Source: Candidatus Staskawiczbacteria bacterium RIFOXYB1_FULL_38_37
Lineage (GTDB): Bacteria; Patescibacteriota; Minisyncoccia; Minisyncoccales; Staskawiczbacteraceae
Reading direction: 5' to 3'
Length of the DNA: 64,000 nt
NCBI GenBank assembly: GCA_001822075.1
Contig: MHPK01000004.1
Span: 71,979 to 135,978 of the forward strand
This document shows, in pieces, positions 1-64,000 of the stretch. The position numbers and the translations under genes were made by a program. The first letter of the stretch is position 1. Every line of letters starts with the position of its first letter. The notes under the pieces are model-generated. The model did no database searches and was not told where the DNA came from. It saw only the letters and a list, made by a program, of their open reading frames with translations.

Positions 1-2198
1 TTTTTAGGAGGAGTTGAAGGAGGATAGTTTATTTTTTCTTCTACCAAATCGCATGGGCATTCAGGGCATTTTGATGAAGCCGGGCATTTTGCTGTTTCAG
101 GATACAAATTTAAGCATGTAGTAAACGTTTTTGTTCCATCGCTATTTGTTATTGTTATGGGCGCATATGCGCTAGAGCATATTTGGTAGGCGTTGTATTG
201 TTTTATAAAAGATGCAGAATAATTGCCCTGCAAGGAATAAGGGGATTTTAAACAATCAGGGTATCCTGCGTATTGGTCTGAGCAATACGCGCATTTATAT
301 GCTGAATTTTCTATACAGCTTTTTATGCAGTCATTTGTATTTTGTTCACAGGTGGAGCCTGCGCAGTTTGACCGGCACTCTTGGCTGTTTGCGCATTTTT
401 GCAGTTGCGCAAAATCAACAAGACACGTGCTTTCATTGTCTATTAAGCATTGGGAGTCGTTAGCGCAATTTTTTACGCATTTCTTTTTTTCGTCTTCATT
501 CAAATATTCTTGGCATGATTCTGCGCATTGTTCTTTGCATACAGACATACAATTATAAAAGCTTGTAAACTTGCTTCCGGGAACACAGCTTCTGTAATCA
601 TAGCAACTTTTTACTTCTTCTATGGTTTTTGCCTTGCTGTAGCAGTTAAAGTCTACTTTGCTTGCGCCGGGGCATATGTCTTTACACTGGCTGTAACAAG
701 AAGAATTGTTAAATTCAAATCCCTGGCAATATTTTGCAGGATTAATTTTTTCTTGTGTTATGGGGTCTGAAAATGGCTTATCAACTAATATAATTTTTTC
801 ATCTTTGTCTGTTTTCTCAAAAGTCTTTATAAAATCAATATAGCTGTCTGCAAGATAGCATTGCCCAAGATAATTTTCGGTTTCTTTTAGCTTGTCAGAG
901 TCTTTTTTTACAGTCTCTTTTATTTCTTCAATTCTTCCCTGCAGATATATTAATTGGTCAATAAGCCTTAAATTATGCCAAGGGCTGGTTTTTTTCAGGC
1001 AATCTTGCCGATTTTGTTCGCAGTTAGCTTTTTGCTGTTCGCATTTTTGCTGTTCTGCTATGCAATTTGCGTAATCTTTTTGGATAGCATAGCATGCATG
1101 GCAATTATAAATGCATAGTTCGCAATTGCCAGGGTTTATAATTGTTATCTGCTGGCCATTAAGTTTTGCGGGAGGCTGAACTTCCACAGCATTTTTTATA
1201 AGCTGGTAGTTTTGGGAAAACTGCGACCTGAATTCATCTAATCCTAAATATTTTTTTTCAGTTTGAATATAATATTGGGGCAAGGGTTCATTTTTTTGCG
1301 GAATGTTTTCAATGGTAAGGTCTGTTTTTACAGATTTAAGCGGTATTGGCCCATGCTCAATTATTTCTTTTATGCCGCTAGGGCAGCAATCTGGGCCAGG
1401 CCCTGCGCACTTTCCCGGGCTGCATTTACCGTCGTTTTCTTTGCAGGTTGCGCTGCATTTTCCAGTGTCAGAGCATACGCATTGTTGCATTAATTTTACT
1501 ATTTCATCAGATAGCTTTTTAACTATTTCAGCTTTTCTGTCAGCTGCATGGGTTAGTTTCAAAATACAGTCAACTCTGTCGTTTTTTAAATAAGTGGGGC
1601 CCATAAAAACTCTTCCATCATCAGTTTTTATCTGCTCGCCTAAAATAGGGTTTCCATCGCCGTCAAAGTCATAGCAATCTATTTGCCGAGATAAAAGATT
1701 TTCAGTTAATTTTCCTATGGGTATTTCGCTGTAAAGTTGGACAGGAGGCTGGGGGCCAGGGGGATTAAAAAAATTAGCTAAAAAAGTAAGCGGAGGAAAT
1801 TTACTTAAGTCAAAAATTACAAGATACGGATTTATTGTATAAGCTATAAGATAGGAGCAGACAATTAAAAGCAGGCCTAAAATGCCTGCTTTTATCCAAG
1901 CCTTAGCTTCATCCGGCCCTCTTTTTCCTTTTTTGGGGTCAATCATTTTTCCCAATCCAAACGTGAACATATATTGTATTCCGCCCCATGCTATAACAAT
2001 AACAGCTAAAGCGCCGGCAATAGCTATTCCTATATTAAAGAAATATTTTGCGTATTCTGGCAGAGTGGGATCTGAACCAAGCGAAAACCCAAAAATTGAA
2101 GGATATTTAGCTTCAAGCGCATACGCAAAATTAGCGCCTGCCAAAAAAATACCGGCAAACAAAAAATAAAAAATAATTTTTTTTATCTTTTTTTTCAA
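1..2198 (-). CDS. Partial pilin-fusion protein: signal peptide plus T4SS-pilin-like (TrbC/VirB2-type) two-helix module fused to a >600-aa cysteine-rich extracellular region; C-terminus lies beyond the window start
   Basis: Absent from the ORF track because no stop codon lies inside the window. The minus-strand frame with codons at 3-5 ... 2196-2198 is open wherever I hand-translated it (1-130, 480-540, 1020-1075, 1860-1920, 2100-2198). TTG start at 2198: MKKKIKKIIFYFLFAGIFLAGANFAYA..IAIAGALAVIVIAWGGIQYMF..AKAWIKAGILGLLLIV.., then Cys-rich (..KCPASSKCPECPCD..). Only short antisense shadow ORFs are listed on the + strand. Confidence 0.8.
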   Translation of the reverse strand, partial: MKKKIKKIIFYFLFAGIFLAGANFAYALEAKYPSIFGFSLGSDPTLPEYAKYFFNIGIAIAGALAVIVIAWGGIQYMFTFGLGKMIDPKKGKRGPDEAKAWIKAGILGLLLIVCSYLIAYTINPYLVIFDLSKFPPLTFLANFFNPPGPQPPVQLYSEIPIGKLTENLLSRQIDCYDFDGDGNPILGEQIKTDDGRVFMGPTYLKNDRVDCILKLTHAADRKAEIVKKLSDEIVKLMQQCVCSDTGKCSATCKENDGKCSPGKCAGPGPDCCPSGIKEIIEHGPIPLKSVKTDLTIENIPQKNEPLPQYYIQTEKKYLGLDEFRSQFSQNYQLIKNAVEVQPPAKLNGQQITIINPGNCELCIYNCHACYAIQKDYANCIAEQQKCEQQKANCEQNRQDCLKKTSPWHNLRLIDQLIYLQGRIEEIKETVKKDSDKLKETENYLGQCYLADSYIDFIKTFEKTDKDEKIILVDKPFSDPITQEKINPAKYCQGFEFNNSSCYSQCKDICPGASKVDFNCYSKAKTIEEVKSCYDYRSCVPGSKFTSFYNCMSVCKEQCAESCQEYLNEDEKKKCVKNCANDSQCLIDNESTCLVDFAQLQKCANSQECRSNCAGSTCEQNTNDCIKSCIENSAYKCAYCSDQYAGYPDCLKSPYSLQGNYSASFIKQYNAYQICSSAYAPITITNSDGTKTFTTCLNLYPETAKCPASSKCPECPCDLVEEKINYPPSTPPK

Positions 2199-2211
2199 TG
2201 CAATTTTTTGT

Positions 2212-4017
2212 CTAATTTTCTGCAGAAATTATTTTTCTTTTTGCTTCTCTGGCTCTTAAAACTTCTTCTGGAGCTGTAGTTATTATCTGGTCTTCTGTTT
2301 GGCTGGCAACAACAGAAATTGCAACATGTTTTTTACCGGCAAAAAATAATCCTTCTCCTACGGCAGCTTCAAGCAAAAGGTATTTTTCCTGCTCTGTTAA
2401 ATTAAAGGTTTTTTGCACAATATCAATTGTGGCTGGAGACTGCTTCATTAAAAGCTGCAAAGAAGAGTTTGTAACAATTGCCTTTCCATAATCTGATTTC
2501 ATAAAATCAGCAACGTCTTGGGTGATTGTCGTAACCCCAAGCCAGTATTTTCTGCCTCTTTTTGCCAGCCCAAATAAAAATGAAGCCCCGTCTTCTGACT
2601 GCATAAGCCACCATGCCTCGTCAATCACAAGTATTCTCTTTTTTAAGCTTGTTCTAACAATATTCCAAACATACCTCATAATTATATATAAAGCTATTGG
2701 CCTTAAAGATTCTTCCATATCTCTTATTCCAAAAACAACAAGGCTTTTTTCTATTGAAATATTTGAGTGCTGATTAAAAAAATCTGCAAAAGTGCCCTTG
2801 GTGAATTTTTTAATTCTTTTTACCAAAGATTCGGTTCCTGTCATGCTTTCTAAAACTTCTTCAAAGTCAGACATCAAGGGCACATTGTTCTGCCATGTTG
2901 CAGGGTCAGCCTGGGCAGTAATATCTCTTATAGCATAGGTTTCTGTGAGAGCCTCGTCTAAAACACTATCTTCTTCTGCAGTAAGCCCGCCAAGCATAAT
3001 TCTTAAAAGCCCTACCAAGTTAATAATGTTTGAGCGCAAAATGTCTTCTGGGTTGTCATCTGGCCCTGGGGTTGGCAGGTCAAATGGATTTAAATGGTTG
3101 GGCGAGGTAAGTGAAATTTTTAAAAAAGCTCCTCCCACAGAATCAGCCAAAGCCTCATATTCATTTTCAGGGTCAATAATAATTACATCAACCCCCTGCA
3201 TTAAATATCTTAAAATTTCCAATTTTATAGCATATGATTTTCCCGAGCCGGCTTTTGCAAAAACAACTGAATTAGCGTTTTCCAAACTAAATCTGTCAAA
3301 CAACACCAAAGAATTGTTATGCCGGTTTATGCCGTATAAAATACCTTCGTTTGAGCTTAAGTCAAAAGACATAAAGGGAAACGAGGTTGAAAGGGGCTCT
3401 GTGTCCATTGGGGTGTGCACATCCAGTAAATCTAATCCATACGGGTTGCAGGAAATAAATCCTTCTTTTTGCTTGAACAAAGCAGGCTTTATATAAATTA
3501 GCCTTGATTCAAAAATTGACCTCAAGGTAAGTTCTGTGTCTCTTAATTCTTTTTCTGAATTTTCATAAACTGTTATATAAAGCCCGAACCTGAACATTTT
3601 TTCCTGGGCTGTCATAAGCTTATCCCTTAAGTTTTCAATATCCCTATAAGCTGTTTCAAGCGCAGGGTCTCTTACAAGCCCTTTTTCTTCTCTTTCTAAA
3701 ATTTCAGAAGACACCTCAGTAATTTTTTTTCTTAATTTTTTTAGAATAAGCTCTGAAGAAATTGGGTGCACAAAAAACGATATGTCCATTGGGCTGCTTA
3801 AGTCAATTACAGGCGTCAGCCAGCCTGTGTTTAAATATCTGGGGTATGAAAAAACAAAAAAAGATTTTGCGAACCTTTCGCCCAGTTTTATGTGGTCTTG
3901 GGTAATTCCAATATACGGGGGAGCAATAATGTCTTTTACATCAAAAGATTCCTCTTCAAATATCTTGTCTTCAATCTCGTTTTCTTTTTTCCCGAATAAA
4001 TTGTCTAAAAATTTCAT
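2212..4017 (-). CDS. virB4: VirB4/TrbE/PrgJ-type type IV secretion ATPase
   Basis: 601-aa ORF; Walker A AKAGSGKS, Walker B ILVIDEAWWL; stop lies 13 nt upstream of the pilin-fusion gene start. Confidence 0.9.
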   Translation of the reverse strand: MKFLDNLFGKKENEIEDKIFEEESFDVKDIIAPPYIGITQDHIKLGERFAKSFFVFSYPRYLNTGWLTPVIDLSSPMDISFFVHPISSELILKKLRKKITEVSSEILEREEKGLVRDPALETAYRDIENLRDKLMTAQEKMFRFGLYITVYENSEKELRDTELTLRSIFESRLIYIKPALFKQKEGFISCNPYGLDLLDVHTPMDTEPLSTSFPFMSFDLSSNEGILYGINRHNNSLVLFDRFSLENANSVVFAKAGSGKSYAIKLEILRYLMQGVDVIIIDPENEYEALADSVGGAFLKISLTSPNHLNPFDLPTPGPDDNPEDILRSNIINLVGLLRIMLGGLTAEEDSVLDEALTETYAIRDITAQADPATWQNNVPLMSDFEEVLESMTGTESLVKRIKKFTKGTFADFFNQHSNISIEKSLVVFGIRDMEESLRPIALYIIMRYVWNIVRTSLKKRILVIDEAWWLMQSEDGASFLFGLAKRGRKYWLGVTTITQDVADFMKSDYGKAIVTNSSLQLLMKQSPATIDIVQKTFNLTEQEKYLLLEAAVGEGLFFAGKKHVAISVVASQTEDQIITTAPEEVLRAREAKRKIISAEN

Positions 4018-4123
4018 AACAGAAATTTTAAATTATAAATTTTAAATGAAATTATAATGTTTAAATGTTTTAAAATTTAAGAATTTAGTTTTGAATTAAA
4101 ATTTAAAATTTGTTATTTAAAAT

Positions 4124-4789
4124 TTATTTTAGGAGTTCTGGCAATATTTCTGGATAATATCCCACCTCTGCCTGATCCGGATGGTGTATGGCCCAAAAAA
4201 GCTCTATAAGCTCTGGCGTTGTAAGGGGCACAGCCTCCAGCCCGCACCTTCTTAAACCCATTGCAACATATTCCATTCTTTGCCATATTTGAGTTTTGCA
4301 TCTTTGGAACTTGTCGTCATCTAATTTTTGATTTTGTTCTTTTTTACCTGAAAACTGGCTTAACAAATTGAAATTTTTTACAGCTGACCCCACGCCAAAA
4401 ATTTCCATTAAATTATAGGGAACTACCGCATAAAAGTTTTTTGTCATAACCACATCCCCCACAACCATATTTTTAATAAATTCCCTGTAAGAAGAAGTTT
4501 GTTTTCTCAGCAGTTCGTTCGTTTGTTTTTCTTCTAAATCTTTTATGCTGTCTAAATATGGAGTAATGTTTATATTTCTTGACTGAATGACAATTTGGCA
4601 GGAAAAATCCAAAGAATTCAAAAAGCTTTGAAAAGCATATACAATTGCCGTCTGCTCTTCTTCAGATTTTAACGCAAAATTTATTGAGGAAACCATTAAT
4701 ATTCCCCTTATAGAGCTATTTTTTAAAATCAAAACCCCCTCTCTTATATCCTGCACTTCCAAAAATGCTTGTGTTGCGCTCTCGGTCAT
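4124..4789 (-). CDS. Hypothetical T4SS-associated protein (resembles the non-ATPase N-terminal domain of Gram-positive-type VirB4)
   Basis: 221-aa ORF co-oriented with virB4. The N-terminus (FLEVQDIREGVLILKNSSIRGILMVSSINFALKSEEEQ) looks like VirB4 N-domain openings. Assigned by pattern memory only. Confidence 0.55.
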   Translation of the reverse strand: MTESATQAFLEVQDIREGVLILKNSSIRGILMVSSINFALKSEEEQTAIVYAFQSFLNSLDFSCQIVIQSRNINITPYLDSIKDLEEKQTNELLRKQTSSYREFIKNMVVGDVVMTKNFYAVVPYNLMEIFGVGSAVKNFNLLSQFSGKKEQNQKLDDDKFQRCKTQIWQRMEYVAMGLRRCGLEAVPLTTPELIELFWAIHHPDQAEVGYYPEILPELLK

Positions 4790-4857
4790 AATTTTACTAA
4801 TTATAAATTTTAAATTCTAAATTTTAATTGAAAAAACTAATTTTAAAATGTTTAAAT

Positions 4858-5229
4858 TTAATCAGAATTTTTATCCACAGAAGAAATTACTATTTTGGAA
4901 AAAATAAGCGTTAACTCTTGAGCTTCGTTCCAAAGTTTTCTGCACATGTCTGTTTTCTCTGGGTTAGCTTTGGCAATCATTCTTAACCAGTGTTTAGTTT
5001 CTCTTGTTTCTTTTTTGCAGATGCATATTTTATTTCTAAAGTCTTTTTTAGAGCTAGCCCCGTTTGCCTCCATATAATTTGCTCCAACACTCGTTGAAGA
5101 CCTTATTATCTGGCTTACGAGAGGACGGTTTATCTCGTTTTTTTCTAATGTTTTAATAAAGTCAATCATATCTTCGCCAAACCGAGCAGTCCTTTCTTCT
5201 AAGTCATATTTACAATTTGTTTTGTCCAT
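4858..5229 (-). CDS. Four-helix-bundle protein (23S rRNA intervening-sequence protein family)
   Basis: 123 aa with the family signature SSTSVGANYMEANGASSKKDFRNKICICKKETRETKHWL; flanked by inverted AT-rich repeats at 4797-4835 and 5243-5280. Confidence 0.85.
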   Translation of the reverse strand: MDKTNCKYDLEERTARFGEDMIDFIKTLEKNEINRPLVSQIIRSSTSVGANYMEANGASSKKDFRNKICICKKETRETKHWLRMIAKANPEKTDMCRKLWNEAQELTLIFSKIVISSVDKNSD

Positions 5230-5281
5230 TTAATCATTTAAATTTCATTTAAAATTGAAAATTTAAAATTTAAAATTAACT

Positions 5282-5689
5282 TTACTTCGTCCTCAGCTCT
5301 ACTTCTGTTTTTGTTTTTTTAAGCTGGCTTTGCTGAACTTTTAAAACAGGACCCTCTTCTATCTTTTTTATTTGGGCTCTTTTAATGGGCTTGAATGGAT
5401 AAAGTGATTCTTTCTTTTTCCATGTATAATTTTTTCCTCCTGCCATAAATCCTATTGAAGCTAATATCATATTTATTATCGGCACTCCGTTCACCTGCAC
5501 AAAGGCCAGCACCACAGAAACGGCTCCTATTAAAAAACTTGCTATTATAAAAAGAAAAAAGGGCAGCGCATAATACAAAATAAAGCAGATAACTCCTGCT
5601 CCCACCAGATAAAAAAACTGCCGGAAAGATATAAAGAAAGCAATTTTTCCTTCTGCTTCAATAAATTGCGGTATAGGATATTGTTCCAC
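5282..5689 (-). CDS. PrgI/VirB3-like small T4SS membrane protein
   Basis: 135 aa; PIPQFIEAEGKIAFFISFRQFFYLVG motif followed by two TM helices, typical of PrgI-family proteins. Confidence 0.7.
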   Translation of the reverse strand: MEQYPIPQFIEAEGKIAFFISFRQFFYLVGAGVICFILYYALPFFLFIIASFLIGAVSVVLAFVQVNGVPIINMILASIGFMAGGKNYTWKKKESLYPFKPIKRAQIKKIEEGPVLKVQQSQLKKTKTEVELRTK

Positions 5690-5857
5690 TTTTAAATAAT
5701 TTTAAATTATAAATTTTAATTGAAAAACCTAATTTTTAAATGTTTTAAACATTTTAACATTTAAAATTGATTTAAAATTTAAAATTTGTTATTTAAAATT
5801 TTATTCTATTATTATACCATGCAGAAAAAAGTAGTGATAACAAAAGTTTTCAACACC

Positions 5858-5886
5858 TTGACGCTGGTTTATCTTTATGATATAAT
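5858..5886 (+). promoter_or_regulatory. Near-consensus sigma70-type promoter of the SPFH-like gene
   Basis: TTGACG (5858-5863), 17-nt spacer, TATAAT (5881-5886) with TGA immediately upstream; AAGGAGA RBS at 5959-5965 and ATG at 5972. Confidence 0.6.
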
Positions 5887-5971
5887 AAAATATAGAGTTC
5901 GTTGTCAAAAATAGCCGGGGAGTTCTGGCTATCAACGATAGGTACACCTGTTTTCTTGAAGGAGAGAAAAG

Positions 5972-7222
5972 ATGAGAAATTTTTTGATTGGAGTGTTGCC
6001 CGTATGTTTTGTCGCGCTCGTTGTTGGGCTCGGGTTTGGTTTCTACTACCACCCAGTCATTATGACGATACTGGCGATTCTGTTGATCCTGGCGATTCCA
6101 CTTGCTTTACTGGTATGCTGGTTAATCGGTATTATCGGCTTCAAGCGGGTTCCGCCTAAGAAGTTGTTGCTGTTTACCTACGGCGATGATTTAGTCTATG
6201 GCGTAATGAACTTTCCGGGTCGCCATTTTGATCCGAATGGAAGAGTGGCACAGGGACAGGGACCTAGTGAATACTGGTATGGAGATTGCAGGTGGATTAT
6301 TCGCTGGAGGAGATGGGTCTTGTATTTTGGATGGTTTGTTTGGCCCGTATCATACGACGAAAACAACAATCCAGATGGCTTTGGTTTTGACATTTACGTC
6401 GATTTGTCAGATCACTTTGTGACTGTTAATGTCGAAGAAGCTGAGACCAAAGACAACATCCCAGACCCTGATAATCCCGGCGAGATGATTCCGGGCCCTG
6501 CTGCAAGTTACGATGCTCAATGCCCTGGAAGGGTTGTTGACCCTCGCCTGTTCGTCATTGGTTCGCCACCCAACGTTTTTCAGGATGGTATTGCCAGTGT
6601 GTTTGAGGCCATCATGCGCAAATGGGGACGCCTTAAGACCGAGTCAGAGCTGCTTAATGCAGGAGTGAGCGGAGGCGCCAGTGGAATTGGCGCTGAGCTT
6701 CAAGACCCTGCTAAAGTGGACGCCCAATCGGCGTTTGACATTATGTCAGAACGATGGGGCTTTGAGCTCGCGATAGAGGATATAACCATCAGGAGCATAA
6801 CCTTCAATAGATCTTACCAGGATGCTCGACAGGATGTTAGGCTGGAAGCTATGAAAGCTCAGGCTGCGGATGCCCGTATATACGGGCCCGTAAAAAGAGC
6901 GATTGCTGCTGGCATCGACCCCAAGGATGCAGTAAGATTACGCGGCTTGGATATGGGCGCCACGGCTGATCTGTCGGACAGAAAAGAGACGCTTAAGGTG
7001 GAGGGATTGGAGGGTATCCAGTATCTGTCCACTGGTGGCGCGGGTGGAATGGGAGTTATGCTTCCGGCCCCTCAACCGAAAGGAGGTAAAAATCCCGGCG
7101 GAAATCCGAAAGGAGGCAATCCCGGTGGTGGGCAAAAGGACGTGGCCCAACTGGCTGAAGAGCACTTCCGTCAGAATGGTAAATATCCCCCTTGGGATCC
7201 CTTGAAGCGAACGCCGAACTAA
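5972..7222 (+). CDS. SPFH/band-7-like membrane protein, compositionally foreign (about 50 percent GC)
   Basis: 416 aa; two N-terminal TM helices. SPFH-like blocks are present (GFKRVPPKK..; ETKDNIP..VVDPRLFV; WGFELAIEDITIRSITFNRSYQDARQDVRLEAMKAQA), with a Gly/Pro/Lys-rich tail. Codon usage (CTG, GCG, GGC) is unlike the neighbours. Opposite strand to the T4SS genes. Confidence 0.6.
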   Translation: MRNFLIGVLPVCFVALVVGLGFGFYYHPVIMTILAILLILAIPLALLVCWLIGIIGFKRVPPKKLLLFTYGDDLVYGVMNFPGRHFDPNGRVAQGQGPSEYWYGDCRWIIRWRRWVLYFGWFVWPVSYDENNNPDGFGFDIYVDLSDHFVTVNVEEAETKDNIPDPDNPGEMIPGPAASYDAQCPGRVVDPRLFVIGSPPNVFQDGIASVFEAIMRKWGRLKTESELLNAGVSGGASGIGAELQDPAKVDAQSAFDIMSERWGFELAIEDITIRSITFNRSYQDARQDVRLEAMKAQAADARIYGPVKRAIAAGIDPKDAVRLRGLDMGATADLSDRKETLKVEGLEGIQYLSTGGAGGMGVMLPAPQPKGGKNPGGNPKGGNPGGGQKDVAQLAEEHFRQNGKYPPWDPLKRTPN

Positions 7223-7244
7223 GGGTTCTGTTTATCAGAATCAA

Positions 7245-7275
7245 AAAGGGCAAGCACAATGTGTAATTGCCCTTT
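7245..7275. terminator. Hairpin between convergent genes (possible bidirectional terminator)
   Basis: AAAGGGCAA (7245-7253) pairs with TTGCCCTTT (7267-7275) around a 13-nt loop; T-rich on the 3' side. Confidence 0.45.
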
Positions 7276-7289
7276 TATCTTACAAATTT

Positions 7290-7775
7290 TTATTCAATTG
7301 ACTCCCTATATCTATCCGGCCCGTCAGATTTTTTATTTATAGTTAGCGCTGATAGTGGTGGCACTGATTTTTTAGGAAGTTCAGATTCAAGTCTAAGATT
7401 ATTTTCAATATCTGACGACATTGGCAATTTTTCCGATGTTGTTTTTTTTATTTCTTTTGGTTTCTCTTCCTGTTTTTTTGTATACAAAAGAGACCCTCTA
7501 TCTTTTTGTGACAAGTTATTCCATAGAGTTGGGATAAGGGTATTTTTAATTTCTTCAGCTATTTGTTTGGCCGTTTTTTGAGGAACGCCAAGTTCTTTTT
7601 GTATAGAATCTATCAATTCTTTTTCTGATATTTCAGATCGGGAAAAAAACATTGTTAATTTTTCTATCAAATATTTAACATCGGTATCATTCAAATTGTA
7701 TTTTTTGATTATATCGGCGAGCATCAAATCAGACTTAGGGCTAAATGTTGATGATATACTTTTTGTTATATCCAT
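7290..7775 (-). CDS. Hypothetical protein within the T4SS-like locus
   Basis: 161-aa ORF, AT-rich like the host genome, 13 nt downstream of the VirB6-like gene. No motif recognised. Confidence 0.6.
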   Translation of the reverse strand: MDITKSISSTFSPKSDLMLADIIKKYNLNDTDVKYLIEKLTMFFSRSEISEKELIDSIQKELGVPQKTAKQIAEEIKNTLIPTLWNNLSQKDRGSLLYTKKQEEKPKEIKKTTSEKLPMSSDIENNLRLESELPKKSVPPLSALTINKKSDGPDRYRESIE

Positions 7776-7788
7776 ATTATTTTATTTT

Positions 7789-9882
7789 TTAAAGTGTTCT
7801 CGCTTCGTCTAATACTTCTTTTAATCTTCTTTGTTTATTGGTATTACCAGCAGCGGCAGTATGAGCACTTTCTATAACCGACCCGGGTGTTACTACGTTG
7901 GACCCGGCCGTCATAAGCCCGGCCATTTGTCTTATTATCTCTCTATTAGGATGTGCCGCTCTTCCAGTAGCCACATCTCCTGCATCAAGCATCTTAAATA
8001 CTTTCATGTCATCGCCGGTTCGGCTTAAAAGGAATTCTTGAAGATCATCTGTGTGTAAGTTGCCCAAATTAGTATTTGCGCGGGCTTCTTCGTCCATACT
8101 TCCCCAGTTTTGCTTCAATTTTATGTAGTCTGCTTTTTGCTCGGCTCTTGTTATATCGGTTGCACTAAGAACTCTCCTGGCTGCAGCCATTCTTTCAGCT
8201 GGCGAAGCTGTTCCTGCGGTGCCTGCTGGTAAAGCGGCATCAATTGTGGCTTTATGTCCCAAAGTTGTTAAAGCTGCATCCACACCTTTATCGCCAAGTC
8301 CAGCTAACTCATAATATTTATCTTCGGCATCTTTTCTCATATTCTTTGGAGCCTTGCCGGATTTTTCTGCAGTTTCCAGAGCATCATTCATTCTATAATA
8401 ATCAATCTGTCCGGTTGCTTGATTTTTGAACGCATCATGGAGTTTACCCTCGCTGGTAGCCGCTATTATTGCAGCGGTTCTGTCTATACCTGTGCCATTA
8501 TGAATTTTATCAAAAACCCTTTGTTGGTCTTGTTTGTTTCCTGATTTAAGCGCAGCTGTTAATGCCTTTATTGCTTCTGCAAGAGCTTTGTCATCTTTAG
8601 CAGCTCGTGTGCCAACTGGTATTGCTCCTGCCCCCTCCAATCCACGGCCAAAAGCAGACCTTGTTTTTTCTAGTTTTCCTTTAAACACATCGGCCCTGGC
8701 TTGTTGTTTGTTTGCTGCTCCAGAAACTGCACCCAATATTCTTCCAACCCTCGTAGTGCTTCCCCCTGCCTTATTACCTGCCCATCCCGTAATTTTGCCT
8801 AAAGTACCTGCTGATTTTGTCAGTGCGCCAAGTCCCATTTTCATTGCTGTGCCTTTATGTTTGTTTGCAAAGTTTGTTATAACACTTGATCCCATCGCTG
8901 AAAATTGTAAAGACACCAAAAACCCGGCGATTAAAAACATAGAAGGAACTAAAATTATACTGAAAGCATTTGATATGTAACTAATGTAAGTTGAGGTATT
9001 TGCTAAGTCTAATTCACTATGCTTCGAGAATGAACTATGTATTAATGTCGATCCTATATGATAAAATAGTCCTGCTGGTAAAATAATAATACACCATTGA
9101 AAGAAGTTTTTCCACCACATTTGGAAAATACCTCGTGAAAAAGGAAATACATAACAAACAAAGGCTAAAGGAGATAATATCACCAACATCCAGAGGGCGA
9201 TTACTCTCATTAAAAGTAAGAAAAAATATAAGATGTTAACGAGACCCGCCGCAACCCAAAACAGCACTAATCCGATTATTTTTGCAGCAAAATTTAAAAC
9301 ATTATCAGTTCCCAAATTTGTTAATATGGTCCATAAGCCCGATATTTCTGGAAACCACCCTGCCCAAAAATTATTAGTTTTGAAAAAATATCTCATTAGA
9401 ATATTCGAGCCATCAATAAAAATTCCGCAGATCAATAGCGAGAAGTTTATCAAAATGGTAGCTATTATTAGATTGATCAAAACTTTTTTAGAGCCGTATG
9501 ATTCAATTCTCAAGGTAAAAGCAATACCGACGATAACAAAACCCAAAACAACAAACATATTGGCGAGGTCTCTTACAATCGGCCATCCGAGATTTACAGC
9601 ATCGCTGTATATATAGGGCGTTCCAGATATCGCAAAAGCTATCGCTGCCTGCAAAAGAATGTTTGATATTGTAACAAAGAGCAATGCGAAAAGTAGCGGA
9701 ACCCAAAAAAAATAAGCTAGAATGCCCGCTAAAATTCCGTTTGCTACTACATTTGTTACCGAATCTAAAAGACCCGCAGAAGCAAATTGTGGAATAATAA
9801 GAAAAAATCCAACAATAAGCACGATGTAAGGTAGTGGTTTATTCTTTACAATAAATTTTGAATCAGAATTAAGAGATTTCAT
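7789..9882 (-). CDS. VirB6/TrbL-like polytopic membrane protein with a long Ala/Gly-rich soluble C-terminal extension
   Basis: 697 aa. The first ~330 aa contain about 8 hydrophobic helices; the C-terminal ~360 aa are soluble and encoded by markedly more GC-rich DNA (7789-8900). Position is next to other T4SS genes. Confidence 0.55.
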   Translation of the reverse strand: MKSLNSDSKFIVKNKPLPYIVLIVGFFLIIPQFASAGLLDSVTNVVANGILAGILAYFFWVPLLFALLFVTISNILLQAAIAFAISGTPYIYSDAVNLGWPIVRDLANMFVVLGFVIVGIAFTLRIESYGSKKVLINLIIATILINFSLLICGIFIDGSNILMRYFFKTNNFWAGWFPEISGLWTILTNLGTDNVLNFAAKIIGLVLFWVAAGLVNILYFFLLLMRVIALWMLVILSPLAFVCYVFPFSRGIFQMWWKNFFQWCIIILPAGLFYHIGSTLIHSSFSKHSELDLANTSTYISYISNAFSIILVPSMFLIAGFLVSLQFSAMGSSVITNFANKHKGTAMKMGLGALTKSAGTLGKITGWAGNKAGGSTTRVGRILGAVSGAANKQQARADVFKGKLEKTRSAFGRGLEGAGAIPVGTRAAKDDKALAEAIKALTAALKSGNKQDQQRVFDKIHNGTGIDRTAAIIAATSEGKLHDAFKNQATGQIDYYRMNDALETAEKSGKAPKNMRKDAEDKYYELAGLGDKGVDAALTTLGHKATIDAALPAGTAGTASPAERMAAARRVLSATDITRAEQKADYIKLKQNWGSMDEEARANTNLGNLHTDDLQEFLLSRTGDDMKVFKMLDAGDVATGRAAHPNREIIRQMAGLMTAGSNVVTPGSVIESAHTAAAGNTNKQRRLKEVLDEARTL

Positions 9883-9884
9883 TT

Positions 9885-10286
9885 TTAGTTTTCTTTTAAT
9901 GTTTTATAAACAAACCATATCCATGTGGGCGAAGCCCCGCCTAAAAATGGAAATATTTCTATCATGGAAGTTGTGATAAATCTCCTTAAGCCCTTTTTAA
10001 CAACGTCTTTATTAAAACCAGACCTGAAAAAAACCCACCCTCCGATAATAGCTAATCCAACCGCATCTAATATTCCATAATCGTCTATAGCAAACCAAGT
10101 TCCAAGAATAAAAATAATAAAGCCAATTCCATCTAAAAGTCCGGCAATGCATAACATTAAAATTCCTTCGGGAGATGTCAAATTAGCATTTGCGCTTTTT
10201 TCTTCTGTGCCTTCGTCGGTTGTTTCATCTGAAGGGTTGCTATTATCTGTTGTACCTTCTTTTTTGTCTGTTGCATCTGCCATCAA
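9885..10286 (-). CDS. Small membrane protein with an acidic N-terminal tail, first gene of the T4SS-like cluster
   Basis: 133 aa with 3-4 predicted TM helices; its stop lies 2 nt before the VirB6-like start. Confidence 0.6.
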   Translation of the reverse strand: MMADATDKKEGTTDNSNPSDETTDEGTEEKSANANLTSPEGILMLCIAGLLDGIGFIIFILGTWFAIDDYGILDAVGLAIIGGWVFFRSGFNKDVVKKGLRRFITTSMIEIFPFLGGASPTWIWFVYKTLKEN

Positions 10287-10363
10287 TGTTGAACTTTTGT
10301 TTTGATTATATAAAATCGTTTTCTGCAGAAGCCCGGCATCTGCAGAAAAACAGAAATATTATT

Positions 10364-10409
10364 TAATTTTACATTATTTAAAGATTTCAAGGAAGCCAAG
10401 TTATTAACA
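10364..10409 (-). pseudogene. Fossil fragment of a ksgA 3' region (repeat R, copy 1)
   Basis: 46/46 nt identical to 11338-11383; the minus strand reads NNLASLKSLNNVKL. Confidence 0.6.
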
Positions 10410-10451
10410 GGCCATTTATTTTAATATAAAAATTTGTTATCATAAAGCCGT

Positions 10452-10859
10452 ATGGAAATAATAGCAGAACAAAAATTAAGTGTTGCAAAAGTTGCCAAAA
10501 AATTTAAGTTGAAATTAATTTTAATTTTTGGATCTTTTGCAAGCGGCAAACAACGAAAAGGCAGCGATTTAGATGTCGCTATTTTGGGTTTAAAGGGCAT
10601 TTCTTTTAATGAGGAAATTAAAATAGCTGGCGAATTGTCATTAATTTTTAGCAAAAATGTTGATATATCGGTTTTAAATACTGCTAATCCGCTGCTAACT
10701 TTTCAGGCAAGCAAAAATAGCATTTTACTTTATGGAAATAAAGAAGATTTTTTTAAGTTTAAAATATATGCGTTTAGCAGATATAATGATTATGCCCCTT
10801 ATTTTTTGATGGAGAGAGATTTAAACAAAAAAATAATAAACTCCTATGCCAGCCGATAA
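10452..10859 (+). CDS. mntA: MntA-type nucleotidyltransferase antitoxin
   Basis: 135 aa; minimal NTase motif GSFASGKQRKGSDLDVAIL; overlaps the downstream HEPN gene by 14 nt. Confidence 0.8.
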   Translation: MEIIAEQKLSVAKVAKKFKLKLILIFGSFASGKQRKGSDLDVAILGLKGISFNEEIKIAGELSLIFSKNVDISVLNTANPLLTFQASKNSILLYGNKEDFFKFKIYAFSRYNDYAPYFLMERDLNKKIINSYASR

Positions 10860-11268
10860 AGAGCTTGTAAATCGCAAAATAACCCTGATAAACGAAGACT
10901 TAAAGAGTTTAAAATTATTAAGCAAAGTTTCCCTTAAAACATATTTAAGTAAAACAGATTACGAAGTCTTGGCAGAAAGGTATTTAGAAAGAATCATTGG
11001 TCGCATGATTGACATTAACTACCACATTTTATCCGAGAACGATAACAAAATTCCTGTTGATTTTTATACATCTTTCATAGAATTGGGCAAAAAGAAATAT
11101 CTTTCGCTAAAATTGGCAAAAACTATGGCTAATTCCGCTGGTTTGAGAAATCGGCTTGCGCACGAATATGATGAAATTGATCCAAAAAAAGTTTATGGAG
11201 CGGTGAAGAGTTGTTTGAAAGATACTCCAAAATACTTAAAAAGTATAATAAAGTCATTGGGCTTGTAA
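10846..11268 (+). CDS. hepT: HepT (DUF86/HEPN) toxin
   Basis: 140 aa; HEPN Rx4-6H motif RNRLAHEYDEID near the C-terminus. Confidence 0.8.
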   Translation: MPADKELVNRKITLINEDLKSLKLLSKVSLKTYLSKTDYEVLAERYLERIIGRMIDINYHILSENDNKIPVDFYTSFIELGKKKYLSLKLAKTMANSAGLRNRLAHEYDEIDPKKVYGAVKSCLKDTPKYLKSIIKSLGL

Positions 11269-11277
11269 GCTATCTGC

Positions 11278-11383
11278 CAGATTTTTCCAATCTTTAATAG
11301 ATAGGGTTTCTGCGCGCTGGTTGGGATTAATGTTATCTAATTTTACATTATTTAAAGATTTCAAGGAAGCCAAGTTATTAACA
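11278..11383 (-). pseudogene. Fossil copy of the ksgA 3' end (about 35 codons)
   Basis: The minus strand reads NNLASLKSLNNVKLDNINPNQRAETLSIKDWKNLADS. Compare the real KsgA C-terminus NIDPKQRAETLSIEDWKNLANTPSKW. Confidence 0.75.
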
Positions 11384-11400
11384 TGTGATTAACATGTGAC

Positions 11401-11432
11401 GAGTTTGTAGTTGGTAGTGAGTAGTTGGTAGC
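11401..11432. repeat. Left inverted repeat (heptad TNNGTAG array) flanking the four-helix-bundle gene
   Basis: GAGTTTGTAGTTGGTAGTGAGTAGTTGGTAGC is about 25/28 complementary to 11832-11864. Confidence 0.7.
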
Positions 11433-11445
11433 AAATACTAAATAA

Positions 11446-11805
11446 TCAATCTTTCAACTCTTTTGTAAGTTTATTTAACATGCGCATTATTTGGCACAAG
11501 AGGTCTTCTATGTTTGGATAGATTTCTTTTTTACTAAACTGTAGTCTTTTGGCTATTTTTATTTGGGTTTCCAGCTCTGCGCCAGACCCATAAGCGTTTA
11601 AAAGAAAATTACGAAAATCTTTTCGTGAACTTCGACGGCTGCCTTCGGCAATATTAGAGGGAATAGAAACTGATGCTCTGCGCATTTGAGAAACCAATCC
11701 ATATATTTCTTCTTTTGGAAAATTTTGAGTTAATTCATAAACAAGAATAACCAAGTCCATTGACTTTTGCCAAACAATTAAATTTTCGTAAGATTCTATC
11801 CCCAT
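11446..11805 (-). CDS. Four-helix-bundle protein (23S rRNA intervening-sequence protein family)
   Basis: 119 aa; ASVSIPSNIAEGSRRSSRKDFRNFLLNAYGSGAELETQ signature. Confidence 0.85.
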   Translation of the reverse strand: MGIESYENLIVWQKSMDLVILVYELTQNFPKEEIYGLVSQMRRASVSIPSNIAEGSRRSSRKDFRNFLLNAYGSGAELETQIKIAKRLQFSKKEIYPNIEDLLCQIMRMLNKLTKELKD

Positions 11806-11831
11806 ATTTTTTAATTATGTTTCTGCGTCTT

Positions 11832-11864
11832 CTACAAACTACTCACTACAAACTACCAACTAAC
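11832..11864. repeat. Right inverted repeat flanking the four-helix-bundle gene
   Basis: CTACAAACTACTCACTACAAACTACCAACTAAC, the reverse-complement partner of 11401-11432. Confidence 0.7.
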
Positions 11865-11925
11865 TTGATCCAATCCTTGACCGATAAAGTTTCGGCTCGT
11901 TGGGTCGGTTTTAAGTTATTTTTTA
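11864..11925 (-). pseudogene. Second, more diverged fossil copy of the ksgA 3' end
   Basis: The minus strand reads NNLKPTQRAETLSVKDWIKLVGSL*, with an in-frame stop just upstream. Confidence 0.65.
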
Positions 11926-12015
11926 AAAGCTATATTTCTACTTCTTGTTTTTTAAGCACTTATTTAAAAATGAATGAGGCGGACGTCGAGCAGCCCCAAA
12001 TGTCTGAAACAACAA

Positions 12016-12702
12016 TTAAAAAAATGCTTTATACCCAATGTTTTTTTTAATTTCCAGAAGGAAAAAAGATTTTACGTCCTTCCATGTTGCCTTAAAATAA
12101 GTTTTGGGAGAGGGGTCTTCCTCGGCATCTTCAAAGTACGTAAGTGATTTTATAATGTGAGATAAATTTTGCTTTACAGAATATTGACTCATAGCCATAT
12201 CAATTGTTTTTTTTAATGGTTGAACATTTAAGGACAGCCAGTATAAATCAAAAAAATCGCGTTTCCTTCCGCGTTGGCTTATGGCTGCAATTTTCATTGC
12301 GGCAATGTCTTCTGGCGACATTATGGAAACAGCGCCGATTTTTAAAAAAGGTTTTGAAGCCTTAAAAAACGGGTATGAAATTAAACTTATTTTTGCTCTG
12401 TTAAGTTCTCCATATAATGTCCCTTCTTTAAGGAATGTTGTTTTCCAACCGCCGCCAATGCTTAAAATTTCTTCGGCATTTTTTTCATCAAACGATTTTT
12501 TAGGAGTAAAAAAATCCAAATCTATTGAACTGCGGTGTCCTTTTTGTATAGACAAAGCAGTCCCGCCGGCAAGGTACCAGCCGTTTTGCGCAAAAAAAGG
12601 AATTTCAATGCATCGTAGAAATGCTTTTTTAGTAGCTCTTGGAATTGCGCCCAAATACAATTTTTCCAATGCGGTTTTATCTATTTTAGAAAAAGAGACC
12701 AT
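12016..12702 (-). CDS. AbiEii/AbiGii-family nucleotidyltransferase toxin
   Basis: 228 aa; LAGGTALSIQKGHRSSIDLDFF motif typical of the family. Confidence 0.75.
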   Translation of the reverse strand: MVSFSKIDKTALEKLYLGAIPRATKKAFLRCIEIPFFAQNGWYLAGGTALSIQKGHRSSIDLDFFTPKKSFDEKNAEEILSIGGGWKTTFLKEGTLYGELNRAKISLISYPFFKASKPFLKIGAVSIMSPEDIAAMKIAAISQRGRKRDFFDLYWLSLNVQPLKKTIDMAMSQYSVKQNLSHIIKSLTYFEDAEEDPSPKTYFKATWKDVKSFFLLEIKKNIGYKAFF

Positions 12703-12905
12703 AAGGATTTTGATTTTTTGCTAATTTGGGCTCTTGGCAGATTCATCACTTTTTTTATTTTATTTTTAGAGTATGTTTTAAAAAGCCAGCGAACTTCATC
12801 CGGCTCTCCAAATTCTAATATTCGTTCAATTATATATCTAGCATTCTTTCCGACGTCGATATTTTTTGGATCGGTATCCCAAAAGAGGGTTTCTCTGAAC
12901 TTCAT
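12681..12905 (-). CDS. Small putative antitoxin partner of the AbiEii-like gene
   Basis: Start trimmed to ATG 12905 (MKFRETLFWDTDPKNIDVGKNARYIIERILEFG..), because the longer ORF overlaps the ksgA 3' end. Overlaps the toxin start by 22 nt. Confidence 0.6.
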   Translation of the reverse strand: MKFRETLFWDTDPKNIDVGKNARYIIERILEFGEPDEVRWLFKTYSKNKIKKVMNLPRAQISKKSKSLWSLFLK

Positions 12906-12915
12906 ATGTTTAATT

Positions 12916-13770
12916 TTACCATTTTGAAGGGGTGTTTGCAAGGTTTTTCCAATCTTCAATAGACAGAGTTTCTGCGCGTTGTTTGGGGTCAATGTTATTT
13001 TTTATTAGTATAGCATCCACTTGTTTTTTATCGATTTTTAAAATTTTTGATAAGTTACCAGCAAGTTGTTTTCTTGGATGAGAAAATCCGGCTTTAACAA
13101 TTTTAAAAAATAAAACTGGGTCAATTTTATTTTTATTCTCCCGTGGAATAATTTTTATTATTGCAGAATCAACTTTTGGAGAAGGCCAAAAACAATTTTT
13201 TGAAACATAAGAAATAATTTTAACATCTGCGTAAAATTGCACAGACACAGCCAGCAAGCTCATATCAGGAGGCTTTGAGCATATTCTTTGAGCAACTTCT
13301 TTTTGAACCATCAAAATTATTTCTGAAGGCTTGTTATCAGATTCTAAAAATTTTCTTATTAAGGGCGAGGTAAGGTAGTACGGTATGTTAGAGACGACTT
13401 TATAATTTGAAAATTGAGAAATTAAGTTTTGATTTAAAATTGAAAATTTAAAATTTAAAATTCTGAGAATATCGCCGTTTATAATTTCTATATTTTTATA
13501 ATCTTTTAATGTTTCACCCAAAATTTTTATCATTATTTTGTCTTTTTCCACGGCAATCACCTTTTTTGCATTTTTTGCAAGCTCCTGCGTTAAGGTGCCA
13601 ATTCCAGGCCCTACCTCCAGCACAACATCATTTTTATTTAAATCAGCAGCGCCAATAATTTTTTTAAGGACATTTTTATCAATTAAAAAATTTTGGCCAA
13701 GTCCTTTAGACGGCCGGGCGCTATATTTTGATAAAATTTCTTTAATTGTTGTTGGAGAAGTTAAATCCAT
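12916..13770 (-). CDS. rsmA: 16S rRNA (adenine1518/1519-N6)-dimethyltransferase
   Basis: 284 aa; SAM motif LEVGPGIGTLT and NIPYYLTSP. Contains an AT-rich repeat insertion at 13432-13462. Confidence 0.92.
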   Translation of the reverse strand: MDLTSPTTIKEILSKYSARPSKGLGQNFLIDKNVLKKIIGAADLNKNDVVLEVGPGIGTLTQELAKNAKKVIAVEKDKIMIKILGETLKDYKNIEIINGDILRILNFKFSILNQNLISQFSNYKVVSNIPYYLTSPLIRKFLESDNKPSEIILMVQKEVAQRICSKPPDMSLLAVSVQFYADVKIISYVSKNCFWPSPKVDSAIIKIIPRENKNKIDPVLFFKIVKAGFSHPRKQLAGNLSKILKIDKKQVDAILIKNNIDPKQRAETLSIEDWKNLANTPSKW

Positions 13771-13925
13771 TTTAAAATTATATCATATTTTTTAGTGTTT
13801 TGGTGTGCATAAACTGTCTTGACTTGGCTTCCTTGAAATGGTAAATTTGAATTAGGTTTTAAAATTAACCCGTAAAGGTTATTTCTAATATAACTAAAAA
13901 AATAAAACGGGCAAATCCAAGGGGG

Positions 13926-14987
13926 TTGTTTAAAAACCCTTCTTTTTACTTTGGGCTGGCAACCCTTGTTTTGTTTTTTGCAATGTGTTCTTCATGCAAT
14001 AATTTTGCAGCTGGCGCTGGTTTAGACGGCGGACACGTTGCGCTCTTTAATTCTTTTTTTGAAAATGTTGCAAATTTAAATGAAGATAGGTTATTTTATG
14101 GCCAAGATGACTCAATTCGGCTGGAAACGCCTGACTTAAAGATAGTTGGAGACAATTTTATTGGAGGCATCGCAGCTCCCCAAATTTTATCTACAAAAGT
14201 TTTAGGGGATGTGTTTGGCGGCTCCCCGCAAAGCAGAAAAGAAATTATTGAATATTCTGTGCAGCCTGGCGACACCCTGCAGTCTGTTGCAGCAGCTAAC
14301 GGCATATCTATAAATACATTGCTTTGGGCAAATGACCTGTCAAGTTCTTCAACAATAAAAGTGGGCCAAAGCTTGGTAATCTTGCCCGTAGACGGAGTTT
14401 TGCACATTGTAAAATCAGGAGATACCTTAAGCGGAATTTCCCAGATTTATAAATCAGATTCTGAAGACATATTAGCTTATAACAGCCTTGCTAACAGAGA
14501 CGATATTTATATTGGAGATATTTTGCTTGTTCCTGGAGGCGCAATGCCAAAAAAGGCAGCCCCAATAATAAACAACAACCAAGTTCCTTTAGCTGATAAT
14601 TTCTTTATTTATCCCACATCAGGCCGCGTATCCCAAGGGCTTCATTATTATAATGCAGTGGACGTTGCCAATAAATGCGGAACTCAGGTTTATGCCGTGG
14701 CTTCAGGGGTGGTGCAAAGGGTAAAATACGGGTATAACTATGGCGGAGGAAACCATGTAACAATTTTGCATTCAAACGGAATAGTAACTTATTACGGCCA
14801 CTTGATGACGATTTTTGTAAAGTCCGGAGACAAAGTTAATGTGGGCGACAGAATCGCTTTAATAGGAGGAGACACGGGAACTGCGGGAGATGGAATCTCA
14901 ACAGGGTGTCATTTGCACTTCCAGGTTATGGGGGCTAAAAATCCATTGGCAAGATATGCAGTGGGGACCACAATAAGCTTAAAATAA
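13926..14987 (+). CDS. Secreted LysM-domain M23 peptidase
   Basis: 353 aa; signal/lipobox-like LFFAMCSSC, two LysM repeats (YSVQPGDTLQSVAAANGIS; HIVKSGDTLSGISQIY), and the M23 HxH motif CHLHFQV. TTG start. Confidence 0.85.
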   Translation: MFKNPSFYFGLATLVLFFAMCSSCNNFAAGAGLDGGHVALFNSFFENVANLNEDRLFYGQDDSIRLETPDLKIVGDNFIGGIAAPQILSTKVLGDVFGGSPQSRKEIIEYSVQPGDTLQSVAAANGISINTLLWANDLSSSSTIKVGQSLVILPVDGVLHIVKSGDTLSGISQIYKSDSEDILAYNSLANRDDIYIGDILLVPGGAMPKKAAPIINNNQVPLADNFFIYPTSGRVSQGLHYYNAVDVANKCGTQVYAVASGVVQRVKYGYNYGGGNHVTILHSNGIVTYYGHLMTIFVKSGDKVNVGDRIALIGGDTGTAGDGISTGCHLHFQVMGAKNPLARYAVGTTISLK

Positions 14988-14992
14988 ATAAT

Positions 14993-15023
14993 AAAAAACC
15001 ACGGGCTATGCCCGTGGTTTTTA
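14993..15023. terminator. Bidirectional intrinsic terminator
   Basis: CCACGGGC-TAT-GCCCGTGG (14999-15017), flanked by an A-run and a T-run, between convergent genes. Confidence 0.8.
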
Positions 15024-15029
15024 CTTGCT

Positions 15030-15386
15030 TTATTTATTGTGCTCTATGCAGAACTTTGCTTCGGGAGCTGCCATTAGCCTTTCTTCTTCTATTTCTTTTT
15101 TGCATTTTTCACAAAGGCCGTACCTGCCTTTATCAATTTTTTCTAAAGCCGCATTAACGTCCCTCAGCTTCAGTTCCAAGCTGTGTTCCACTGAAAGCAT
15201 ATTATCATACTCCTGCATCTCGTCTGCCTCTTCCTCCATGCTTCCGTTTTCACGGTTAGGATATTTCGTTTCCCAGTCTCCTTTTGGCGCATCGTCTTTT
15301 TTTGCAAATGTTTCTAACTCTTTGGTTATAGAATTTTTTTGCGACTCTAATCTATTTTTTAATTCTTCAATTAATTTTGTATTCAT
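15030..15386 (-). CDS. DksA/TraR-family C4 zinc-finger protein
   Basis: Start trimmed to ATG 15386 (MNTKLIEELKNRL..). C-terminal CEKCKKEIEEERLMAAPEAKFCIEH. Confidence 0.75.
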   Translation of the reverse strand: MNTKLIEELKNRLESQKNSITKELETFAKKDDAPKGDWETKYPNRENGSMEEEADEMQEYDNMLSVEHSLELKLRDVNAALEKIDKGRYGLCEKCKKEIEEERLMAAPEAKFCIEHNK

Positions 15387-15399
15387 GTAATTTATATTA

Positions 15400-16455
15400 T
15401 TATTTTTTGGGCGCTGGCGGAACCCCTGGCACCTGCTGCCTTTGCATGGTATTTTTTCCGCTTCCTTCAGCCCATGTTTCAACATCTTGTATAAACTTTT
15501 TTCTTTGCTCATCCTCTGACGTAGCAGACTTCAAAATACTCTCTTTTACAGGTACAGGTATTTCTTTAAAGAAGTTTTTATTTTCAGCTAGCCCTTTGCC
15601 CGCCCATTGCTGCCTTTGAATTTTTTCTTTTTCTTCTGTCCTTGCTTTTGAAAGCGCTTCTTTTGAATATTTTTGCTCTTGTTCTTCGCCTCTTCTTTTT
15701 TCTTCCACCCTTGCTATTATAGCAGAATATATTTCTCTGAGCTGTTTGTCTATGCCTAATATCTTTTGATTTAAGGCATTTCTTTCCTCCACCAATTGCT
15801 GCAAAGTTCTGTCTATTTGCTGTATCCTCTTTTTAAGGTTTTCTATTTGGTTATCTGCTTCCCATTCTTTTTTTTCAAGATTTTGTATGTCTTTATCAAT
15901 GTCCCACCTTCTTTGCTCAAACCCTTTTTTTTCAGCTGTTATATTGCTTTGCTGGGCTTTTTGAGCCACAAAATTTTGTTCGCCTTCCAGCTTTTTTTTC
16001 TGGTCTAAAACAGACTTAAGCTTCAGCTCCAAATCTTTTATTTGGATTAGAATTTCATTTTTTTGCAATTTTAAAGAAGGGCTTTTATCTTTATCTATTG
16101 CATCTGTTTGTTTTTTAAAGTCGAGCCTTTTGGCCTCTAACTGAAAAATCTGCTGCCTTTCCTGCTCTGTTGCATATTCTTTCAGGTCTTTTTCTGCCAT
16201 TCTTTCTTCTTCGGCTCCTCTTTCAAGCACTTGTTCTCTTTTAAATTTATCCTCTGACTGCCTTGCGCTTTCTTTTTGCTCTAACTTTTTTTGAGCTTCA
16301 GCTTCCTGTTCTTCAAGAGTTTTTACTTTTACAATCCTATTTCTTTCTTTTAAGGCATCGGCCTCGCGAAGGGCGCGCAGGTCCTTTTTCATTGTTTTTA
16401 TTTCAGCCCTTTTTAAAAACTCTTTGACTTGTAATTCTTCTTGTTGCGTCGGCAT
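15400..16455 (-). CDS. Highly charged coiled-coil protein, function unknown
   Basis: 351 aa, rich in Glu/Lys/Gln with heptad-like character. No enzymatic motif. Confidence 0.65.
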   Translation of the reverse strand: MPTQQEELQVKEFLKRAEIKTMKKDLRALREADALKERNRIVKVKTLEEQEAEAQKKLEQKESARQSEDKFKREQVLERGAEEERMAEKDLKEYATEQERQQIFQLEAKRLDFKKQTDAIDKDKSPSLKLQKNEILIQIKDLELKLKSVLDQKKKLEGEQNFVAQKAQQSNITAEKKGFEQRRWDIDKDIQNLEKKEWEADNQIENLKKRIQQIDRTLQQLVEERNALNQKILGIDKQLREIYSAIIARVEEKRRGEEQEQKYSKEALSKARTEEKEKIQRQQWAGKGLAENKNFFKEIPVPVKESILKSATSEDEQRKKFIQDVETWAEGSGKNTMQRQQVPGVPPAPKK

Positions 16456-16523
16456 GTTTTGCTACTGAGCTTGCTGCTGAACAAATTCAGTAATTAATTA
16501 CGTAATTAATTCAGTAATAATTT

Positions 16524-17036
16524 TTATTTTTCTTTAAAGCCGATTTCAGAATTAGTTTTATTCTCGTCAGCCAATAAAAGCCGCAAAATATCAAAAACTT
16601 TTTTTATTTTTGCATCATACTTTCTTTCTATTTGCATTATTTTTCTTTGCAAGGCTTCATTTGTTGCCAGCAACTCCCTAATTTTTACAAAAGTCCTTAT
16701 TATTTGGATATTTACATTTATCGCTCTGTTGCTATTTAGTACGCTAGCCAACATGGCTACGCCCTGTTCTGTAAAAACATATGGTTCATATCTCGCTCCA
16801 CCCCAACTTGAGGTTTCAAATTGAAACCTCAAGTTTTTAAACTCTTGTTTTGATAATCGGAACATAAAATCTTCTGGAAATCTTTTAATGTTCCTTTTTA
16901 CAGCGAGATTTAAAGATTTTGTTGGCACATTATAAAGTTGTGCCAAATCTTTATCTATCATAACTTTTTTATTGTGGATAATATATATTTTGTTAGCAAT
17001 CCTTTCGCTTGGAATTAGGTTTAAATTTTTATCCAT
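16524..17036 (-). CDS. ORF6N-domain (KilA-N-like) DNA-binding protein, paralog 1
   Basis: 170 aa; IYIIHNKKVMIDKDLAQLY..FTEQGVAMLASVLNSNRAINVNIQIIRTF. Roughly 60 percent identical to 20259-20786 by eye. Confidence 0.8.
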   Translation of the reverse strand: MDKNLNLIPSERIANKIYIIHNKKVMIDKDLAQLYNVPTKSLNLAVKRNIKRFPEDFMFRLSKQEFKNLRFQFETSSWGGARYEPYVFTEQGVAMLASVLNSNRAINVNIQIIRTFVKIRELLATNEALQRKIMQIERKYDAKIKKVFDILRLLLADENKTNSEIGFKEK

Positions 17037-17068
17037 AGTTTTGATATTACAATTTGTGACCTCAAGCC

Positions 17069-19255
17069 TTATCTTTTGAAGAATCCTTTTTTATAGGGTT
17101 TTTCTTCAGCTCCCGTGTGCTTGCTCTTGGGCTTGAATCCTGCCTCAATTGCTGAAAGATTTATTCTGCCCATGTCATCAATTGAAATAACTTTTACAGG
17201 AATTTTATCTCCCTCTCTTACAACATCTGCAACCTTATCTATATGCTGGGGTACGAATCTTGATATGTGCACCAGCCCTGATTGTCCGGGCAAAATGTCA
17301 ACAAATGCGCCAAAGTCCATAATTTTTCTGACGGTTCCCGTAAAAGTTTCGCCAATTTCAACTTCTTTTACAATTCCTTTTATCCAGCTGACTGCTTTTT
17401 CAACCCCTGCTTCATCTGTGCCGGTAATAAATACAATTCCAGTATCTTCTATATCAATTGTAACTCCGCATTCTTCAATAATTTTATTTATTACACTTCC
17501 TTTTGGTCCCACAACTTCTCCAATCTTTGAAGGATTAATCGTCATTGTAAATATTTTTGGAGCAAAAGAAGACAAAGATTTTCTGGGTTCTGAAATCTGT
17601 TCCTTTATTATATCAAGTATTTTAAATCTTGCATCTTTTGCCCTGTCTAAAGCTTCTTGCATTATGTTTTTATCAATGCCGTCTGTCTTAATATCCATTT
17701 GAATTGCTGTAATTCCGTTTTTGGTTCCTGCCACTTTAAAATCCATGTGTCCATAGTGGTCTTCCGGGCCCTGAATATCAGTTAACACTTTATATTTTCC
17801 GCTATCTTCATCTTTTGCCAAACCAATTGAAATTCCGGCCACAGGTTCTTTTATAGGCACTCCTGCATCCATTAAAGCAATGCAGGCAGCGCACACAGAA
17901 GCCTGCGAAGTAGAACCGTTGGAAGACACAACTTCAGAAACAATTCTTATTGTGTAAGGAAATTTTTCAACATCCGGAAGTATTGGCGACAATGCTTTTT
18001 CAACCAAAGCTCCGTGCCCAATTTCCCTTCTTTTCGGGCCTCTCATAGGAGCTGTTTCTCCGGAAGAAAATGGAGGAAAATTATAATGGTGCAAGAATCT
18101 TTTTTTGCCAACAAATTCCATACCCTCCAATACCTGCTGGTCGCCGGGTCCTCCTAAAGTTAAAATTGAAAGCACCCTTGTCAGTCCTCTAAAAAATACT
18201 CCGCTTCCATGAGCCCTCGGCAATACCGCAACCTCGCAAGACAAAGGCCTTATTTCAGTTGATTTTCTGCCGTCGGGCCTTTTATCTTTTTCAATTATAT
18301 TTTTAATAATTATTTTTTCTATTTCTTTTTCAAAAAAAGCCAGCGCTTGTTTTTCTTTGCCCTCGCCCGGATATTTTTCTTCTAAATATTTTATTAAGTC
18401 ATCTTTTAAGGATTCGGCAACTGCAAGATTTTTTTCTCTAGCCGGCGCTTCGTTTATTGCTTTTTCTAATTTATCGCCAAGCCATTCTTTTATTTCGTTT
18501 TCAATATCTGATTCAACGGCCGGTTCAAAAATATCTTTTTGCTTTCCGATTTTTTTAACTGCCTGAATTTGAACATCAATAATTTTTTTGAGCTCTTTTT
18601 TGGCAGATTCATAAGCTTCTAAAACATCTTTTTCTAAAACTTCTTTAGCTCCCATTTCAATCATGTTTACCAAAATATCTCCATCCCTTTCTATGGCAGA
18701 TAAAGTTAAGTCCATTTCGCTTTCTTTTCTCTGGCTGTAGCTTGAATTAAATTTCCATTCGCCTGCCTGCGCAGGCAGGCCATTTTTTGTAACTCTGATT
18801 GCCCCCAACGGGCCTGACCACGGAATGTTTGAAACAGCTAAAGCAAATGAAGCTCCAATCATTCCTAAAATATCAGGGTCGTTTTCTCCGTCCCACGAAA
18901 GGCAGGTTACAACAACCTGCACCTCTTTTTTAAAATCTTTTGGAAACAACGGCCTTATAGCTCGGTCAATCATACGGGCAGTTAAAATTGCGTCTTCTGT
19001 CGGCCTTGATTCTCTTTTCATAAACCTTGAGCCGAAAATTTTTCCTGCGGCATAAAACCTTTCCTCGTATTCAACAGTTAAAGGAAAATAATCTATGTCG
19101 GGCCTGGAAAATGGAGAAAGAACAGCGGTTACTAAAACCTCTGTTTCTCCGCACGAAACCAAACAAGAGCCAGATGCCTGCTCTGTCCAGTTTGTAGTTT
19201 TGATTATTATGGGCTTTTCACCCACTTTTATCTCGAATGTATCTTTTACCGCCAT
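17069..19255 (-). CDS. pnp: Polynucleotide phosphorylase
   Basis: Start trimmed to ATG 19255 (MAVKDTFEIKVGEKPI). Two RNase PH domains, a KH domain (GPKGSVINKIIEECG) and an S1 domain (FGAFVDILPGQSGLVHISR). Confidence 0.93.
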   Translation of the reverse strand: MAVKDTFEIKVGEKPIIIKTTNWTEQASGSCLVSCGETEVLVTAVLSPFSRPDIDYFPLTVEYEERFYAAGKIFGSRFMKRESRPTEDAILTARMIDRAIRPLFPKDFKKEVQVVVTCLSWDGENDPDILGMIGASFALAVSNIPWSGPLGAIRVTKNGLPAQAGEWKFNSSYSQRKESEMDLTLSAIERDGDILVNMIEMGAKEVLEKDVLEAYESAKKELKKIIDVQIQAVKKIGKQKDIFEPAVESDIENEIKEWLGDKLEKAINEAPAREKNLAVAESLKDDLIKYLEEKYPGEGKEKQALAFFEKEIEKIIIKNIIEKDKRPDGRKSTEIRPLSCEVAVLPRAHGSGVFFRGLTRVLSILTLGGPGDQQVLEGMEFVGKKRFLHHYNFPPFSSGETAPMRGPKRREIGHGALVEKALSPILPDVEKFPYTIRIVSEVVSSNGSTSQASVCAACIALMDAGVPIKEPVAGISIGLAKDEDSGKYKVLTDIQGPEDHYGHMDFKVAGTKNGITAIQMDIKTDGIDKNIMQEALDRAKDARFKILDIIKEQISEPRKSLSSFAPKIFTMTINPSKIGEVVGPKGSVINKIIEECGVTIDIEDTGIVFITGTDEAGVEKAVSWIKGIVKEVEIGETFTGTVRKIMDFGAFVDILPGQSGLVHISRFVPQHIDKVADVVREGDKIPVKVISIDDMGRINLSAIEAGFKPKSKHTGAEEKPYKKGFFKR
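18761..18780. repeat. 20-bp perfect GC-rich palindrome inside pnp
   Basis: GCCTGCCTGC|GCAGGCAGGC; encodes LPAQAGE within ..VTKNGLPAQAGEWKFN.. Confidence 0.9.
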
Positions 19256-19368
19256 ATTATTTGGCGAGACCGATATACGAATGCATGCCGTTAACACAAA
19301 TTTTTATTTGTATCATCAGTATGAATTAGTATATCTATCCCCGCAATTAATTACTTATTTTTTTAAAA

Positions 19369-20226
19369 TTACTTTAAAAGTTGTTGAACATACTTAATGC
19401 AATCTTCTCTTTCAGTAGAATTTCCATATTTTGAAGGCATTATTTTGTCACATAGAGAAGTATCTTTTTTTTGTATGGCGATTTCTCCGTAACACGTATT
19501 TTTCCTTGCTATCTCTGCTTGTTCATTATCATAAACAGTTCTATTCAAATAATTAGATGAAAAATAAATTTTTTCACAAAAAGCTACATCTGACTTTTCT
19601 CTGGCACACCGTATATAACATTCATTTTTTTCTCCCTCATTAAGTGTTTTTTCACAAGCTACAGAACAGTCAAGCTGACCCATATTCACTGATAGCCTGA
19701 TACATTGGTTATAATAAAAGTTTTCAGGAGTATCTCTTTTTTTTATTTTTTCGCATATCGAAACATCCCCCTTGCTCTTAGATATCTCCACATAACACAT
19801 GGATGCTTTATCATTATCTTTTACATAGCCACACAAATTTTCATCGTTGAGTTTTATAGCTATACTGTAGTAACATTGGCTGTATATCGAATTGTCATTT
19901 ATTTTTTCGCAAATTTTAGGGTTTTCTAACTCTGTAGCCACTCTGCCGTAACAATAATCAATTAATAAAGAATCGTTCAGTCTTTTGCACATAGAAGGGT
20001 CTTCTTCAGAGACGGCATAAGAACTAATTACCTCTAATTCACAGGTTTGTTTTTCAACTTCGGAAAATTTTTCGCAGCCGAAATTTTTTATCATTAAATT
20101 TATTTCCCGATCTTTTTCAATTTTTGGCACAAAGTAATTTTGATATATAAAATACCCCGCTCCTCCCAGCAGAGCGACAACCACAACAGTTAAAATAATT
20201 ATAATGTATAAATATTTTTTGTTCAT
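19369..20226 (-). CDS. Membrane-anchored protein built of repeated Cys-pair modules
   Basis: 285 aa; N-terminal TM helix, then about 8 repeats of the type C-x(8-14)-C-Y/E-x-I/V-A (e.g. ICEKINDNSIYSQCYYSIAIK, LCGYVKDNDKASMCYVEISKS). Confidence 0.65.
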   Translation of the reverse strand: MNKKYLYIIIILTVVVVALLGGAGYFIYQNYFVPKIEKDREINLMIKNFGCEKFSEVEKQTCELEVISSYAVSEEDPSMCKRLNDSLLIDYCYGRVATELENPKICEKINDNSIYSQCYYSIAIKLNDENLCGYVKDNDKASMCYVEISKSKGDVSICEKIKKRDTPENFYYNQCIRLSVNMGQLDCSVACEKTLNEGEKNECYIRCAREKSDVAFCEKIYFSSNYLNRTVYDNEQAEIARKNTCYGEIAIQKKDTSLCDKIMPSKYGNSTEREDCIKYVQQLLK

Positions 20227-20258
20227 AGAATTATTTTTTTAATAAAAATTTTGGCTGA

Positions 20259-20786
20259 TTATTTTTTAAAGCCGATTTCGGATTTTGGTTCAGTTTTATT
20301 ATCGCCTGCTTGCAAAAGTCCTAATATGTAAAAAATCTTTTTTATTTTATCATTTTGGCTCCCGTATTTTTTCTCTAATTCCATTATTTTTCTTTGCATA
20401 ATTTCATTCGTTGCCATAAGTTCGCGGATTTTCACAAATGTGCGAATAATCTGTAGGTTTACATTTATTGCTCGGTCATTGTTTAGCACGCTTGATAACA
20501 TTGCCACACCCTGTTCAGTAAAACAAAATGGAAGTTTTCTTAATCCCATCTTTTCAGAATTGGATATTTCAATTTGCAATATCCAATTTTTCATTTCTTT
20601 TTTGCTCATCTGGAACATAAAGTCTTCAGGGAATCTCTTTATATTTCTTTTCACAGCTAAATTTAAATTTCCTGTTGTGACCCCATAGAGTTCAGCTAAA
20701 TCTCTGTCCAGCATCACTTTCCTGTTGCGGAGAATATAAATTTTATTAACAATTCTTTCGCTTGGAATTATAATTGAATTTTTCAT
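20259..20786 (-). CDS. ORF6N-domain (KilA-N-like) DNA-binding protein, paralog 2
   Basis: 175 aa; FTEQGVAMLSSVLNNDRAINVNLQIIRTF. Bracketed by 26-bp direct repeats at 20230-20255 and 20785-20810. Confidence 0.8.
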   Translation of the reverse strand: MKNSIIIPSERIVNKIYILRNRKVMLDRDLAELYGVTTGNLNLAVKRNIKRFPEDFMFQMSKKEMKNWILQIEISNSEKMGLRKLPFCFTEQGVAMLSSVLNNDRAINVNLQIIRTFVKIRELMATNEIMQRKIMELEKKYGSQNDKIKKIFYILGLLQAGDNKTEPKSEIGFKK

Positions 20787-21289
20787 TATTTCTTCAATAA
20801 AAATTTTGGCAGGCCTTCGTCTATGTCAATAAATTCGTCTGCGATTTCTTTTAATTTTGAAGAGGTTGTTTTTCCAAATGCCATTACCTCAACCCGTTTG
20901 CCCTGGTTTTTTAGATATTCCACCAAAGCAATAAAATCTCCGTCTCCAGAGCATAAAACAATAACATCAAGCCCCGGAGAGGTTCTGATTGCATCAATAA
21001 CAATACCCACATCCCAGTCTGCTTTTTTAGCTCCGCCATACCATTCCTGCAAATCCCTTACCCTTGTTTCAATGCCGATTTTTGAAAGAGCATCAAAAAA
21101 AGGCGCTTCTTCGCCAGTTTTTGTGCGCACAACATAGCCAAAAGCTCTGATAAACTTTCTTCCTGCTATCGCGTTTTTTAAAACTTCCTGATAATTTACC
21201 TTTGCGTGGTAAAGGTTTTTTGCCGAATGGTACAGATTTTGCACATCAATCAGCACCTCTACTCTTTGTTCTTTTGGTTTTGGCTGCAT
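20786..21289 (-). CDS. NYN/LabA-like (PIN-related) putative RNase
   Basis: 167 aa; VEVLIDVQNLYHSAK..VLCSGDGDFIALVEYLK, typical of LabA/NYN proteins. TAATG overlaps at both ends. Confidence 0.7.
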   Translation of the reverse strand: MQPKPKEQRVEVLIDVQNLYHSAKNLYHAKVNYQEVLKNAIAGRKFIRAFGYVVRTKTGEEAPFFDALSKIGIETRVRDLQEWYGGAKKADWDVGIVIDAIRTSPGLDVIVLCSGDGDFIALVEYLKNQGKRVEVMAFGKTTSSKLKEIADEFIDIDEGLPKFLLKK

Positions 21290-21558
21290 TATTTTTTAAG
21301 TCCTATTTTTTTAACGATAGCAGAATATCTTTTTTCAGAATTTTTTTTAAGATATGCTAAAAGTTTTTTTCTTGTAATGACCATTTTAATCAGCCCCTTT
21401 TTTGAATGCAGGTCTTTTGGGTGTTTTCTTAAATGCAAAGCCAGCTTATCAATTTCTTTTGACAGCAAGGCAATTTGCACCTCAGAAGACCCGGTGTCTT
21501 TTTCATGGATGCTCGCTTCTTTTATTATTTTTGTTTTTTCTTTGGTTTTTAAAGCCAT
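21289..21558 (-). CDS. rpsO: 30S ribosomal protein S15
   Basis: 89 aa; GSSEVQIALLSKEIDKLALHLRKHPKDLHSKKGL. Confidence 0.95.
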   Translation of the reverse strand: MALKTKEKTKIIKEASIHEKDTGSSEVQIALLSKEIDKLALHLRKHPKDLHSKKGLIKMVITRKKLLAYLKKNSEKRYSAIVKKIGLKK

Positions 21559-21596
21559 ATTCGCTAATTTTTAATTTTAAATTTAAAATTTTAATT

Positions 21597-21736
21597 GAAT
21601 GCCCTAATCTCAAATGTTTAAAACATTCTATCATTTAGATTTCATTTAAAATTTAAAATTTGTTATGAATGCCCTAATCTCAAATGTTTAAAACATTCTA
21701 TCATTTAGATTTCATTTAAAATTTAAAATTTGTTAT
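21597..21736. repeat. Perfect tandem duplication (2 x 70 bp) of an AT-rich hairpin element
   Basis: 21597-21666 is identical to 21667-21736 (GAATGCCCTAATCTCAAATGTTTAAAACATTCTATCATTTAGATTTCATTTAAAATTTAAAATTTGTTAT). Confidence 0.95.
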
Positions 21737-21744
21737 TTAAAATT

Positions 21745-21775
21745 TACAATAAAAGGCTTTTAGCCTTTTATTGTA
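21745..21775 (-). terminator. 13-bp AT-rich hairpin downstream of tRNA-Lys
   Basis: TACAATAAAAGGC-TTTTA-GCCTTTTATTGTA. Confidence 0.45.
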
Positions 21776-21827
21776 GTATACTCTATTTTATCTGTTTTGT
21801 AAAGCTTGCCCTGAGTTTATCAAAGGG

Positions 21828-21898
21828 TGCCCCCACTCAGAATCGGACTGAGATAGGATGCTTAAGAGGCATCTACTTTACCATTAAGTTATGGGGGC
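21828..21898 (-). tRNA. tRNA-Lys (anticodon CUU), no encoded CCA
   Basis: Hand-folded cloverleaf: acceptor GCCCCCA/TGGGGGC, D stem ACTT/AAGT, anticodon loop CTCTTAA, T stem CTCAG/CTGAG. Confidence 0.85.
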
Positions 21899-21903
21899 GA
21901 TAA

Positions 21904-22311
21904 TTAATTGCAATTCATCTGCGGGTTCCACCATGTTCCCATTTGGTACCCAATCACTGAAAGAATAGTGTTGATAATAACCCACGAAGCAAATACTAAA
22001 AATAAGCCGATAATTGCAGAATATAAAATCTTTTTTCCGCTACCCATTAAATTGGGATTGCCGGCAGATATAAGTATAAATACTCCGCCTATTGTTACTC
22101 CCACAATTGCCAAAGGAGTAGCTATGCTCAAGACAAGAAAGTTATAAATATAAATGAGCGTTGCAAAAAAATCGCAAATATCACAGGCATGATAGCCGGG
22201 TTTTGTTGGATCTCCATTTCCGCATCGCACAAACGGCGCTTGGGCTAATGCTAATACAGGAATTAAAATTAATAAAATCAAAACTCCGGATATTAAAAAA
22301 TATGTTTTCAT
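21904..22311 (-). CDS. T4SS-pilin-domain protein (CPR-type TrbC/VirB2-like pilin)
   Basis: Start trimmed to ATG 22311, because the longer ORF runs into tRNA-Arg. Signal peptide MKTYFLISGVLILLILIPVLALA, Cys-containing mature N-terminus, C-terminal ..ISAGNPNLMGSGKKILYSAIIGLFLVFASWVIIN. Confidence 0.75.
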   Translation of the reverse strand: MKTYFLISGVLILLILIPVLALAQAPFVRCGNGDPTKPGYHACDICDFFATLIYIYNFLVLSIATPLAIVGVTIGGVFILISAGNPNLMGSGKKILYSAIIGLFLVFASWVIINTILSVIGYQMGTWWNPQMNCN

Positions 22312-22322
22312 CTTTTTCTTTG

Positions 22323-22395
22323 TGCCCTCGCCAGGACTCGAACCCGGAATCCTCGGTTCGAAGCCGAGCGTGATATCCAGTTTCACCACGAGGGC
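22323..22395 (-). tRNA. tRNA-Arg (anticodon UCG), no encoded CCA
   Basis: Acceptor GCCCTCG/CGAGGGC, D stem GTGA/TCAC, anticodon loop CTTCGAA, T loop TTCGAGT. Confidence 0.88.
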
Positions 22396-22466
22396 ACGCG
22401 GTTAATTTGTTAAATTATACCAAATTTATTGAAAAATATCAATTTTTAAAGTAATATAGAAAAATC

Positions 22467-23969
22467 ATGACAATACCAAAAGAGGTCAAAATCATTATCG
22501 AAAAACTGCAAAAGGCGAAGTTTGAGGCATATATCGTGGGCGGATGCGTGCGCGATTTTTTAATTGGCATTAATCCTAAAGACTGGGACATAACCACAAA
22601 TGCCAAGCCCGAAGAAATCCAAAAAGTTTTTCCGGATAGTTTTTATGAAAATAATTTTTTAACTGTCACCGCGCGCACAGGCAGTAAAAAAATTCCGGAG
22701 GTTGAAATTACTACTTACAGATTAGAAGCAAAATATTCTGACAAGCGTCATCCAGACGAAATAAAATATGCAAAAACATTAGAAGAGGATTTAAGCCGCA
22801 GGGATTTTACCATAAATGCAATGGCCCTTCGCCTCGGCTCAGGGCCTTCGGCCAAAAAAGAAGTTGTTGATTTGTTTGAAGGGCAGAAAGATTTAAAAAA
22901 TAAGATAATCAAGACAGTTGGAAATCCTGAAGAAAGATTTTCAGAAGATGCTTTAAGAATGTTAAGGGCAGTAAGGTTTGCAGCAACTTTGGAAGATGGT
23001 TTTTCCCGCCAAGAGGCGGGACCCCGCCAGAGGCGGTGGAAAATTGAAGAAAATACTGCAGAAGCTATTAAAAAAAATAGCATCTGGCTGGAAGCGATTT
23101 CACAGGAAAGAATAAAAGATGAATTTTTAAAAATAATTATGTCAGATAAAGCTGAAGAAGGAATTGAGCTTTTAAGAGAGCTTAGCTTATTAAAATACAT
23201 AATTCCTGAATTATTGGATAATTACGGCGTAAGCCAAAGCAAACATCATATTTATGACTGCTACCAGCATGCAATAAAATCTTTGGGATATGCTGCAAAG
23301 AAAAAATTTAATATGCATGTAAGATTGGCGGCTCTTTTGCATGATATTGCCAAGCCAAAAGTAAAAATTGGAGAGGGCGAGGAAGCTACTTTTTATAATC
23401 ACGAAATAGTTGGAGCTAAAATAACTTTCCAGCTTCTAAACAGATTAAAATTTTCCAAAAAAGATGTTGAAAAAATAACAAAACTGGTAAGATTCCATTT
23501 GTTTTATTATAATGTTGACGAGGTTGGAGAATCGTCTGTAAGAAGACTGGTAAAAAATGTGGGGCCGGAAAACATAGAAGAGCTTTTGCAGGTAAGGCAG
23601 GCAGACAGGATTGGTTCTGGCGTGCCGAAAGCAGAGCCCTATAAATTAAGGCATTTAAAATATCTGATTGATAAAGTTTCACAGGACCCAATTTCAGCTA
23701 AAATGCTGGAAATTGACGGAAACGATTTGATGAAAATTTTAAAAATAAAACCCGGTCCAAAAATCGGCCAGATTTTAGATATTCTTTTGGGATATGTTTT
23801 AGACGACCCCCAAAAAAATAGCAAAGAATTTTTGCGCAAAGAAGCTGATAAATTGGGCAAATTAAGCCAAAAAGAATTGCAAAAATTGGCGGAAAAATCA
23901 AAGCAGGAAAAACAGGAAGTTGAAACCAAAAAAGACGAAATGACCAAGCAAAAATATTGGGTAACATAA
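22467..23969 (+). CDS. cca: CCA-adding tRNA nucleotidyltransferase with HD domain
   Basis: 500 aa; GGCVRDFLIG..DWDITT head domain and HD motif LLHDIAKP. Carries GC hairpins at 22823-22853 and 23005-23036. Confidence 0.9.
   Translation: MTIPKEVKIIIEKLQKAKFEAYIVGGCVRDFLIGINPKDWDITTNAKPEEIQKVFPDSFYENNFLTVTARTGSKKIPEVEITTYRLEAKYSDKRHPDEIKYAKTLEEDLSRRDFTINAMALRLGSGPSAKKEVVDLFEGQKDLKNKIIKTVGNPEERFSEDALRMLRAVRFAATLEDGFSRQEAGPRQRRWKIEENTAEAIKKNSIWLEAISQERIKDEFLKIIMSDKAEEGIELLRELSLLKYIIPELLDNYGVSQSKHHIYDCYQHAIKSLGYAAKKKFNMHVRLAALLHDIAKPKVKIGEGEEATFYNHEIVGAKITFQLLNRLKFSKKDVEKITKLVRFHLFYYNVDEVGESSVRRLVKNVGPENIEELLQVRQADRIGSGVPKAEPYKLRHLKYLIDKVSQDPISAKMLEIDGNDLMKILKIKPGPKIGQILDILLGYVLDDPQKNSKEFLRKEADKLGKLSQKELQKLAEKSKQEKQEVETKKDEMTKQKYWVT
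23005..23036. repeat. Two tandem GC hairpins inside cca
   Basis: CCCGCC-AAGA-GGCGGG (23005-23020) and CCGCC-AGA-GGCGG (23024-23036); together they encode SRQEAGPRQRR. Confidence 0.85.
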
Positions 23970-23986
23970 TGAAAATTTTAAAACAA

Positions 23987-24057
23987 CGGGGCGTAGTATA
24001 GCAGCAGTATGCACCCTTCGGGAGGGTGTGGCCCGAGTGCAAATCTCGGCGCCCCGA
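23987..24057 (+). tRNA. tRNA-Pro (anticodon CGG), atypical D and T loops, no encoded CCA
   Basis: Acceptor CGGGGCG/CGCCCCG, anticodon loop TTCGGGA, T stem CCGAG/CTCGG. However, the T loop is TGCAAAT and the D loop lacks GG. Confidence 0.7.
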
Positions 24058-24095
24058 CATAATGGGATAAAAAGGGTCTGTAGTAAAGCGGTATT

Positions 24096-24113
24096 ACCTG
24101 CCTGTCGGCAGGC
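24096..24113. repeat. GC hairpin in the tRNA-Pro/tRNA-Ala spacer
   Basis: ACCTGCC-TGTC-GGCAGGC; shares CGGCAGGCAGGC with the element at 41329-41349. Confidence 0.7.
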
Positions 24114-24147
24114 AGGCGCGTCATTTTTACCCCGTTAGAAAATTCAC

Positions 24148-24218
24148 GGGCTTATAGTACAGTGGTAGTACGCCGCATTCGCATTGCGGAGACGCGAGTT
24201 CGACTCTCGCTAAGTCCA
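24148..24218 (+). tRNA. tRNA-Ala (anticodon CGC), no encoded CCA
   Basis: Acceptor GGGCTTA/TAAGTCC with the G3:U70 identity pair, anticodon loop TTCGCAT, T loop TTCGACT. Confidence 0.88.
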
Positions 24219-24225
24219 CAAATTT

Positions 24226-26151
24226 ATGAAAATTTACAGATATTGGGAAAAACAAAAAATAAATATTTCTAATGGGGTAAAACTCAAAGATGTTTTGAGG
24301 GCTTTTTGGCATGGAATAAAGCCGCAAAAATGGGGGCTGTTTTTTCTAGCGCTCTCTATTATTTTAGCTAACATTGCAGGAATTATTTCTCCAATTTTTT
24401 ATAAGCAGTTTTTTGATATTATTTCAGCTGGCGGGGATAAAACAGCAATTGCCAATCAATTATTAATAATAATAATCCAAATAGCTTTTTTGAACTTGCT
24501 TGTCTGGTTATTTTATAGGTCAGCCACTATTTTTAATAATACATATCAGACAGCAACTATCGCCAGGTTAAAACAGCAGGCATATGATTATTTGATAGAG
24601 CATTCTTATAGTTTTTTCAGCAATAATTTTACCGGCTCTCTTGTCCAGCGGGTTAACCGCTTTGCCAGGGCATTTGAAACTTTAAGCGACAGATTAATCT
24701 GGGATGTTCTGCCCCTGCTTGTAAGAATTGTTTCGGTGATTGTTATTGTTTATTTTATAAATAAATGGATTGCTTTAATTATTTTTGTCTGGATAATTAT
24801 ATTTTTAATGTTTAACATATTATTTTCCCGCTGGAAATTAAAATATGATATTTCAGTTGCTGAAATTGATTCTAAAACAACAGGATATTTGGCAGATACA
24901 ATAACAAACCAAAATACAATACAGCTTTTTTCAGGCCAAAAGTTTGAGTCAAAAGGATATAAATCTGTGACAAACGAGCAGGCAAAGATGACAAAAACCA
25001 GCTGGAATTTGGATGCAATAATGGAAGCCGGCCAGGCATTTTTGGGCTTTGCAATCCAATTTTTATTATTTTATTTTGCTATTAAGTATTGGGGCCAAGG
25101 ATTAATAACCATTGGAGTTTTTGTTTTATTGCAGGTATATATAATAGGCTTAATTGACCAGCTTTGGGGATTTACCCGCGTGGTTAGAAACGCATATCAG
25201 GCATATGCCGACGCAAAAGAAATGACTGAAATTTTGCTTTTACCCCATGAAATAAAAAATAAACCGGAGGCAAAAGAACTCTTAGTTGATAAAGGAAAAA
25301 TTGAATTTAAAGATTTAACTTTTAGTTTTAACCAAACTAGAAAAGTTTTGGAAGATATTAATTTAATAATTCAGCCGGGAGAAAAAGTGGCGCTGGTTGG
25401 ACCGTCGGGAGCTGGAAAAACAACTTTTGTAAAATTGCTTTTAAGATTATATTCGCCTGCTTCTGGAAAAATTTTAATTGACGGCCAGGATATTTCAGGA
25501 GTCACTCAAAAAAGCTTAAGAGATGGAGTCTCAATGGTTCCGCAGGACCCGATTTTGTTTCATAGAACTTTAGCTGAGAACATAGCTTATGGAAAAAGAG
25601 ACGCCGAAAAACAAGAAATAGAAAAAGTGGCTAAGCTTGCCCATTGCGATGAATTTGTAAAAGATCTGCCATATGGATTGGAAACTTATGTCGGCGAGCG
25701 GGGAATAAAATTATCCGGAGGAGAACGTCAGCGGGTGGCAATTGCCAGGGCAATTTTAAAAAACGCCCCGATTTTAATTTTAGACGAGGCAACCTCAAGT
25801 TTGGATTCTAATTCTGAAATGTTAATTCAAGACGCTTTAAATACTTTAATGCAAGGCAGGACCACAATTGTAATCGCCCACCGCCTGTCAACAATACAAA
25901 AAATGGATAGGATAATTGTAATTGACCAGGGAAAAATTATTGAACAGGGAAGCCACCAGAAATTACTGGAAAATGAAAATAGTTTGTATAAAAAACTTTG
26001 GGAATTGCAGGCCGGCGGATTTTTAGAAGATGAAGAAGATGAAGATAATGGTGAAAATGAGGATTTAAATTCTATTGAAGATTTGAGCGCGCCAAAACAG
26101 GAAAAAGAGAAAGAGGGCGGAGCGCCAAAAGCAAAAATGGCAAATTTTTAA
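24226..26151 (+). CDS. ABC exporter, fused permease/ATPase (MsbA/MdlB-like)
   Basis: 641 aa; 6-TM domain, Walker A GPSGAGKTT, signature LSGGERQR, Walker B ILILDEATS; acidic tail. Confidence 0.9.
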   Translation: MKIYRYWEKQKINISNGVKLKDVLRAFWHGIKPQKWGLFFLALSIILANIAGIISPIFYKQFFDIISAGGDKTAIANQLLIIIIQIAFLNLLVWLFYRSATIFNNTYQTATIARLKQQAYDYLIEHSYSFFSNNFTGSLVQRVNRFARAFETLSDRLIWDVLPLLVRIVSVIVIVYFINKWIALIIFVWIIIFLMFNILFSRWKLKYDISVAEIDSKTTGYLADTITNQNTIQLFSGQKFESKGYKSVTNEQAKMTKTSWNLDAIMEAGQAFLGFAIQFLLFYFAIKYWGQGLITIGVFVLLQVYIIGLIDQLWGFTRVVRNAYQAYADAKEMTEILLLPHEIKNKPEAKELLVDKGKIEFKDLTFSFNQTRKVLEDINLIIQPGEKVALVGPSGAGKTTFVKLLLRLYSPASGKILIDGQDISGVTQKSLRDGVSMVPQDPILFHRTLAENIAYGKRDAEKQEIEKVAKLAHCDEFVKDLPYGLETYVGERGIKLSGGERQRVAIARAILKNAPILILDEATSSLDSNSEMLIQDALNTLMQGRTTIVIAHRLSTIQKMDRIIVIDQGKIIEQGSHQKLLENENSLYKKLWELQAGGFLEDEEDEDNGENEDLNSIEDLSAPKQEKEKEGGAPKAKMANF

Positions 26152-26185
26152 ATACGTATTCAAATACGTATTCAAATACGTATTT
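26150..26185. promoter_or_regulatory. Three tandem 10-bp palindromes AATACGTATT at 12-bp spacing (candidate operator array)
   Basis: Copies at 26151-26160, 26163-26172 and 26175-26184, overlapping the ABC gene stop. They lie 27-60 nt upstream of TGGTATAAT (26209-26217), ahead of the 26252 gene. Confidence 0.55.
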
Positions 26186-26251
26186 CGATATGGAATATCA
26201 AGATAAGGTGGTATAATAAAAAAAGCAAAATATTATTAAAAAATAAAAAAC

Positions 26252-27208
26252 ATGGATAATAACATTTTACCCAAAAGAAATATACCAAGGGATTTGTTTT
26301 TGCATCTTTTGGCAATAGTCACGCTTTATTGGTCTGCAATAAGCTTTGTAACTCTTTTGTGGCAATTTATAAACAAATTTTTGCCAGATGCCTTAACGCA
26401 ATGGTATTCTTATGATTATTCATTGGAACTGATAAGGTTTTCAGTTTCTTCTTTGTTTATTGTTTTTCCGCTTTTTATTTTTGTGTCTTGGTATTTAAAT
26501 AAAATTTATGCCAGAGAAGCTGTTGTGCGTGAATCAAAAATAAGGAAATGGCTTTTGTATTTAACGCTTTTTATTGCAGCCATAGTTGTTATTGTTGACC
26601 TTGTTACTGTTATAAACAGTCTTTTAGGAGGAGAAACAACTTTAAAATTTATTTTAAAGGCATTGTCTGTGCTTGTGGTTGCTGGATTTGTTTTTGGATA
26701 TTATTTAGATGACGTCAGGCGCGACACTCCTGCAAAATCAGGAAAATATTTTGCCATAGTGACAGGCATATTGGTTGCTACAGCAATTATTGTTTCATTT
26801 TTTATAATCGGTTCTCCGCAGACAGCCAGGCTTGTGCAATTTGACCAGCAAAAAATAAGTGATTTGCAGAACATCCAATATCAAATTGTAAATTATTGGC
26901 AGAGTAAAGAAGTGCTTCCCACTTCCCTGTCTGATTTGAATGATCCAATTTCAGGTTTTATGGTTCCATTAGACCCTCAGACAGGCCAAAGCTATGAATA
27001 CAATATAATAGATGCAGAAAATTTAAGTTTTGAGCTTTGCGCTGAATTTAACAAAGAAGGCAATGATCAATATGGTCAGTATCGATATTCGAGCATTCCT
27101 GTTCCTGCGAAAGGAATTGCAGATAATTGGCAGCACACAGCTGGCAGAGTTTGCTTTGAAAGAACAATAGACAAGCAGTTATACCCGCCTTTTACCAAAA
27201 CAAAATAA
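26252..27208 (+). CDS. Polytopic membrane protein with C-terminal extracellular domain (DUF5671-like)
   Basis: 318 aa with about 6 TM helices and a soluble C-terminal ~110 aa. Family name is from memory only. Confidence 0.6.
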   Translation: MDNNILPKRNIPRDLFLHLLAIVTLYWSAISFVTLLWQFINKFLPDALTQWYSYDYSLELIRFSVSSLFIVFPLFIFVSWYLNKIYAREAVVRESKIRKWLLYLTLFIAAIVVIVDLVTVINSLLGGETTLKFILKALSVLVVAGFVFGYYLDDVRRDTPAKSGKYFAIVTGILVATAIIVSFFIIGSPQTARLVQFDQQKISDLQNIQYQIVNYWQSKEVLPTSLSDLNDPISGFMVPLDPQTGQSYEYNIIDAENLSFELCAEFNKEGNDQYGQYRYSSIPVPAKGIADNWQHTAGRVCFERTIDKQLYPPFTKTK

Positions 27209-27268
27209 CTGTTGCCTTGCTATTTGTGGATAAATTGTTGAAAAGAGCATGATAAGCATGAAAATAAA

Positions 27269-28189
27269 ATGTCAAAAGAGAGTGGAGTAATTGAAATAAC
27301 TAATAAAAAGTATCCGAAAGCGCTGAAACAGGCGCTTTCGGTTTTGGTGCCAAGCTCTGGCCCGAAAAAATTGTATTACAAAGGAAATTGGTCAGATGAT
27401 ATTTTCAAAAATTGCCTGGCAGTTGTTGGCTCCAGGCATTTAACTTATTATGGCAGAAAGGCCACAGAGCAAATTGTAACAGAATGCGCAGCAGCTGGCA
27501 TTACAATAGTTTCAGGTTTTATGTATGGCGGAGATGAAGCGGCTCATTTAGCTGCTGTAAAATGCGGAGGAAAAACAATTGCTGTTATGCCTTGCGGCAT
27601 AGACTTAATACACCCCGCAAATCAAAAAAATCTATATCAGGAAATTTTAAACAACAACGGCCTTGTAGTTTCAGAATACGAAGGCTCCGCCCAGCCTCAA
27701 AATTTTACCTATGTGCAAAGGGACCGGCTTGTGGCAGGGCTTTCAAAAGCAGTTTTGGTCACGGAGGCTGCTTTAAATTCCGGCTCTTTGATTACGGCCA
27801 GCTATGCCAAAAAATATAACAGAAAAGTTTTTGCTGTGCCAGGGCAAATTACTTCAGAAGTTTCAAGAGGAACTTTAAAATTGATAAAAGAGGGAGCTGA
27901 ACCTGTGGCTGACGCAAGCGATATTTTAAGCTATTTTAAAGTTTTGGTGAATCAAGGAGTTAATCAAGTTGATCGAGCCCCGAGCTCACAAAATTTTGTG
28001 AGCTCGGGGCTCACAAAAACTGGCTCGTTAGAGCAAAAAATAATTGCCCAGTTAAAAAGAGAGGCTTTAAGAGCAGATGAAATGGCAAGAATTTTTAATG
28101 TGCCTGTTGCCCAACTTGGCACAACGTTGTCTTTAATGCAGCTTAAAGGCCAAATTTTACAGGATTTTGGAAAATATTACATCAGTTAA
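27269..28189 (+). CDS. dprA: DNA-processing protein DprA
   Basis: 306 aa; AVVGSRHLTYYGRKAT..GGDEAAH..VSEYEG Rossmann-type DprA core. The linker contains the 38-bp REP palindrome. Confidence 0.88.
   Translation: MSKESGVIEITNKKYPKALKQALSVLVPSSGPKKLYYKGNWSDDIFKNCLAVVGSRHLTYYGRKATEQIVTECAAAGITIVSGFMYGGDEAAHLAAVKCGGKTIAVMPCGIDLIHPANQKNLYQEILNNNGLVVSEYEGSAQPQNFTYVQRDRLVAGLSKAVLVTEAALNSGSLITASYAKKYNRKVFAVPGQITSEVSRGTLKLIKEGAEPVADASDILSYFKVLVNQGVNQVDRAPSSQNFVSSGLTKTGSLEQKIIAQLKREALRADEMARIFNVPVAQLGTTLSLMQLKGQILQDFGKYYIS
27975..28012. repeat. 38-bp perfect palindrome (head-to-head REP pair) inside dprA
   Basis: GAGCCCCGAGCTCACAAAA|TTTTGTGAGCTCGGGGCTC; the same GTGAGC-N5-GCTCAC unit that flanks the RAYT gene. 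Confidence 0.9.
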
Positions 28190-28240
28190 TTTTTTGTTTA
28201 ATTTTATGTTAAAATTATGATAATATAAGAAAATGTAGTC

Positions 28241-28260
28241 AGGTTGTCCTACGACAACCT
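28241..28260. repeat. Hairpin repeat GGTTGTC-CTAC-GACAACC, copy 1
   Basis: AGGTTGTC-CTAC-GACAACCT. Confidence 0.8.
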
Positions 28261-28281
28261 AAAATAAAAAGCAAAGTAAGA

Positions 28282-28458
28282 ATGGAAAAAGATTTCTATA
28301 CAATAAAAGAATTGGCAGATATTCTGAAAATTAGCAAACAGTCTGTGCTAAAGCGCGTACACCGAGGAAACATAGGGTCGCAAAAAATCGGCCGAGATTT
28401 CATAGTTTTTAAAAAGGACATTGATTTAAAAAAGTTAGCCGTCGAAATAAAAAATTAA
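28282..28458 (+). CDS. Excisionase-family/MerR-like helix-turn-helix protein (58 aa, below the ORF-track cutoff)
   Basis: Hand translation: MEKDFYTIKELADILKISKQSVLKRVHRGNIGSQKIGRDFIVFKKDIDLKKLAVEIKN*. This is the HTH_17/excisionase pattern (lt.kEaA..L.vs..tv.r....G.i...kiGr.w.i). Confidence 0.65.
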   Translation: MEKDFYTIKELADILKISKQSVLKRVHRGNIGSQKIGRDFIVFKKDIDLKKLAVEIKN

Positions 28459-28490
28459 AATTAGCGTTGGTTGTTACATGACAACCTGAA
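28447..28490. repeat. 44-bp cassette-end repeat with hairpin, copy 2
   Basis: ATAAAAAATTAAAATTAGCGTTGGTTGTTACATGACAACCTGAA; supplies the last codons IKN* of the HTH gene. Confidence 0.8.
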
Positions 28491-28525
28491 ACAGGAAAGA
28501 TAAAAATATTATTAAATATAAAGAT

Positions 28526-28852
28526 ATGTTTTGGAAAAATTGGCCATATTGGCTAAAAGGAGGAATAATTTTATTTCTTTATTCATTGTCGGCTGTCGTA
28601 ATGTTCGCTAATTTAAATCATGCTCTTCCTGTTTTTGTTTCAGTAATATTTTTACCAGTTTTCATCCCGGCATGGTTTTGTCTAACTTGGTTGTGCGGGA
28701 TAGGCGGATTGAGCCATGGAGTTTTGGCTTCTTGTTATACATCTGGGATTTGGATTTTTATATATTCTTTGCCTGTAATAATTTTTTTCTTCGTATTCGG
28801 TGCAATTATTGGTTTAATTTATGGAAAAATAAAAAATATTATTAAGAAATGA
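28526..28852 (+). CDS. Small 3-4 TM membrane protein (tandem paralog A)
   Basis: 108 aa; the C-terminus FGAIIGLIYGKIKNIIKK matches the next gene. Confidence 0.6.
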   Translation: MFWKNWPYWLKGGIILFLYSLSAVVMFANLNHALPVFVSVIFLPVFIPAWFCLTWLCGIGGLSHGVLASCYTSGIWIFIYSLPVIIFFFVFGAIIGLIYGKIKNIIKK

Positions 28853-28856
28853 AAAT

Positions 28857-29177
28857 ATGCAAAAATTTTTAAAATTTTCGTTATATGGTTTTTGTTTCGG
28901 AATTGTATACTCGATTTTTTCTATGGGGATTTTTTTGTTGTGTAAATTTACTGACATAGGTCAAACATTTGAATTGAGGATACATAGCTGTAATGTCAAT
29001 TTATTATTAAAACCATTTGCAATCTTTTACCAATCACTTGCCAGAGGAAAAGGATTATTTTTTACCGCCACTAATTTTGTTTTAGTTGGAGAGATCATTA
29101 TTATTCTTCTGACATTTACTATTGTGGGTACAATTATTGGTTTAATTTATGGAAAAATTAAACCAATAAAAAATTAA
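28857..29177 (+). CDS. Small membrane protein (tandem paralog B)
   Basis: 106 aa; C-terminus VGTIIGLIYGKIKPIKN. Confidence 0.6.
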   Translation: MQKFLKFSLYGFCFGIVYSIFSMGIFLLCKFTDIGQTFELRIHSCNVNLLLKPFAIFYQSLARGKGLFFTATNFVLVGEIIIILLTFTIVGTIIGLIYGKIKPIKN

Positions 29178-29210
29178 AATTAGCCTTGGTTGTCCTACGA
29201 CAACCTGAAT
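29167..29210. repeat. 44-bp cassette-end repeat with hairpin, copy 3
   Basis: ATAAAAAATTAAAATTAGCCTTGGTTGTCCTACGACAACCTGAA; supplies IKN* of paralog B. Confidence 0.8.
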
Positions 29211-29246
29211 AAAAACTAAAATCCAAAATTGCAAAATTTTTAAATT

Positions 29247-30782
29247 ATGCTGATTAAAATTCCATCGGTGGCGAATTTGGGGTTAGAGACTATTAAGGTT
29301 GACATTGAAATAAATTTGGCAAACAAGGGTTTGCCTGGTTTTGAAATTGTGGGGCTTCCAGACAAAGCTGTAGGTGAAAGCAAAGAAAGGGTGAGGACCG
29401 CTATTTCAAGCTCTGGCATTGATTTTCCCGCGAAAAAAATTATGGTCAATATGGCCCCGGCCGACGTTCCAAAAGAGGGATCAGTTTATGACCTGCCCAT
29501 TGCTGTTGGAATTTTAAGCAGTATTTTAGAGTTTTCCGTGCCTTCAAAATCATTATTTTTAGGAGAACTATCGTTTGACGGCTCTCTAAGGCATACAAAG
29601 GGAGCTTTTTTAATGGCTTTGTTTGCTAAGGAGTTCGGTTTTACAAGCTTGTATGTGCCAAAAGATTCTGCCAATGAGGCAGCAGCTATAAAAGGCCTTA
29701 AAGTTTATGCTGTTGAAAATTTAACCCAGATATGCCAGCACTTTTTGGGACGCGAAAAGATTTTCCCAGTTGATTACAAAGAAGTTTCAGAAAATATTGA
29801 AAGCCCGGCTGAATTTGACATGAAAGAAGTTTTGGGCCAAGAGCAGGCAAAAAGAGCCATGGAAATTGCTGCTGCCGGAGGCCACAACATTATTATGATT
29901 GGCTCTCCAGGGTCTGGCAAAACAATGCTGGCGCGCGCCTTGCCCGGAATTTTACCCCCCTTAAATGAAGAGGAGTCTCTGGAGGTAACTAAAATTTATT
30001 CAGCCTCTGGCGACATTCCTCCGGGCGGCTCTTTAATTGTAAAAAGGCAGTTCAGAACGCCCCACCACACAGCCTCTTTGGCTGGCTTGGTTGGAGGCGG
30101 GTCTAAGCCAAGGCCCGGAGAAATCAGCTTGGCTCATAGGGGCGTTTTATTTTTAGACGAATTCAACGAGTTCCAGCGCTCAATTATGGAAGCTATGCGC
30201 CAGCCGTTAGAAGACGGATGCCTGACCATTTCAAGGGCAAAACAAAGAATAAAATACCCGGCCGATTTTATGCTTGTGGCTTCCGCCAACCCATGCCCCT
30301 GCGGATATGCCATGCACCCTAAAAAGAGCTGCGCGTGTTCTCTTAGCCAGATTTCAAAATACCAAAAAAGAATTTCAGGTCCTATTTTAGACAGAATTGA
30401 TTTGCATATTCAGGTAATGCCCGTGGACACGGATGCCTTTTCAGACAACCAAAAAAATTCTGAGTTTTTAGAGGCATCAGAAAAAATCCGCCAGCGGGTA
30501 ATGATAGCCCGTAAAAAGCAGGAGGCAAGATTTGCTTTTGAAAGCATTTGCTCAAACAATCAGATGAAAAACAGCCACATTAAAAAGTATTGCAAGCTTT
30601 TAAAAGAAGTTGAGCAAATTTTAAGGCAGGCGGCAATGAAGTTCCAGCTTTCAGCCAGGTCTTATATGAAAATGATAAAAGTGGCCCGCACAATTGCGGA
30701 CTTGGACAGCTCAGAAGAAGTTTTACCAGCCCATATGCTGGAAGCCTTGCAATACCGTCCTAAAAACTATGAATCGTCTTAA
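29247..30782 (+). CDS. comM: Mg-chelatase-like AAA+ protein ComM/YifB
   Basis: 511 aa; Lon-like N-domain, Walker A MIGSPGSGKTM, LFLDEFNEF. Confidence 0.9.
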   Translation: MLIKIPSVANLGLETIKVDIEINLANKGLPGFEIVGLPDKAVGESKERVRTAISSSGIDFPAKKIMVNMAPADVPKEGSVYDLPIAVGILSSILEFSVPSKSLFLGELSFDGSLRHTKGAFLMALFAKEFGFTSLYVPKDSANEAAAIKGLKVYAVENLTQICQHFLGREKIFPVDYKEVSENIESPAEFDMKEVLGQEQAKRAMEIAAAGGHNIIMIGSPGSGKTMLARALPGILPPLNEEESLEVTKIYSASGDIPPGGSLIVKRQFRTPHHTASLAGLVGGGSKPRPGEISLAHRGVLFLDEFNEFQRSIMEAMRQPLEDGCLTISRAKQRIKYPADFMLVASANPCPCGYAMHPKKSCACSLSQISKYQKRISGPILDRIDLHIQVMPVDTDAFSDNQKNSEFLEASEKIRQRVMIARKKQEARFAFESICSNNQMKNSHIKKYCKLLKEVEQILRQAAMKFQLSARSYMKMIKVARTIADLDSSEEVLPAHMLEALQYRPKNYESS

Positions 30783-30800
30783 AAATTTTGTATAATAAAT

Positions 30801-31694
30801 ATGAATCAGGAAAGACTGCTAATTATTGACTCTAACGCTTTATTGCACAGGGCTTTTCATGCATTGCCTCCTTTGGCAACAAAGTCAGGCCAAACCACGG
30901 GAGCTGTTTACGGGTTCTTGCTGACTTTATTCAAGGCAATAAAAGACTTGGGAAAAGACTGCAATTTGTATGTTGTTGCCTGCTTTGATACAAAGGCAAA
31001 AACATTCAGGCACGAAAAATTTCAGGACTACAAAGCCCAAAGGCCGCAGACTCCCGATGGCATTATTTCGCAAATACCTGTTGCAAAAGAAGTTCTCCAA
31101 ACTTTAAAGATTCCGGTTTTTGCAAAAGAAGGGTTTGAAGCAGATGATTTAATAGCCACAATTTGCGCTGTTTCAAAAAAAGAAAACAAGGATTTAGAAA
31201 TTTACATTTTAAGCGGAGATTTAGATAATTTACAATTAGTTGACGATAAGGTTAAGGTTTACACTTTGGGCAAGGGCATCAAAGACACGGTAATTTATGA
31301 TATAAATAAGGTAGTAGGGCGGTTCGGCGTAAAACCTTTGCAGATGAATGATTTTAAAGCTCTTGTGGGAGATGCATCTGACAATGTTCCCGGAGTCAAA
31401 GGCATTGGAAATAAAACCGCAGCTGAAATAATTCAAAAATACGGCACCATAAAAAATCTTTATCAAGAGCTTGCAACAGACACAGCTGTTTTAAAACCCA
31501 AAATAAAAGAAGCTTTAAAAAATAACAAAGATTCTGCATTTATGTCTTTGGAGCTGGTTGAAACAAAGAAAGACATTGATATAAATTTTAACCTTCAAGA
31601 GTGCAAGTTCGGTGATTTTTTTAAAGAGCAAGTTGAAGAAAAATTTAAAAAATTAGAATTTGATTCTTTAATAAACAGACTTTTATCATTATAA
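30801..31694 (+). CDS. 5'-3' exonuclease (stand-alone Pol I N-terminal/FEN domain)
   Basis: 297 aa; LLIIDSNALLHRAFHALP and GDASDNVPGVKGIGNKTAAEII. Confidence 0.88.
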   Translation: MNQERLLIIDSNALLHRAFHALPPLATKSGQTTGAVYGFLLTLFKAIKDLGKDCNLYVVACFDTKAKTFRHEKFQDYKAQRPQTPDGIISQIPVAKEVLQTLKIPVFAKEGFEADDLIATICAVSKKENKDLEIYILSGDLDNLQLVDDKVKVYTLGKGIKDTVIYDINKVVGRFGVKPLQMNDFKALVGDASDNVPGVKGIGNKTAAEIIQKYGTIKNLYQELATDTAVLKPKIKEALKNNKDSAFMSLELVETKKDIDINFNLQECKFGDFFKEQVEEKFKKLEFDSLINRLLSL

Positions 31695-31698
31695 TATA

Positions 31699-32427
31699 AT
31701 GACAAAGATTTCATATAAAATATCTGTTCCCGTTATTCTGGCAGGCTTTTTTGCTGTCGTGGCTTTTTTGGCGCTAGACTATAAAAATATAAACTTCAGT
31801 TTTTACATACTTCTTTTGTTTATAGCTATATATGTCTTTTTCTTTGGATTTGCCACAGGCCAAAGGTTTGCATCTCCTGTCAAAAAATTATTAGACAGGG
31901 CTACAGAAATGAGCAAAGGAAACTTATCTACCAGGGTGTATTTGGAAACCAAAGACGAAATTGCAGAATTAGCAAAAGTTTTTAACAAGCTGGCAGGGGA
32001 CCTCGAAGAGAGCAGAAATAAAGAAGAATCTACAGAAAAATCAGTGGATATAAAGGTAAAAGCAAAAACCCAGGGGCTGGAAGAAACAATAAATGCTTTA
32101 GAGCAAAAAGTGCAGAACAGGACAATAGAGCTGCAAAGGGTTATTGGGGATTTAAACAAATTTAAGGAAGAGGCTATAACAAAAGACTCAGAAGTGGTTA
32201 GGCTAAAAGAGGATGTCCAAAAATTAGAAAAGAGGGTTAAAAACAGGGCCCCTCAAAAACCAGTAAAAAATAAACAAATTAAGCCAAAAAATCCGAAAAA
32301 AACAAACGTCGCAGAGCTTAAAAAAATAGCAGAAGATTTAGAAGCTCTCCAAAAACAGACAAAAGAAAGAGAAGAAAAAACAGAAGAGCTAATAAGCGAA
32401 ATAAGAAAAATAAAAGAGCCAGGATAA
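31699..32427 (+). CDS. Membrane protein with HAMP domain and long coiled-coil tail
   Basis: 242 aa; two TM helices, HAMP (PVKKLLDRATEMSKGNLSTRVYLETKDEIAELAKVFNKLAGDL), no output domain. Confidence 0.7.
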   Translation: MTKISYKISVPVILAGFFAVVAFLALDYKNINFSFYILLLFIAIYVFFFGFATGQRFASPVKKLLDRATEMSKGNLSTRVYLETKDEIAELAKVFNKLAGDLEESRNKEESTEKSVDIKVKAKTQGLEETINALEQKVQNRTIELQRVIGDLNKFKEEAITKDSEVVRLKEDVQKLEKRVKNRAPQKPVKNKQIKPKNPKKTNVAELKKIAEDLEALQKQTKEREEKTEELISEIRKIKEPG

Positions 32428-32440
32428 AATTTTATATAGT

Positions 32441-33316
32441 ATGCCTGAATTGCCGGAAGTTGAAACCACAGTCAAAGGCTTAAAATCAAAGGTCCTGAAC
32501 AGGGCCTTTGTTGATGTGTGGTCAGACTGGGAAAAAACAATTAAAAAACCAAAATTATTTAAAGATTTTAAAAAGCATATAAAAGGCAAAAAAATATTAA
32601 AAATTTGGCGTCGCGCCAAAAATATAATTTTTGACTTGTCGGGCGGATATTCCCTTTTAGTGCACCAAAAAATGACAGGACATCTTCTCTATGGAACATG
32701 GAACATAAAACATGGAACATGGGCGCCAGCTGGAAACAAAAATTTAGAAGACCCGATGAATAAATTTTTGCATTTAATATTTTTTTTGAATGATGGAAAA
32801 ATGCTTGCCTTGTCGGATTTAAGGAAATTCGCCAAAGTTGAATTACAAAAAACTGATGAATTATTAAATTCAAAAGAATTTAAAAATTTGGGGCCCGAAC
32901 CATTAGAAAAAGATTTTACTTTTAAGAAATTTAAATCCTGCCTCGCCGCTAGGCGAGGCAGGATAAAGCAGGTTTTAATGGACCCTTACATAATAGCTGG
33001 CATAGGAAACATTTATTCTTCTGAAGCATTGTGGCAGGCAAAAATACATCCTGAAAAAAGTGTTGCAAAATTAAGTGAAAAAGAGTTAAAATTGCTTTAT
33101 AATGCAATTAAAAAGGTTTTGACCATTTCTGTTAAATTGGGTGGAGAAAGTTTTTCTGATTATAGAAAAGTTGACGGAAGCAAGGGGAATTTTGACGCAG
33201 AAAGAAAAGCGTATAAAAGAGAAGGCCAAAAATGCCAAAGATGCAAAACCCTAATTAAACGTTTAAAATTTGCAGGCAGAAGCGCCTTTTTCTGCCCCAA
33301 CTGCCAAAAATTGTGA
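32441..33316 (+). CDS. mutM: Formamidopyrimidine-DNA glycosylase
   Basis: 291 aa; N-terminal MPELPEVET and C-terminal zinc finger CQRCKTLIKRLKFAGRSAFFCPNCQK. The TGA stop lies inside a REP hairpin. Confidence 0.9.
   Translation: MPELPEVETTVKGLKSKVLNRAFVDVWSDWEKTIKKPKLFKDFKKHIKGKKILKIWRRAKNIIFDLSGGYSLLVHQKMTGHLLYGTWNIKHGTWAPAGNKNLEDPMNKFLHLIFFLNDGKMLALSDLRKFAKVELQKTDELLNSKEFKNLGPEPLEKDFTFKKFKSCLAARRGRIKQVLMDPYIIAGIGNIYSSEALWQAKIHPEKSVAKLSEKELKLLYNAIKKVLTISVKLGGESFSDYRKVDGSKGNFDAERKAYKREGQKCQRCKTLIKRLKFAGRSAFFCPNCQKL
32935..32964. repeat. 30-bp GC palindrome (13-bp perfect arms) inside mutM
   Basis: ATCCTGCCTCGCC-GCTA-GGCGAGGCAGGAT; encodes ..SCLAARRGRI.. Confidence 0.9.
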
Positions 33317-34146
33317 GCCCCGAGCTCACAAGAGTTTGTAAAACTAAAAAATGACTATATTAGACCATGCCGCGGAGAAAAGAACAATTTGTAACCGGCG
33401 AGATTTATCATATTGTAATACGAGCGATTGATAATAACTTGATTTTTAAGGACTTAAACGATTATTATCGCGGCATTTTTTCTATTTACGAGTTTAATAA
33501 CGCCATCCCTGTGAATATTTTTAATCGACGATTAGCCAGGACCGCTGAAAAGAAAAAAGAAAAATTTTGTGAGCTCGGGGCTCACAAAATTTTAGTAGAA
33601 GATGCAAGAGATAAATTTATTAAAGTTTTAGCTTTTTGCTTTATGCCAAACCACGTTCATCTTCTGACAAAACAAATAAAAGACGGGGGAATATCCAAAT
33701 TTATGCAAAAAGTTGGAGGCGGATACGGAGGATATTTTAACAGAAAATATCAGAGGAAGGGTCATGTTTTTCAAAACGAATTTAAATCGGTTCATGTGGA
33801 TACAGATAATCAGCTTATAGCGACAGCTTCGTATATTTTTACAAACCCTATTGCACTTATTGAACCCAGTTGGAAGGAAAAAGGAATTCAAAAACATTCT
33901 GTAAAGGAGGTCTCAAAGTTTTTGGAAGACTATAAATGGTCAAGTTATCAAGACTGCATTGGCGTTAAAAATTTCCCTTCTGTTACAGAAAGAGAATTTC
34001 TTTTAGAAACAATGGGCGGAATAAATGGCTTGAATGGAGTTGTAAAAGATTGGATAGAGCATAAAAAAGACATTGCAAAATACACAGACTTATTTTTAGA
34101 GTAAATCTTGTGAGCTCGGAGCTCACAAGATTTTGTGAGCTCACAA
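33313..34146 (+). mobile_element. REP-RAYT unit: Y1 transposase gene bracketed by GTGAGC-N5-GCTCAC hairpins
   Basis: REP copies at 33313-33329 (loop CCCGA), 33561-33593 (inside the gene), 34104-34132 (loop TCGGA, opposite orientation) and 34133-34146 (loop-less). Confidence 0.75.
33367..34104 (+). CDS. REP-associated tyrosine transposase (IS200/IS605-type Y1 HUH transposase-like)
   Basis: 245 aa; HUH motif MPNHVHLL and catalytic Tyr context ASYIFTNP. Confidence 0.8.
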   Translation: MPRRKEQFVTGEIYHIVIRAIDNNLIFKDLNDYYRGIFSIYEFNNAIPVNIFNRRLARTAEKKKEKFCELGAHKILVEDARDKFIKVLAFCFMPNHVHLLTKQIKDGGISKFMQKVGGGYGGYFNRKYQRKGHVFQNEFKSVHVDTDNQLIATASYIFTNPIALIEPSWKEKGIQKHSVKEVSKFLEDYKWSSYQDCIGVKNFPSVTEREFLLETMGGINGLNGVVKDWIEHKKDIAKYTDLFLE

Positions 34147-34326
34147 GATTTTTTGAGCTTTTTTGTGCTAATTATTACTCAAAAAATAGAAAACAAAGAA
34201 TCAGAGCTAAAAGATTGTATAATTACAAAAAAATGCTTTAATCAAACAATACAGTCATATTTGGGGGTTTTAAAGCATTGTAATAGTTATAAAATTAAAG
34301 AAAATGTATTTAATAAATTTTTGGGA

Positions 34327-35277
34327 ATGATTATATTTTTGTACGGAGAAGATTCTTATAGATCCAAGGAAAAATTAAATGAAATAATAGGGCACTATAA
34401 AAAAGTCCACAAAAGCGGACTGAATTTGATTTTTATTGATGCTATAGAAAAAACGTTTAATGATTTTTTTGACAGCCTTAAAATTGTTTCAATGTTTGCA
34501 GAAAAAAAACTGGTGGTTGTGAAAAATGTATTTTCCGCCAAAGGCGGACCAGCCCCGGGCTGGCAGGAAGAATTTTTAAAAGAAGTTAATAATTTTAAAA
34601 ATATAAAAGATATTATTGTTATTTATGAAAATGATAAAGTTGATGAGAGGCCAAAACTTTTTAAACAGCTAAAAACTCATGCAAAATGCCAGGAGTTTAA
34701 TTTGCTTCAGCCAGCCATGCTGAAAAAGTGGATAGACAAAGAATTTGAAAAGTACGGCTCAAAAATTGATCTGCCAGCAAAAGATCTGTTATCAGCATAT
34801 ACTGGAGATGATTTATGGAAAATGGCAAATGAAATTAAAAAGCTGGCAAATTATAAAAGGGAAGGCATAGTAAAAAAAGAAGATGTTGAGCTTCACATTA
34901 GACCTAAAATTGAAAACGATATTTTTAAAACAATTGATGCTATTTCGCAGAAAAATAAAGGCCAGGCAGTAGGGCTGCTTCACAAGCATTTAGATAACGG
35001 AGACGCTCCCTTGTATATGCTTTCTATGATAGCTTATCAATTCAAAAATCTTTTGATTATAAAAGAACTGGCTGAAAAAGAAGCTGGCTATCAGGCGATT
35101 GTAAAAAAAAGCGGGCTTCACCCGTTTGTAGTTCAAAAGAATTATTATTTGTGCCAGCGCTTTACATCAAGCCAGTTAAAAAAAATCTACCAGAAAATTT
35201 TTCAGGCAGATTCAGATATTAAAACAGGCAAGATAGATCCGGAGCTGGCTTTGGATATGCTGGTGGCTGAAATTTAA
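34327..35277 (+). CDS. holA: DNA polymerase III delta subunit
   Basis: Start trimmed to ATG 34327 (MIIFLYGEDSYRSKEKLNEI), because the upstream extension is REP-derived sequence. Typical HolA length and N-terminus. Confidence 0.8.
   Translation: MIIFLYGEDSYRSKEKLNEIIGHYKKVHKSGLNLIFIDAIEKTFNDFFDSLKIVSMFAEKKLVVVKNVFSAKGGPAPGWQEEFLKEVNNFKNIKDIIVIYENDKVDERPKLFKQLKTHAKCQEFNLLQPAMLKKWIDKEFEKYGSKIDLPAKDLLSAYTGDDLWKMANEIKKLANYKREGIVKKEDVELHIRPKIENDIFKTIDAISQKNKGQAVGLLHKHLDNGDAPLYMLSMIAYQFKNLLIIKELAEKEAGYQAIVKKSGLHPFVVQKNYYLCQRFTSSQLKKIYQKIFQADSDIKTGKIDPELALDMLVAEI
34534..34563. repeat. Exactly 30-nt (10-codon) double GC hairpin inside holA
   Basis: TCCGCC-AAA-GGCGGA followed by CCAGCCCCGGGCTGG; starts on a codon boundary and encodes SAKGGPAPGW. 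Confidence 0.9.
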
Positions 35278-35537
35278 GCTTTTTTGCCGACTAATTTGGA
35301 AATTCTTGATTTTTTTCTTGAAGCGTTATTCTTTTTTATAACGCCAACCTTAGCGGCTTTGTCTAATGCCCGGTAGAGCTTTGGCAGAAGAGCTTCTGCT
35401 TCCTTATTTTTTTTGGCAGACACTAAACTGCGAGCCTCTTTCAAGAGGGCTTTTATTTTATCTTTATAAATAATATTTATAGCTTTTCGCCTTTCATTCT
35501 GGCGGATAGCTTTTTTTGCCGATTTTGTTATTGCCAT
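35274..35537 (-). CDS. rpsT: 30S ribosomal protein S20
   Basis: Start trimmed to ATG 35537 (MAITKSAKKAIRQNERRKAIN). Confidence 0.9.
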   Translation of the reverse strand: MAITKSAKKAIRQNERRKAINIIYKDKIKALLKEARSLVSAKKNKEAEALLPKLYRALDKAAKVGVIKKNNASRKKSRISKLVGKKA

Positions 35538-35568
35538 AATATTATAATGATAGCAAATTATTTTAAAA

Positions 35569-35597
35569 TTGTAAATAGCCAAGTTTTGTGCTATAGT
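35569..35597 (+). promoter_or_regulatory. Candidate promoter of the radical-SAM gene
   Basis: TTGTAA, 17 nt, TGcTATAGT (extended -10). The leader has the hairpin ATTCAGC-TGTTT-GCTGAAT and an AAGGAG RBS. Confidence 0.4.
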
Positions 35598-35672
35598 ATT
35601 ATAAACGTTTTTTGTTTTTTGACCTTTAACATAGATTCAGCTGTTTGCTGAATCAACATAAGGAGTAACCCG

Positions 35673-37172
35673 ATGAACATACTATTAGTGTACCCCGAAT
35701 TTTTGGCAACTTTTTGGAGCTGGAAGCATCTTTTGAAATTTGTGGCTAAAAAATCGGCATTTCCTCCTTTAGGATTGTTGACTATAGCTGCTATGCTTCC
35801 TGAAGACTGGGAAAAAAGAGTTGTTGATTTGAATGTCAGAAAGCTCACAGATGAGGATATTAAATGGGCAGACTTTGTTTTTGTAAGCGCTATGATAGCG
35901 CAAAAAAATTCGGCAGTCGAGATTATAGAGCGGTGTCAGGTATTGGGCGCGCCTGTAGTTCTTGGCGGCCCAATTTTAGAAACCGAAGACTCTTGCAAAG
36001 AGTTTCCGAGCGTAGAACACTTTTTTCTGGGCGAAGCAGAAGAAACTCTGCCTGGATTTTTGAGCGACCTTCAAGCTTCACAGGAAAAAAGGGTCTACAG
36101 TTCAGAAAGGTTCCCTGACATAGAAATTTCTCCCATACCCCTGTATAGACTGATTGACCCGAAAGATTACGCATCCGGATTTGCGCAATTCAGCAGGGGA
36201 TGCCCCTTTGAATGCACTTTTTGCAACATCGCGCATCTGAACGGCCGTAAATGGAGGTCAAAATCTCCAAACAGGTTTTTGGCAGGAATTGATGCAATGC
36301 ATCAAGCCGGTTTTCGCGGCGCTGTGCAAATTGCAGATGATAATTTTGTGGGCAAGATAGCAAAAACAAAAGAAATGCTTTCAGCGCTTATTCTTTGGCA
36401 AAATGCCCGCGGGTATCCGTTTGAATTTACAATTGAAGCCCCTGTAATAATTGCTGACGATGCCGAACTGATGGATTTAATGGCGCAGGCAAATGTCAAA
36501 AAAGTTTTTCTGGGGCTGGAAACAGACAATCCTGAATGTCTTGCAGAGTGCCAAAAAAAGCAAAATTTGCATCGCGATTTGGTGGCTGACGTAAAAAGAA
36601 TCCAGAGCAGCGGTCTTATTCCGATGTCTGGATTTATCGTGGGTTTTGACAGCGACCATCCCGACAGCTTTGTTGAAAAAATGATTGACTTCATCGGGCA
36701 GTCAGGGATTTGCATGGCCATGGTTGACGTGCTTCAGGCCCAGCCTGGCACAAAGCTATATGAAAAACTAAAGCAACAAGGAAGGCTTTTAAGGGCATCT
36801 GTGAGCAATACTGATTGCTACCCTAACTTTATTCCCATGATGCCGGTTGAAACTCTTGCTAATGGCTATAAAAAAATTCTACAGAAGATTTATTCTCCCA
36901 AAGAGTACTATAAAAGAATCCGTGAGTTTGTAAGCGAGTATGATTCTTCCAAGCGGCCCAGAATAAAGATCACTATGTGGGATTTCAGAGCTTTTATGCG
37001 GGCAAACGTTTGGATAGGCATACTTGGAGGGCCAAAAGTCAGCTATTACTATTGGCTGTCTATTTTCACCACTGTTTTTTCCAAAAAATGGCGCGCGTTA
37101 TCCGATGTCGTTGCTTTACAAATTTACAGGTTTCACTTTGGAAAAGTTACAGAGGAAATCGTGAACGCATAA
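35673..37172 (+). CDS. B12-binding-domain radical SAM enzyme (DUF4070-type C-terminus), compositionally atypical
   Basis: 499 aa; cobalamin-binding N-domain (LGLLTIAAMLP..FVFVSAM), radical SAM cluster motif CPFECTFC. GC is clearly above the flanks. Confidence 0.85.
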   Translation: MNILLVYPEFLATFWSWKHLLKFVAKKSAFPPLGLLTIAAMLPEDWEKRVVDLNVRKLTDEDIKWADFVFVSAMIAQKNSAVEIIERCQVLGAPVVLGGPILETEDSCKEFPSVEHFFLGEAEETLPGFLSDLQASQEKRVYSSERFPDIEISPIPLYRLIDPKDYASGFAQFSRGCPFECTFCNIAHLNGRKWRSKSPNRFLAGIDAMHQAGFRGAVQIADDNFVGKIAKTKEMLSALILWQNARGYPFEFTIEAPVIIADDAELMDLMAQANVKKVFLGLETDNPECLAECQKKQNLHRDLVADVKRIQSSGLIPMSGFIVGFDSDHPDSFVEKMIDFIGQSGICMAMVDVLQAQPGTKLYEKLKQQGRLLRASVSNTDCYPNFIPMMPVETLANGYKKILQKIYSPKEYYKRIREFVSEYDSSKRPRIKITMWDFRAFMRANVWIGILGGPKVSYYYWLSIFTTVFSKKWRALSDVVALQIYRFHFGKVTEEIVNA

Positions 37173-37204
37173 ACGTTTTTGATAAGGCTTTTTGCGAGCC
37201 GCAT

Positions 37205-37230
37205 AGGACGAGAAATCGTCCTTTTTATTT
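37205..37230 (+). terminator. Intrinsic terminator of the radical-SAM gene
   Basis: AGGACGA-GAAA-TCGTCCT followed by TTTTATTT. Confidence 0.7.
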
Positions 37231-37402
37231 AGCATCATTAATAAAAAAATAAATAAAAGCTAAATAACCCCTCACTAATTTAAATAGCAAACTCGAACTA
37301 CAGCAGATGACAGCCGAAGGCGCTTCGCCCGATAAACTTTATAATTTTAAAAAGCATCTTTGAAATTGGTGATGGGGTTTGCATCAAATTTTGGGTGAAG
37401 AC

Positions 37403-37431
37403 TTGACATATTTTGTAAAAAAGAATACAAT
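37403..37431 (+). promoter_or_regulatory. Candidate rpoB promoter
   Basis: TTGACA (37403-37408), 17 nt, TACAAT (37426-37431). Confidence 0.55.
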
Positions 37432-37666
37432 AGCTATATATAAAAAGAAGTGGCCATTTTACTCTAAATAAAATTAAATACCCTCGTCTGGCGGTTTTAA
37501 ATTGCGCTGGAAATTTTTTGTAATAGAATATAGTTTGGACGGGGGAAATACCCTAAAGGCAATAGGGTATTTTGTGTTTATAAAATCACATAACACATAG
37601 CATAGAACACATAACAGAAACGTTTTTGTCATGTTCCATGTTCCATGTTTTATGTTTCATGCGCTA

Positions 37667-40600
37667 ATGGCTGAAATAATTAGCAAGGTAAAAAATTTTT
37701 CAAAATCTAAACTCTCTTTTTCCACCCCGCATCTTTTAACCATGCAAAGGCAGACATGGGAGGATTTTTGGCAGGTTAGAGTAAAAGAGCTTTTAGAAGA
37801 AATTTCTCCCATACGCGATTACACCGGCAAAGAATTGGAGCTTTGGTTTGAAGATTACAAGCTTGGAAAGCAAAATTATAAAAACGGGCTGGAGGCTAAA
37901 AAAAATAATGATTCTCTTGAAGCTCCATTAAGAGCAAAAGTAAAGCTTGTAAATCTTAAAACAAAAGAAGTAAAAGAGCAGGAAGTGTTTTTGGCGGATT
38001 TTCCCATAATGACAGAAAGGGGCACTTTTGTGGTAAACGGAGTAGAAAGGGTTGTTGTTTCACAGCTTATCAGGTCTCCGGGAGCTTTTTTTACAACAAG
38101 GTCATGGAGAGGCAAAAATTATTTTGGAGCTAAAATAATTCCAAACAGGGGCGCATGGCTGGAATTTGAAACTGAGGACTCGGGATTTATTGGAGTAAAA
38201 ATAAACAGAAAAAGAAAAGTTCCTGCCACCACTTTGTTAATGGCTTTGGGCTTGGACGGAGTAGACAAAGTTGAAAAAGAATTTAAAGACACAGATACAG
38301 GAGAAATAAAATATATAAAAGAAACCCTTAAAAGAGAAACATGCAAAGACCAAAAAGAAGCTTTGGTTGAAGTTTACCGCAGGCTAAGGCCCGGCGATTT
38401 GGTTACTCCAGACACTGCCCAGGACTTGATATTTAATATGTTCTTTAATTTTGACAGGTATGACTTGTCAAAAGTGGGCAGATGGAAAACATGGCAGAGG
38501 CTGCCTCAGTTGGCTCCGAAAAAAATAGATAAAGATATTTTGAAAGAAGACAGAATATTAAAGCTGGAAGATATTATTGAAGTTATAAAAGAAGTTATAA
38601 GGTTAAACAACAAGCCCGATGCAAAACCAGACCAGGTTGACCACTTGGGAAACAGAAGGGTAAGAACTTTATCTGAGCTTTTGCAAAACAGAATGAGAGT
38701 TGGCTTGATGCGCATGGAAAGAATTATAAAAGATAAAATGTCTACTTTGGATGTTGCCACTATAACCCCGATACAGCTTATAAACCCAAGGCCGCTGATG
38801 GCAGTGGTAAAGGAATTTTTCACTTCCTCCCAATTCTCGCAATTCATGGACAATGAAAACCCATTGGCAGAATTAGAGCACAAAAGAAGGCTCACAACAA
38901 CAGGCCCCGGAGGATTAACAAGAGAAAGGGCAGGGTTTGAGGTAAGAGATGTGCAGCCTTCACACTATGGAAGAATTTGCCCCATTGAAACTCCAGAAGG
39001 CCCTAATGTGGGGCTTGTGGGGCACTTGGCTTCTTTTGCAAGAATAAACCCTTATGGGTTTATTGAGGCCCCTTATTTTAAAGTAAAAAACGGAAAAGTT
39101 ACAGACGAAATTCATTATCTTTCAGCCCAAGACGAAGAGAGGTACAGCATTGCCCCGGCTTCTGTTCCCTTGACAGAATCTGGAAAAATTCTTCCTGAAA
39201 TTCCCCCAGACAAAGTTGAGGCAAGAGTGAAAGGAGAGCCAGAGGAAGTGCAAATTTCAAAAATTGACTATATAGATGTTTCTTCAAAGCAATTTATTTC
39301 AGTTGCAACATCTTTGATTCCTTTTTTGCAAAACGATGATGCATCTAGGGCATTAATGGGTTCTAACATGCAAAGGCAGGCGGTTCCTTTAATAAGGCCA
39401 GAGCCACCATTAGTGGGAACAGGAGCTGAAAGGAATGTTGCCCGCGATTCAGGGCAGGTAATTTTAGCTAAAGGCCATGGAGTTGTAAAAGAGGCAGACG
39501 CCCAGCACATAAAAGTGCAGTATGATATTTCGGGCAAAAAATCAGAAGAAAATTACGAGCTTCAAACTTTTGTTAGAACAAACCAGTATTCATGTTTTCA
39601 CCAAAAGCCAATAGTTGAGAAAGGAGAAGAAGTAAAGAAAGGAGATGTTTTAGCTGACGGAGCCGCTATTTCACAAGGAAGATTGGCTTTGGGAAGAAAT
39701 ATTTTAATGTGTTTTTTGCCTTTAAGAGGAGGCGGATTTGAAGACGCGCTTACTATTTCAGAAAAATTAGTTAAAGAAGACGAATTTACTTCAATACACA
39801 TTGAAGACTTTAAGTGCGACGTCAGGGAAACAAAGCTTGGGCCGGAAGTTACAACTTCTGATATTCCCAATGTTGGCGAAGAAAAATTAAAAGATTTAGA
39901 CGAAGAAGGAATTGTAAGAATCGGGGCTGAAGTCGGACCTAACGATATTTTGGTTGGAAAAATTTCGCCAAAAGGGGAAGCCGAATTAACTCCGGAAGAA
40001 AGATTGCTAAGGGCAATTTTCGGCGAAAAAGCAAAAGATGTAAAAGACAGCTCTTTGCGCATGGAGCACGGAAAGAAAGGAAAAGTTGTAAATGTAAAAA
40101 TATTTTCAAGAGAGCTTGGACACAAGCTAGAGCCCGGAGTAATAAAAAGGGTGCAGGTTGAGGTTGCAGAATGCAGAAAAATAAAAGTTGGAGACAAGCT
40201 GGTGGGCAGGCACGGAAACAAAGGAGTTGTTTCAAAAATTCTGTCTGAAGCTGAAATGCCGTTTTTAGCTGACGGAACTCCTATTGATTTGGTAATGTCT
40301 CCATTGTCTGTTCCTTCCCGTATGAACATCGGGCAGATTTTAGAAACTCATCTTGGATGGGCAGCCCACGAATTAAATTATATTGCAATTTCTCCAGCCT
40401 TATTGGGAGCTGATAAAACAGATGTTAAAAAAGAACTAAAAGAAGCAGGATTGCCAGAGTCAGGGCAGATTACAGTTTATGACGGCAGAACGGGTCTTCC
40501 TTTTCCAAAGCCGATTACTGTGGGTTATATGTATATAATGAAGCTGATACATATGGTGGACGATAAAGTGCACGCCAGGTCTATTGGGCCATATTCGTTA

Positions 40601-40930
40601 ATTACGCAACAGCCGTTGGGAGGAAAGGCTCAGTTCGGAGGCCAAAGATTTGGAGAAATGGAAGTATGGGCTTTGGAAGGATACGGGGTGGCTCACACTT
40701 TGCAAGAAATGCTTACAATAAAATCTGACGACGTTGCAGGAAGAGCCGCAACTTACGAAGCCATATTAAAAGGCGAGCCCATAAGAAACCCCAACATTCC
40801 AGCTTCATTTAATTTGCTTGTTGCTGAATTGAAATCTTTGGGAATGTCAGTAGAAGTAAAAGAAAAACCAAGATTAATAAAAGACGACACCAGAGAAGAC
40901 AGAAGAGACAACCGCGGAGAAAGAAAATAA
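37667..40930 (+). CDS. rpoB: DNA-directed RNA polymerase beta subunit
   Basis: Start trimmed to ATG 37667 (MAEIISKVKNFSKSKLSF..PHLLTMQRQTWEDFW). GDKLVGRHGNKGVVSKIL and other universal blocks are present. Confidence 0.95.
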   Translation: MAEIISKVKNFSKSKLSFSTPHLLTMQRQTWEDFWQVRVKELLEEISPIRDYTGKELELWFEDYKLGKQNYKNGLEAKKNNDSLEAPLRAKVKLVNLKTKEVKEQEVFLADFPIMTERGTFVVNGVERVVVSQLIRSPGAFFTTRSWRGKNYFGAKIIPNRGAWLEFETEDSGFIGVKINRKRKVPATTLLMALGLDGVDKVEKEFKDTDTGEIKYIKETLKRETCKDQKEALVEVYRRLRPGDLVTPDTAQDLIFNMFFNFDRYDLSKVGRWKTWQRLPQLAPKKIDKDILKEDRILKLEDIIEVIKEVIRLNNKPDAKPDQVDHLGNRRVRTLSELLQNRMRVGLMRMERIIKDKMSTLDVATITPIQLINPRPLMAVVKEFFTSSQFSQFMDNENPLAELEHKRRLTTTGPGGLTRERAGFEVRDVQPSHYGRICPIETPEGPNVGLVGHLASFARINPYGFIEAPYFKVKNGKVTDEIHYLSAQDEERYSIAPASVPLTESGKILPEIPPDKVEARVKGEPEEVQISKIDYIDVSSKQFISVATSLIPFLQNDDASRALMGSNMQRQAVPLIRPEPPLVGTGAERNVARDSGQVILAKGHGVVKEADAQHIKVQYDISGKKSEENYELQTFVRTNQYSCFHQKPIVEKGEEVKKGDVLADGAAISQGRLALGRNILMCFLPLRGGGFEDALTISEKLVKEDEFTSIHIEDFKCDVRETKLGPEVTTSDIPNVGEEKLKDLDEEGIVRIGAEVGPNDILVGKISPKGEAELTPEERLLRAIFGEKAKDVKDSSLRMEHGKKGKVVNVKIFSRELGHKLEPGVIKRVQVEVAECRKIKVGDKLVGRHGNKGVVSKILSEAEMPFLADGTPIDLVMSPLSVPSRMNIGQILETHLGWAAHELNYIAISPALLGADKTDVKKELKEAGLPESGQITVYDGRTGLPFPKPITVGYMYIMKLIHMVDDKVHARSIGPYSLITQQPLGGKAQFGGQRFGEMEVWALEGYGVAHTLQEMLTIKSDDVAGRAATYEAILKGEPIRNPNIPASFNLLVAELKSLGMSVEVKEKPRLIKDDTREDRRDNRGERK

Positions 40931-40940
40931 AAATAAAAAA

Positions 40941-40962
40941 CCGTCCCGCCATGGCGGGACGG
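40941..40962. terminator. GC hairpin between rpoB and a convergent small gene
   Basis: CCGTCCCGC-CATG-GCGGGACGG. The A-run on the + strand side gives a U-tract for the minus-strand gene; there is no U-tract for rpoB. Confidence 0.6.
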
Positions 40963-40973
40963 AGTAATGAAAT

Positions 40974-41198
40974 TTAGTGTTTTTTAGCAGGCAGATTAAG
41001 CACATTTTCTAGATATTCAACCCTGCTTTCCAATTTATCAAAATCAGGCCTGTAAACCACGCCAGCAAGTTGACTCTTGATTATTGATAGATCTTTTTCT
41101 ACCTTGTCAAACCTTTTATTAACAATTTCTGCTTGACCGTCAAAACTATTTTTCATCATTACCGCTAAGTTGTCGATAGTTAAATTTTTCTTTGCCAT
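40974..41198 (-). CDS. Small coiled-coil protein, antisense to the rpoBC direction
   Basis: Start trimmed to ATG 41198 (MAKKNLTIDNLAVMMKNSFDGQAEIVNKRFDKVEKDL..); 74 aa. Confidence 0.5.
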   Translation of the reverse strand: MAKKNLTIDNLAVMMKNSFDGQAEIVNKRFDKVEKDLSIIKSQLAGVVYRPDFDKLESRVEYLENVLNLPAKKH

Positions 41199-41308
41199 AT
41201 AATTTATATTTATATTTCTATTATAGCCATTCAAAAAATCGTGTCAAATTTGTAAAAAATTAACATCTTATAATTTTAAAAGCTTTTAAAATTGTAAGAC
41301 ATAAATTC

Positions 41309-41992
41309 ATGAAAAACCAAAAAGACCATGCCTCCCGGCAGGCAGGCATTTCAACATTAATTGGCATAATGGTTATTGTCGCTGTGACAGTTTTAACCTT
41401 CGGCGGAGTTTTTGCATATCAATATTTTTCGACACCAAAAGAAAAAAATCAGCAGCAGATTGAGGACCAAACCGCTGGCTGGAAAACATATAAAAATAAT
41501 GAATATGGTTTTGAAATAAAATATCCAGCTGATTTTAAAATAAACGAAAATTATTACTATGATCTTTCTGCAGGAACAAGCAATAGCGGTTCATTAAATC
41601 TTCCTGGAGTTTCGTTCTCGATTCCGGTTTCTTACACAGACGGAACAAATTTATCTCCTGACACAAAAATATCTGTTGAAATGAATGCGAAGTCAAAAAA
41701 TTGTCTGGTTACGGAATTTTTAAATTCTCCAAACCCCGTTATAGATATCACAGATGAAATTATAAATAAAATTATCTTTAATAGAGGAACAACGGGCGAT
41801 GCAGGCATGGGAAACTATTATAACGAAACTGTTTATAGTACGAAAGGTTTAACTCCTTGCTATGGAATCCGTTTGTTCGTACACAGCACATCTTTAGGAA
41901 ATTATGAACCAGAGACAAGGGTGGCGTATGATTCGGAAAAATTACAATCAGTTTTTAAACAAATTATTTCTACTTTTAAATTTATAAAATAA
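41309..41992 (+). CDS. Membrane-anchored secreted hypothetical protein
   Basis: 227 aa; N-terminal TM helix ISTLIGIMVIVAVTVLTFGGVFAY, then AGWKTYKNNEYGFEIKYPADF. A GC hairpin at 41329-41349 encodes ASRQAGI. Confidence 0.65.
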   Translation: MKNQKDHASRQAGISTLIGIMVIVAVTVLTFGGVFAYQYFSTPKEKNQQQIEDQTAGWKTYKNNEYGFEIKYPADFKINENYYYDLSAGTSNSGSLNLPGVSFSIPVSYTDGTNLSPDTKISVEMNAKSKNCLVTEFLNSPNPVIDITDEIINKIIFNRGTTGDAGMGNYYNETVYSTKGLTPCYGIRLFVHSTSLGNYEPETRVAYDSEKLQSVFKQIISTFKFIK

Positions 41993-42014
41993 ATAATAAC
42001 TAAAACCAAAACCA

Positions 42015-45000
42015 ATGCGTGTACTTGACCTTGAATCAATAAGAATAAAACTGGCTTCGCCCGATGACATTATGTCATGGTCTCACGGAGAGGTGATAAA
42101 GCCAGAAACAATTAACTACAGAACCCAAAAGCCTGAAAAGGACGGGCTTTTTGATGAAAGAATTTTTGGACCTGAAAAAGATTACGAGTGCGCCTGCGGA
42201 AAATATAAAAGAATAAGGTACAAAGGAGTTGTTTGCGACAGGTGCGGAGTTGAAGTTACAAAATCTTCTGTAAGAAGAGAAAGAATGGGGCATATTAAAT
42301 TGTATGCGCCGGTTTCGCATATTTGGTTTTTAAGAGGAGTTCCATCAAGAATGGGCTTGGTTTTAGATAAATCTTCACAGCAGTTGGAAAAAGTTATTTA
42401 TTTTTCTTCTTATATTGTTACAAAAGTTGATTCTGAAGCCAGAGACAGAATTTTAGATGCTATTGAAGAGGAATACAAAACAAAAGTTAAGAAAGAGAAG
42501 ACAGAAGCCGCAAAAAACGAATTGAGAATTGCCAGGGAAAAAGCGAAAGAAGAAGTTTTGGAAATAAAGCCGCTTAAAATTTTGTCTGAAGTTGTTTATC
42601 ACGCTCTTTCTATGAAATACGGCGAAGTATTTGAAGCGGGAACAGGAGCTGAAGTGGTAAGAGAGATATTTTCTAAAGTTGATTTGAAAAAAGGAGTTGA
42701 AGAATTATCAAAAGAAGCCAAAGAAGCTCCGCCAGCAATGAAGAAAAAAGTTTTGAGAAGATTAAAACTTTTTCAGGGAATGTTAAAAGCCGGCGTAAGG
42801 CCGGAATGGATGTTTTTGGAAATTCTGCCAGTTTTGCCTCCTGACTTAAGGCCGATGGTTCAGTTAGACGGAGGAAGATATGCTTCTTCTGATTTAAATG
42901 ATTTATATAGAAGGGTGATAAACAGAAATAACCGATTAAAATATCTGCAGGAAATTTCAGCCCCATCTGTTATTGTAAGAAATGAAAAAAGAATGCTGCA
43001 GGAAGCGGTTGATGCTTTAATTGACAACGAAATGAGAAAGGGGGTAACAACCACCGCCACCACCGGAGGAAAAAGATTGCTTAAGTCTTTGGCTGCCATG
43101 CTGGCCGGAAAACAGGGAAGGTTTAGGCAGAACCTTTTGGGAAAACGCGTGGATTATTCTGGCAGGTCTGTTATTGCTGTGGGCCCTGAACTGCATTTTT
43201 CGCAGTGCGGTTTGCCAAAAACTTTGGCTTTGGAAATTTTCAAGCCTTTTGTGGTAAAAAGAGTTTTAGACAAAGAGTTAGCTTACAATATTCGCGGAGC
43301 ATCCAGGCTTATTGAGGAAAAAGTTCCTGAAGTCTGGGCTATTTTGGAAGAAATAGTAAAAGAAAAATTGGTTTTGCTAAACCGCGCTCCAACTTTGCAC
43401 AGGCTTGGAATACAGGCATTCAGGCCTGTATTAACAGAGGGCGAAACAATAAAACTGCACCCTTTGGTTTGCGAGGCGTTTAATGCTGACTTTGACGGCG
43501 ACCAGATGGCAGTTTACCTTCCTTTGTCAGACGAGGCTCAAAAAGAAGCAAAAGAAATAATGCTTTCAACTTTGAATCTTTTAAGGCCGGCCACAGGTTT
43601 GCCCGTAATGGGGCCATTCAGAGACATTGCTTTGGGGTGTTACTTTTTGACCAAGTTAAATGCCGTTGAAGATAAAAAACAGCTTAAAGTATATTCCTCT
43701 GGTTCAGAAGCTATTACAGCTTACGAGTATGGATTTTTGGGGCTTAACGACGTTATAAAAGTGCAAAATCCAAAGTCAGACAAGGACGAACTTATTGAAA
43801 CTTCTGTGGGAAGATTAATTTTAAATTCCAGTCTGCCCCATGATTATTTTTATATAAATAAATTAGTAGACAACAAGGGGTTAAAACAGCTTGTAAGGGA
43901 GGTTATTGAAAAATATCCGAACGAAGAGGCCGTTGTTATTTTAGATAAAATAAAACATCTTGGATTTGAATACTGCACTTTGTCTGGAATCAGCTGGGGT
44001 ATGGATGACTTGATAGTCCCTCCAGAAAAGGGAAAGCTTATAGGAGAAGCAGAAGAAGAAGTAAGGCGCATAGATAGCCATTTTGAAAAAGGGCTTTTGT
44101 CTTCCGAAGAAAAAACTTCGCAGAAAATTTTAGTATGGCAGTCAGTAAAAACAAAAATAGAAGCATTGTTAAAAGATACTCTTCCAGCCGAGGGCCCTGT
44201 GATGTCAATTATTAATGCTGGAGCCAGAGGGACATGGGCGCAGCCCGTGCAGATGGCAGGTATGAAAGGTTTAGTGAACAATCCGGCAGGAGACATTATA
44301 GAATTGCCCATTAAATCATCTTTTGCTGAAGGATTTAATGTTTTGGAATATTTTATTTCAACTCACGGAGCCAGAAAAGGAACAGCTGACACAGCTTTAA
44401 GGACTTCTTCGGCAGGATATCTTACAAGAAGGCTTGTTGATGTGGCCCATGATGTTATTATTACAGAAGAAGACTGCGGAGACAAAACAGGGTTTGTGGT
44501 TTATAAAAAAGATGCTGAAGCTATAGACCAGGATTTTATTTTCAAAATAGTTGGCAGGACAACTGTAGAAAATATTGAAACAAAAGCCGAAGGTTCTGAA
44601 CGTGGCCGAAGAATTTTAGCAAAAAAAGGCGAGCTGATCGACTGGAAAACAGCAGATGAAATTTTAAAATCAGGAATTGAGAGGGTTGTTGTGCGCTCTC
44701 CTTTAGCCTGCAAATTGGGCCAGGGAGTTTGCCAAAAATGCTATGGCTGGGATTTGGGTAAAAATAAATTAGTAAAGCTTGGCGAAGCAGTAGGAATTGT
44801 GGCGGCTCAAGCAATTGGAGAACCAGGCACCCAGCTTACATTAAGAACCCACCACTTGGGAGGAATTGTGGGAGCAGGGGATATTACACAGGGTCTGCCA
44901 AGAATTGAAGAAATTTTTGAATCCAGAGCTCCAAAAGGAGAAGCAATAATGTCTTTAACCGATGGAAAAGTGATTGCTATTGACGAAGAAAAAAGGATTG

Positions 45001-45620
45001 TAAAGATTCAGCCCGCCTCGCGTCAAGGCGGGCCAGAGAACAAGAAAGCTGCCAAGAAGGGTATAATGGAATATAAAATTCCTGGCAGAATTGCCATGCT
45101 TGTTGAAAAAGGCCAGGATATAAAAGAAAACCAGCCTTTGTGCGAAGGTTCGCTTGATTTAAAAAAGCTGTACAAATCAGCAGGAGTTGAGGAAACCCAG
45201 AGGTATATTTTGAAGGAAGTGCAAAAAATTTATTCTTCGCAGGGGGTTGATATTCATGACAAACATATTGAAACTATAATTCAAAAAATGTTTTCAAGAA
45301 TAAGAGTGAAAGAAGAAGGAGATTCTGATTGGATAAGAGGAGAGGTTGTTGAAAAAGCTATTTTTGAAGAAGAGGCGGATGCTCTCAAAAAATCCAAGAA
45401 AACTCCGCCGGCAGGAACTCAAATATTACTTGGAATTTCAGAAGTTGCATTAAATTCGGAATCATTTTTGTCAGCAGCTTCCTTTCAGCAGACTTCAAGG
45501 GTTTTGATTAAAGCATCTTTAGAAGGCAAGGAAGACAGGTTGCGCGGATTAAAAGAAAACGTAATTATAGGAAAACTTATACCTGTTGGAACAGGATTTA
45601 TCCCGAAAGAAAAAAAATAA
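42015..45620 (+). CDS. rpoC: DNA-directed RNA polymerase beta-prime subunit
   Basis: 1201 aa; zinc motif CACGKYKRIRYKGVVCDRCGV and catalytic NADFDGDQMAV. Confidence 0.95.
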   Translation: MRVLDLESIRIKLASPDDIMSWSHGEVIKPETINYRTQKPEKDGLFDERIFGPEKDYECACGKYKRIRYKGVVCDRCGVEVTKSSVRRERMGHIKLYAPVSHIWFLRGVPSRMGLVLDKSSQQLEKVIYFSSYIVTKVDSEARDRILDAIEEEYKTKVKKEKTEAAKNELRIAREKAKEEVLEIKPLKILSEVVYHALSMKYGEVFEAGTGAEVVREIFSKVDLKKGVEELSKEAKEAPPAMKKKVLRRLKLFQGMLKAGVRPEWMFLEILPVLPPDLRPMVQLDGGRYASSDLNDLYRRVINRNNRLKYLQEISAPSVIVRNEKRMLQEAVDALIDNEMRKGVTTTATTGGKRLLKSLAAMLAGKQGRFRQNLLGKRVDYSGRSVIAVGPELHFSQCGLPKTLALEIFKPFVVKRVLDKELAYNIRGASRLIEEKVPEVWAILEEIVKEKLVLLNRAPTLHRLGIQAFRPVLTEGETIKLHPLVCEAFNADFDGDQMAVYLPLSDEAQKEAKEIMLSTLNLLRPATGLPVMGPFRDIALGCYFLTKLNAVEDKKQLKVYSSGSEAITAYEYGFLGLNDVIKVQNPKSDKDELIETSVGRLILNSSLPHDYFYINKLVDNKGLKQLVREVIEKYPNEEAVVILDKIKHLGFEYCTLSGISWGMDDLIVPPEKGKLIGEAEEEVRRIDSHFEKGLLSSEEKTSQKILVWQSVKTKIEALLKDTLPAEGPVMSIINAGARGTWAQPVQMAGMKGLVNNPAGDIIELPIKSSFAEGFNVLEYFISTHGARKGTADTALRTSSAGYLTRRLVDVAHDVIITEEDCGDKTGFVVYKKDAEAIDQDFIFKIVGRTTVENIETKAEGSERGRRILAKKGELIDWKTADEILKSGIERVVVRSPLACKLGQGVCQKCYGWDLGKNKLVKLGEAVGIVAAQAIGEPGTQLTLRTHHLGGIVGAGDITQGLPRIEEIFESRAPKGEAIMSLTDGKVIAIDEEKRIVKIQPASRQGGPENKKAAKKGIMEYKIPGRIAMLVEKGQDIKENQPLCEGSLDLKKLYKSAGVEETQRYILKEVQKIYSSQGVDIHDKHIETIIQKMFSRIRVKEEGDSDWIRGEVVEKAIFEEEADALKKSKKTPPAGTQILLGISEVALNSESFLSAASFQQTSRVLIKASLEGKEDRLRGLKENVIIGKLIPVGTGFIPKEKK
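45011..45033. repeat. GC hairpin inside rpoC
   Basis: GCCCGCC-TCGCGTCAA-GGCGGGC; encodes PASRQGGP. Confidence 0.85.
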
Positions 45621-45633
45621 TTAGTAATTAGAA

Positions 45634-45675
45634 ACAAAAACAGCCCCGCCAAGGCGGGGCTGTTTTTGTTTTGGT
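45634..45675 (+). terminator. rpoC intrinsic terminator
   Basis: ACAAAAACAGCCCCGCC-AA-GGCGGGGCTGTTTTTGT followed by TTTT. Confidence 0.85.
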
Positions 45676-45685
45676 AAAACATACC

Positions 45686-45735
45686 AGTCGGTGGGGTGTC
45701 CGACACCCCACCGACTCACGTGATGAGTCACGTGA
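45686..45735. promoter_or_regulatory. 14-bp perfect hairpin plus two TCACGTGA palindromes upstream of the orphan gene promoter
   Basis: AGTCGGTGGGGTGT-CCG-ACACCCCACCGACT (45686-45716), then TCACGTGA at 45716-45723 and 45728-45735, 12 bp centre to centre. Confidence 0.55.
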
Positions 45736-45766
45736 GGGCGTGCGAGGCGAGAGCAGGTTTGAATAC

Positions 45767-45795
45767 TTGACAAGGTGGTTGATATATGATATAAT
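45767..45795 (+). promoter_or_regulatory. Consensus sigma70-type promoter of the orphan gene
   Basis: TTGACA, 17 nt, TATAAT. The -10 context TATGATATAAT..ATATAG is nearly the same as at 5876-5895. AAAGGAG RBS at 45847-45853. Confidence 0.65.
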
Positions 45796-45859
45796 TAATA
45801 TAGTAAGGTAAAGAATGTTTCTTTGCCGTTTGACAACCTTTTTTTTAAAGGAGCTGACA

Positions 45860-46360
45860 ATGGATACGTCCAACAGCACCGCCCTGCACGTGAGGCCGTT
45901 AGACCTGAGATTTTCCGAGGACCCCCAAGACCAGGTCATTGCAGAAGACTGCAAGAGGGTTGTGGGGCTGATTATGGAGCAGCTCAGACCGATACTCCGT
46001 TACATGTGTATTCCAATGGGATTCAATGGCGAGAAGAGAGCTAAAACTATTCGTTGTGTAAGAGTCATTGACTTTGTTTCTTCCGGAGTAATTTTTTCTG
46101 CTGGTTTTGTGCTCAACCTTTTTTTGGATGAAAAAGGGATATTTTTTCTGGCATCCTGTCCAAAAAATGAAAAGCCGACATTGTGGAACAGAGTAAATGG
46201 CAACCCCGAAGAATGGGAGGAAGCGCCTTTTGACGAATTGTTGGGGGGTCTGCAAGAGCTTCTCCGTCGGGCAACGGAAAAACACCAAGAGCACGTTAAG
46301 GTTACCGCAAAGCGCAAAGAGCTTTTCGACAAATTGATCGCTGTCCTGAAGCAAGGCTGA
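45860..46360 (+). CDS. 166-aa orphan protein, compositionally foreign (about 47 percent GC)
   Basis: ATG 45860 was chosen because of the RBS (MDTSNSTALHVRPLDLRF..). No motif recognised. The overlapping antisense ORFs are GC-driven shadows. Confidence 0.65.
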   Translation: MDTSNSTALHVRPLDLRFSEDPQDQVIAEDCKRVVGLIMEQLRPILRYMCIPMGFNGEKRAKTIRCVRVIDFVSSGVIFSAGFVLNLFLDEKGIFFLASCPKNEKPTLWNRVNGNPEEWEEAPFDELLGGLQELLRRATEKHQEHVKVTAKRKELFDKLIAVLKQG

Positions 46361-46388
46361 TAGGACCTAGGCTCACGGCGAGCTCTAT

Positions 46389-46436
46389 GCCGCTTCTGGA
46401 TTCTTCAGAATCTGGAAGCGGCTTTTTTTTTTTTTT
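46389..46436 (+). terminator. Strong intrinsic terminator of the orphan gene
   Basis: GCCGCTTCTGGATT / AATCTGGAAGCGGC stem (two G-U pairs) followed by 14 T. Confidence 0.85.
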
Positions 46437-46602
46437 ATTGTTTGTTAGCAGAAGATAAACAAGGCATAACCGACTAAATTGGTCGGTTATGAATGTAAAG
46501 CATAATCTTCTCTATAATTAAAATTAAAAAGTTAAAATTAAGAAAAAATAACATGACTTAAACTTGTTTTTTTAGCTCTAACAGGGTAAACTTAAAATAA
46601 TT

Positions 46603-47286
46603 ATGGCTTCAAGCAAAGAGACAATTATTATTTCGCTGGGCGGGAGCTTGGTGGCTCCCAATGACATTGATATAGGGTTTTTGAAAAATTTTAAGCATTC
46701 TTTAAAAAAATATATTGGATCAAGAAGATTTTTTATTTTAGTAGGAGGAGGAAAAATATGCAGAAATTACCAGAAAGCGCTTTTGGAGTTTGGAGCTAAA
46801 TCAGCTGACAGAGATTGGATTGGCATTAATGTTTCAAAATTAAATGCAGAAGTTGTAAAACAATTATTTTCTGGATATTCTTATGAAAAAATTATTACAG
46901 ACCCGAATAAAAAAGTAAAAACAAATAAAAATATAATAGTGGGAGCTGGCTGGAAGCCGGGCTGGTCAACAGATTACGATGCTGTTTTAATGGCAAAAAA
47001 TAATAAAGCAGATACTATTATAAATCTTACAAACATAGATTATGTTTATGATAAAAATCCCAGCCAGTTTTCTGATGCAAAACCTTTAAAAGAAATTGAT
47101 TGGAAAAGCTTTAAACATATTGTGGGGGATAAATGGACTCCCGGGCTTTCAATGCCTTTTGACCCAAAAGCCTCAAAACTTGCTGAAAAGTTTAAATTGA
47201 AAGTAGCTATTATAAACGGAAAATATTTAGATCGGCTGGAAGATTTTTTAAACAACAAGCCGTTTGTTGGAACTATAATTAGTTAA
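46603..47286 (+). CDS. pyrH: UMP kinase, archaeal-type
   Basis: 227 aa; amino-acid-kinase fold (IIISLGGSLVAP..FFILVGGGKICRNY..GWKPGWSTDYDAVLMA). Confidence 0.8.
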   Translation: MASSKETIIISLGGSLVAPNDIDIGFLKNFKHSLKKYIGSRRFFILVGGGKICRNYQKALLEFGAKSADRDWIGINVSKLNAEVVKQLFSGYSYEKIITDPNKKVKTNKNIIVGAGWKPGWSTDYDAVLMAKNNKADTIINLTNIDYVYDKNPSQFSDAKPLKEIDWKSFKHIVGDKWTPGLSMPFDPKASKLAEKFKLKVAIINGKYLDRLEDFLNNKPFVGTIIS

Positions 47287-47295
47287 AATAAGATT

Positions 47296-47736
47296 ATGGA
47301 TAAAAGGCTTTTATTATTAGTCATTATATTAACATCATTAATTATAATTTTAATTATCAATATGGGTATATTCTCATTTATAAAAAATAAAAAAACTAAA
47401 ACTTTTTTGAATTATCAAAAAGTGACTTTGCAACAAATTGAACAAGAAAAAGATAAACTTAATGGCAAAAAAGTTGAATATACTGGTGAATGCGAATTGG
47501 CTTTTGAAATTTCTTTATTAGACCGAAAAATTTGGATAGAACCATCGGTAAATTATGTAACTGGAGAAGGATTGCCTAATTTTCACAATGGCTCTTATCA
47601 TGCAAAAATAAGAGTTTTTGGAACATTGTTAGCAGAAAAAGGTGCTCATTACGGACATCTTGGCATGGAGTTATACCAAATAAATGCAGACAAGATAGAA
47701 CTTTTAGAAAGATTACCAATAATTCCGCAAGAGTAA
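47296..47736 (+). CDS. Small N-terminally anchored protein (cassette ORF A)
   Basis: 146 aa; anchor MDKRLLLLVIILTSLIIILIINMGIFSF. Confidence 0.6.
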   Translation: MDKRLLLLVIILTSLIIILIINMGIFSFIKNKKTKTFLNYQKVTLQQIEQEKDKLNGKKVEYTGECELAFEISLLDRKIWIEPSVNYVTGEGLPNFHNGSYHAKIRVFGTLLAEKGAHYGHLGMELYQINADKIELLERLPIIPQE

Positions 47737-47766
47737 ATTATAATAAACAAAATTAATAAAGATTTA

Positions 47767-47886
47767 ATGCCCAAACAAGAAATTAAAATTTTAATAGAGA
47801 AAGCAATCAAAAATTTGATAAAACAGGAGGAGTATAAAGGTATCTCTATTGCAGATATTTTAGTTGAACGCCCCGATGAAAAGTAG
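47767..47886 (+). pseudogene. Truncated argS 5' fragment (39 codons)
   Basis: MPKQEIKILIEKAIKNLIKQEEYKGISIADILVERPDEK*. Compare the real ArgRS N-terminus MKEEIKKLIEKAIKDLQKEKKL. Confidence 0.75.
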
Positions 47887-47966
47887 CCGTTATCAACGGA
47901 AAATATTTAGACCGGCTGGAATATTTTTTAAACAACAAGCTGTTCATCGGTACAACCATTAATTAA
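47883..47966 (+). pseudogene. Duplicated pyrH 3' fragment (27 codons plus stop)
   Basis: VAVINGKYLDRLEYFLNNKLFIGTTIN*; 70/84 nt identical to 47203-47286. Confidence 0.8.
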
Positions 47967-47972
47967 ATTTGT

Positions 47973-48410
47973 ATGAGCACAAGGCTTTTGATTTTAGCCA
48001 TTATATTATCAATATTGATTATAATTTTAATAACTATGGGAATATTTTCATTTTTAAATAAAAATAAAGAGAAGGCATCAGAAACATTTAAGTTTGGTTC
48101 TTCTCCAGAATCAAAGGGCTATAAACTTTTAACAAATGTTTCTGAATTTTCAAAAGAATATCAGGAAGCTTTGAATACAGTGATAGCCAAATTAAAAAGC
48201 GAAAAAGATAATCCAAATGATTATTATGTAAAGATAAAACAAGCAGAAGAATATAATACTAATACCATAATAGTCTCTATTATTCACAAAAATACTTTTG
48301 AGACAAAAGACCCGAACAAAGTTATAGCTGGCAACCCAAGCGGTAAAGACAGGAATATTTATTATAATTTAGATGTTAAAATAATTACAAAAGATTTATT
48401 GACACGATAA
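47973..48410 (+). CDS. Small N-terminally anchored protein (cassette ORF B)
   Basis: 145 aa; the anchor MSTRLLILAIILSILIIILITMGIFSF is similar to ORF A, and the rest is unrelated. Confidence 0.6.
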   Translation: MSTRLLILAIILSILIIILITMGIFSFLNKNKEKASETFKFGSSPESKGYKLLTNVSEFSKEYQEALNTVIAKLKSEKDNPNDYYVKIKQAEEYNTNTIIVSIIHKNTFETKDPNKVIAGNPSGKDRNIYYNLDVKIITKDLLTR

Positions 48411-50068
48411 TGAAAGAAGAAATAAAAAAACTAATTGAAAAAGCAATAAAAGACTTGCAGAAAGAGAAAAAATTGCCGGAATTTCAAATTCCAAATATTT
48501 CGATTTTTAATTCAAAAATTTTGTCGTACGGAGATTATAATACAGACATACTTTTTAAATTAAATAAAATATACAATATATCACCAGAAGTAATTGTTAA
48601 ACCATTGTTTAAAAAAATTACTAGCAGTAATACTTACGATAAATTTGATGATGTTGAGCTACTTAACGGCTTTATCAATTTTTTTATTAAAGATGAGTAT
48701 CTGCAAAATCAGCTGGAAGTAATTTTAAAGGAAAAAGATAAATTTGGAAATTTAAATTTAGAAGAAAAAGTTCACCCAGTTAAATCCGCCAAAGGCGGTA
48801 CTTCGCTAAAAGCGAAGCAATTTAACCGGGTAAATATAGAATTTATTTCAGCAAATCCGACAGGGCCTTTGACCTTGGGAAACGGAAGGGGCGGATTTTG
48901 CGGAGATGCTCTGGCAAATATTTTAGAAAAAGCAGGATATAAAGTTTCAAGAGAATATTATGTTAACGATACGGGAAATCAAATTAACAAATTAGGACAT
49001 TCTGTAATTGGAGACGCAGAAGCTGTTTATAAAGGAGAATATATAAATGAATTGCAGAAAAAAATAAAAGGCAATAACCCGCAGGACATTGGAGAAAAAG
49101 CGTCAAAAGTTATTTTTGAAAAAATGATAAAGCCGTCTGTAAAAAAAATGGGAGTTAAATTTGACACATGGTTTTCAGAAAAAACTTTGTATAAAAACAA
49201 AGAAGTGGATGAGGCCATAAACGAATTATCAAAAAAAGGATTTACTTATGAAAGCGAGGGCGCTTTGTGGTTTAGATCAAAAGATTTGGGGGACGACAAA
49301 GACAGGGTTTTAATAAGAGCCGATGGGATTAAAACTTATTTCGCTTCGGATATTGCCTATTTAAAAAACAAATTTAAAAGAGATTTTAACAAATTAATTA
49401 TATTTTTGGGGGCTGACCATTACGGCTATGTGGCTCGCTTAAAAGCTGCCTCGCACGCTTTAGGTTTTGGCGAAGACAGCATTGATGCTATTGTAATGCA
49501 GTTGGTTCGTCTTTTTGAAAAAGGCAAAGAAGTTAGAATGTCAAAAAGAAGCGGCATTTATGTGACAATAGACGAATTAATAGATGAGGTTGGGTTGGAT
49601 GTTGCCAGATTTTTCTTTTTAATGATAGGCCCAAACACGCATTTAAATTTTAATTTGGATTTAGCTAAAGAAAAATCAGAGAAAAATCCGGTTTTTAAGG
49701 TTCAGTACGCATATGCTCGGATTTGCTCAATTATTCGCAAATCCAAGAATTTTCAATTTTCAATTTTTAATTTTCAATCAAATTATAACTTAAAATTATT
49801 AAATGAAAAAAGCGAATTGGAATTGATCAAGCAATTAATTAGGTTTCCGGAAATTGTTGAGGACATTGCCAAAGATTATCAAGTTCAAAGATTGCCGAAA
49901 TATGCCATGGAATTAGCCGACTCTTTTCATAAATTTTATGAAAATTGCCAGGTAATTTCAAAAAATAAAGAATTAACAAAAGCCCGGCTTTCTCTTATTT
50001 CGGCAACAAAAATTGTTTCAAAAAATACTTTAGATTTAATGGGTATATCAACGCCCGAGAGAATGTAA
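48410..50068 (+). CDS. argS: Arginyl-tRNA synthetase
   Basis: 552 aa; EFISANPTGPLTLGNGRG, MSKRSG, C-terminal anticodon-binding domain. Contains repeat insertions at 48775-48830 and about 49745-49790. Confidence 0.93.
   Translation: MKEEIKKLIEKAIKDLQKEKKLPEFQIPNISIFNSKILSYGDYNTDILFKLNKIYNISPEVIVKPLFKKITSSNTYDKFDDVELLNGFINFFIKDEYLQNQLEVILKEKDKFGNLNLEEKVHPVKSAKGGTSLKAKQFNRVNIEFISANPTGPLTLGNGRGGFCGDALANILEKAGYKVSREYYVNDTGNQINKLGHSVIGDAEAVYKGEYINELQKKIKGNNPQDIGEKASKVIFEKMIKPSVKKMGVKFDTWFSEKTLYKNKEVDEAINELSKKGFTYESEGALWFRSKDLGDDKDRVLIRADGIKTYFASDIAYLKNKFKRDFNKLIIFLGADHYGYVARLKAASHALGFGEDSIDAIVMQLVRLFEKGKEVRMSKRSGIYVTIDELIDEVGLDVARFFFLMIGPNTHLNFNLDLAKEKSEKNPVFKVQYAYARICSIIRKSKNFQFSIFNFQSNYNLKLLNEKSELELIKQLIRFPEIVEDIAKDYQVQRLPKYAMELADSFHKFYENCQVISKNKELTKARLSLISATKIVSKNTLDLMGISTPERM
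48775..48830. repeat. 56-nt composite structured element inside argS
   Basis: Outer stem CCCAGTTAAA/TTTAACCGGG (9 of 10 pairs) encloses the hairpins TCCGCC-AAA-GGCGG and CTTCGC-TAAAA-GCGAAG; encodes HPVKSAKGGTSLKAKQFNR. Confidence 0.85.
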
Positions 50069-50652
50069 TGAAACTTAATAATAAATATTTTTTATTGAGG
50101 CACGGACAGACAATTTATCAAAAAAACGGCATAAAGGTAAATTATCCTGCAGGGTCTGACCCCACTTTGTCTATTACCCCGGAAGGAGAAGAAATGATAA
50201 AAAAAGCTGCTGAAGATTTAAAAACAAAAAATATAAGCATGATTTTTTCTTCTCCTGCTTTGCGAACAAAACAGTCATCAGAAATTGCAGGAAAGATATT
50301 GGCCGTTAAAGAAATAAATTATGACAGCAGGCTGGTAGATATTAATATGGGAGTGTTTGCAGGCAAAACTCACAAAGAATACGAGGACTTTTTTTCAAGC
50401 AAAATGGAAAGGTTTGAAAAAAAGCCTGAAGGCGGGGAAAACTGGACAGATATTTTAGCCAGATTAAGGTCTTTTTTTGATGACGTTGAAAAAAAATATA
50501 AAGGAGAAACAATTTTGATTGTAAGCCATGCAGACCCTTTATGGCTTTTGGCTGGCTTGATAAAAGGTTTCAAAACAAATGAGGAATTTTTTTCGACCAG
50601 AAAATCCGGGGATAATTTGTACCCAGATGTGGGAGAATTAATAAGGATATAA
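50068..50652 (+). CDS. Histidine phosphatase (phosphoglycerate mutase superfamily)
   Basis: 194 aa; RHG motif LLRHGQT and SHADPL. Confidence 0.8.
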   Translation: MKLNNKYFLLRHGQTIYQKNGIKVNYPAGSDPTLSITPEGEEMIKKAAEDLKTKNISMIFSSPALRTKQSSEIAGKILAVKEINYDSRLVDINMGVFAGKTHKEYEDFFSSKMERFEKKPEGGENWTDILARLRSFFDDVEKKYKGETILIVSHADPLWLLAGLIKGFKTNEEFFSTRKSGDNLYPDVGELIRI

Positions 50653-50655
50653 AAT

Positions 50656-53556
50656 ATGTATAATTTTCCTCAAAAAGAACAAAAAATACTGAAATTTTGG
50701 CAAGAGAATAAAATTTTTGAAAAGCTGAGAGAAAAAAATAAAGGCAAAGAGCGCTGGTCGTTTTTGGACGGTCCGATTACAGCTAATAATCCAATGGGCG
50801 CGCACCATGCATGGGGCAGAAGCTACAAAGACATATTTCAGAGATATAAGGCAATGCAGGGGTATGAGCAACGGTATCAAAACGGCTTTGACTGCCAGGG
50901 GCTTTGGGTTGAAGTGGAAGTTGAAAAAGAGCTTGGATTTAAAAATAAAAAAGATATTGAAAAATACGGAATTGATAAGTTTGTTGAAAAATGCAAAGAA
51001 AGAGTTAAAAAATATTCAGCAATTCAAACCCAGCAGTCAATAAGGTTGGGCCAGTGCATGGATTGGGAAAATTCTTACTACACAATGTCTGATGAAAATA
51101 ATTATGCTATTTGGCACTTTTTAAAGAAATGCTGGCAGGACGGATATTTGTATAAGGGGAGAGATTCTGTTCCATGGTGCCCAAGATGCGGGACCGCAAT
51201 TTCACAGCACGAAATTTTAACAGAAGAATATAAAGAGATTACCCATAAAGCGATTTATTTTAAGCTTTTTATTATAGATGGAAAACTAAAAGGAAAAAAA
51301 TTTTTGGTTTGGACAACTACCCCGTGGACTATGCCGGCTAATGTTGCTTTAATTGTAAACCCTGATTTTGAATATGGAATTTATAAAGGCAATGGCGAAG
51401 AATTAATTTTATTGAAATCGCTTGCAGAAAAGATTTTAGGCAAAGGCTATGTTTTAGAAAAGAAAATTAAAGGCAAGGATTTAAAGGGAACAAAATATGA
51501 GGCTCCCTTTGATGATTTGCCGAGGGTTGGAAAAGCAAAACAAGAAAATCCAAAAACATTTCATACGGTTGTTTTAGACAAAGATTTGGTAACCGAGGTT
51601 GAAGGCACAGGAATTGTGCATTGCGCTCCGGGAGCCGGAGAAGAAGATTTTAAAATAGGGCAAAAAGAAAATTTAGCGGTAATAGATGTTATTGACGAAT
51701 CAGCTGTTTATTTAGACCTTATGCAAGAATTTTCCGGGAAAAATGCGAAAGAAAATCCTGAAATAATTTTTGATTATCTTAAAAAATATAAAAATGGCGA
51801 GTTTTTATTTAAGACAGAAAATTATGCCCACAGATATCCGACTTGCTGGAGATGCAAGACAGAATTAGTTTGGAGGGTTGTTGACGAGTGGTATATTTCA
51901 ATGAAAAAGCTGAGAAAACCGCTGGTTGAAATAACTAAAAAAATAAACTGGGTTCCTTTTTTTGGCAAAGAAAGAGAGTTAGACTGGTTAAAAAATATGC
52001 ACGACTGGCTGATTTCAAAAAAAAGATATTGGGGATTAGCTTTGCCTATTTTTGAATGCCCAAAATGCCAGAATTTTGAAGTTATAGGGTCTAAAGAAGA
52101 ATTAAAAAAGCGGTCCGTAGAAGGCTGGAATAAGTTTGAGGGCAATTCTCCCCACAAGCCATGGATAGACAATGTAAAAATAAAATGTAAAAAATGCGGT
52201 GAATTAATTTCTAGGATACCGGATGTTGGAAATCCATGGCTGGATGCGGGCATAGTGCCGTATTCTACTATGAGATATTTTTCAGACAAAAAATATTGGA
52301 AAAAATGGTTTCCTGCAGAATTGGTTTGCGAATCATTTCCCGGACAATTTAAAAACTGGTTTTATTCTTTGCTTGTGATGTCAGCTGTTTTGGAAAATAC
52401 AGCTCCTGCAAAAACAATTTTTGGCTTTGCATCAGTAAGAGATGAAAAAGGAGAGGAAATGCACAAGTCAAAGGGCAATGCAATTTGGTTTGACGAGGCA
52501 GTAGAAAAAATCGGAGCAGACCCAATGAGGTGGATGTATTCAAGGCAGAACCCGGCAGAAAATCTTAACTTTGGATACAACACAGCCGAAGAAATAAAAA
52601 GAAAACTGCTCACTTTATACAACTCTTATGTGTTTTTTAATACTTATGTAAAAAAAGAAGAATTATCGGAAAAATTGCTTGAAGCAAAATCAGAAAATAT
52701 TTTAGATAAATGGATTTTGTCTAAAATCGACCATTTAACCAGCGCATCAGAATTTAATTTAGACAAGTATGATGCTGCCAGAGCAGTCTTAGCTATTGAA
52801 GATTTTTTTATTAATGATTTATCTTTATGGTATATAAGACGTTCAAGAAAAAGGTTTCGCGAGGACAGCTTAGAAAAGCTTCAAGCCGTTGCCACGTTTT
52901 ATCACATTCTTTTGCATACGACAAAATTAATAGCTCCGATAATGCCGTTTTTTGCGGAAGAAATGTATCAAAATTTGAAAATAAATAATATGCCAGAATC
53001 TGTTCATTTGTGCGATTGGCCGAAATTGGAAGAAGACAACCGCACCGATATAGAATTAGAAAATAAAATGGAAGAAGCAAGGTCTGTTGTCAGTTTAGCT
53101 TTAGCTGAAAGGACTAAACATCAAATAAAGGTAAAACAGCCTCTTTTGCAATTGACAATTAAAAATGAAAAATTAAAAATAAAAGCAAGCAGCGAATTGC
53201 TTGGATTGATTAAAGACGAAGTAAATGTTAGAGAGATTATATTCAACTCAGGCATAGAAAATGAGGTTGAGCTTGATTTGAACATAACAGGCGAACTTAA
53301 AGAAGAAGGCATTGTGAGAGAAATTGTCCGCAATATACAGGGCATGAGAAAGCAGGCAGGCCTGACCCCAGAAGACAGAATTTCCGTGAGCATTACAGGA
53401 GACGATTATTTAGTTGAAATTATAAAAAAGAATGAGAAAATTTTACTGAAAGAGTTCAGGGCCGCAGAAATTATTTTTAGCAATACAAATTTTAAAGAAG
53501 AAAAAGAAGTTTTAATAGACAGCAAAAACGCATTATTTAAAATTAAAAAAAAATAA
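50656..53556 (+). CDS. ileS: Isoleucyl-tRNA synthetase (type 2)
   Basis: 966 aa; PMGAHHAWGRS (HIGH region), WTTTPWTMPAN editing domain, MHKSKGN (KMSKS). Confidence 0.95.
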   Translation: MYNFPQKEQKILKFWQENKIFEKLREKNKGKERWSFLDGPITANNPMGAHHAWGRSYKDIFQRYKAMQGYEQRYQNGFDCQGLWVEVEVEKELGFKNKKDIEKYGIDKFVEKCKERVKKYSAIQTQQSIRLGQCMDWENSYYTMSDENNYAIWHFLKKCWQDGYLYKGRDSVPWCPRCGTAISQHEILTEEYKEITHKAIYFKLFIIDGKLKGKKFLVWTTTPWTMPANVALIVNPDFEYGIYKGNGEELILLKSLAEKILGKGYVLEKKIKGKDLKGTKYEAPFDDLPRVGKAKQENPKTFHTVVLDKDLVTEVEGTGIVHCAPGAGEEDFKIGQKENLAVIDVIDESAVYLDLMQEFSGKNAKENPEIIFDYLKKYKNGEFLFKTENYAHRYPTCWRCKTELVWRVVDEWYISMKKLRKPLVEITKKINWVPFFGKERELDWLKNMHDWLISKKRYWGLALPIFECPKCQNFEVIGSKEELKKRSVEGWNKFEGNSPHKPWIDNVKIKCKKCGELISRIPDVGNPWLDAGIVPYSTMRYFSDKKYWKKWFPAELVCESFPGQFKNWFYSLLVMSAVLENTAPAKTIFGFASVRDEKGEEMHKSKGNAIWFDEAVEKIGADPMRWMYSRQNPAENLNFGYNTAEEIKRKLLTLYNSYVFFNTYVKKEELSEKLLEAKSENILDKWILSKIDHLTSASEFNLDKYDAARAVLAIEDFFINDLSLWYIRRSRKRFREDSLEKLQAVATFYHILLHTTKLIAPIMPFFAEEMYQNLKINNMPESVHLCDWPKLEEDNRTDIELENKMEEARSVVSLALAERTKHQIKVKQPLLQLTIKNEKLKIKASSELLGLIKDEVNVREIIFNSGIENEVELDLNITGELKEEGIVREIVRNIQGMRKQAGLTPEDRISVSITGDDYLVEIIKKNEKILLKEFRAAEIIFSNTNFKEEKEVLIDSKNALFKIKKK

Positions 53557-53560
53557 TTTT

Positions 53561-54049
53561 ATGGCTCTGCCTTTACCGGGAAATAATTCTCCCATACAAA
53601 ACAATAGATTAGATATGCTAAAAAAAAGTTCCAGTTTTGCGCCCCAGAAGTCCGAAAAATCTCTTGGAGCTAGTTTTATAAAAAAAGGAACCAGTCTTTT
53701 GCCAAAGAAAAAAGAAGAAACTAAAAAAGAAGCGCCGAAAAGCCCTGCTGACACTTCAATTTTTGGCGGAAAATCTGAGATTTCAAGAATTGAGCTGAGG
53801 CAAAAATTAAGGAAAGATGCCAACGTGTGGAATGCAGAAAGGCAGGTTGGCCTTTCTTTGAGCCCGTCAGAAAGAGCGAGCTTGGAAAAAGAGGTCTTTT
53901 CACAGGCTTTGGGCAGAGATATTTCAAAGAGAGATTTAAATTTTGCAATTAAGAAAATGAATCAAAAAAGAATCTCTGCAAATAGTTTTGCCGAAAAGGA
54001 AAAATTGAGAAAGCAAATAAATTTTTTTAAGAAAATAGGGGGAATATAA
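53561..54049 (+). CDS. Basic hypothetical protein
   Basis: 162-aa ORF starting 4 nt after ileS. No motif recognised. Confidence 0.5.
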   Translation: MALPLPGNNSPIQNNRLDMLKKSSSFAPQKSEKSLGASFIKKGTSLLPKKKEETKKEAPKSPADTSIFGGKSEISRIELRQKLRKDANVWNAERQVGLSLSPSERASLEKEVFSQALGRDISKRDLNFAIKKMNQKRISANSFAEKEKLRKQINFFKKIGGI

Positions 54050-54059
54050 AACAGAAACT

Positions 54060-54794
54060 ATGGCAGTTCATTACAGAACAAAAGCCATTATTTTTAAGAA
54101 ACAAGACTTATCAGACTTTGACAGAGTTTTTGGCATTTTTGCTTTTGATTTCGGAAGATTAGACTTGCATGCAAAGGCAATAAGAAAGATAAATTCAAAA
54201 TTAAAATCAGGAATAGATATATTTTATCTGTCTGAAGTCGAGTTTATACGCGGCAGAAGCAAAAGAATGCTTACAGATGCCGGTGTTTTAGAAAAAAATA
54301 ATAATATAATCCAGGACGTCCAAAAACTTAAAATAGCTTTTCAAATTTCAGAAATACTGGATAAATTTATAAAAGGGCAGCAACAGGACAAAGAAATTTG
54401 GGAGTTTTTAATTGATGTTTTTGGCAAATTAAATAACCCGCAGTTATCAATTAACAATAAACAGCTTATTCTTTGCTATTTTATTTGGAATTTTTTTGCT
54501 GTGTTAGGATATAAGCCTGAAATTTCAAAATGCGCTGTATGCCAAGGAAAGCTTAATCCGTATAATATCTATTTTTCTAACAAAGAGGGGGGTGTTATTT
54601 GCAAAAAATGCTTGTATGCTGATAAGGAGGCCGAAAAAATAAATTCAGACGTTGTAAAAATTTTAAGACTGATTCTTAAAAAAGACTGGCAGGTTGTTTC
54701 CAAATTAAAAATTGAGCCGGCCTCCCAGAACCTGTTTGATATAATGTCTAATAATTATTATAATCATATTTTATCCATATTCTCTTTCAAATAA
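54060..54794 (+). CDS. recO: DNA repair protein RecO
   Basis: 244 aa; OB-fold N-terminus (KAIIFKKQDLSDFDRVF) and zinc motif CAVCQGKL..CKKC. Confidence 0.8.
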   Translation: MAVHYRTKAIIFKKQDLSDFDRVFGIFAFDFGRLDLHAKAIRKINSKLKSGIDIFYLSEVEFIRGRSKRMLTDAGVLEKNNNIIQDVQKLKIAFQISEILDKFIKGQQQDKEIWEFLIDVFGKLNNPQLSINNKQLILCYFIWNFFAVLGYKPEISKCAVCQGKLNPYNIYFSNKEGGVICKKCLYADKEAEKINSDVVKILRLILKKDWQVVSKLKIEPASQNLFDIMSNNYYNHILSIFSFK

Positions 54795-54815
54795 TTTATT
54801 GTATAATATAAACAT

Positions 54816-56471
54816 ATGCCAAAAAAATTTTTAATTTTAATTTTAATCATAATTATCGGATTTGTCGGATATTGGTTTTGGAGAGAAAGCATATTTTCAA
54901 AAGAGATATTGCGTTTGGAAATTTTAGGTCCGGAGAAAGCTACAGTGGGAGAGGAAATAGAGTATACGGTAAAATACAAAAACAATGGAAATTTTGTTTT
55001 GGAAAACCCCAAGCTTACTTTTAATATGCCAGAAAATTCTCTTACTGAAGACAGCAGAACCAGAATTACCCAAGATTTAAATGATATATATCCAGGAGAT
55101 GAAGAATTTGTAAAATTTAAAACTCGGCTTTTAGGCAAAGAGGGCGACCTAAAAGCAGCAAGAGTTTCTCTTTCTTACACGCCTAAGAATTTAACAGCTC
55201 CCTTTGAATCAAGCACTACTTTTACCACGAAAATTGAAACAGTACCCATTACTCTAGATTTTGATTTGCCTTCAAAGGTTGAGAGGGGGAAAGATTTACG
55301 TTATTCAATTAATTATTTTTCTAACGTAGATTATCCCTTAGAAAATCTTAGCATTAAAATAGGCTCTGTTTCGGGTTTTAATTTAAAATTTTCAGACCCT
55401 TTGTCTTTGGATAATTCTGAATGGAAACTTAATACTTTGAATAAAGCGCAAGGCGGAAGAATAAATATTACAGGTGAAATTTCAGCTGATATAGACCAAA
55501 ATTTATTTTTTTCAGCTAAGCTTGGAATGTGGCAAAACGGCGTTTTTGTCGTTATAAAAGAGGCTGAAACTGAAGTTCAGGCAATACAGCCCTTGTTGTA
55601 TATTTCTCAACTTGTGAATGGCTCTGCTGATTATATCGCTTCTCCAGGCGAAACTTTGCATTATCAGATTTCTTTTAGGAATATAGGCTCCACGCCTTTT
55701 GATAATCTATTTATGGTGGTAAAATTGGACGGCTCTGCCATAGATATGCCTACTTTAAATTCAAACTATGGCCAGGTCCAGCAGGATGGCAGCATGATTG
55801 TCTGGGATTCAGACAGAACTCCGCAACTGAGGCATTTAGATGTGCAGCAATCAGGCGAAGTCAATTTTTACGTTAAGGTAAGAAGCGATTGGGTGCCTTC
55901 CTCGTCAGAGCCGAATAATTCTGTAATAAACGATATGGTGAACATATCTCAAATTACGCAGAAATTTAGCATAAAAGTTAATTCCGGGCTGGCTATTTCC
56001 CAGAAAGCTTATTATAAAGATTCAAGCATTTCAAATTCGGGGCCTATTCCGCCAAAAGTTGGAGAGACAACAACATATGCAATAGCATGGAATATCACAA
56101 ATTACGGCAGCGAAGCAAAGAATGTTAAGGCGCGGGCAACCTTGCCAGATAATGTGAATTTAACAGGCCAGATTTTGCCGCAAAATGAATTTTCTAATTT
56201 TTCGTTTGATTCTGCAAGCCGCGAAATTGTATGGTCAGCAGGAGATGTTTCAGCTGGAACAGGAGTAAATGGAGATCCAGTTTTTCTTTCATTCCAAATT
56301 TCTTTAACTCCTCAAAGCTCCCAAAAAGGATATGTTGCCTCTTTAATAGGCCAGGCTTATATTTCAGGCGAAAACCAGTTTACAGGAACTATAATTACAA
56401 CGAGCGATTTTTCAATAAACACCAGCCTTCCGGATGATTTTGCCAATTCAGGCGGAGGCATAGTGCAATAA
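54816..56471 (+). CDS. Large secreted/anchored protein with repeated beta-sandwich (DUF11-like) modules
   Basis: 551 aa; N-terminal anchor, with a recurring ..Y.I.Y.N.G....N.. pattern (TVKYKNNGNFVLENP; YQISFRNIGSTPFDN; YAIAWNITNYGSEAKNV). Confidence 0.65.
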   Translation: MPKKFLILILIIIIGFVGYWFWRESIFSKEILRLEILGPEKATVGEEIEYTVKYKNNGNFVLENPKLTFNMPENSLTEDSRTRITQDLNDIYPGDEEFVKFKTRLLGKEGDLKAARVSLSYTPKNLTAPFESSTTFTTKIETVPITLDFDLPSKVERGKDLRYSINYFSNVDYPLENLSIKIGSVSGFNLKFSDPLSLDNSEWKLNTLNKAQGGRINITGEISADIDQNLFFSAKLGMWQNGVFVVIKEAETEVQAIQPLLYISQLVNGSADYIASPGETLHYQISFRNIGSTPFDNLFMVVKLDGSAIDMPTLNSNYGQVQQDGSMIVWDSDRTPQLRHLDVQQSGEVNFYVKVRSDWVPSSSEPNNSVINDMVNISQITQKFSIKVNSGLAISQKAYYKDSSISNSGPIPPKVGETTTYAIAWNITNYGSEAKNVKARATLPDNVNLTGQILPQNEFSNFSFDSASREIVWSAGDVSAGTGVNGDPVFLSFQISLTPQSSQKGYVASLIGQAYISGENQFTGTIITTSDFSINTSLPDDFANSGGGIVQ

Positions 56472-56507
56472 TAAAATTAATAATAAAATTAATAACAGAA
56501 TATTTAT

Positions 56508-57062
56508 ATGGTTCCAGCTAAAATGTTTTTTACAAAAGGCGTGGGGACAGCCAAACAGCAATTAATGTCATTTGAAATGGCATTAAGAGATGCTGGTATA
56601 GAAAAATTTAATTTGGTTACCGTGTCTAGCATACTTCCTCCGGGATGCAAGAGAATTACCCGGGAAAAAGGATTGGAAATGTTAAAGCCGGGAGAAGTTG
56701 TGTATTGCGTTATGGCAAGGAATGCCACAAACGAGCCCAATAGATTAGTAGCAGCCTCTATTGGATGCGCAGTGCCGGCTGGAAACGACCAGCAATACGG
56801 ATATTTGTCAGAACACCATCCCTATGGCGAAACAGACGAAAAAACATCAGATTGCGCCGAAGATCTGGCAGCTACAATGCTGGCTACAACTTTGGGCATT
56901 GAGTTTGACCCAAATACCGCATGGGACGAGAGAGAAAAGGTTTACAAGCTTTCAGGCAAAATTGTTACAACAACAAATATAACACAATCAGCCCAGGGTA
57001 ATAAAGACGGGCTTTGGACAACAGTGGTTGCCGCAGCCATATTTGTTCCTCCAGAGGCTTAA
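56508..57062 (+). CDS. pdaD: Pyruvoyl-dependent arginine decarboxylase
   Basis: 184 aa; [39 protein letters not shown], including the Ser-Ser self-cleavage site context. Confidence 0.85.
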
Positions 57063-57066
57063 TTTT

Positions 57067-58098
57067 ATGGCAAAACAAAATAAGAAAAAATTGCTTAAAG
57101 AAATTGTAAAGCATATAGATATAAAATCTTTTGATTCAACAAAAATCATAAATGCAATGTCTGATATGTCTTTTACAGCCCGCGACTTGGCAAGAGCTTC
57201 TGAAATTTATGATATGATGCTTAAAGATAAAAAATGCGCGATTTTTTTGGCAATAGCAGGTTCCACAAGCAGCGCCGGATGCATGCAGATATATGTTGAT
57301 TTGGTTAAGAACAATATGGTTGACGCAATAATTGCAACGGGTGCCAGCATTGTTGACATGGATTTTTTTGAAGCTTTAGGATTTAAGCATTATAAAGGAA
57401 GCCCGAATGTTGATGATAATCTTTTAAGAAGCCTTTATATAGACAGAATTTACGACACTTTTATTGACGAGGAAGAACTGCAGGTTTGCGACCAAACAGT
57501 AAAAAAAATTGCAGACAGCCTTGAGCACAGGCCTTATTCTTCAAGAGAATTTATTTTTGAAATGGGCAAGTATCTTACAAAGCGCTCAAAGAAAAAAGAC
57601 TCTCTTATAGAAACAGCTTTCAAAAAAAATGTTCCTATTTTTTGCCCGGCTTTTTCTGATTCAAGCGCGGGATTTGGGCTGGTATGCCACCAATGGGAAA
57701 ATCCAAAAGAGCATGTTTCAATCGATTCTGTAAAAGATTTTTTAGAGCTTACAAAAATTAAAATTTCAGCTGGAATTTCAGGAGTTTTAATGATAGGGGG
57801 AGGCGTTCCAAAAAACTTTATACAAGACACTGTGGTTGCAGCCGAAGTTTTAGGCTATGAGGCGCCTATGCATAAGTACGCAATTCAAATTACAGTAGCT
57901 GACGCAAGGGATGGAGCATGTTCATCTTCCACTTTAAAAGAAGCCAGCTCTTGGGGAAAAGTAAAGCAGGGGTATGACCAAATGGTTTATGCAGAAGCAA
58001 CTTCTGTTTTGCCATTGCTGGCAAGCTATGCCTATCACCAAAAGAGCTGGAAAAACAGAAAGCCAAAAAATTTCAGCAAGATTTTAGACAAAGCATGA
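57067..58098 (+). CDS. Deoxyhypusine synthase-family protein
   Basis: Start trimmed to ATG 57067 (MAKQNKKKLL). AGSTSSAGC, IIATGASIVDMD and GGGVPKNF are DHS-family blocks. Confidence 0.8.
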   Translation: MAKQNKKKLLKEIVKHIDIKSFDSTKIINAMSDMSFTARDLARASEIYDMMLKDKKCAIFLAIAGSTSSAGCMQIYVDLVKNNMVDAIIATGASIVDMDFFEALGFKHYKGSPNVDDNLLRSLYIDRIYDTFIDEEELQVCDQTVKKIADSLEHRPYSSREFIFEMGKYLTKRSKKKDSLIETAFKKNVPIFCPAFSDSSAGFGLVCHQWENPKEHVSIDSVKDFLELTKIKISAGISGVLMIGGGVPKNFIQDTVVAAEVLGYEAPMHKYAIQITVADARDGACSSSTLKEASSWGKVKQGYDQMVYAEATSVLPLLASYAYHQKSWKNRKPKNFSKILDKA

Positions 58099-58991
58099 AG
58101 CAATATAATAATTTTTTAAATATTGAACCGCAATATTCAGAGCTTGATAAATCAAGGGCAGTGATTGTTCCTTTTGGATACGAAGCATCTACTACTTACG
58201 GGAGCGGGACAAAAAAGGGGCCCAAAGCCATAATTTTGGCATCTTCCCAAGTAGAATTGTTTGATGAAGAATTAGAAAAAGAAGTTTATAAAGAAACAGG
58301 CATCTGCACTATCCCGGAATTAAAATATAAAACAGGTACTGATTTTTATCTACCCTTGTCAGAAAAAACAGCTGAAATGCTGGCTTTGAAAAAGTTTCCG
58401 GTTATTCTGGGAGGAGAGCATACAATTACTTTTGGCGGAATAATGGGAGCCAAAGAAAAATACAAAAATTTTTCTATGCTTCATTTTGATGCCCACGCTG
58501 ATTTAAGAGATACATACGAGGGCAATAAATTTTCTCACGCCTGCGTTATGCGCCGCGTGCAAGAATTGCCAGAAGTTAAAAATCTGGTTCAAATAGGCAT
58601 AAGAAATATAAGCAATGAAGAAAGCGAGGGCGGCGAGTTTAATTTTTATAAGGCAAACCAAGATAAAATAAAAATATTTTGGGCAGATAAAAAAGATGAA
58701 TGGGATACAAAAGATATATTGCAAAACCTTTTAGAAAACGTTTATTTGACTTTTGATGTAGATGTTTTTGACCCGTCAATAATGCCTTCAACCGGAACTC
58801 CCGAGCCCGGCGGATTATATTGGAATGAAGTTTTAAGAATTTTAAAACAGGTTTTTTTGAAAAAAAATGTTATTGCTGAAGATTTTGTGGAATTAAGCCC
58901 TTTAAAGAATTTTCCAGCCCCTGACTTTATGGTTGCCAAATTAATTTATAAAACAATAGGCTATAAATTTTTACTTAATAAGAAAAAATAA
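58095..58991 (+). CDS. speB: Agmatinase/ureohydrolase
   Basis: 298 aa; HFDAHADLRD, GGEHTIT and TFDVDVFDPS metal-binding motifs. Its ATG overlaps the DHS stop (ATGA). Confidence 0.85.
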   Translation: MKQYNNFLNIEPQYSELDKSRAVIVPFGYEASTTYGSGTKKGPKAIILASSQVELFDEELEKEVYKETGICTIPELKYKTGTDFYLPLSEKTAEMLALKKFPVILGGEHTITFGGIMGAKEKYKNFSMLHFDAHADLRDTYEGNKFSHACVMRRVQELPEVKNLVQIGIRNISNEESEGGEFNFYKANQDKIKIFWADKKDEWDTKDILQNLLENVYLTFDVDVFDPSIMPSTGTPEPGGLYWNEVLRILKQVFLKKNVIAEDFVELSPLKNFPAPDFMVAKLIYKTIGYKFLLNKKK

Positions 58992-58992
58992 T

Positions 58993-60333
58993 ATGGCAAA
59001 AAAAGAAGAAAATAATTTATTAAATAAATTAGTCTCGTTTACAAAACGGAGAGGTTTTGTATTTCAGTCATCTGAAATTTACGGCGGATTTTCGTCATGC
59101 TATGATTTTGGACCCTTAGGGGTTGAATTGAAAAATAATATAAAAAAGGAATGGTGGAAAAAAATGACAAGAATGCACGATAATATTGTGGGCATTGATG
59201 CGTCTGTTTTAATGAGTCCTAAAGTTTGGGAAGCTTCGGGACATTTAACCGCCGGATTTGCAGATGAATTAGTTGAATGTAAAAAATGCCATCACAGATT
59301 TAGAAAAGATCTGTTGGAAAAAAATAAATGTCCTGATTGCGGGGGAGAATTAACAAATCCAAAAAAGTTTAATTTAATGCTTAAAACTTTTGTGGGGCCC
59401 GTTGAAGATGATTCTGCAATAACATATTTAAGGCCCGAAACCTGCCAGGGAATTTATGTTAATTTTAAAAATGTTTTACAATCAATGCGCGCGAAGCTCC
59501 CTTTTGGCATTGCTCAGATAGGAAAATCTTTTAGAAATGAAATAACTCCCAAGGATTTTATTTTTCGCACAAGAGAATTTGAGCAAATGGAAATGCAGTG
59601 GTTTTGCGACCCAAAAGACGCGGACAAGTTTTTTGAATATTGGCTTGAAGAAAGAATGAATTGGTACATAAAACTGGGAATTAAAAAAGAAAATTTAAGG
59701 GCAAAAGAAACTGAAAAAAATGAATTAGCCCATTATGCAAAAAGGGCGGTTGATATTGAGTATAAATTTCCTTTTGGATGGAAAGAAATTGAAGGCGTGC
59801 ACAACAGAGGAGAATGGGATTTGTTAAATCATTCAAAACATTCAGGACAAGATTTAAGCTATACAAACGACGAAGGCAAAAAATTTACGCCATATATAAT
59901 AGAAACATCAGCGGGAGCCGACAGAGCTTTGTTTACTTTATTGTGCGAGGGATTTAAAGAAATAGAGGGCGGGCGGACAGAAACAACAGATTCAACAAAA
60001 GAAGTTGAAACAGTATTAGACATTAACAAAAAATTAGCTCCGGTTAAAATTGCTGTTTTGCCTTTGGTTAAAAATAAAGAAGAAATAACAAAAACTGCAA
60101 AAGAAATTTTTGATATGCTGAAAGTTCATTTTGACTGCCAATATGATGAGTCGGGTTCAATTGGCAGAAGATATAGAAGACAAGATGAAATAGGAACCCC
60201 TTATTGCATAACGGTTGATTTTGAGACATTAGACAACAAAGATGTTACATTAAGGGACCGCGATACAATGAAACAAGAAAGAGTAAAAATATCAGAATTA
60301 GGTGGAAAAATTTTTAACCTTTTAACCAGTTAA
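58993..60333 (+). CDS. glyQS: Glycyl-tRNA synthetase (alpha2 type)
   Basis: 446 aa; RPETCQGIYVNF, FRNEITP and SAGADRALF class II motifs. Confidence 0.92.
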   Translation: MAKKEENNLLNKLVSFTKRRGFVFQSSEIYGGFSSCYDFGPLGVELKNNIKKEWWKKMTRMHDNIVGIDASVLMSPKVWEASGHLTAGFADELVECKKCHHRFRKDLLEKNKCPDCGGELTNPKKFNLMLKTFVGPVEDDSAITYLRPETCQGIYVNFKNVLQSMRAKLPFGIAQIGKSFRNEITPKDFIFRTREFEQMEMQWFCDPKDADKFFEYWLEERMNWYIKLGIKKENLRAKETEKNELAHYAKRAVDIEYKFPFGWKEIEGVHNRGEWDLLNHSKHSGQDLSYTNDEGKKFTPYIIETSAGADRALFTLLCEGFKEIEGGRTETTDSTKEVETVLDINKKLAPVKIAVLPLVKNKEEITKTAKEIFDMLKVHFDCQYDESGSIGRRYRRQDEIGTPYCITVDFETLDNKDVTLRDRDTMKQERVKISELGGKIFNLLTS

Positions 60334-60342
60334 ATATAAAAA

Positions 60343-61620
60343 ATGCATAAAAAAACTGAACTAAAAAACAAATTAAGGGTTATTACAGCTCCTATAAAAA
60401 ACGCAAATAGCATTACTTTTTTAGTGCTTGTGGGAACAGGTTCAAAGTATGAGTCAAAAGACGTGAACGGGATATCTCATTTTTTAGAGCACATGTTTTT
60501 TAAGGGCACGCAAAAAAGGCCCAGTACTTTGAAAATTGCTGAAACTTTGGATATGGTGGGCGGCGAATATAATGCCTTTACTTCAAAAGAAGTAACTGGT
60601 TTCTGGGCGAAAGTAGACAAATCACATAAAGATGTGGCTTTAGACTGGATTTCTGATATATTTTTAAATTCTAAATTTGAAGAAAAAGAAATACAAAGGG
60701 AAAAGGGCGTTATAATAGAAGAGCTTAATATGTATTTGGATACGCCCCAAATATATGTTTCAGAATTATGGGAAAAGCTTTTGTACGGAGACCAGCCTGC
60801 CGGCTGGCCTGTTATTGGAGAAAAAGAAATTATAATAAGCTTTAACAGGCAAAAAATTATAGATTATCGAGAAAATCATTATTCCTCCTCTAACACAATA
60901 GTTTGCGTTGCAGGAGACATAATTTCGGAAGAAATAGAAGAAAAAATAAAAAATGTTTTTGGCGCTATGGCAGAAAAAAAAGTTGGAGACAAAGCAAAGA
61001 CAGAAGAATTTCAAAAGAAGCCTGAAGTTTTAATCCATAATAAAAAAACAGACCAGACTCATTTTTGCCTGGGCGTAAGGGGTTATAATTTATTTCACCC
61101 CAAAAGATATGCTTTAGCATTGCTTGCCATTATTTTGGGAGGAAACATGAGTTCTCGGCTTTTTATAAAGGTGAGGGAAAGAAATAGCTTGGCATATTCC
61201 ATACACACCTCTGCTGACAGTTTTACAGATACAGGATATTTAGTTACGCAGGCTGGAATTGACCATAAAAATTTGGAAAAGTCTGTAAGATTAATTTTAA
61301 AAGAATATAAAGATTTAAAAGAAAAAGAAGTTAGCCCAAAAGAATTGCAAAAAGCAAAAGATTATTTAAAGGGGACAATGTCTTTGTCTTTAGACAGTTC
61401 TGACGCCCTATCATCTTTTTTTGCCTTGCAAGAATCGCTAGAAGGAAAGATATTATCGGTTGAAGAAAAATTTAAAAAAATAGACCAAGTTGCTTCAGAA
61501 GACGTTAAAAAAACAGCAGAAGAAATATTTTTACCAGAGAAATTAAATCTTGCTGTAATAGGGCCTATTGCCCAAAATGAGAAAAAAGAGTTAAACTTAA
61601 GTAATTTATTAGAAATTTAA
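60343..61620 (+). CDS. M16-family zinc peptidase
   Basis: 425 aa; inverted zinc motif HFLEHMFFKGT. Confidence 0.88.
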   Translation: MHKKTELKNKLRVITAPIKNANSITFLVLVGTGSKYESKDVNGISHFLEHMFFKGTQKRPSTLKIAETLDMVGGEYNAFTSKEVTGFWAKVDKSHKDVALDWISDIFLNSKFEEKEIQREKGVIIEELNMYLDTPQIYVSELWEKLLYGDQPAGWPVIGEKEIIISFNRQKIIDYRENHYSSSNTIVCVAGDIISEEIEEKIKNVFGAMAEKKVGDKAKTEEFQKKPEVLIHNKKTDQTHFCLGVRGYNLFHPKRYALALLAIILGGNMSSRLFIKVRERNSLAYSIHTSADSFTDTGYLVTQAGIDHKNLEKSVRLILKEYKDLKEKEVSPKELQKAKDYLKGTMSLSLDSSDALSSFFALQESLEGKILSVEEKFKKIDQVASEDVKKTAEEIFLPEKLNLAVIGPIAQNEKKELNLSNLLEI

Positions 61621-62654
61621 TGCAAAGAGAACAGGTTTTAGACATTTCTTGGGAGGCAATAATTAAAATTTCCATAACAATTCTTGCCTTGTATTTTATT
61701 TATCTCACAAGAGAGGTGGCCCTCTGGTTCTTTTTTGGTTTGGCAACCTCTATTATTTTAGACCCCGCAATTAATTTTTTAAGAAAACTTTGGGTGCCGA
61801 AAATGATAGCTATTTTAACTGTTTATCTTTCTATTTTTGGGATGTTAGGGCTGGTTATTTATCTTACAGCCCCAATATTTATTATTGAATTGAAGCAATT
61901 TTCATTAAATTTGCCCGACTATTTCGTTAAAATTAGTCCGCTTTTACAAAGTTTGGGGTTGGATGCGGCCAACAGCTTTAATGAATTCACCAGTTTTTTA
62001 TTAGGAGGATTAGAACAAAGCTCAAAGAGTGTTTTTCGGGCAATAATAGCGTTTTTTGGAGGCGTTTCTTCAGCTATATTTATTTTGACTGTCGCGCTTT
62101 TTTTATCAATGGAGGGCAATGGCGCAGAAAAATTTTTAATTTTAATTACGCCTAAAAAATACGAAGACCAAATATCTTCCTTTTTTAAAACTTCCCAGCA
62201 AAAAGTAGCGGGCTGGTTCGGAGCACGGATATTGGCTTGCGCATTTGTAGGAATCGCCTGTTTTATTGTATTTTATATATTTAGTATAAAATATGCCTTT
62301 CTTTTGTCTTTAATTTCGGGTATTTTGAATTTTGTGCCTTATATAGGACCGGTTTTGAATGTCATGGTGATGGTGGTTTTTACCGCAGTTTCCTCTGAAT
62401 CATGGATTATTGTTGCATACGTGCTGATTGCATTTTTTATTATACAAAGCATAGAAAATTTTCTTTTAACTCCTTTATTAATGAAAAGAATGATAAATTT
62501 GCCCCCGGTGCTGGTATTAGTTTCTTTATTGGTGGGAGCCAAGCTTTTTGGATTTTTAGGCACAATATTCGCGGTTCCTGTTTTTGGGATAATTTATGAG
62601 TTTCTAAAAGAATTTTTAGAAAAAAGAAGAGAAAGCCTGTCCCAGCTGGAATAG
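61620..62654 (+). CDS. AI-2E/PerM-family transporter
   Basis: 344 aa with about 8 TM helices; the C-terminal GLFG..FAVP-like block (AKLFGFLGTIFAVPVFGI). Confidence 0.75.
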   Translation: MQREQVLDISWEAIIKISITILALYFIYLTREVALWFFFGLATSIILDPAINFLRKLWVPKMIAILTVYLSIFGMLGLVIYLTAPIFIIELKQFSLNLPDYFVKISPLLQSLGLDAANSFNEFTSFLLGGLEQSSKSVFRAIIAFFGGVSSAIFILTVALFLSMEGNGAEKFLILITPKKYEDQISSFFKTSQQKVAGWFGARILACAFVGIACFIVFYIFSIKYAFLLSLISGILNFVPYIGPVLNVMVMVVFTAVSSESWIIVAYVLIAFFIIQSIENFLLTPLLMKRMINLPPVLVLVSLLVGAKLFGFLGTIFAVPVFGIIYEFLKEFLEKRRESLSQLE

Positions 62655-62846
62655 AGTTTTAATATAATAACAGAAATAAGAATGATTAAAATTTGGCTTG
62701 AAAATTTCCAGAACACTGGGATTTTTTTTATACTGCAAAAAATAAGTTCGGCATTTTAGACTTAATTGCGGCTCCCAAAAGCATATGAACCAAAAGTATC
62801 ATTGTTTTTTAGAATAATTTTGATAGTATTAAGTAATTATAATAAT

Positions 62847-64000
62847 ATGTTCGGAAAAAAGCATGCCCGCCATAATGCCGCATCCGCCGAAAGGGCAAAG
62901 CCCATTGAGGCGGACAGGGTTTTAGGCGGGAAAAAATTTTATATTACGACCACGCTTCCTTATGTAAATGCTGACCCGCATATTGGTTTTGCCTTAGAAA
63001 TTATTCAGGCTGATGTTTTGGCGCGCTACCATAAAAATTTGGGAGAGGACGTGTTTTTTAACACAGGAGTTGATGAACACGGCTTAAAAATTTTTCGCAA
63101 GGCGCAGGAAAGCAATATGGATGCCCATGCATATTGCGATGTTTATGCTAAAAAGTTTGATGATTTAAAGCGGGCGCTTAACTTAAGCTATAATAATTTT
63201 ATAAGAACAACAGACGAGCGCCATATTAAGGCAGCTCAGGAGTTTTGGCTAAGGTGCCAGACAAACGGAGATATTTATAAAAAAAATTATAAAAGTAAAT
63301 ATTGCGTGGGTTGCGAAATGGAAAAAACAAATTCTGAATTAGAAAACGGCAGATGCCCGGTTCATCCTAATTTAGAATTAGAAATAATCGACGAAGAGAA
63401 TTATTTTTTTAAGCTTTCTAAATATCAAGATAAGCTTATAGAGCTTTATAAAAAAAATTATGATTTTGTAATACCGCAATCTAAGCTGAATGAAATAAGC
63501 GAGTTTGCAAAGAGAGGATTGCAAGATTTTAGCATTTCAAGGTTAAAAGAAAAACTGCCCTGGGGCGTGCCAGTGCCAGGAGATGATAAGCATGTAATGT
63601 ATGTTTGGTTTGATGCTTTGGTAAATTATATTTCCTGCTTAGGGTGGCCAAAAGACCAGAAAAAATTTAAAGATTTTTGGCCGGGCACGCAAATTGCAGG
63701 AAAAGATAATTTGCGCCACCAAGCTTTAATGTGGCAGGCAATGTTAATGTCAGCTGGACTGCCTAATTCAAAACAAGTTTTTATACATGGATTTATAACA
63801 GCAGGTGGGCAAAAGATGTCAAAATCATTGGGAAACGTTATAAATCCTTTTGAGCTTGTAGAAAAATATGGAGCTGATGCAGTTAGATATTATTTGTTAA
63901 GAGAAATACCATCTGCAGAAGACGGCGATTTTACTTATGAAAAATTTGAAGCAAGGTATAATTCTGATTTAGCCGGCGGTATTGGAAATCTTGTGGCAAG
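62847..64000 (+). CDS. metG: Methionyl-tRNA synthetase (partial; continues past the window end)
   Basis: Not in the ORF track (no stop in the window). Hand translation: MFGKKHARHNAASAERAKPIEADRVLGGKKFYITTTLPYVNADPHIGFALE..CVGCEME..CPVH..GQKMSKSLGN. The first ~28 codons are GC-rich hairpin sequence. Confidence 0.9.
   Translation, partial: MFGKKHARHNAASAERAKPIEADRVLGGKKFYITTTLPYVNADPHIGFALEIIQADVLARYHKNLGEDVFFNTGVDEHGLKIFRKAQESNMDAHAYCDVYAKKFDDLKRALNLSYNNFIRTTDERHIKAAQEFWLRCQTNGDIYKKNYKSKYCVGCEMEKTNSELENGRCPVHPNLELEIIDEENYFFKLSKYQDKLIELYKKNYDFVIPQSKLNEISEFAKRGLQDFSISRLKEKLPWGVPVPGDDKHVMYVWFDALVNYISCLGWPKDQKKFKDFWPGTQIAGKDNLRHQALMWQAMLMSAGLPNSKQVFIHGFITAGGQKMSKSLGNVINPFELVEKYGADAVRYYLLREIPSAEDGDFTYEKFEARYNSDLAGGIGNLVA

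Follow-up and report, generated by a model that had tools for sequence, protein, structure and literature searches.

An illegitimate joint between argS and pyrH fragments separates two anchored-protein genes in a Candidatus Staskawiczbacteria genome

How did two small genes, separated by fragments of their own neighbours, come to occupy a single site between two housekeeping genes? This question is raised by a locus of a Candidatus Staskawiczbacteria (CPR) genome, located in a window of 64,000 nucleotides (the whole stretch of DNA that was analysed), where the order is pyrH - ORF A - argS' | 'pyrH - ORF B - argS. An earlier note on this DNA had read this order as the A-B-C'/A'-B-C signature of unequal crossover, the second unit probably coming from a different strain, and the pyrH-argS gap as an exchange slot for small anchored exoproteins. 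The topology is indeed present, with one novel joint at about 47880-47883, and the coordinates of the fragments were all confirmed.

Both flanking genes were found to be intact. According to the ORF list, pyrH (46603..47286) encodes an archaeal-type UMP kinase of 227 aa (TIGR02076, 192 bits for a cut-off of 158; PF00696), and argS (48410..50068) encodes an arginyl-tRNA synthetase of 552 aa (TIGR00456, 358 bits; PF03485, PF00750, and PF05746). All of the features described here are on the forward strand, except for the joint, to which no strand is assigned. From 45.5 to 51 kb, the neighbouring genes are rpoC, a 181-aa ORF, pyrH, argS, a histidine phosphatase gene, and ileS.

Two direct repeats were distinguished at this site (47200-47394 versus 47880-48068: 195 nt, 78%, blastn E=1e-38). 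Each copy has a pyrH part, a spacer, and signal-anchor codons: in copy 1 (47200..47394), the last 87 nt of pyrH, 9 nt, and the codons of ORF A; in copy 2 (47880..48068), the 'pyrH stub, 6 nt, and the codons of ORF B. Copy 2 is collinear with the single-slot relatives described below. The pyrH homology starts at 47880, 3 bases before 47883, and runs via the spacer into ORF A and ORF B, where it covers ~33 codons from the start. As the two copies are now merely 78-84% identical, the arrangement is stable.

The 'pyrH stub (47880..47966) corresponds to the last 28 codons and the stop codon of a pyrH allele; as previously counted, positions 47883-47966 are identical to the pyrH 3' end (47203-47286) at 70 out of 84 nucleotides. 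The stub has no start codon and its frame is shut upstream by a TGA (47877-47879). Its C-terminus, TTIN followed by the stop, also occurs in lineage L014, while the TIIS terminus of the live pyrH occurs in L018-20. The argS' stub (47767..47886), identified by BLASTP and nucleotide identity, starts with an ATG and corresponds to codons 1-39 of an arginyl-tRNA synthetase allele. Over 54 nt (47773-47826 versus 48413-48466), its identity to the live argS is 74%, and the stub product matched residues 2-32 of the ArgRS of the window (BLASTP, E=2e-4) as well as residues 1-39 of the ArgRS of relative L032, in an ungapped alignment of 39 out of 39 columns (E=5e-9). Both fragments are thus homologous to the genes from which the earlier note had derived them. 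Moreover, the argS' stub is closer to L032/L015-type N-termini than to the resident argS: its ILVERPDEK motif, already described as the more canonical one, is nearer to the canonical form (ILIERPKEK in L032) than the resident ISIFNSKIL.

The joint itself (47880..47883) consists of AAAG, which is assignable to either parent: ungapped pyrH homology ends at 47880, and the argS' reading frame extends to 47883, giving a microhomology of at most 4 nt. These four bases are common to the pyrH context (TTGAAAGTAGC) and to the stub (GATGAAAAG), based on the donor sequence that we infer. Codon 39 of argS is fused there to codon -28 of pyrH, and the TAG stop of the argS' stub (47884-47886) is pyrH sequence read out of frame, supplied at the joint.

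Such a joint might be created in silico, if an assembler concatenated two strains that co-occur but differ in their slot genes. Mixed strains of this clade are found together in single aquifer samples; among the scaffolds, L011 is a possible strain chimera, and L010 has an N-gap with unrelated sequence. However, the same arrangement was present in at least nine independent assemblies obtained with different assemblers (NCBI MAGs, JGI, ENA, and Logan, including MEGAHIT k141, GCA_001820225.1, and GCA_003518025.1), which were 99.8-100% identical over up to 7 kb. Because at least nine assemblies carry the identical joint, it is not an assembly artefact. Moreover, the 4 nt shared by the parents at the joint are too short for any k-mer graph to bridge, and the stub has unique substitutions of its own. 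With an identical joint across samples, projects, and assemblers, a concatenation is effectively refuted and hardly deserves any credence. No within-population variation was observed at the locus; all assemblies of the organism were identical, and consequently there is no evidence of ongoing exchange. In scaffold L011, a 1.4-kb segment identical to the window was observed within diverged flanks; this scaffold may be a strain chimera.

The two genes brought together encode small anchored proteins with different ectodomains. ORF A (47296..47736), the added gene, encodes a 146-aa protein with an N-terminal TM helix followed by a confidently predicted OB-fold beta-barrel domain (AF2 model: pLDDT 90.9; helix 3-39, then five strands). 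ORF B (47973..48410) encodes a 145-aa protein, in which an N-terminal TM helix precedes a conserved alpha+beta domain (AF2 model: pLDDT 65; one helix and four strands); at TAATG, the ORF B stop and the argS start codons overlap. The top Foldseek matches of ORF A were the OB domains of AsnRS, AspRS, and LysRS, and the DUF3299 protein PA4066 (4hsp; probability 0.99, TM 0.39), with E-values of just ~3e-3 to 3e-2. No Pfam OB-fold family (BOF, DUF3299) was found above the gathering threshold for ORF A or 15 of its homologues, and the predicted likeness to these families is at the fold level only. More generally, no Pfam, NCBIfam, or PADLOC family was found above threshold for ORF A or ORF B, and no toxin, immunity, or defence domain was detected by these searches.

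In BLASTP comparisons, ORF A and ORF B had the anchor alone in common, in agreement with the earlier note. This anchor, ITMGIFSFLNK, is common to a multigene family found in CPR and archaeal contigs, with C-terminal domains of either the ORF A (OB) type or the ORF B (alpha+beta) type. The ORF A family comprises 37 representative homologues, up to 58% identical, and its closest members (46-58% identity) are sited elsewhere in their genomes and not between pyrH and argS; a word-indexed search for ORF A returned nothing but a 99% variant. Homologues of ORF B (56-87% identical) were all found in the pyrH-ORF B-argS context. Since its ectodomain is that of a distinct, conserved OB-fold family, ORF A cannot be a diverged ORF B.

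To place the two units, we compared the locus with those of related lineages. In five of these (L014, L015/L021, L016, L017, and L018-20), a single-slot arrangement, pyrH-ORF B homologue-argS, was observed without stubs; therefore, ORF B is the ancestral slot occupant, and pyrH, ORF B, and argS form one operon in the clade. The spacer and anchor of copy 2 were identical to those of L021 and L015 at 92 and 90 out of 98 positions, respectively. Copy 1, on the other hand, was identical to copy 2 at 76 positions and to every orthologue at 77-79, and branched outside copy 2 and the single-slot orthologues, a phylogenetic signal based on 84-98 nt. The downstream junctions also differ, with a 30-nt gap between ORF A and argS' versus the TAATG overlap between ORF B and argS, as do the upstream spacers.

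Based on the separate ORF A family, the outgroup position of copy 1, and the differing junction architectures, an origin of the two units in different lineages, as suggested in the earlier note, is favoured but not proven. Indeed, the donor arrangement pyrH-ORF A-argS turned up in no genome or contig, and sliding identity against eight relatives detected no recombination breakpoint in the live pyrH, the sequences being few, short, and about equally distant.

The most economical explanation, and the leading one, is that one illegitimate joint at AAAG stacked two diverged alleles of the locus, the left unit being imported; we consider this somewhat more probable than its negation. Starting from the operon pyrH - ORF B (encoding a small TM-anchored protein) - argS, a single illegitimate recombination in the lineage of the window connected an argS allele, at its codon 39, with a pyrH allele, at codon -28. 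The left unit (pyrH 3' part, ORF A, and argS') would most likely derive from a diverged lineage, whose slot gene would have combined the same anchor with an OB-fold ectodomain. This unit may have entered as linear DNA, with one end held by homologous pairing in pyrH and the other joined by illegitimate recombination ahead of the stop codon of the resident pyrH, such that the incoming allele would have been added and the resident one not replaced. An import predicts the existence of a lineage with pyrH-ORF A-argS, in which argS starts with MPKQEIKILIEK.

In its topology, the locus matches a tandem duplication exactly: the two ends of the unit recur as direct repeats with their order and orientation kept, and there is a single novel joint, but the ectodomain-coding parts of the two units have no DNA or protein similarity. 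An old duplication within the genome, by unequal sister-chromosome exchange of a unit composed of the pyrH 3' end, ORF B, and the argS 5' end, could have been followed by replacement of the copy 1 ectodomain with the OB-domain cassette of an anchor-sharing paralogue. The ITMGIFSFLNK multigene family offers ready homology for this domain swapping. The relatives would then never have been duplicated, or would have lost the unit scarlessly, as repeat-mediated collapse would restore an unscarred pyrH-ORF B-argS; since such loss is easy, single-slot relatives are no proof of a young duplication. Moreover, the outgroup position of copy 1 could instead result from a ~4-5-fold faster rate after in-genome duplication. 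However, the spacer and anchor of copy 1 are no nearer to copy 2 than to orthologues of other lineages. The ORF A-argS' junction and the argS' sequence are also unlike the resident versions, which would mean that the replacement extended into the stub, or that the N-terminus of the live argS was itself replaced later. At least two events are thus needed, versus one for import, and we regard a duplication as rather unlikely, albeit a serious possibility.

We also surveyed the pyrH-argS junction in 29 Staskawiczbacteria loci. No gene separates pyrH from argS in 24 of these, and the remaining five have differing occupants. At least five different occupant genes were counted, three of them for anchored proteins and two for PD-(D/E)XK proteins. 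One occupant (L029-type) combines the same anchor motif with a third ectodomain, so that slot alleles with one constant N-terminal anchor carry variable C-terminal parts of the ORF B, OB, or L029 type. In L026, the occupant is a PD-(D/E)XK gene (PDDEXK_3, GxxExxY-type), of which L035 has a broken copy; L028 and L044 harbour unrelated anchored genes. The occupant therefore differs between lineages, one of them sharing the anchor, which supports part of the proposal of an exchange slot for anchored proteins; the mostly empty junctions, the two PD-(D/E)XK occupants, and the identity of all assemblies of the organism speak against the remainder.

The occupants of L026, L035, L028, and L044 indicate that the site accepts insertions repeatedly, as would be expected if ORF A had been inserted as a site-specific mobile cassette (integron-like or a small selfish element) targeting the pyrH-argS junction. 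However, no integrase, transposase, attC-like element, or terminal inverted repeat was found in 45.5-51 kb, and the repeat comparison of the locus revealed no border repeats other than the gene-derived ones. The duplicated flanks (87 nt and ~117 nt) come from two different genes, joined head to tail, and do not constitute a target-site duplication, and no stubs or repeats were found in the other occupied slots. A cassette insertion is thus very improbable.

The variability is not restricted to the slot. A hypervariable segment of the argS N-terminal domain (48490..48667), in which blastn alignments had gaps in every relative, was unalignable to any close relative in a comparison of N-terminal sequences, while both of its flanks were 84-95% identical. 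The GC content of this segment is low (24-27%), and the variable region between the core genes has a lower GC content than the core. The segment is the right-hand edge of the variable region. Among relatives, the argS N-domain is mosaic, and the clade has two argS types at the same position, with a mutual identity of roughly 25%. Together with the window-identical segment of scaffold L011, these features indicate that the pyrH/argS region, including the ArgRS N-terminal domain, is recombinogenic, which is in line with the stacking explanation.

The stubs might have been kept as functional elements, either a 39-aa ArgRS N-terminal peptide or, for 'pyrH, the promoter or translation-initiation context of ORF B. 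Indeed, argS' keeps its ATG and an open frame, 'pyrH lies 6 nt from the ORF B start, the native spacing observed in relatives, and about 200 nt of scar persists even though CPR genomes are compact. However, the argS' stop codon is an accident of the joint, promoter-like matches were no commoner than in shuffled sequence (16 versus 12.3 ± 3.4), and the stub sequence was identical in all known copies. Moreover, 'pyrH has no start codon and is visibly decaying: six of its substitutions are found in no other copy, among them D->Y and P->L, which alter residues conserved in every live copy. We consider such a function improbable and regard both stubs, the 39 codons of argS and the 28 codons of pyrH that lack a start, as non-functional scars. 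ORF A and ORF B are both intact, and are probably both expressed, judging from their position in one tightly packed operon without an internal terminator.

The scar is real and of a known kind; it involves no new mechanism and leaves the current understanding of the mechanism unchanged. For an uncultured CPR bacterium, it provides a base-resolved, datable footprint of illegitimate recombination; in the CPR, recombination mechanisms are known by inference only. It also shows how a second gene for a putative surface protein can be added to a streamlined genome while the first is kept, and marks the boundary between pyrH and argS, ArgRS N-terminal domain included, as a local hotspot of recombination in Staskawiczbacteria. 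The anchored modular family revealed by the scar, which has no Pfam, NCBIfam, or PADLOC match, may bear on host attachment. We doubt, but can conceive, that the pyrH-argS junction belongs, as one of its sites, to a wider surface-protein diversification system in CPR bacteria and DPANN archaea. If so, ITMGIFSFLNK-anchored proteins would carry interchangeable ectodomains (OB-type, ORF B-type, and others), and the conserved anchor and adjacent core-gene ends would provide the homology arms through which lineages, even from different domains of life, would swap or stack ectodomain cassettes, resulting in surface variation of episymbionts. The window would then be a rare "stacking" intermediate, and scaffold L011 a real recombinant, in which a 1.4-kb two-gene module moved as a unit.

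Several known systems can be compared with this locus. Classical tandem duplications by unequal crossover have the same A-B-C'/A'-B-C order, direct orientation, and single novel joint, but the interiors of the present units are not mutual copies, differing in ectodomain folds and homologue sets. Unlike integrons and other site-specific cassette sites, the pyrH-argS junction has no recombinase gene or conserved border sites. ORF A itself resembles periplasmic or surface OB-fold proteins (DUF3299 PA4066, PDB 4hsp; BOF) in being a small secreted or anchored protein with a predicted five-stranded OB barrel, although it has no Pfam membership. Replacement-type flexible genomic islets, such as capsule or O-antigen loci, are exchanged via flanking homology; as in these, core genes (pyrH and argS) bracket a short, lineage-variable region of lower GC content. 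However, the pyrH-argS slot is tiny (0-0.9 kb, one gene) and empty in most genomes, and its variability extends into the argS N-terminal domain.

By analogy, the proposed stacking event would resemble homology-facilitated illegitimate recombination, described in Acinetobacter, Streptococcus pneumoniae, and Pseudomonas stutzeri in the works cited in PMC5361080 (de Vries & Wackernagel 2002; Prudhomme et al. 2002; Meier & Wackernagel 2003). In the window case, this is deduced from a natural footprint only and the pyrH crossover is not located; nevertheless, one flank is homologous (pyrH) and the other end is joined at a few bases, the AAAG (at most 4 nt) falling within the microhomology of about 3-10 nt typical of this process. 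Foreign DNA would likewise have been added beside the resident DNA, and the stretch between the crossover points duplicated. The same model has been published for the stacked modules of V. cholerae T6SS effector-immunity clusters (PMC5361080), and the orphan C-terminal tips of Rhs/CDI systems are cited there as further orphan-module arrays. Unlike these arrays, the window locus has no detected toxin, immunity, or defence domain, its scars are pieces of flanking housekeeping genes and not of the polymorphic gene, both of its genes are complete, and the array consists of just two. In both cases, however, successive alleles that vary in their 3' part but not in their 5' part are stacked in tandem at one locus without replacing one another, scar fragments are left behind, and the same mechanism is proposed.

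The pyrH-argS region of the window was organized in the order pyrH, ORF A (47296-47736), a 5' stub of argS (argS'), a 3' stub of pyrH ('pyrH), ORF B (47973-48410), and argS. The pyrH gene (46603-47286) was found to encode an archaeal-type UMP kinase (TIGR02076, 192 bits for a cut-off of 158; PF00696) and argS (48410-50068) an arginine-tRNA ligase (TIGR00456, 358 bits). Direct reading of the sequence, with listing of the ORFs and recomputation of the identities, showed that all coordinates in the earlier note were correct: positions 47883-47966 and the live pyrH end at 47203-47286 were identical at exactly 70 of 84 nucleotides. The pyrH homology started at 47880 and ran on through the intergenic spacer and about 33 first codons of the next ORF, giving a direct repeat of 195 nt with 78% identity and two small indels between 47200-47394 (copy 1) and 47880-48068 (copy 2; blastn, E=1e-38). 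The 39-codon ORF at 47767-47886 corresponded to the argS 5' stub; its nucleotides 47773-47826 were 74% identical to 48413-48466, and its product resembled residues 2-32 of the window ArgRS (BLASTP, E=2e-4) and, over all 39 residues without gaps, the N-terminus of ArgRS from the Staskawiczbacteria locus L032 (BLASTP, E=5e-9). The fragments are thus homologous to pyrH and argS, as had been claimed, and the blastn value on the pyrH side and the latter BLASTP value on the argS side ruled out chance similarity as their source. A Pfam search of both stubs, which are too short for it, gave no match.

The joint between the two stubs was located within AAAG at 47880-47883. The TAG stop of the argS' stub is provided by pyrH sequence (AAA GTA GCx) read in a different frame. 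A start codon is missing from the 'pyrH stub, and a TGA at 47877-47879 blocks its reading frame immediately upstream. A perfect small palindrome (CCGTT-ATC-AACGG, 47888-47900), absent from the live copy, was observed in the 'pyrH stub. It was created by three stub-versus-live substitutions, was flagged on the minus strand in a terminator scan, and probably arose by chance.

Public assemblies were queried with the exact ORF A and ORF B proteins. The two-slot arrangement was present in the NCBI MAGs GCA_001820225.1 and GCA_003518025.1, as well as in two JGI metagenomes, three ENA assemblies, and two Logan assemblies, with 99.8-100% identity to the window over stretches of up to 7 kb. The parents of the joint have only 4 nt in common, so that no assembler could have bridged them, and the recovery of the same joint in at least nine assemblies ruled out an assembly artefact; the joint is real. 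The deviant layout of L010, a publicly available scaffold from this organism, was also discarded as a variant: at 497-725, within the argS 5' end, it has an N-gap and then some 220 nt of unrelated sequence, which is a scaffolding error. When window positions 45001-52000 were compared with the loci L001-L008, up to 7 kb matched at 100% identity in several unrelated projects and samples, which indicates that the population of this organism is highly clonal and widely sampled.

The view that ORF A and ORF B resemble each other in the membrane anchor only held up, as BLASTP found nothing else in common between the two proteins. For ORF A, a word-indexed search retrieved a 99% variant as the sole match, and an exhaustive HMMER search restricted to the ectodomain, i.e., the part following the N-terminal anchor, gave 37 representative homologues with at most 58% identity. 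In 15 retrieved homologues, the domain either followed an anchor in a protein of 116-147 aa or formed the C-terminal domain of a longer protein. The AlphaFold2 model of ORF A (alignment of 16 family members; pLDDT 90.9) predicted a transmembrane helix at residues 3-39 and, after it, a five-stranded barrel, which Foldseek matched in the PDB to the OB-fold anticodon-binding domains of AsnRS, AspRS, and LysRS and to the DUF3299 protein PA4066 (Foldseek probability 0.99-1.0; E ~3e-3 to 3e-2). Basic residues were more numerous after the ORF A helix (KNKKTK) than before it, and the N-terminal tails of other family members were more basic. The model of ORF B (pLDDT 65, moderate confidence) predicted a transmembrane helix and one helix packed on four strands, and a search of the PDB with this moderate-confidence model gave no significant match. 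Pfam, NCBIfam, and PADLOC contained no family covering ORF A or ORF B, and PADLOC assigned neither to a defence system. That ORF A is a diverged or frameshifted ORF B was ruled out by its own homologues and its confident OB fold.

Among the GTDB species representatives scanned with a pyrH profile, the closest relatives were Candidatus Staskawiczbacteria (Parcubacteria, CPR). Homologues of ORF B, with 56-87% identity and a well-conserved ectodomain, were found on the contigs L014 to L021, each of which carried a single slot in the order pyrH, ORF B homologue, argS; gene stubs were looked for in these relatives and none was found. Since all contigs bearing an ORF B homologue are single-slot and stub-free, pyrH-ORF B-argS is the ancestral arrangement of this sub-clade, and the addition is the unit containing ORF A.

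Over the 98 aligned bases of spacer and anchor, copy 2 matched the single-slot relatives L021, L015, L017, and L014 at 92, 90, 89, and 83 positions, respectively, whereas copy 1 matched copy 2 at 76 positions and each of these four relatives at 77-79. Copy 2 thus falls within the single-slot orthologues, with copy 1 as an outgroup to them. The live pyrH end and the stub differed at 14 positions, which we polarised using five relatives. Six changes were unique to the stub, including D->Y and P->L at residues that are the same in all live copies, which indicates that the 'pyrH stub is a decaying pseudogene; for several others, both alleles were found in relatives. The pyrH end of the stub (...IGTTIN*) is of the L014 type and the live end (...VGTIIS*) of the L018-L020 type. 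The argS' stub, similar to the L015 type, is the more canonical of the two argS starts, as had been noted: it reads ILVERPDEK, compared with ILIERPKEK in L032, and the resident argS is idiosyncratic at this point. The junctions also differed, with a spacer after pyrH of 9 nt in copy 1 and 6 nt in copy 2, and with a gap of 30 nt between ORF A and argS', compared with an overlap (TAATG) of the ORF B stop and the argS start that relatives also have.

A single event joining two diverged alleles of the locus would account for all differences between the units, and we consider it fairly probable that unit 1 (the pyrH 3' part, ORF A, and argS') was imported in a manner resembling homology-facilitated illegitimate recombination. 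An old duplication within the genome, whose ectodomain was replaced later, would involve at least two events instead of one, and we regard this history as unlikely, although recombination between repeats can remove a tandem unit scarlessly. If unit 1 was imported, its segments would be expected with a pyrH-ORF A-argS lineage whose argS starts MPKQEIKILIEK. Such a donor arrangement was not found in the collections searched: none of the ORF A relatives with fetchable contigs (from the HMMER set) was located between pyrH and argS, and a metagenome scan with a five-sequence ORF A profile gave three loci, none in this slot. A chimera breakpoint was sought in the live pyrH, which few relatives cover, and none was detectable. 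The proposal that the units came from different strains is favoured by copy 1, argS', and the junctions, which all differ, but it is not proven.

The synteny pyrH-argS-histidine phosphatase was kept in the 29 Staskawiczbacteria loci with both genes. In 24 of these, pyrH abutted or nearly abutted argS, and in five the slot was occupied: by a 138-aa anchored protein in L028, a 194-aa protein in L029 that combines the same anchor motif (MNKRFLILVIVLIILIVILIIMGIFSY...) with a third ectodomain, a 295-aa anchored protein in L044, an intact PD-(D/E)XK gene (PDDEXK_3, GxxExxY-type, nuclease-like; 1250-1645) in L026, and, in L035 (4718-5110), a broken copy of the latter that is interrupted by a stop codon or frameshift. 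No scars were found in these other occupied slots. GC content was 23-30% in the slot and the argS N-domain and 33-37% in core genes. The five differing occupants and this lower GC thus mark the pyrH-argS junction as a recurrent insertion or replacement site, and a conserved anchor with differing ectodomains fits cassette-like exchange. The idea of an exchange slot for small anchored proteins was therefore retained in part: the site is recurrent and anchors are shared by different ectodomains, but 24 of 29 slots are empty and not all occupants are anchored. The assemblies of the window's organism, all of them identical, gave no sign of ongoing exchange.

Variability was also observed within argS. 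When compared with L011, L014, and L016-L021, the ArgRS N-terminal domain (48490-48667, argS codons ~28-86) was hypervariable and could not be aligned to close relatives, with both flanks 84-95% identical. The window's domain ('ISIFNSKILSYGDYNTD') was unusually diverged, with a GC content of 24-27%, and relatives carried another, shorter allele ('...DFSVEVPSEKSHGDYS...'). In Staskawiczbacteria (L022-L051), argS following pyrH was of two types, 63-71% and ~25% identical to the window's ArgRS, at one syntenic position and with no correlation with pyrH identity, which suggests that this essential gene may have been replaced in place. L011 (ENA ANAN16-1_SAMN03202994 scaffold_34763) contained a 1.4-kb segment that matched the window at 100% apart from one SNP, equivalent to 46751 to ~48140 and spanning the 3' two-thirds of pyrH, ORF A, both stubs, and the 5' end of ORF B. 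Its flanks were strongly diverged (left, 75-85% identical to the window; right, 98% identical to L016), and the scaffold represents a true recombination between lineages or else a chimeric assembly of strains.

An Rfam scan of the region gave no family at threshold; apart from a chance match at 50203, sub-threshold matches were confined to 45559-45716, downstream of rpoC. Promoters and terminators were no commoner inside the locus than expected by chance, the nearest strong terminator being located upstream of pyrH at 46389-46422. This terminator belongs to a GC-rich island between rpoC and pyrH (45700-46450; 43-49% versus ~30-36% around), associated with hairpins at 45632-45671 and ~45685-45720, a perfect promoter (TTGACA-17-TATAAT, 45767-45795), and a 181-aa ORF (45815-46360) with no Pfam or PADLOC match. 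Upstream of pyrH, L014 and L015 carried a DUF5674 gene together with one of 110 aa, and the sequence of L011 likewise departed from the window across 45700-46450. The island is probably a foreign insertion.

The anchor 'ITMGIFSFLNK' defined a multigene family of anchored, modular proteins whose C-terminal domains were of the ORF A (OB) or ORF B type. Nine consecutive anchored paralogues with either domain were observed in L072 (515-7894), a CPR contig with NusB and RNase III. In contigs L075, L076, and L079, an anchor-plus-OB gene adjoined a longer anchored paralogue, which in L075 ended with an ORF B-type domain (46% identity). The L079 genes (2065-3339) were flanked on one side by ribosomal protein L15e and on the other by an ATP-dependent DNA ligase (confirmed by Pfam), and the genes flanking those of L075 (716-1985) had the same appearance, as judged by eye; such neighbours identify the contigs as archaeal. 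Judging from these gene contents, the family appears to be common to CPR bacteria and (DPANN-like) archaea. That the two groups share a system of anchor-guided ectodomain exchange is improbable.

The footprint in the window agrees both with the logic of homology-facilitated illegitimate recombination and with the model proposed for stacked effector-immunity modules and Rhs/CDI orphan tips (PMC5361080). In both, pairing occurs at a conserved upstream anchor and the distal end is joined illegitimately, so that a new allele is added and the old allele is pushed downstream. The locus departs from these systems in four respects: the scars derive from the flanking housekeeping genes, the two stacked genes are each complete, there are no toxin or immunity domains, and the array has only two members. 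The locus also lacks the recombinase and border repeat of an integron-like site. The tandem duplication by unequal crossover proposed in the earlier note agrees with the repeated pyrH and argS ends and the single joint, but this is not a tandem duplication in the strict sense, since the interiors of the units are not copies of each other. The feature is a scar of illegitimate recombination in which two alleles are stacked within a small variable slot.

Follow-up and report, generated by a model that had tools for sequence, protein, structure and literature searches.

The argS gene of Candidatus Staskawiczbacteria bacterium RIFOXYB1_FULL_38_37 carries an in-frame structured stretch which we interpret, with a probability of roughly 80%, as one copy of a non-autonomous ~60-nt palindromic mobile element found widely across Patescibacteria (CPR) and Omnitrophota. 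As a single strand the element would fold into a T-shaped three-way junction, with a stem formed by the terminal inverted repeats ACCCNGTTAAAT/ATTTAACNGGGT and arms formed by two short triloop hairpins. Searches of the literature by sequence string and by keywords returned no description of these copies, which apparently constitute a previously undescribed family of 60-base mobile DNA elements.

Results

The window (the whole 64,000-nt stretch of DNA that was analysed) encodes argS on the + strand at 48410–50068, as an open reading frame for a 552-aa arginine--tRNA ligase with the Pfam domains Arg_tRNA_synt_N, tRNA-synt_1d and DALR_1, and the protein is 100% identical to that of Cand. Staskawiczbacteria RIFOXYC1_FULL_37_43. 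An earlier note, made from the sequence alone, had described a 56-nt three-helix stretch in this gene in which a 10-bp outer stem with one A-C mismatch encloses two hairpins. Both sequence and fold match this description, with CCCAGTTAAA (48775–48784) paired with TTTAACCGGG (48821–48830), but the conserved unit is larger than 56 nt. The three-way junction lies in-frame at 48771–48834 (z −5.6 to −8.5) and its outer stem is 15 bp, formed by a left arm, TTCACCCAGTTAAAT (48771–48785), and a right arm, ATTTAACCGGGTAAA (48820–48834), which differ from perfect pairing by two A-C mismatches. These enclose hairpin 1 (48786–48798; CCGCC-AAA-GGCGG, 5 bp plus triloop) and hairpin 2 (48799–48819; TACTTCGCT-AAA-AGCGAAGCA, 9 bp with one A-C mismatch plus triloop), and the ends of the copy (48771–48834) read TTC-ACCCAGTTAAAT...ATTTAACCGGGT-AAA. 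When folded as RNA, the + strand of the element reaches a minimum free energy of −25.7 kcal/mol (z −5.6) and the − strand one of −35.7 (z −8.0); as single-stranded DNA the values are −18.3 (z −6.6) and −21.4 (z −8.5), and all four are better than those of 200/200 shuffles.

Alignment of ArgRS proteins showed that this insertion is absent from every one of the 119 other best homologues. To define its boundaries we used filled and empty sites in ppsA together with the empty argS site of a relative (L001). The inserted unit is 60 nt (48771–48830), reads CCCGGTTAAAT...ATTTAACTGGGTGAA on the minus strand, 3' of a TTTA target, and encodes residues 121–140, VHPVKSAKGGTSLKAKQFNR, being translated in-frame as ...VHPVKSAKGGTSLKAKQFNR|VNIEFISANPTGP. 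The earlier proposal of an insertion therefore stands, with its length corrected from 19 to 20 codons. Its removal had been predicted to restore a canonical ArgRS junction, and this agrees with the empty homologues and with the DNA of L001: deletion of 48771–48830 gives GAA GAA AAA G|TA AAT ATA, encoding EEKVNIEF (EEK|VNIEF). The target tetranucleotide (48831–48834, minus strand; TAAA on the + strand) is native host sequence lying within the conserved Val-Asn codons (GTA AAT), which L001 also has at the equivalent position. After removal the argS linker has 6 residues, compared with 8 in nearly all relatives, and thus an additional two-codon change must be assumed.

Likewise, empty ppsA sites read ATT TA|T GCT and the filled site, found in 7 of 121 homologues, reads ATT TA[C CCT...GTG AA]T GCT, so that in both resolved site pairs comparison of empty and filled DNA shows that exactly 60 nt were inserted 3' of (A)TTTA and that the target was not duplicated. 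The copy in pgk corresponds to a 20-aa gap relative to PDB 7ZY7, and its target is inferred as TTCA^, whereas ppsA and argS (minus strand) have TTTA^. Other target models were considered and rejected. A model with TT|AA as the target and YACCC...GGGTR as the 60-nt unit is ruled out by the ppsA empty sites, which keep Tyr (TAT), while both a 58-nt core inserted bluntly into TTCAAA and target duplications of 2 bp or of TA are ruled out by frame arithmetic and by the net gain of exactly 20 codons in ppsA and pgk. A second ppsA insertion site, in P0150, was not accepted as a clean empty/filled pair as the region is too variable to resolve.

That the stretch belongs to a repeated family had been suspected, and the composite was indeed recovered from other genomes and metagenomes, with the layout TTY-ACCCNGTTAAAT-[hairpin]-[hairpin]-ATTTAACNGGGT-RAA, ends of the form ACCC.../...GGGT and a core length of 50–62 nt. 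A pattern scan of metagenomes gave at least 121 distinct copies in at least 119 stretches, and across the family the sources are groundwater and sediment metagenomes and genomes of Omnitrophota, Saccharibacteria and Parcubacteria. The same composite is present in four Omnitrophota genomes; the scan of genome contigs did not return the window's own genome, which may be absent from that collection, even though its sequence fits the pattern. A search with a covariance model (R1), which scores the argS copy at 80.3 bits (E 4.5e-20), extended the family, with a Saccharibacteria genome among the sources of the added copies. End sequences are conserved across copies while the hairpin stems are free to vary; conservation of the terminal repeat is partly by construction, given that this repeat was the search pattern. 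The TTY and RAA flanks were not part of the pattern, and their conservation, at 91/84/80% and 86/93/90% by position among the matches listed, was not imposed by it; nor was the T that follows GTTAAA in 96% of these copies. Of 121 copies, again among the matches listed, 70 have a mismatched terminal pair, C...A, and only four a complementary one, C...G.

Within the window no second copy was detected by exact or 3-mismatch search, by terminal-repeat regular expression or with R1 run with filters off (next best 16.9 bits), and a further ~16 kb of flanking sequence from this genome had none either. With only one copy found in ~80 kb of this genome, activity of the element in this organism is unproven, and the argS copy may be an old relic. 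Rfam returned no family at gathering thresholds or at E ≤ 10; the highest-scoring hit, mir-1991 (19.1 bits, E 0.18; gathering score 66), represents noise. Viral contigs contained no match to the core and three matches to the terminal-repeat pattern, of which the readable one (L038) is a plain hairpin without two internal hairpins.

The window contains other GC hairpins. The 14-mer TCCGCCAAAGGCGG of hairpin 1 recurs in holA at 34534, and the GC hairpin pairs of holA and cca are also insertions that share hairpin 1. The argS stretch had been regarded as the largest member of a GC-element family; the relationship holds to the extent of the shared hairpin, but the holA and cca pairs lack the conserved terminal repeat and fit a separate 30-nt double-hairpin family. 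Such 30-nt inserts (SAKGGFASGE type) were found in many phyla. Nor is GC-richness a trait of the ~60-nt family, many copies of which have AT-rich hairpins.

We also assessed covariation across family copies, as the earlier note had advised, and found that stems vary yet remain paired. Exactly two hairpins occur in 106 of 122 interiors among the matches listed, a number not imposed by the search pattern, with triloops that are mostly AAA, GAA, TTT or TTC. In the alignment 95.3% of cells are paired and 14 pairs change on both sides, which was reached by 0/500 shuffles. Both internal hairpins are 97% paired, with compensatory change in 12 of 14 pairs, and sliding the pairing partners lowers pairing to 32–48%. 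Compensatory changes in palindromes can, however, come from template-switch 'correction' rather than selection. The two arm orders relative to the asymmetric ends both occur, in a ratio of 14:7. All three mismatches of the argS copy are G-T wobbles on the minus strand, and we considered whether only a single strand folds and is active. Across the family G-T and A-C mismatches number 47 and 44; with no strand bias, these counts do not directly support a single active strand, and the argS pattern is probably due to chance.

Copies are located between genes, as had been suggested for checking, at gene ends and in-frame within genes, including no fewer than 15 housekeeping genes besides argS (among them ppsA, pgk, uvrC, murD, murG, iscS and rplW); among the matches listed, 33 of 123 copies overlap open reading frames of at least 100 codons. 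The consensus is stop-free in only one of six reading frames, and among copies well within long open reading frames 14 of 16 have a core length of 1 mod 3, compared with 38 of 106 for the remainder (Fisher p = 1.7e-4). In-frame genic copies encode ...[HY]PVK...FN[RG]V[KN], as in the peptide of the window copy, KVHPVKSAKGGTSLKAKQFNRVNI, and that of copy L072, EIHPVKSAEGGVSPKAKQFNRVKD. In an AlphaFold2 model of ArgRS that is confident elsewhere (mean pLDDT 90, pTM 0.90), residues 122–136 score below 50 and the 20 added residues are predicted to form a loop that is disordered. Alignment of ArgRS to its PDB homologue 3FNR starts only at residue 140.

Discussion

Transposition had been listed among several possible functions for the argS stretch and is the best reading of the element. 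We propose that it entered argS in an ancestor of the species, directly 3' of TTTA on the non-coding strand, and that this would have occurred without target duplication or loss of host bases, the 60 nt adding exactly 20 codons. Copies landing in the stop-free frame, in argS within an inter-domain linker, would be tolerated, being translated into a disordered, hydrophilic loop, while genic insertions in all other frames would be purged by selection. For the mode of movement we tentatively suggest, with rather more doubt than confidence, that the element travels as folded single-stranded DNA recognised by its structure, in the style of HUH/Y1 enzymes; inspection of 1.1 Mb of loci revealed neither a transposase nor a larger or autonomous element that shares these ends.

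Alternatively, the element could be a conventional MITE, with its terminal inverted repeats bound by a DDE transposase encoded elsewhere and double-stranded DNA moved by cut-and-paste. Its small, non-autonomous nature, the conservation of 12–15-nt terminal inverted repeats across phyla and the presence in this genome of a DDE (rve) integrase gene ~14–15 kb outside the window are consistent with this. However, it is unlikely given that neither of the site pairs resolved at the DNA level has a target-site duplication, the element flanks are inverted (TTY...RAA) and not direct repeats, the same 1.1 Mb yielded no longer element, and the internal hairpins are structurally conserved, which a repeat-binding DDE enzyme would not need.

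An RNA-level function was part of the earlier proposal, and for argS itself could take the form of a cis-acting mRNA structure that regulates the gene, for example through translational pausing, RNase processing or arginine/tRNA sensing. The mRNA strand folds strongly, and a pause at the domain boundary occupied by the element could help folding, but we consider this very improbable. The structure is found in 0 of the 119 other best ArgRS homologues and has no matching Rfam family, while the identical architecture recurs in unrelated genes and intergenic DNA; moreover, the element folds on either strand, with antisense the better in the argS copy, and nothing about it is argS-specific. There is equally little to commend an adaptive origin, in which selection for ArgRS function favoured a Lys-rich 20-residue loop (5 Lys and 1 Arg) beside the N-terminal domain that binds tRNA, with an incidental palindrome. 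All 4 cluster members and 43 contigs carry the insertion as a fixed feature, but almost the same peptide is found in enzymes of unrelated metabolism, AlphaFold2 assigns the loop no structure and the peptide clearly originates from the element; later exaptation of the loop is conceivable.

If the argS stretch is a copy of a mobile element, a regulatory RNA no longer needs to be proposed for this window, and a class of lineage-specific loop insertions in CPR housekeeping proteins, which affects alignments, phylogenies and structure predictions, would be explained. More broadly, and at slightly less than even odds, the copies may represent an undescribed class of ~60-nt T-shaped mobile DNA hairpins across CPR and Omnitrophota, with a TTYA target that is not duplicated, a single stop-free frame and probable movement as single-stranded DNA by an HUH enzyme, which along with the 30-nt double-hairpin inserts would form an overlooked source of loop insertions in uncultivated bacteria. 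The covariance model and target rule (TTYA, no duplication) should allow the mobilising enzyme to be found by comparing copy number with gene content, and the copies offer a natural system for studying protein tolerance of random 20-residue insertions.

Several known systems resemble the element in part. The inverted terminal repeat of parvoviruses such as AAV is a T-shaped hairpin of 125–145 nt that serves as a viral telomere and is processed by an HUH nuclease. Its stem and two small internal palindromes likewise form a three-way junction and the 14:7 arm orders resemble flip/flop, but it is a telomere and not an interspersed repeat, has no sequence similarity, and is comparable in architecture alone. 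Mitochondrial GC clusters and double-hairpin elements (yeast var1, Allomyces) are hairpin insertions in AT-rich genomes. These, and the coding palindromes in Nematomorpha mtDNA (PMC6649704), also persist as hairpin-forming insertions in-frame in protein genes; however, they are organellar, unrelated in sequence and lack a conserved terminal repeat. Bacterial MITEs and small repeats (Correia, ERIC/RU, RUP, BOX and BRE) are 100–400 bp and usually have target duplications, e.g. TA (PMC3184786, PMC2759123). They share terminal inverted repeats, a non-autonomous nature and sometimes in-frame ORF fusion or 3' end extension, but their interiors are not constrained to hairpins.

By analogy, the closest counterparts appear to be hairpin-dependent single-strand DNA (HUH enzyme) systems and the Rickettsia palindromic elements (RPE). 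HUH/Y1 systems use a hairpin-dependent single-strand mechanism, and the PATE derived from IS200/IS605 lack a terminal inverted repeat. Both IS200/IS605 with its PATE derivatives and REP/REPIN with RAYT resemble the element in being very small and in conserving hairpin structure and not sequence, and PATE further resemble it in inserting directly 3' of a specific tetra- or pentanucleotide without target duplication. They differ in that the ends here are a 15-nt self-pairing inverted repeat instead of distinct left and right subterminal hairpins, and while tnpA or RAYT is the partner enzyme of such systems, an HUH enzyme for the present element is hypothetical. REP tags have a conserved GTAG or CGTC tetranucleotide head (PMC3733652) and are extragenic, and so differ from our element, which has no such head and is frequently intragenic.

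Selfish DNA surviving inside essential genes is a textbook oddity of Rickettsia, in which RPE were reportedly described by Ogata and colleagues in 2000 (Science 290:347). Like our element, RPE are non-autonomous palindromic repeats of reduced genomes, found between genes and in-frame in essential protein-coding genes, where they are translated as a tolerated extra peptide. At 60 nt the element is less than half the size of RPE (~105–146 bp; PMC3184786), which are set apart here by description and not by sequence, and it differs in its T shape with two internal hairpins, its TTYA target without duplication and its CPR and Omnitrophota hosts. It would therefore represent a much smaller and structurally distinct counterpart of the Rickettsia elements, spread through candidate-phyla bacteria and Omnitrophota with their streamlined genomes.

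Insertion of a T-shaped element in argS

The argS gene (48410-50068, + strand; 552 aa; Pfam Arg_tRNA_synt_N, tRNA-synt_1d and DALR_1) lies in an AT-rich window (~35% GC) that shares identical proteins with Candidatus Staskawiczbacteria bacterium RIFOXYC1_FULL_37_43 (Patescibacteria/CPR). The sequence of 48775-48830 is exactly as an earlier note had described it, and with five bases added per side it forms a perfect three-way junction with zero unpaired junction bases. In this T-shaped fold, 48771-85 pairs with 48820-34 to give a 15 bp outer stem containing two A-C mismatches, which encloses a first hairpin, CCGCC-AAA-GGCGG (48786-98), and a second of 9 bp with an AAA triloop and one A-C mismatch (48799-819). 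Predicted RNA folding energies were -25.7 kcal/mol (z -5.6) for the + strand and -35.7 (z -8.0) for the - strand, with single-stranded DNA giving -18.3 (z -6.6) and -21.4 (z -8.5), and every fold beat all of 200 dinucleotide shuffles.

Using an alignment of the best 120 ArgRS homologues we found the segment to be confined to the query cluster, as expected of the insertion that had been proposed; it is present in 4/4 members of the 90%-identity cluster, and the nearest homologue shares 76% identity. In an empty relative (L001) the argS DNA reads ...GAA AAA GTA AAT GTA GAA TTT, and excision of 48771-48830 from the window copy leaves GAA GAA AAA G|TA AAT ATA GAA TTT (EEKVNIEF), with the same GTA AAT codons. 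The insert is therefore 48771-48830, next to a TTTA target at 48831-34 on the minus strand (TAAA on the + strand), and the length of 54/56 nt put forward earlier is the net difference from relatives rather than the true element boundaries. Once the insert is taken out, the argS linker has 6 residues versus 8 in nearly every relative, so that one more small change has to be postulated.

The insert, translated as KVHPVKSAKGGTSLKAKQFNRVNI (closest look-alikes L072, L111 and L123, e.g. EIHPVKSAEGGVSPKAKQFNRVKD), is predicted to be a disordered loop in the linker preceding the catalytic core, because the PDB homologue 3FNR aligns from residue 140 on only, and in an AlphaFold2 model (65 homologues; pLDDT 90, pTM 0.90) residues 122-136 have pLDDT <50 and link helix 95-111 to strand 140-148 as coil. 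This Lys-rich loop could conceivably be adaptive as a later exaptation, although that would leave its origin unexplained. One cluster member (P0122) is identical to the window ArgRS from residue ~90 onward, insert included, while its N-terminal domain (residues ~1-90) is canonical and resembles other Staskawiczbacteria; the window N-terminal domain is unusually divergent. This mosaic suggests either recombination within argS or chimeric assembly.

A dispersed family with covarying stems

Scanning one genome per species with a pattern of the two hairpin cores gave 35 loci, with ~1 match expected by chance. The window's own genome was absent from these even though its sequence fits the pattern, and either lies outside the collection or has this stretch masked there. 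Four Omnitrophota loci in three assemblies carry the same composite as the argS copy (ACCCTGTTAAA-TCCGCCAAAGGCGGA-A-TTCGCCGAGGCGAA-TTA-TTTAACAGGGT), and sister copies sharing a locus with it carry another, compensated version of hairpin 1 (TGCCACTTCGTGGCA). A metagenome scan with the terminal repeats only returned at least 119 stretches, giving at least 121-122 distinct copies, so that the argS copy, as its description as a repeated element implied, is one member of a very large dispersed family.

Among the matches listed, TTY stood directly 5' of the element in 91/84/80% and RAA directly 3' in 86/93/90% of copies, with a T following GTTAAA in 96%, none of which was imposed by the pattern, and sequence outside these flanks was random. 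The interior comprised exactly two hairpins in 106/122 of these copies, with mostly triloops (TTT 34, AAA 29, TTC 26, GAA 23). Hairpin stems ranged from GC-rich to pure AT with pairing retained, and shorter one-hairpin variants were also present. When 24 copies of the 58-nt class were aligned without gaps, 95.3% of cells were paired and 14 pairs were changed on both sides, a number reached by 0/500 shuffles; each hairpin was 97% paired, with 12/14 compensatory pairs, and sliding the partners by 1-3 columns lowered pairing to 32-48%. The stems thus covary, and part of this may come from template-switch 'palindrome correction' rather than selection.

The argS copy reached 80.3 bits (E 4.5e-20) with a covariance model of the family (R1), which also detected additional copies in family loci, among them one from a Saccharibacteria genome. 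An Rfam search with the argS copy matched no family, and the hairpin-core pattern had no match in a viral collection, where a terminal-repeat match (L038) was a plain hairpin without internal hairpins. Only the argS copy was found in ~80 kb of the window genome, and this copy may be an ancient relic that is no longer active.

The outermost pair was a C...A mismatch in 70/121 copies among the matches listed and a complementary C...G in only 4, so complementarity at the target junction is systematically avoided. G-T and A-C mismatches showed no strand bias (47 vs 44). The right flank of ten intergenic copies (L044, L066, L095, L114, L117, L127, L128, L132, L142 and L143) has a conserved GATTTTTATAnT-like motif; this resembles a -10 promoter box, and these copies may lie in a recurrent promoter context or form a longer sub-family.

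Target site and reading frame

Among the matches listed, 17/123 copies were deep within long ORFs, 16/123 had an ORF entering and terminating inside the element, 30/123 followed an ORF stop by ≤60 nt, and 60/123 were in other intergenic positions or on short contigs; the element thus also occurs between genes, a point the earlier note had raised. The genes interrupted are common housekeeping genes from low-GC genomes, namely ppsA, uvrC (with three copies in a single gene), murD, murG, iscS, rsmH, rsmI, rmlD, pgk, deoC, rplW, RNase J, lgt and atpB.

In ppsA (nearest named relatives of the host: Nealsonbacteria and Parcubacteria), the element occupies one and the same site in 7/121 homologues. 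The empty site is TAT ATT TAT GCT/GGA/GCC in three relatives, and the filled gene reads TAT ATT TA[C CCT GTT AAA ... AGG GTG AA]T GCT, which places a 60-nt insert 3' of (A)TTTA with zero bases duplicated and zero lost. The argS insertion follows this rule on the minus strand. PGK has a 20-residue gap versus PDB 7ZY7, for which a TTCA target on the minus strand is the sole frame-preserving solution, and the 23 extra residues of RsmI versus 5HW4 would fit the same 20-aa insert with some residues of linker added.

In-frame copies translate as ...[IVFL][HY]PVK...FN[RG]V[KN].... Since five of the six consensus frames contain stops (TAA in GTTAAAT, AAATAATT and ATTTAAC; TRA at the end), purifying selection explains why genic copies keep strictly to one frame and orientation, making a codon-aware mechanism unnecessary. 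Among the matches listed, core length was 1 mod 3 (52, 55 or 58 nt) in 14/16 ORF-internal copies versus 38/106 others (Fisher p = 1.7e-4), hence a net insertion of core + 2.

Other hairpins and genomic setting

The window contains four CCGCC-loop-GGCGG hairpins versus 0.07 expected. Two are in tandem in cca (23004-23039, encoding SRQEAGPRQRRW), and the 14-residue gap with which they coincide versus the solved CCA-adding enzyme PDB 6IBP marks them as a further in-frame hairpin insertion. A GC double hairpin in holA (34534-34563; TCCGCCAAAGGCGGA+CCAGCCCCGGGCTGG) encodes SAKGGPAPGW; ~20-28/120 homologues (roughly a quarter) have this longer variant, most others being shorter (S-DA-KF), and the position looks like an insertion hot spot because in a few homologues more GC-rich additions are nested there (P0257, P0278). 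The 'GC-element family' into which these had been grouped holds in that hairpin pairs do occur alongside the argS copy, but those of cca and holA lack the terminal repeat and are similar to a 30-nt double hairpin of another kind, TCCGCCAAAGGCGG-A-TTCGCCTCNGGCGAA. This is nearly invariant across many phyla, flanked by TT...AA and mostly inside long ORFs in frame SAKGGFASGE (L003-L037, e.g. L011 2900-2929, L014 6659-6688 and L028 4505-4534), with hosts including Patescibacteria, Saccharibacteria, Saganbacteria, Omnitrophota, Dehalococcoidia and low-GC Gammaproteobacteria MAGs, and five copies in one Chloroflexota MAG.

Further short, perfect GC-rich hairpins of the CCTGCC/GGCAGG and CCAGCC/GGCTGG types lie in ORFs or between tRNA genes, at 18761-18780 (pnp), 32937-32962 (fpg), 60792-60807 (M16 peptidase), 41330-41347, 45009-45034 and 24097-24117 (between tRNAs). 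Palindromes at 27975-28012 and 34120-34159 have a common core, GAGCTCACAA-ATTTTGTGAGCTC, one being a 22-nt perfect palindrome arm pair and the other directly upstream of the holA start, and could represent a recurring operator or terminator. Five Staskawiczbacteria-like holA homologues (P0245, P0248, P0251, P0277, P0303; 480-660 aa) have a reverse-transcriptase domain (PF00078), which suggests that in relatives holA has been invaded by, or fused with, a group II intron or a retroelement.

In the leftmost third (positions 1-21000, viewed together with locus L165), genes are on the minus strand, with GC skew reversed up to ~21-22 kb, and dnaA and dnaN lie ~7 kb beyond the window start. This third encodes conjugation-type genes (TraG-like P-loop, TraC-like, PrgI), 23S_rRNA_IVP proteins and a toxin module of AbiEii/HepT type, and may represent a mobile region that integrated beside the origin. 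Intergenic DNA at 4009-4134, 5690-5800 and 21566-21661 contains long, imperfect inverted repeats built from an AT-rich repeat family (AAATTTTAAATTATAAATTTTAA...).

Mode of insertion and relation to known systems

The element is dispersed and structure-constrained, and is inserted precisely, without target duplication and with a preferred tetranucleotide target. An RNA-level function in argS, such as the regulation considered in the earlier note, is contradicted on three counts: the element occurs in many genes unrelated to argS as well as between genes, the other ArgRS homologues among the best 120 all lack it, and the antisense strand folds better. A DDE cut-and-paste MITE is contradicted by the missing target duplication, and two other features speak against it: hairpin structure is conserved with sequence free to vary, and the loops include C-GAA-G and C-AAA-G triloops, which are known as very stable DNA mini-hairpins. 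For these same reasons we favour recognition of a folded single strand, which would proceed as in HUH/Y1 systems (IS200/IS605, REP-RAYT). Assembly artefact is excluded, as 43 independent contigs carry the identical ArgRS protein.

We found no mobilising enzyme or autonomous parent in the family loci examined, and a literature search, which was not exhaustive, yielded no description of the family sequences or of the phenomenon in CPR. Functionally, the element is the CPR/Omnitrophota counterpart of the Rickettsia palindromic elements, selfish DNA within protein-coding genes, but at 60 nt it falls short of their 105-146 bp and has a fold and target rule of its own. It differs from REP in lacking GTAG/CGTC heads, from MITEs in lacking target duplication, and from IS200/IS605 in lacking their asymmetric ends. 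The terminal repeat of parvovirus/AAV is T-shaped and nicked by the HUH Rep; the element, similarly, is a stem with two small internal palindromes, and its arms, which occur in both orders relative to the asymmetric termini (14:7:3 among the 24 copies of the 58-nt class), resemble flip/flop.

Follow-up and report, generated by a model that had tools for sequence, protein, structure and literature searches.

A deoxyhypusine synthase (DHS) homologue encoded in a bacterium between an arginine decarboxylase gene and an agmatinase-like gene raises the question of whether the enzyme modifies a protein or makes a polyamine. To our knowledge, the IF5A substrate is absent from bacteria. The gene lies in a 64-kb stretch of DNA, referred to here as the window, and was deposited under the label 'deoxyhypusine synthase'. 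The trio is very probably a sym-homospermidine module that operates by the agmatine/SpeY route. The grounds at this locus are family membership, active-site residues, phylogenetic position and gene linkage, and the chemistry is taken from orthologues studied elsewhere.

Locus and gene neighbourhood

The cluster consists of the following features, all on the forward strand:

56508–57062, + strand: pdaD, pyruvoyl-dependent arginine decarboxylase, 184 aa (Pfam PF01862 PvlArgDC, E 6.9e-61)
57054–57057, + strand: GAGG Shine-Dalgarno-like motif, read from the sequence, within the pdaD 3' end and 9 nt upstream of the speY ATG
57067–58098, + strand: speY/cdmS-type DHS homologue, 343 aa counted from the ATG (Pfam DS, E 8.7e-97), predicted catalytic residue Lys298
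58095–58991, + strand: speB-like arginase-fold ureohydrolase, 298 aa (Pfam PF00491 Arginase, E 9.1e-61)

The layout described in the sequence-only reading, three same-strand open reading frames with a 4-nt gap and an ATGA overlap, was confirmed by ORF reading and Pfam. The pdaD stop codon (TAA, 57060–57062) is followed by TTTT and the speY ATG at 57067, and the ATG of the speB-like gene at 58095 overlaps the speY TGA at 58096–58098. Independent public gene calls give the identical trio of products, with 184, 343 and 298 aa. Tight junctions are common in this compact genome (13 of the 31 same-strand junctions across the window measure 10 nt or less), and spacing alone is therefore rejected as evidence for an operon. 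The glyS start lies 1 nt past the stop of the speB-like gene. Promoter and terminator scans of positions 54000–62800 returned counts at shuffle expectation (32 versus 28.4 and 7 versus 6.5, respectively), so that the boundaries of the transcription unit cannot be called from them. An Rfam scan of the whole window detected four tRNAs only, with no riboswitch near the cluster. The trio is surrounded by housekeeping genes, including aminoacyl-tRNA synthetases, recO and rpoBC.

The evidence for functional linkage of the trio is the conserved co-location of the three families across distant phyla. They are found adjacent and co-oriented among related loci, with three different gene orders: pdaD-speY-speB in the window and in a sister genome (L001), pdaD-speB-speY in Planctomycetota (L043 and L055), and speB-speY-pdaD in Leptospirales (L062). 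PdaD homologues with 59–80% identity adjoin speY in L001, L021, L043, L044, L055 and L062. Bacteroidales loci carry an AR-fold PLP decarboxylase in place of PdaD, an arrangement that resembles the published Winogradskyella cluster. Ureohydrolase homologues stand beside speY in 25–26 of the 80 related loci. The sequence-only reading regarded PdaD and DHS homologues as unusual in bacteria; this was overstated, given at least 598 confirmed matches to the DHS-like gene, with bacterial genomes in the hundreds.

Identity of the DHS homologue

Judged by its sequence, the DHS homologue belongs with the SpeY/CdmS enzymes and is not a true DHS. It scores 589 bits against the NF002699.1 equivalog (cut-off 500), aligned over residues 7–340 of 343, and is 58.8% identical to Thermus thermophilus CdmS, an enzyme characterised both biochemically and genetically (reference sequence from Suppl. 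Fig. 1 of PMC10981699), as opposed to 27% to human DHS. Conversely, it falls below the cut-off of every true-DHS equivalog model (score/cut-off 301/434, 229/364, 228/304, 162/350 and 145/380). In a neighbour-joining (NJ) distance tree, computed without bootstrap, the window SpeY lies inside a clade with CdmS at its base, and CsSpeY, archaeal DHS, and eukaryotic DHS together with HSS branch successively farther out. The DHS homologue hence nests among characterised enzymes of the homospermidine pathway, a placement that the sequence-only reading had named, together with modification of EF-P by a known pathway, as speaking against a protein-modifying role. Bacterial HSS was also considered as the identity of the protein and was rejected, as it belongs to a non-homologous family and the window protein matches the DS family only.

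The active-site residues agree with this assignment. The residues named for CdmS comprise the catalytic Lys299, the guanidino-binding Glu293 and Ser67, the second-site Glu136 and Asp143, Phe204 and Leu286, with the roles of the agmatine-binding residues derived from a docking model and not from mutagenesis (PMC10981699). The window SpeY keeps six of these positions as K298, E292, S66, E135, D142 and F203; the sole change is Leu286 to C285, which is non-acidic too. The window versions of all seven positions, including Lys298 and Cys285, are invariant across the 80 related loci. With respect to DHS, Asp243 is replaced by Phe203, His288 by Asn250, Asp316 by Cys285, and Asn106 by Ser; His288 is the invariant proton acceptor/donor of DHS (PMC7226451). 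The Asp316 replacement was dropped as a SpeY-specific marker, since Leu occupies this position in the archaeal DHS structures 7cmc and 8put as well; Phe203, Asn250 and Ser66 separate SpeY from DHS better.

These features bear on the proposal that the operon carries out a deoxyhypusine-type modification of EF-P, in which agmatine would donate a 4-guanidinobutyl or aminobutyl group to a lysine of a bacterial protein, for example EF-P, for later trimming by the agmatinase-like enzyme. DHS and the window SpeY do have the fold and the catalytic-lysine chemistry in common, and one report (PMC5178350) proposes an agmatine-linked hypusination route in halophilic archaea, for aIF5A of Haloferax. However, the protein passes no true-DHS model, lacks Asp243, Asp316 and the proton-relay His288 of DHS, and counts, by its 59% identity and a score exceeding the equivalog cut-off, as an orthologue of enzymes whose product, both in vitro and in E. 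coli, is free N1,N9-bis(guanidino)homospermidine (G44G), formed with no protein acceptor. Probes for EF-P and IF5A, validated against the PDB, found no EF-P or aIF5A gene in the 64-kb window, nor within about 5 kb of speY in the 80 related loci. Moreover, homospermidine disappears when cdmS is deleted in Thermus (PMC10981699), so that the role of the gene is explained with no need for a protein target. The proposal thus finds no support, and we consider it extremely unlikely. We give equally little credence to a second, protein-directed activity of SpeY, beside or instead of G44G synthesis, that would attach guanidinobutyl or aminobutyl groups to a lysine in EF-P or in some other translation factor, with trimming by the ureohydrolase. 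If true, such an activity would be important as a bacterial counterpart of hypusination.

Proposed route from arginine to homospermidine

A pathway of the kind assigned to the trio is already known. The published bacterial route leads from arginine to agmatine, couples two agmatine molecules to G44G, and converts G44G to homospermidine by means of a ureohydrolase (Sci Rep 2024, PMC10981699; JBC 2026, PMC13625781). The SpeY enzymes of seven bacterial species, drawn from diverse phyla, yield G44G, a product that is not made by human DHS, plant DHS or bacterial HSS (PMC13625781).

In the window, the first step would fall to PdaD, which narrowly passes the NCBIfam equivalog NF009064 (212.5 bits, cut-off 207) and also passes TIGR00286 (123 bits, cut-off 107). 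In an alignment with the Methanocaldococcus jannaschii enzyme (PDB code 1n2m), the VSSILPP motif of the window PdaD falls at the position of Ser53, and Ser40|Ser41 is the predicted self-cleavage site, at which the pyruvoyl cofactor for the conversion of L-arginine to agmatine would be generated. SpeY (CdmS), an NAD enzyme of the DHS fold, would then oxidize one agmatine and hold the 4-guanidinobutyl group as an imine on Lys298, deliver this group to the primary amine of another agmatine molecule, and reduce the product to G44G (also called caldomycin or diagmatine). Finally, the ureohydrolase would strip urea off G44G at each end and, with N1-aminobutylagmatine as the intermediate, release homospermidine. 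This SpeY route would not pass through putrescine.

The sequence-only reading had also foreseen homospermidine, with a different order of events. It had PdaD form agmatine, a canonical agmatinase convert this to putrescine, and the DHS-like enzyme condense putrescine with putrescine or spermidine. The product and the general roles of the enzymes hold, but the putrescine intermediate does not, since SpeY/CdmS couple agmatine and the ureohydrolase acts later, on G44G (PMC10981699, PMC13625781). Purified CdmS uses agmatine as its only substrate and consumes neither putrescine nor spermidine (PMC10981699), all tested SpeY enzymes need the ureohydrolase downstream and not upstream for homospermidine, and a canonical agmatinase would consume the SpeY substrate, as argued in PMC13625781. 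None of the SpeY-linked ureohydrolases assayed to date has any activity on agmatine (PMC13625781), and putrescine is consequently bypassed. A condensation of putrescine has precedents, as plant DHS-derived HSS and eukaryotic DHS make homospermidine from spermidine and putrescine, and dual specificity exists among ureohydrolases, with E. coli agmatinase accepting both agmatine and G44G (PMC13625781). The speB-like product itself passes the TIGR01230 'agmatinase' model (215 bits, cut-off 174). Nevertheless, the window SpeY lacks Asp243 and Asp316, positions that are acidic in HsDHS, retained by plant HSS and occupied by Phe and Leu in CdmS, and no spermidine-pathway or other polyamine gene is present in the 64-kb window outside the trio. 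The putrescine-based version of the pathway is accordingly judged very unlikely.

The assignment of the third enzyme follows from its context. The protein is not of the E. coli SpeB type (NF002564, 127 versus a cut-off of 302), its metal-ligand motifs are complete (GGEH 106–109, DAHAD 132–136 and DVDVFDP 221–227), and it shares only 37–43% identity with the SpeY-linked ureohydrolases of other phyla. From the gene context and the results in PMC13625781, diagmatine ureohydrolase (DUH) specificity having no published sequence signature, we infer that the enzyme is a DUH that would hydrolyse both guanidino groups of G44G and prefer G44G over agmatine.

The retention of a guanidino group was weighed against the homospermidine route. 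G44G or N1-aminobutylagmatine could be the end product, or the ureohydrolase could act on another guanidino substrate, with homospermidine as a minor product. The closest arginase folds in the PDB include guanidinobutyrase, guanidinopropionase, proclavaminate amidinohydrolase and agmatinases, which points to plastic specificity, and 54–55 of the 80 related loci have no ureohydrolase within about 5 kb of speY. On the other hand, all SpeB homologues assayed turn G44G into homospermidine irrespective of their native substrates (PMC13625781), G44G and N1-aminobutylagmatine are undetectable in Thermus cells (PMC10981699), and the ureohydrolase gene overlaps speY translationally, in an arrangement that is retained in the sister genome. 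Agmatine or guanidino-polyamines as the main output are thus highly improbable, and homospermidine is the preferred product of the trio.

The value of this result is one of annotation. The label 'deoxyhypusine synthase' is outdated and invites speculation on protein modification, and curated models and two experimental papers point to an agmatine-coupling enzyme of homospermidine synthesis. A complete module from arginine to homospermidine in a Patescibacteria genome is a small taxonomic addition; in a literature search for a link between Patescibacteria and homospermidine, the term 'Patescibacteria' occurred in none of the papers listed. Among the matches listed, speY also occurs in metagenome-assembled genomes labelled Falkowbacteria, Veblenbacteria and Paceibacterota. 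Because of these occurrences and the complete module found here, at least some of the metabolically reduced Patescibacteria may make their own triamine rather than scavenge it.

Comparison with known systems

True DHS (EC 2.5.1.46; human 6XXJ, archaeal 7cmc and 8put) has the same fold as the window SpeY, with PDB matches at E 3e-33 to 1e-22, and the equivalents of DHS Lys329, Glu323, Trp327, Asp238 and Asp313 are kept. The window protein lacks the insertion of about 25 residues found near the N-terminus of eukaryotic DHS, and shows about 27% identity to both human and plant DHS. Bacterial HSS (EC 2.5.1.44; Blastochloris viridis, 4TVB) has the homospermidine product and NAD dependence in common with the SpeY route, but adopts a non-homologous fold and uses two putrescine molecules as substrate, without G44G (PMC13625781, PMC10981699).

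The cyanobacterial SpeY of the Anabaena and Cylindrospermum type (NF001980) is likewise a DHS homologue needed for homospermidine, and has active-site Lys, Glu and Asn features in common with the window protein. The window SpeY is only 32.7% identical to it and scores 196 against the NF001980 cut-off of 450, which places the window enzyme in the CdmS-type subfamily.

The system of T. thermophilus, formed by CdmS (TTHA1570, caldomycin synthase) and TtSpeBap, resembles that proposed for the window in the homocoupling of agmatine followed by a ureohydrolase (Kobayashi et al., PMC10981699), and the catalytic Lys and the residues proposed to bind agmatine agree between CdmS and the window SpeY. The two systems differ in the arginine decarboxylase, which is a PLP-dependent AR-fold enzyme in Thermus and PdaD in the window (PMC13625781), and in the Thermus ureohydrolase, which also serves the N1-aminopropylagmatine route. 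In contrast to Thermus, the host here is a CPR bacterium of mesophile type, and the GC content of the window is 36%.

The cluster of Caldilinea aerophila described by Li et al. contains the same three families, SpeY, SpeB and an archaeal-type pyruvoyl ADC (PMC13625781). Its host belongs to the Chloroflexota and that of the window to the Patescibacteria, and the two clusters are likened by family composition. C. aerophila SpeY makes G44G, and its SpeB, which has no activity on agmatine, forms homospermidine from G44G and is thus a diagmatine ureohydrolase (PMC13625781).

Gene cluster and its setting

Three plus-strand genes of the window very probably form a module in which PdaD, SpeY and a ureohydrolase convert arginine to agmatine, agmatine to N1,N9-bis(guanidino)homospermidine (G44G; caldomycin or diagmatine), and G44G to homospermidine.

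Genes of the cluster
56508–57062, + strand: pdaD, PvlArgDC family, 184 aa (Pfam 6.9e-61)
57067–58098, + strand: speY, DS family, 343 aa counted from the ATG (Pfam 8.7e-97)
58095–58991, + strand: ureohydrolase gene (speB-like), Arginase family, 298 aa (Pfam 9.1e-61)

ORF reading, Pfam and public gene calls, with the same three products in an independent assembly, bear out the positions and junctions first read from the sequence. The pdaD TAA stop (57060–57062) is followed by four T's and the speY ATG at 57067, upstream of which lies a GAGG (57054–57057); the ureohydrolase ATG overlaps the speY TGA within an ATGA (58095–58098). A mechanical ORF list gives a longer speY ORF starting at TTG 57028. 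Translation from the ATG matches the public protein P0001 over its full length and aligns with CdmS, the SpeY of T. thermophilus, from Met1.

The glyS gene starts 1 nt past the end of the ureohydrolase gene, and junctions of 10 nt or less are common along the co-directional gene string 22467–62654 (13/31), so the tight spacing of the cluster is by itself uninformative. Promoter-like and terminator-like sites around the cluster occur at chance level, no Rfam element lies near it, and no further polyamine genes were found within the 64-kb window (GC 36%). Same-strand housekeeping genes lie on both sides, the neighbours being rpoB, rpoC, an amino-acid-kinase-family gene, argS, a histidine phosphatase gene, ileS, recO and a DUF11-type surface protein gene upstream, and glyS, an M16 peptidase gene and an AI-2E transporter gene downstream (all + strand). 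A 162-aa Lys/Ser-rich ORF in the ileS–recO interval (53561–54049) has no Pfam match and a same-length gene in an independent assembly of the same organism.

Elsewhere in the window, a gene for an IS200-like Y1 transposase domain protein (33367–34104; PF01797, 2.7e-11) lies between an Fpg glycosylase gene and holA, midway along a co-directional housekeeping run. Just upstream of rpoB lies a gene (35673–37172) for a B12-binding radical SAM protein that carries DUF4070 at its C terminus. Type IV secretion-like genes specify a 601-aa TraG/VirB4-type P-loop ATPase and, beside it, a weakly TraC-like protein (2212–4789), as well as a T4SS pilin-domain protein (21904–22389) whose gene adjoins a cluster of four tRNA genes (21826–24219; Lys-CTT and Arg-TCG on the minus strand, Pro-CGG and Ala-CGC on the plus strand). 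These flank the CCA-adding enzyme gene (22467–23969) and mark the change from mostly minus-strand to plus-strand genes. Two ORF6N-domain paralogues (1.6e-35 and 2.7e-32) and an NYN-domain nuclease gene occupy 16524–17036, 20259–20786 and 20786–21289 on the minus strand; the nuclease gene abuts the second ORF6N copy, and pnp (PNPase) lies between the two copies. Likely toxin–antitoxin genes are a Polbeta-type nucleotidyltransferase gene (10452–10859) overlapping a 140-aa ORF (10846–11268), and an AbiEii-family nucleotidyltransferase toxin gene (12016–12702).

Family and active site of SpeY

The window SpeY scores below cut-off on five equivalog models of true deoxyhypusine synthase (DHS; 301/434, 229/364, 228/304, 162/350 and 145/380) and on the cyanobacterial-type 'homospermidine biosynthesis protein' model (196/450). 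It was aligned with the CdmS, human, plant and cyanobacterial sequences taken in full from Supplementary Figure 1 of PMC10981699, allowing for residue numbers in that paper that equal those of the figure plus 5. Identity is 58.8% to T. thermophilus CdmS, 32.7% to Cylindrospermum SpeY, and 27–28% to human DHS, plant DHS and plant homospermidine synthase (HSS). All seven CdmS residues named in the paper have a counterpart in the window protein.

CdmS residues, their roles (PMC10981699) and window counterparts
Lys299, catalytic: K298
Glu293, guanidino binding: E292
Ser67, guanidino binding: S66
Glu136, second agmatine site: E135
Asp143, second agmatine site: D142
Phe204, in place of human Asp243: F203
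Leu286, in place of human Asp316: C285

DHS His288, a proton acceptor/donor described as invariant (PMC7226451), is replaced by Asn250 in the window SpeY (codon 57814–57816). CdmS, cyanobacterial SpeY and every one of the best 80 of at least 598 relatives share this Asn. The CdmS paper gives only Asp243 and Asp316 as active-site differences and does not mention the replacement of His288 (PMC10981699), which may bear on the NAD-dependent oxidation of agmatine by SpeY. The Asp316 position was rejected as a sole discriminator between SpeY and DHS, as archaeal DHS structures also have Leu there; the discriminating residues are Phe203, Asn250 and Ser66.

In a neighbour-joining distance tree without support values, the window SpeY lies beside that of its Staskawiczbacteria sister (L001) in a clade with CdmS at its base, followed at increasing distance by cyanobacterial SpeY, archaeal DHS, and eukaryotic DHS and HSS; the identity gap (59% vs 27%) leaves this placement little in doubt. 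The homologue nests within characterised homospermidine-pathway enzymes, one of the two outcomes set beforehand as together refuting a deoxyhypusine-type modification of EF-P. A 100% identical protein from Candidatus Staskawiczbacteria bacterium RIFOXYC1_FULL_37_43 (CPR/Patescibacteria) is named 'deoxyhypusine synthase' at NCBI, as are nearly all named homologues among the matches listed; on CdmS-type SpeY this label is a systematic outdated annotation.

Linkage across genomes

A scan of GTDB species genomes confirmed at least 598 SpeY homologues, the best 80 of which share 68–84% identity and span many phyla. Of these loci, 25–26 have an Arginase-family gene no more than about 5 kb from speY. 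Close PdaD homologues (59–80% identity) are encoded near speY in 6, and AR-fold PLP decarboxylases in 17 Bacteroidales loci. The two decarboxylases correspond to the alternative arginine decarboxylase (ADC) types reported in PMC13625781. On one strand, the order is pdaD-speY-speB in the window and L001, pdaD-speB-speY in the Planctomycetota loci L043 and L055, and speB-speY-pdaD in the Leptospirales locus L062. The actual evidence for a functional module is that the trio stays linked across phyla although its gene order changes. Probes for EF-P and IF5A (validated against PDB entries) found no such gene near speY in the best 80 of at least 598 loci, nor anywhere in the 64-kb window, and the proposed deoxyhypusine-type modification is without support.

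SpeY is unusually conserved over phyla and domains, at 68–75% identity between CPR, Bacteroidota, Syntrophia, Planctomycetota and DPANN, whereas its partners are far less so (window vs L002–L080: PdaD 59–62%, ureohydrolase 37–43%). Very strong constraint on SpeY, frequent horizontal transfer, or both could account for this gap.

CdmS-type SpeY with 72–75% identity to the window protein was also found on twelve DPANN-assigned contigs (L004, L010, L011, L018, L020, L025, L026, L028, L029, L046, L078 and L079). In L018 (Aenigmatarchaeota MAG JACPAH010000034.1, 4153–6032), the start of SpeY is overlapped by a gene of the Arginase family, giving a speB-speY pair; this contig looks genuinely archaeal because, 1.5 kb from the pair, it carries the archaeal/eukaryal marker gene for the RFC small subunit. 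The question of archaeal agmatine-dependent DHS homologues was explicitly left open by PMC13625781, and the DPANN loci suggest that some archaea encode them.

Proposed pathway and known systems

PdaD is above cut-off on two curated equivalogs, one narrowly (212.5 vs 207), and its Ser40-Ser41 pair lines up with Ser53 of M. jannaschii PdaD, the residue that forms the pyruvoyl group. The ureohydrolase exceeds the TIGR01230 cut-off, falls below that of the E. coli-type SpeB model and has complete metal-ligand motifs; its nearest PDB entries are the putative agmatinases 3lhl and 3pzl, with E. coli SpeB distant. Gene context, together with the published argument that a canonical agmatinase would use up the agmatine needed by SpeY (PMC13625781), suggests a preference for G44G over agmatine.

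With families, residues and linkage from this analysis and chemistry from orthologues (PMC10981699, PMC13625781), PdaD would decarboxylate arginine to agmatine. SpeY would oxidize one agmatine with NAD, hold the guanidinobutyl unit as a Lys298 imine and transfer it to a second agmatine, reduction then giving G44G. The ureohydrolase would remove two ureas to yield homospermidine. The sequence-only reading of agmatine conversion to putrescine, with the DHS-like enzyme as homospermidine synthase, thus named the probable product; its step order and intermediate do not hold in this scheme, in which the route avoids putrescine and the 'agmatinase' takes the final step.

T. thermophilus CdmS consumes only agmatine, leaving putrescine and spermidine unused, and deletion of cdmS abolishes homospermidine (Kobayashi et al. 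2024, PMC10981699). According to Li et al. 2026 (PMC13625781), SpeY homologues of seven bacterial species from diverse phyla all produce G44G in E. coli deficient in agmatinase, a product that human DHS, plant DHS and bacterial HSS fail to make. The SpeY-linked ureohydrolases of Caldilinea aerophila and Winogradskyella algicola hydrolyze G44G and not agmatine (PMC13625781). Minor points of interest in the window are the outdated deposited name, the CPR host and the occurrence of the same SpeY clade in DPANN archaeal contigs. The kind of system is already known, from a curated equivalog model and an experimentally tested cluster of matching gene composition: that of C. aerophila comprises SpeY, SpeB and an archaeal-type pyruvoyl ADC (PMC13625781), the same composition as in the window.
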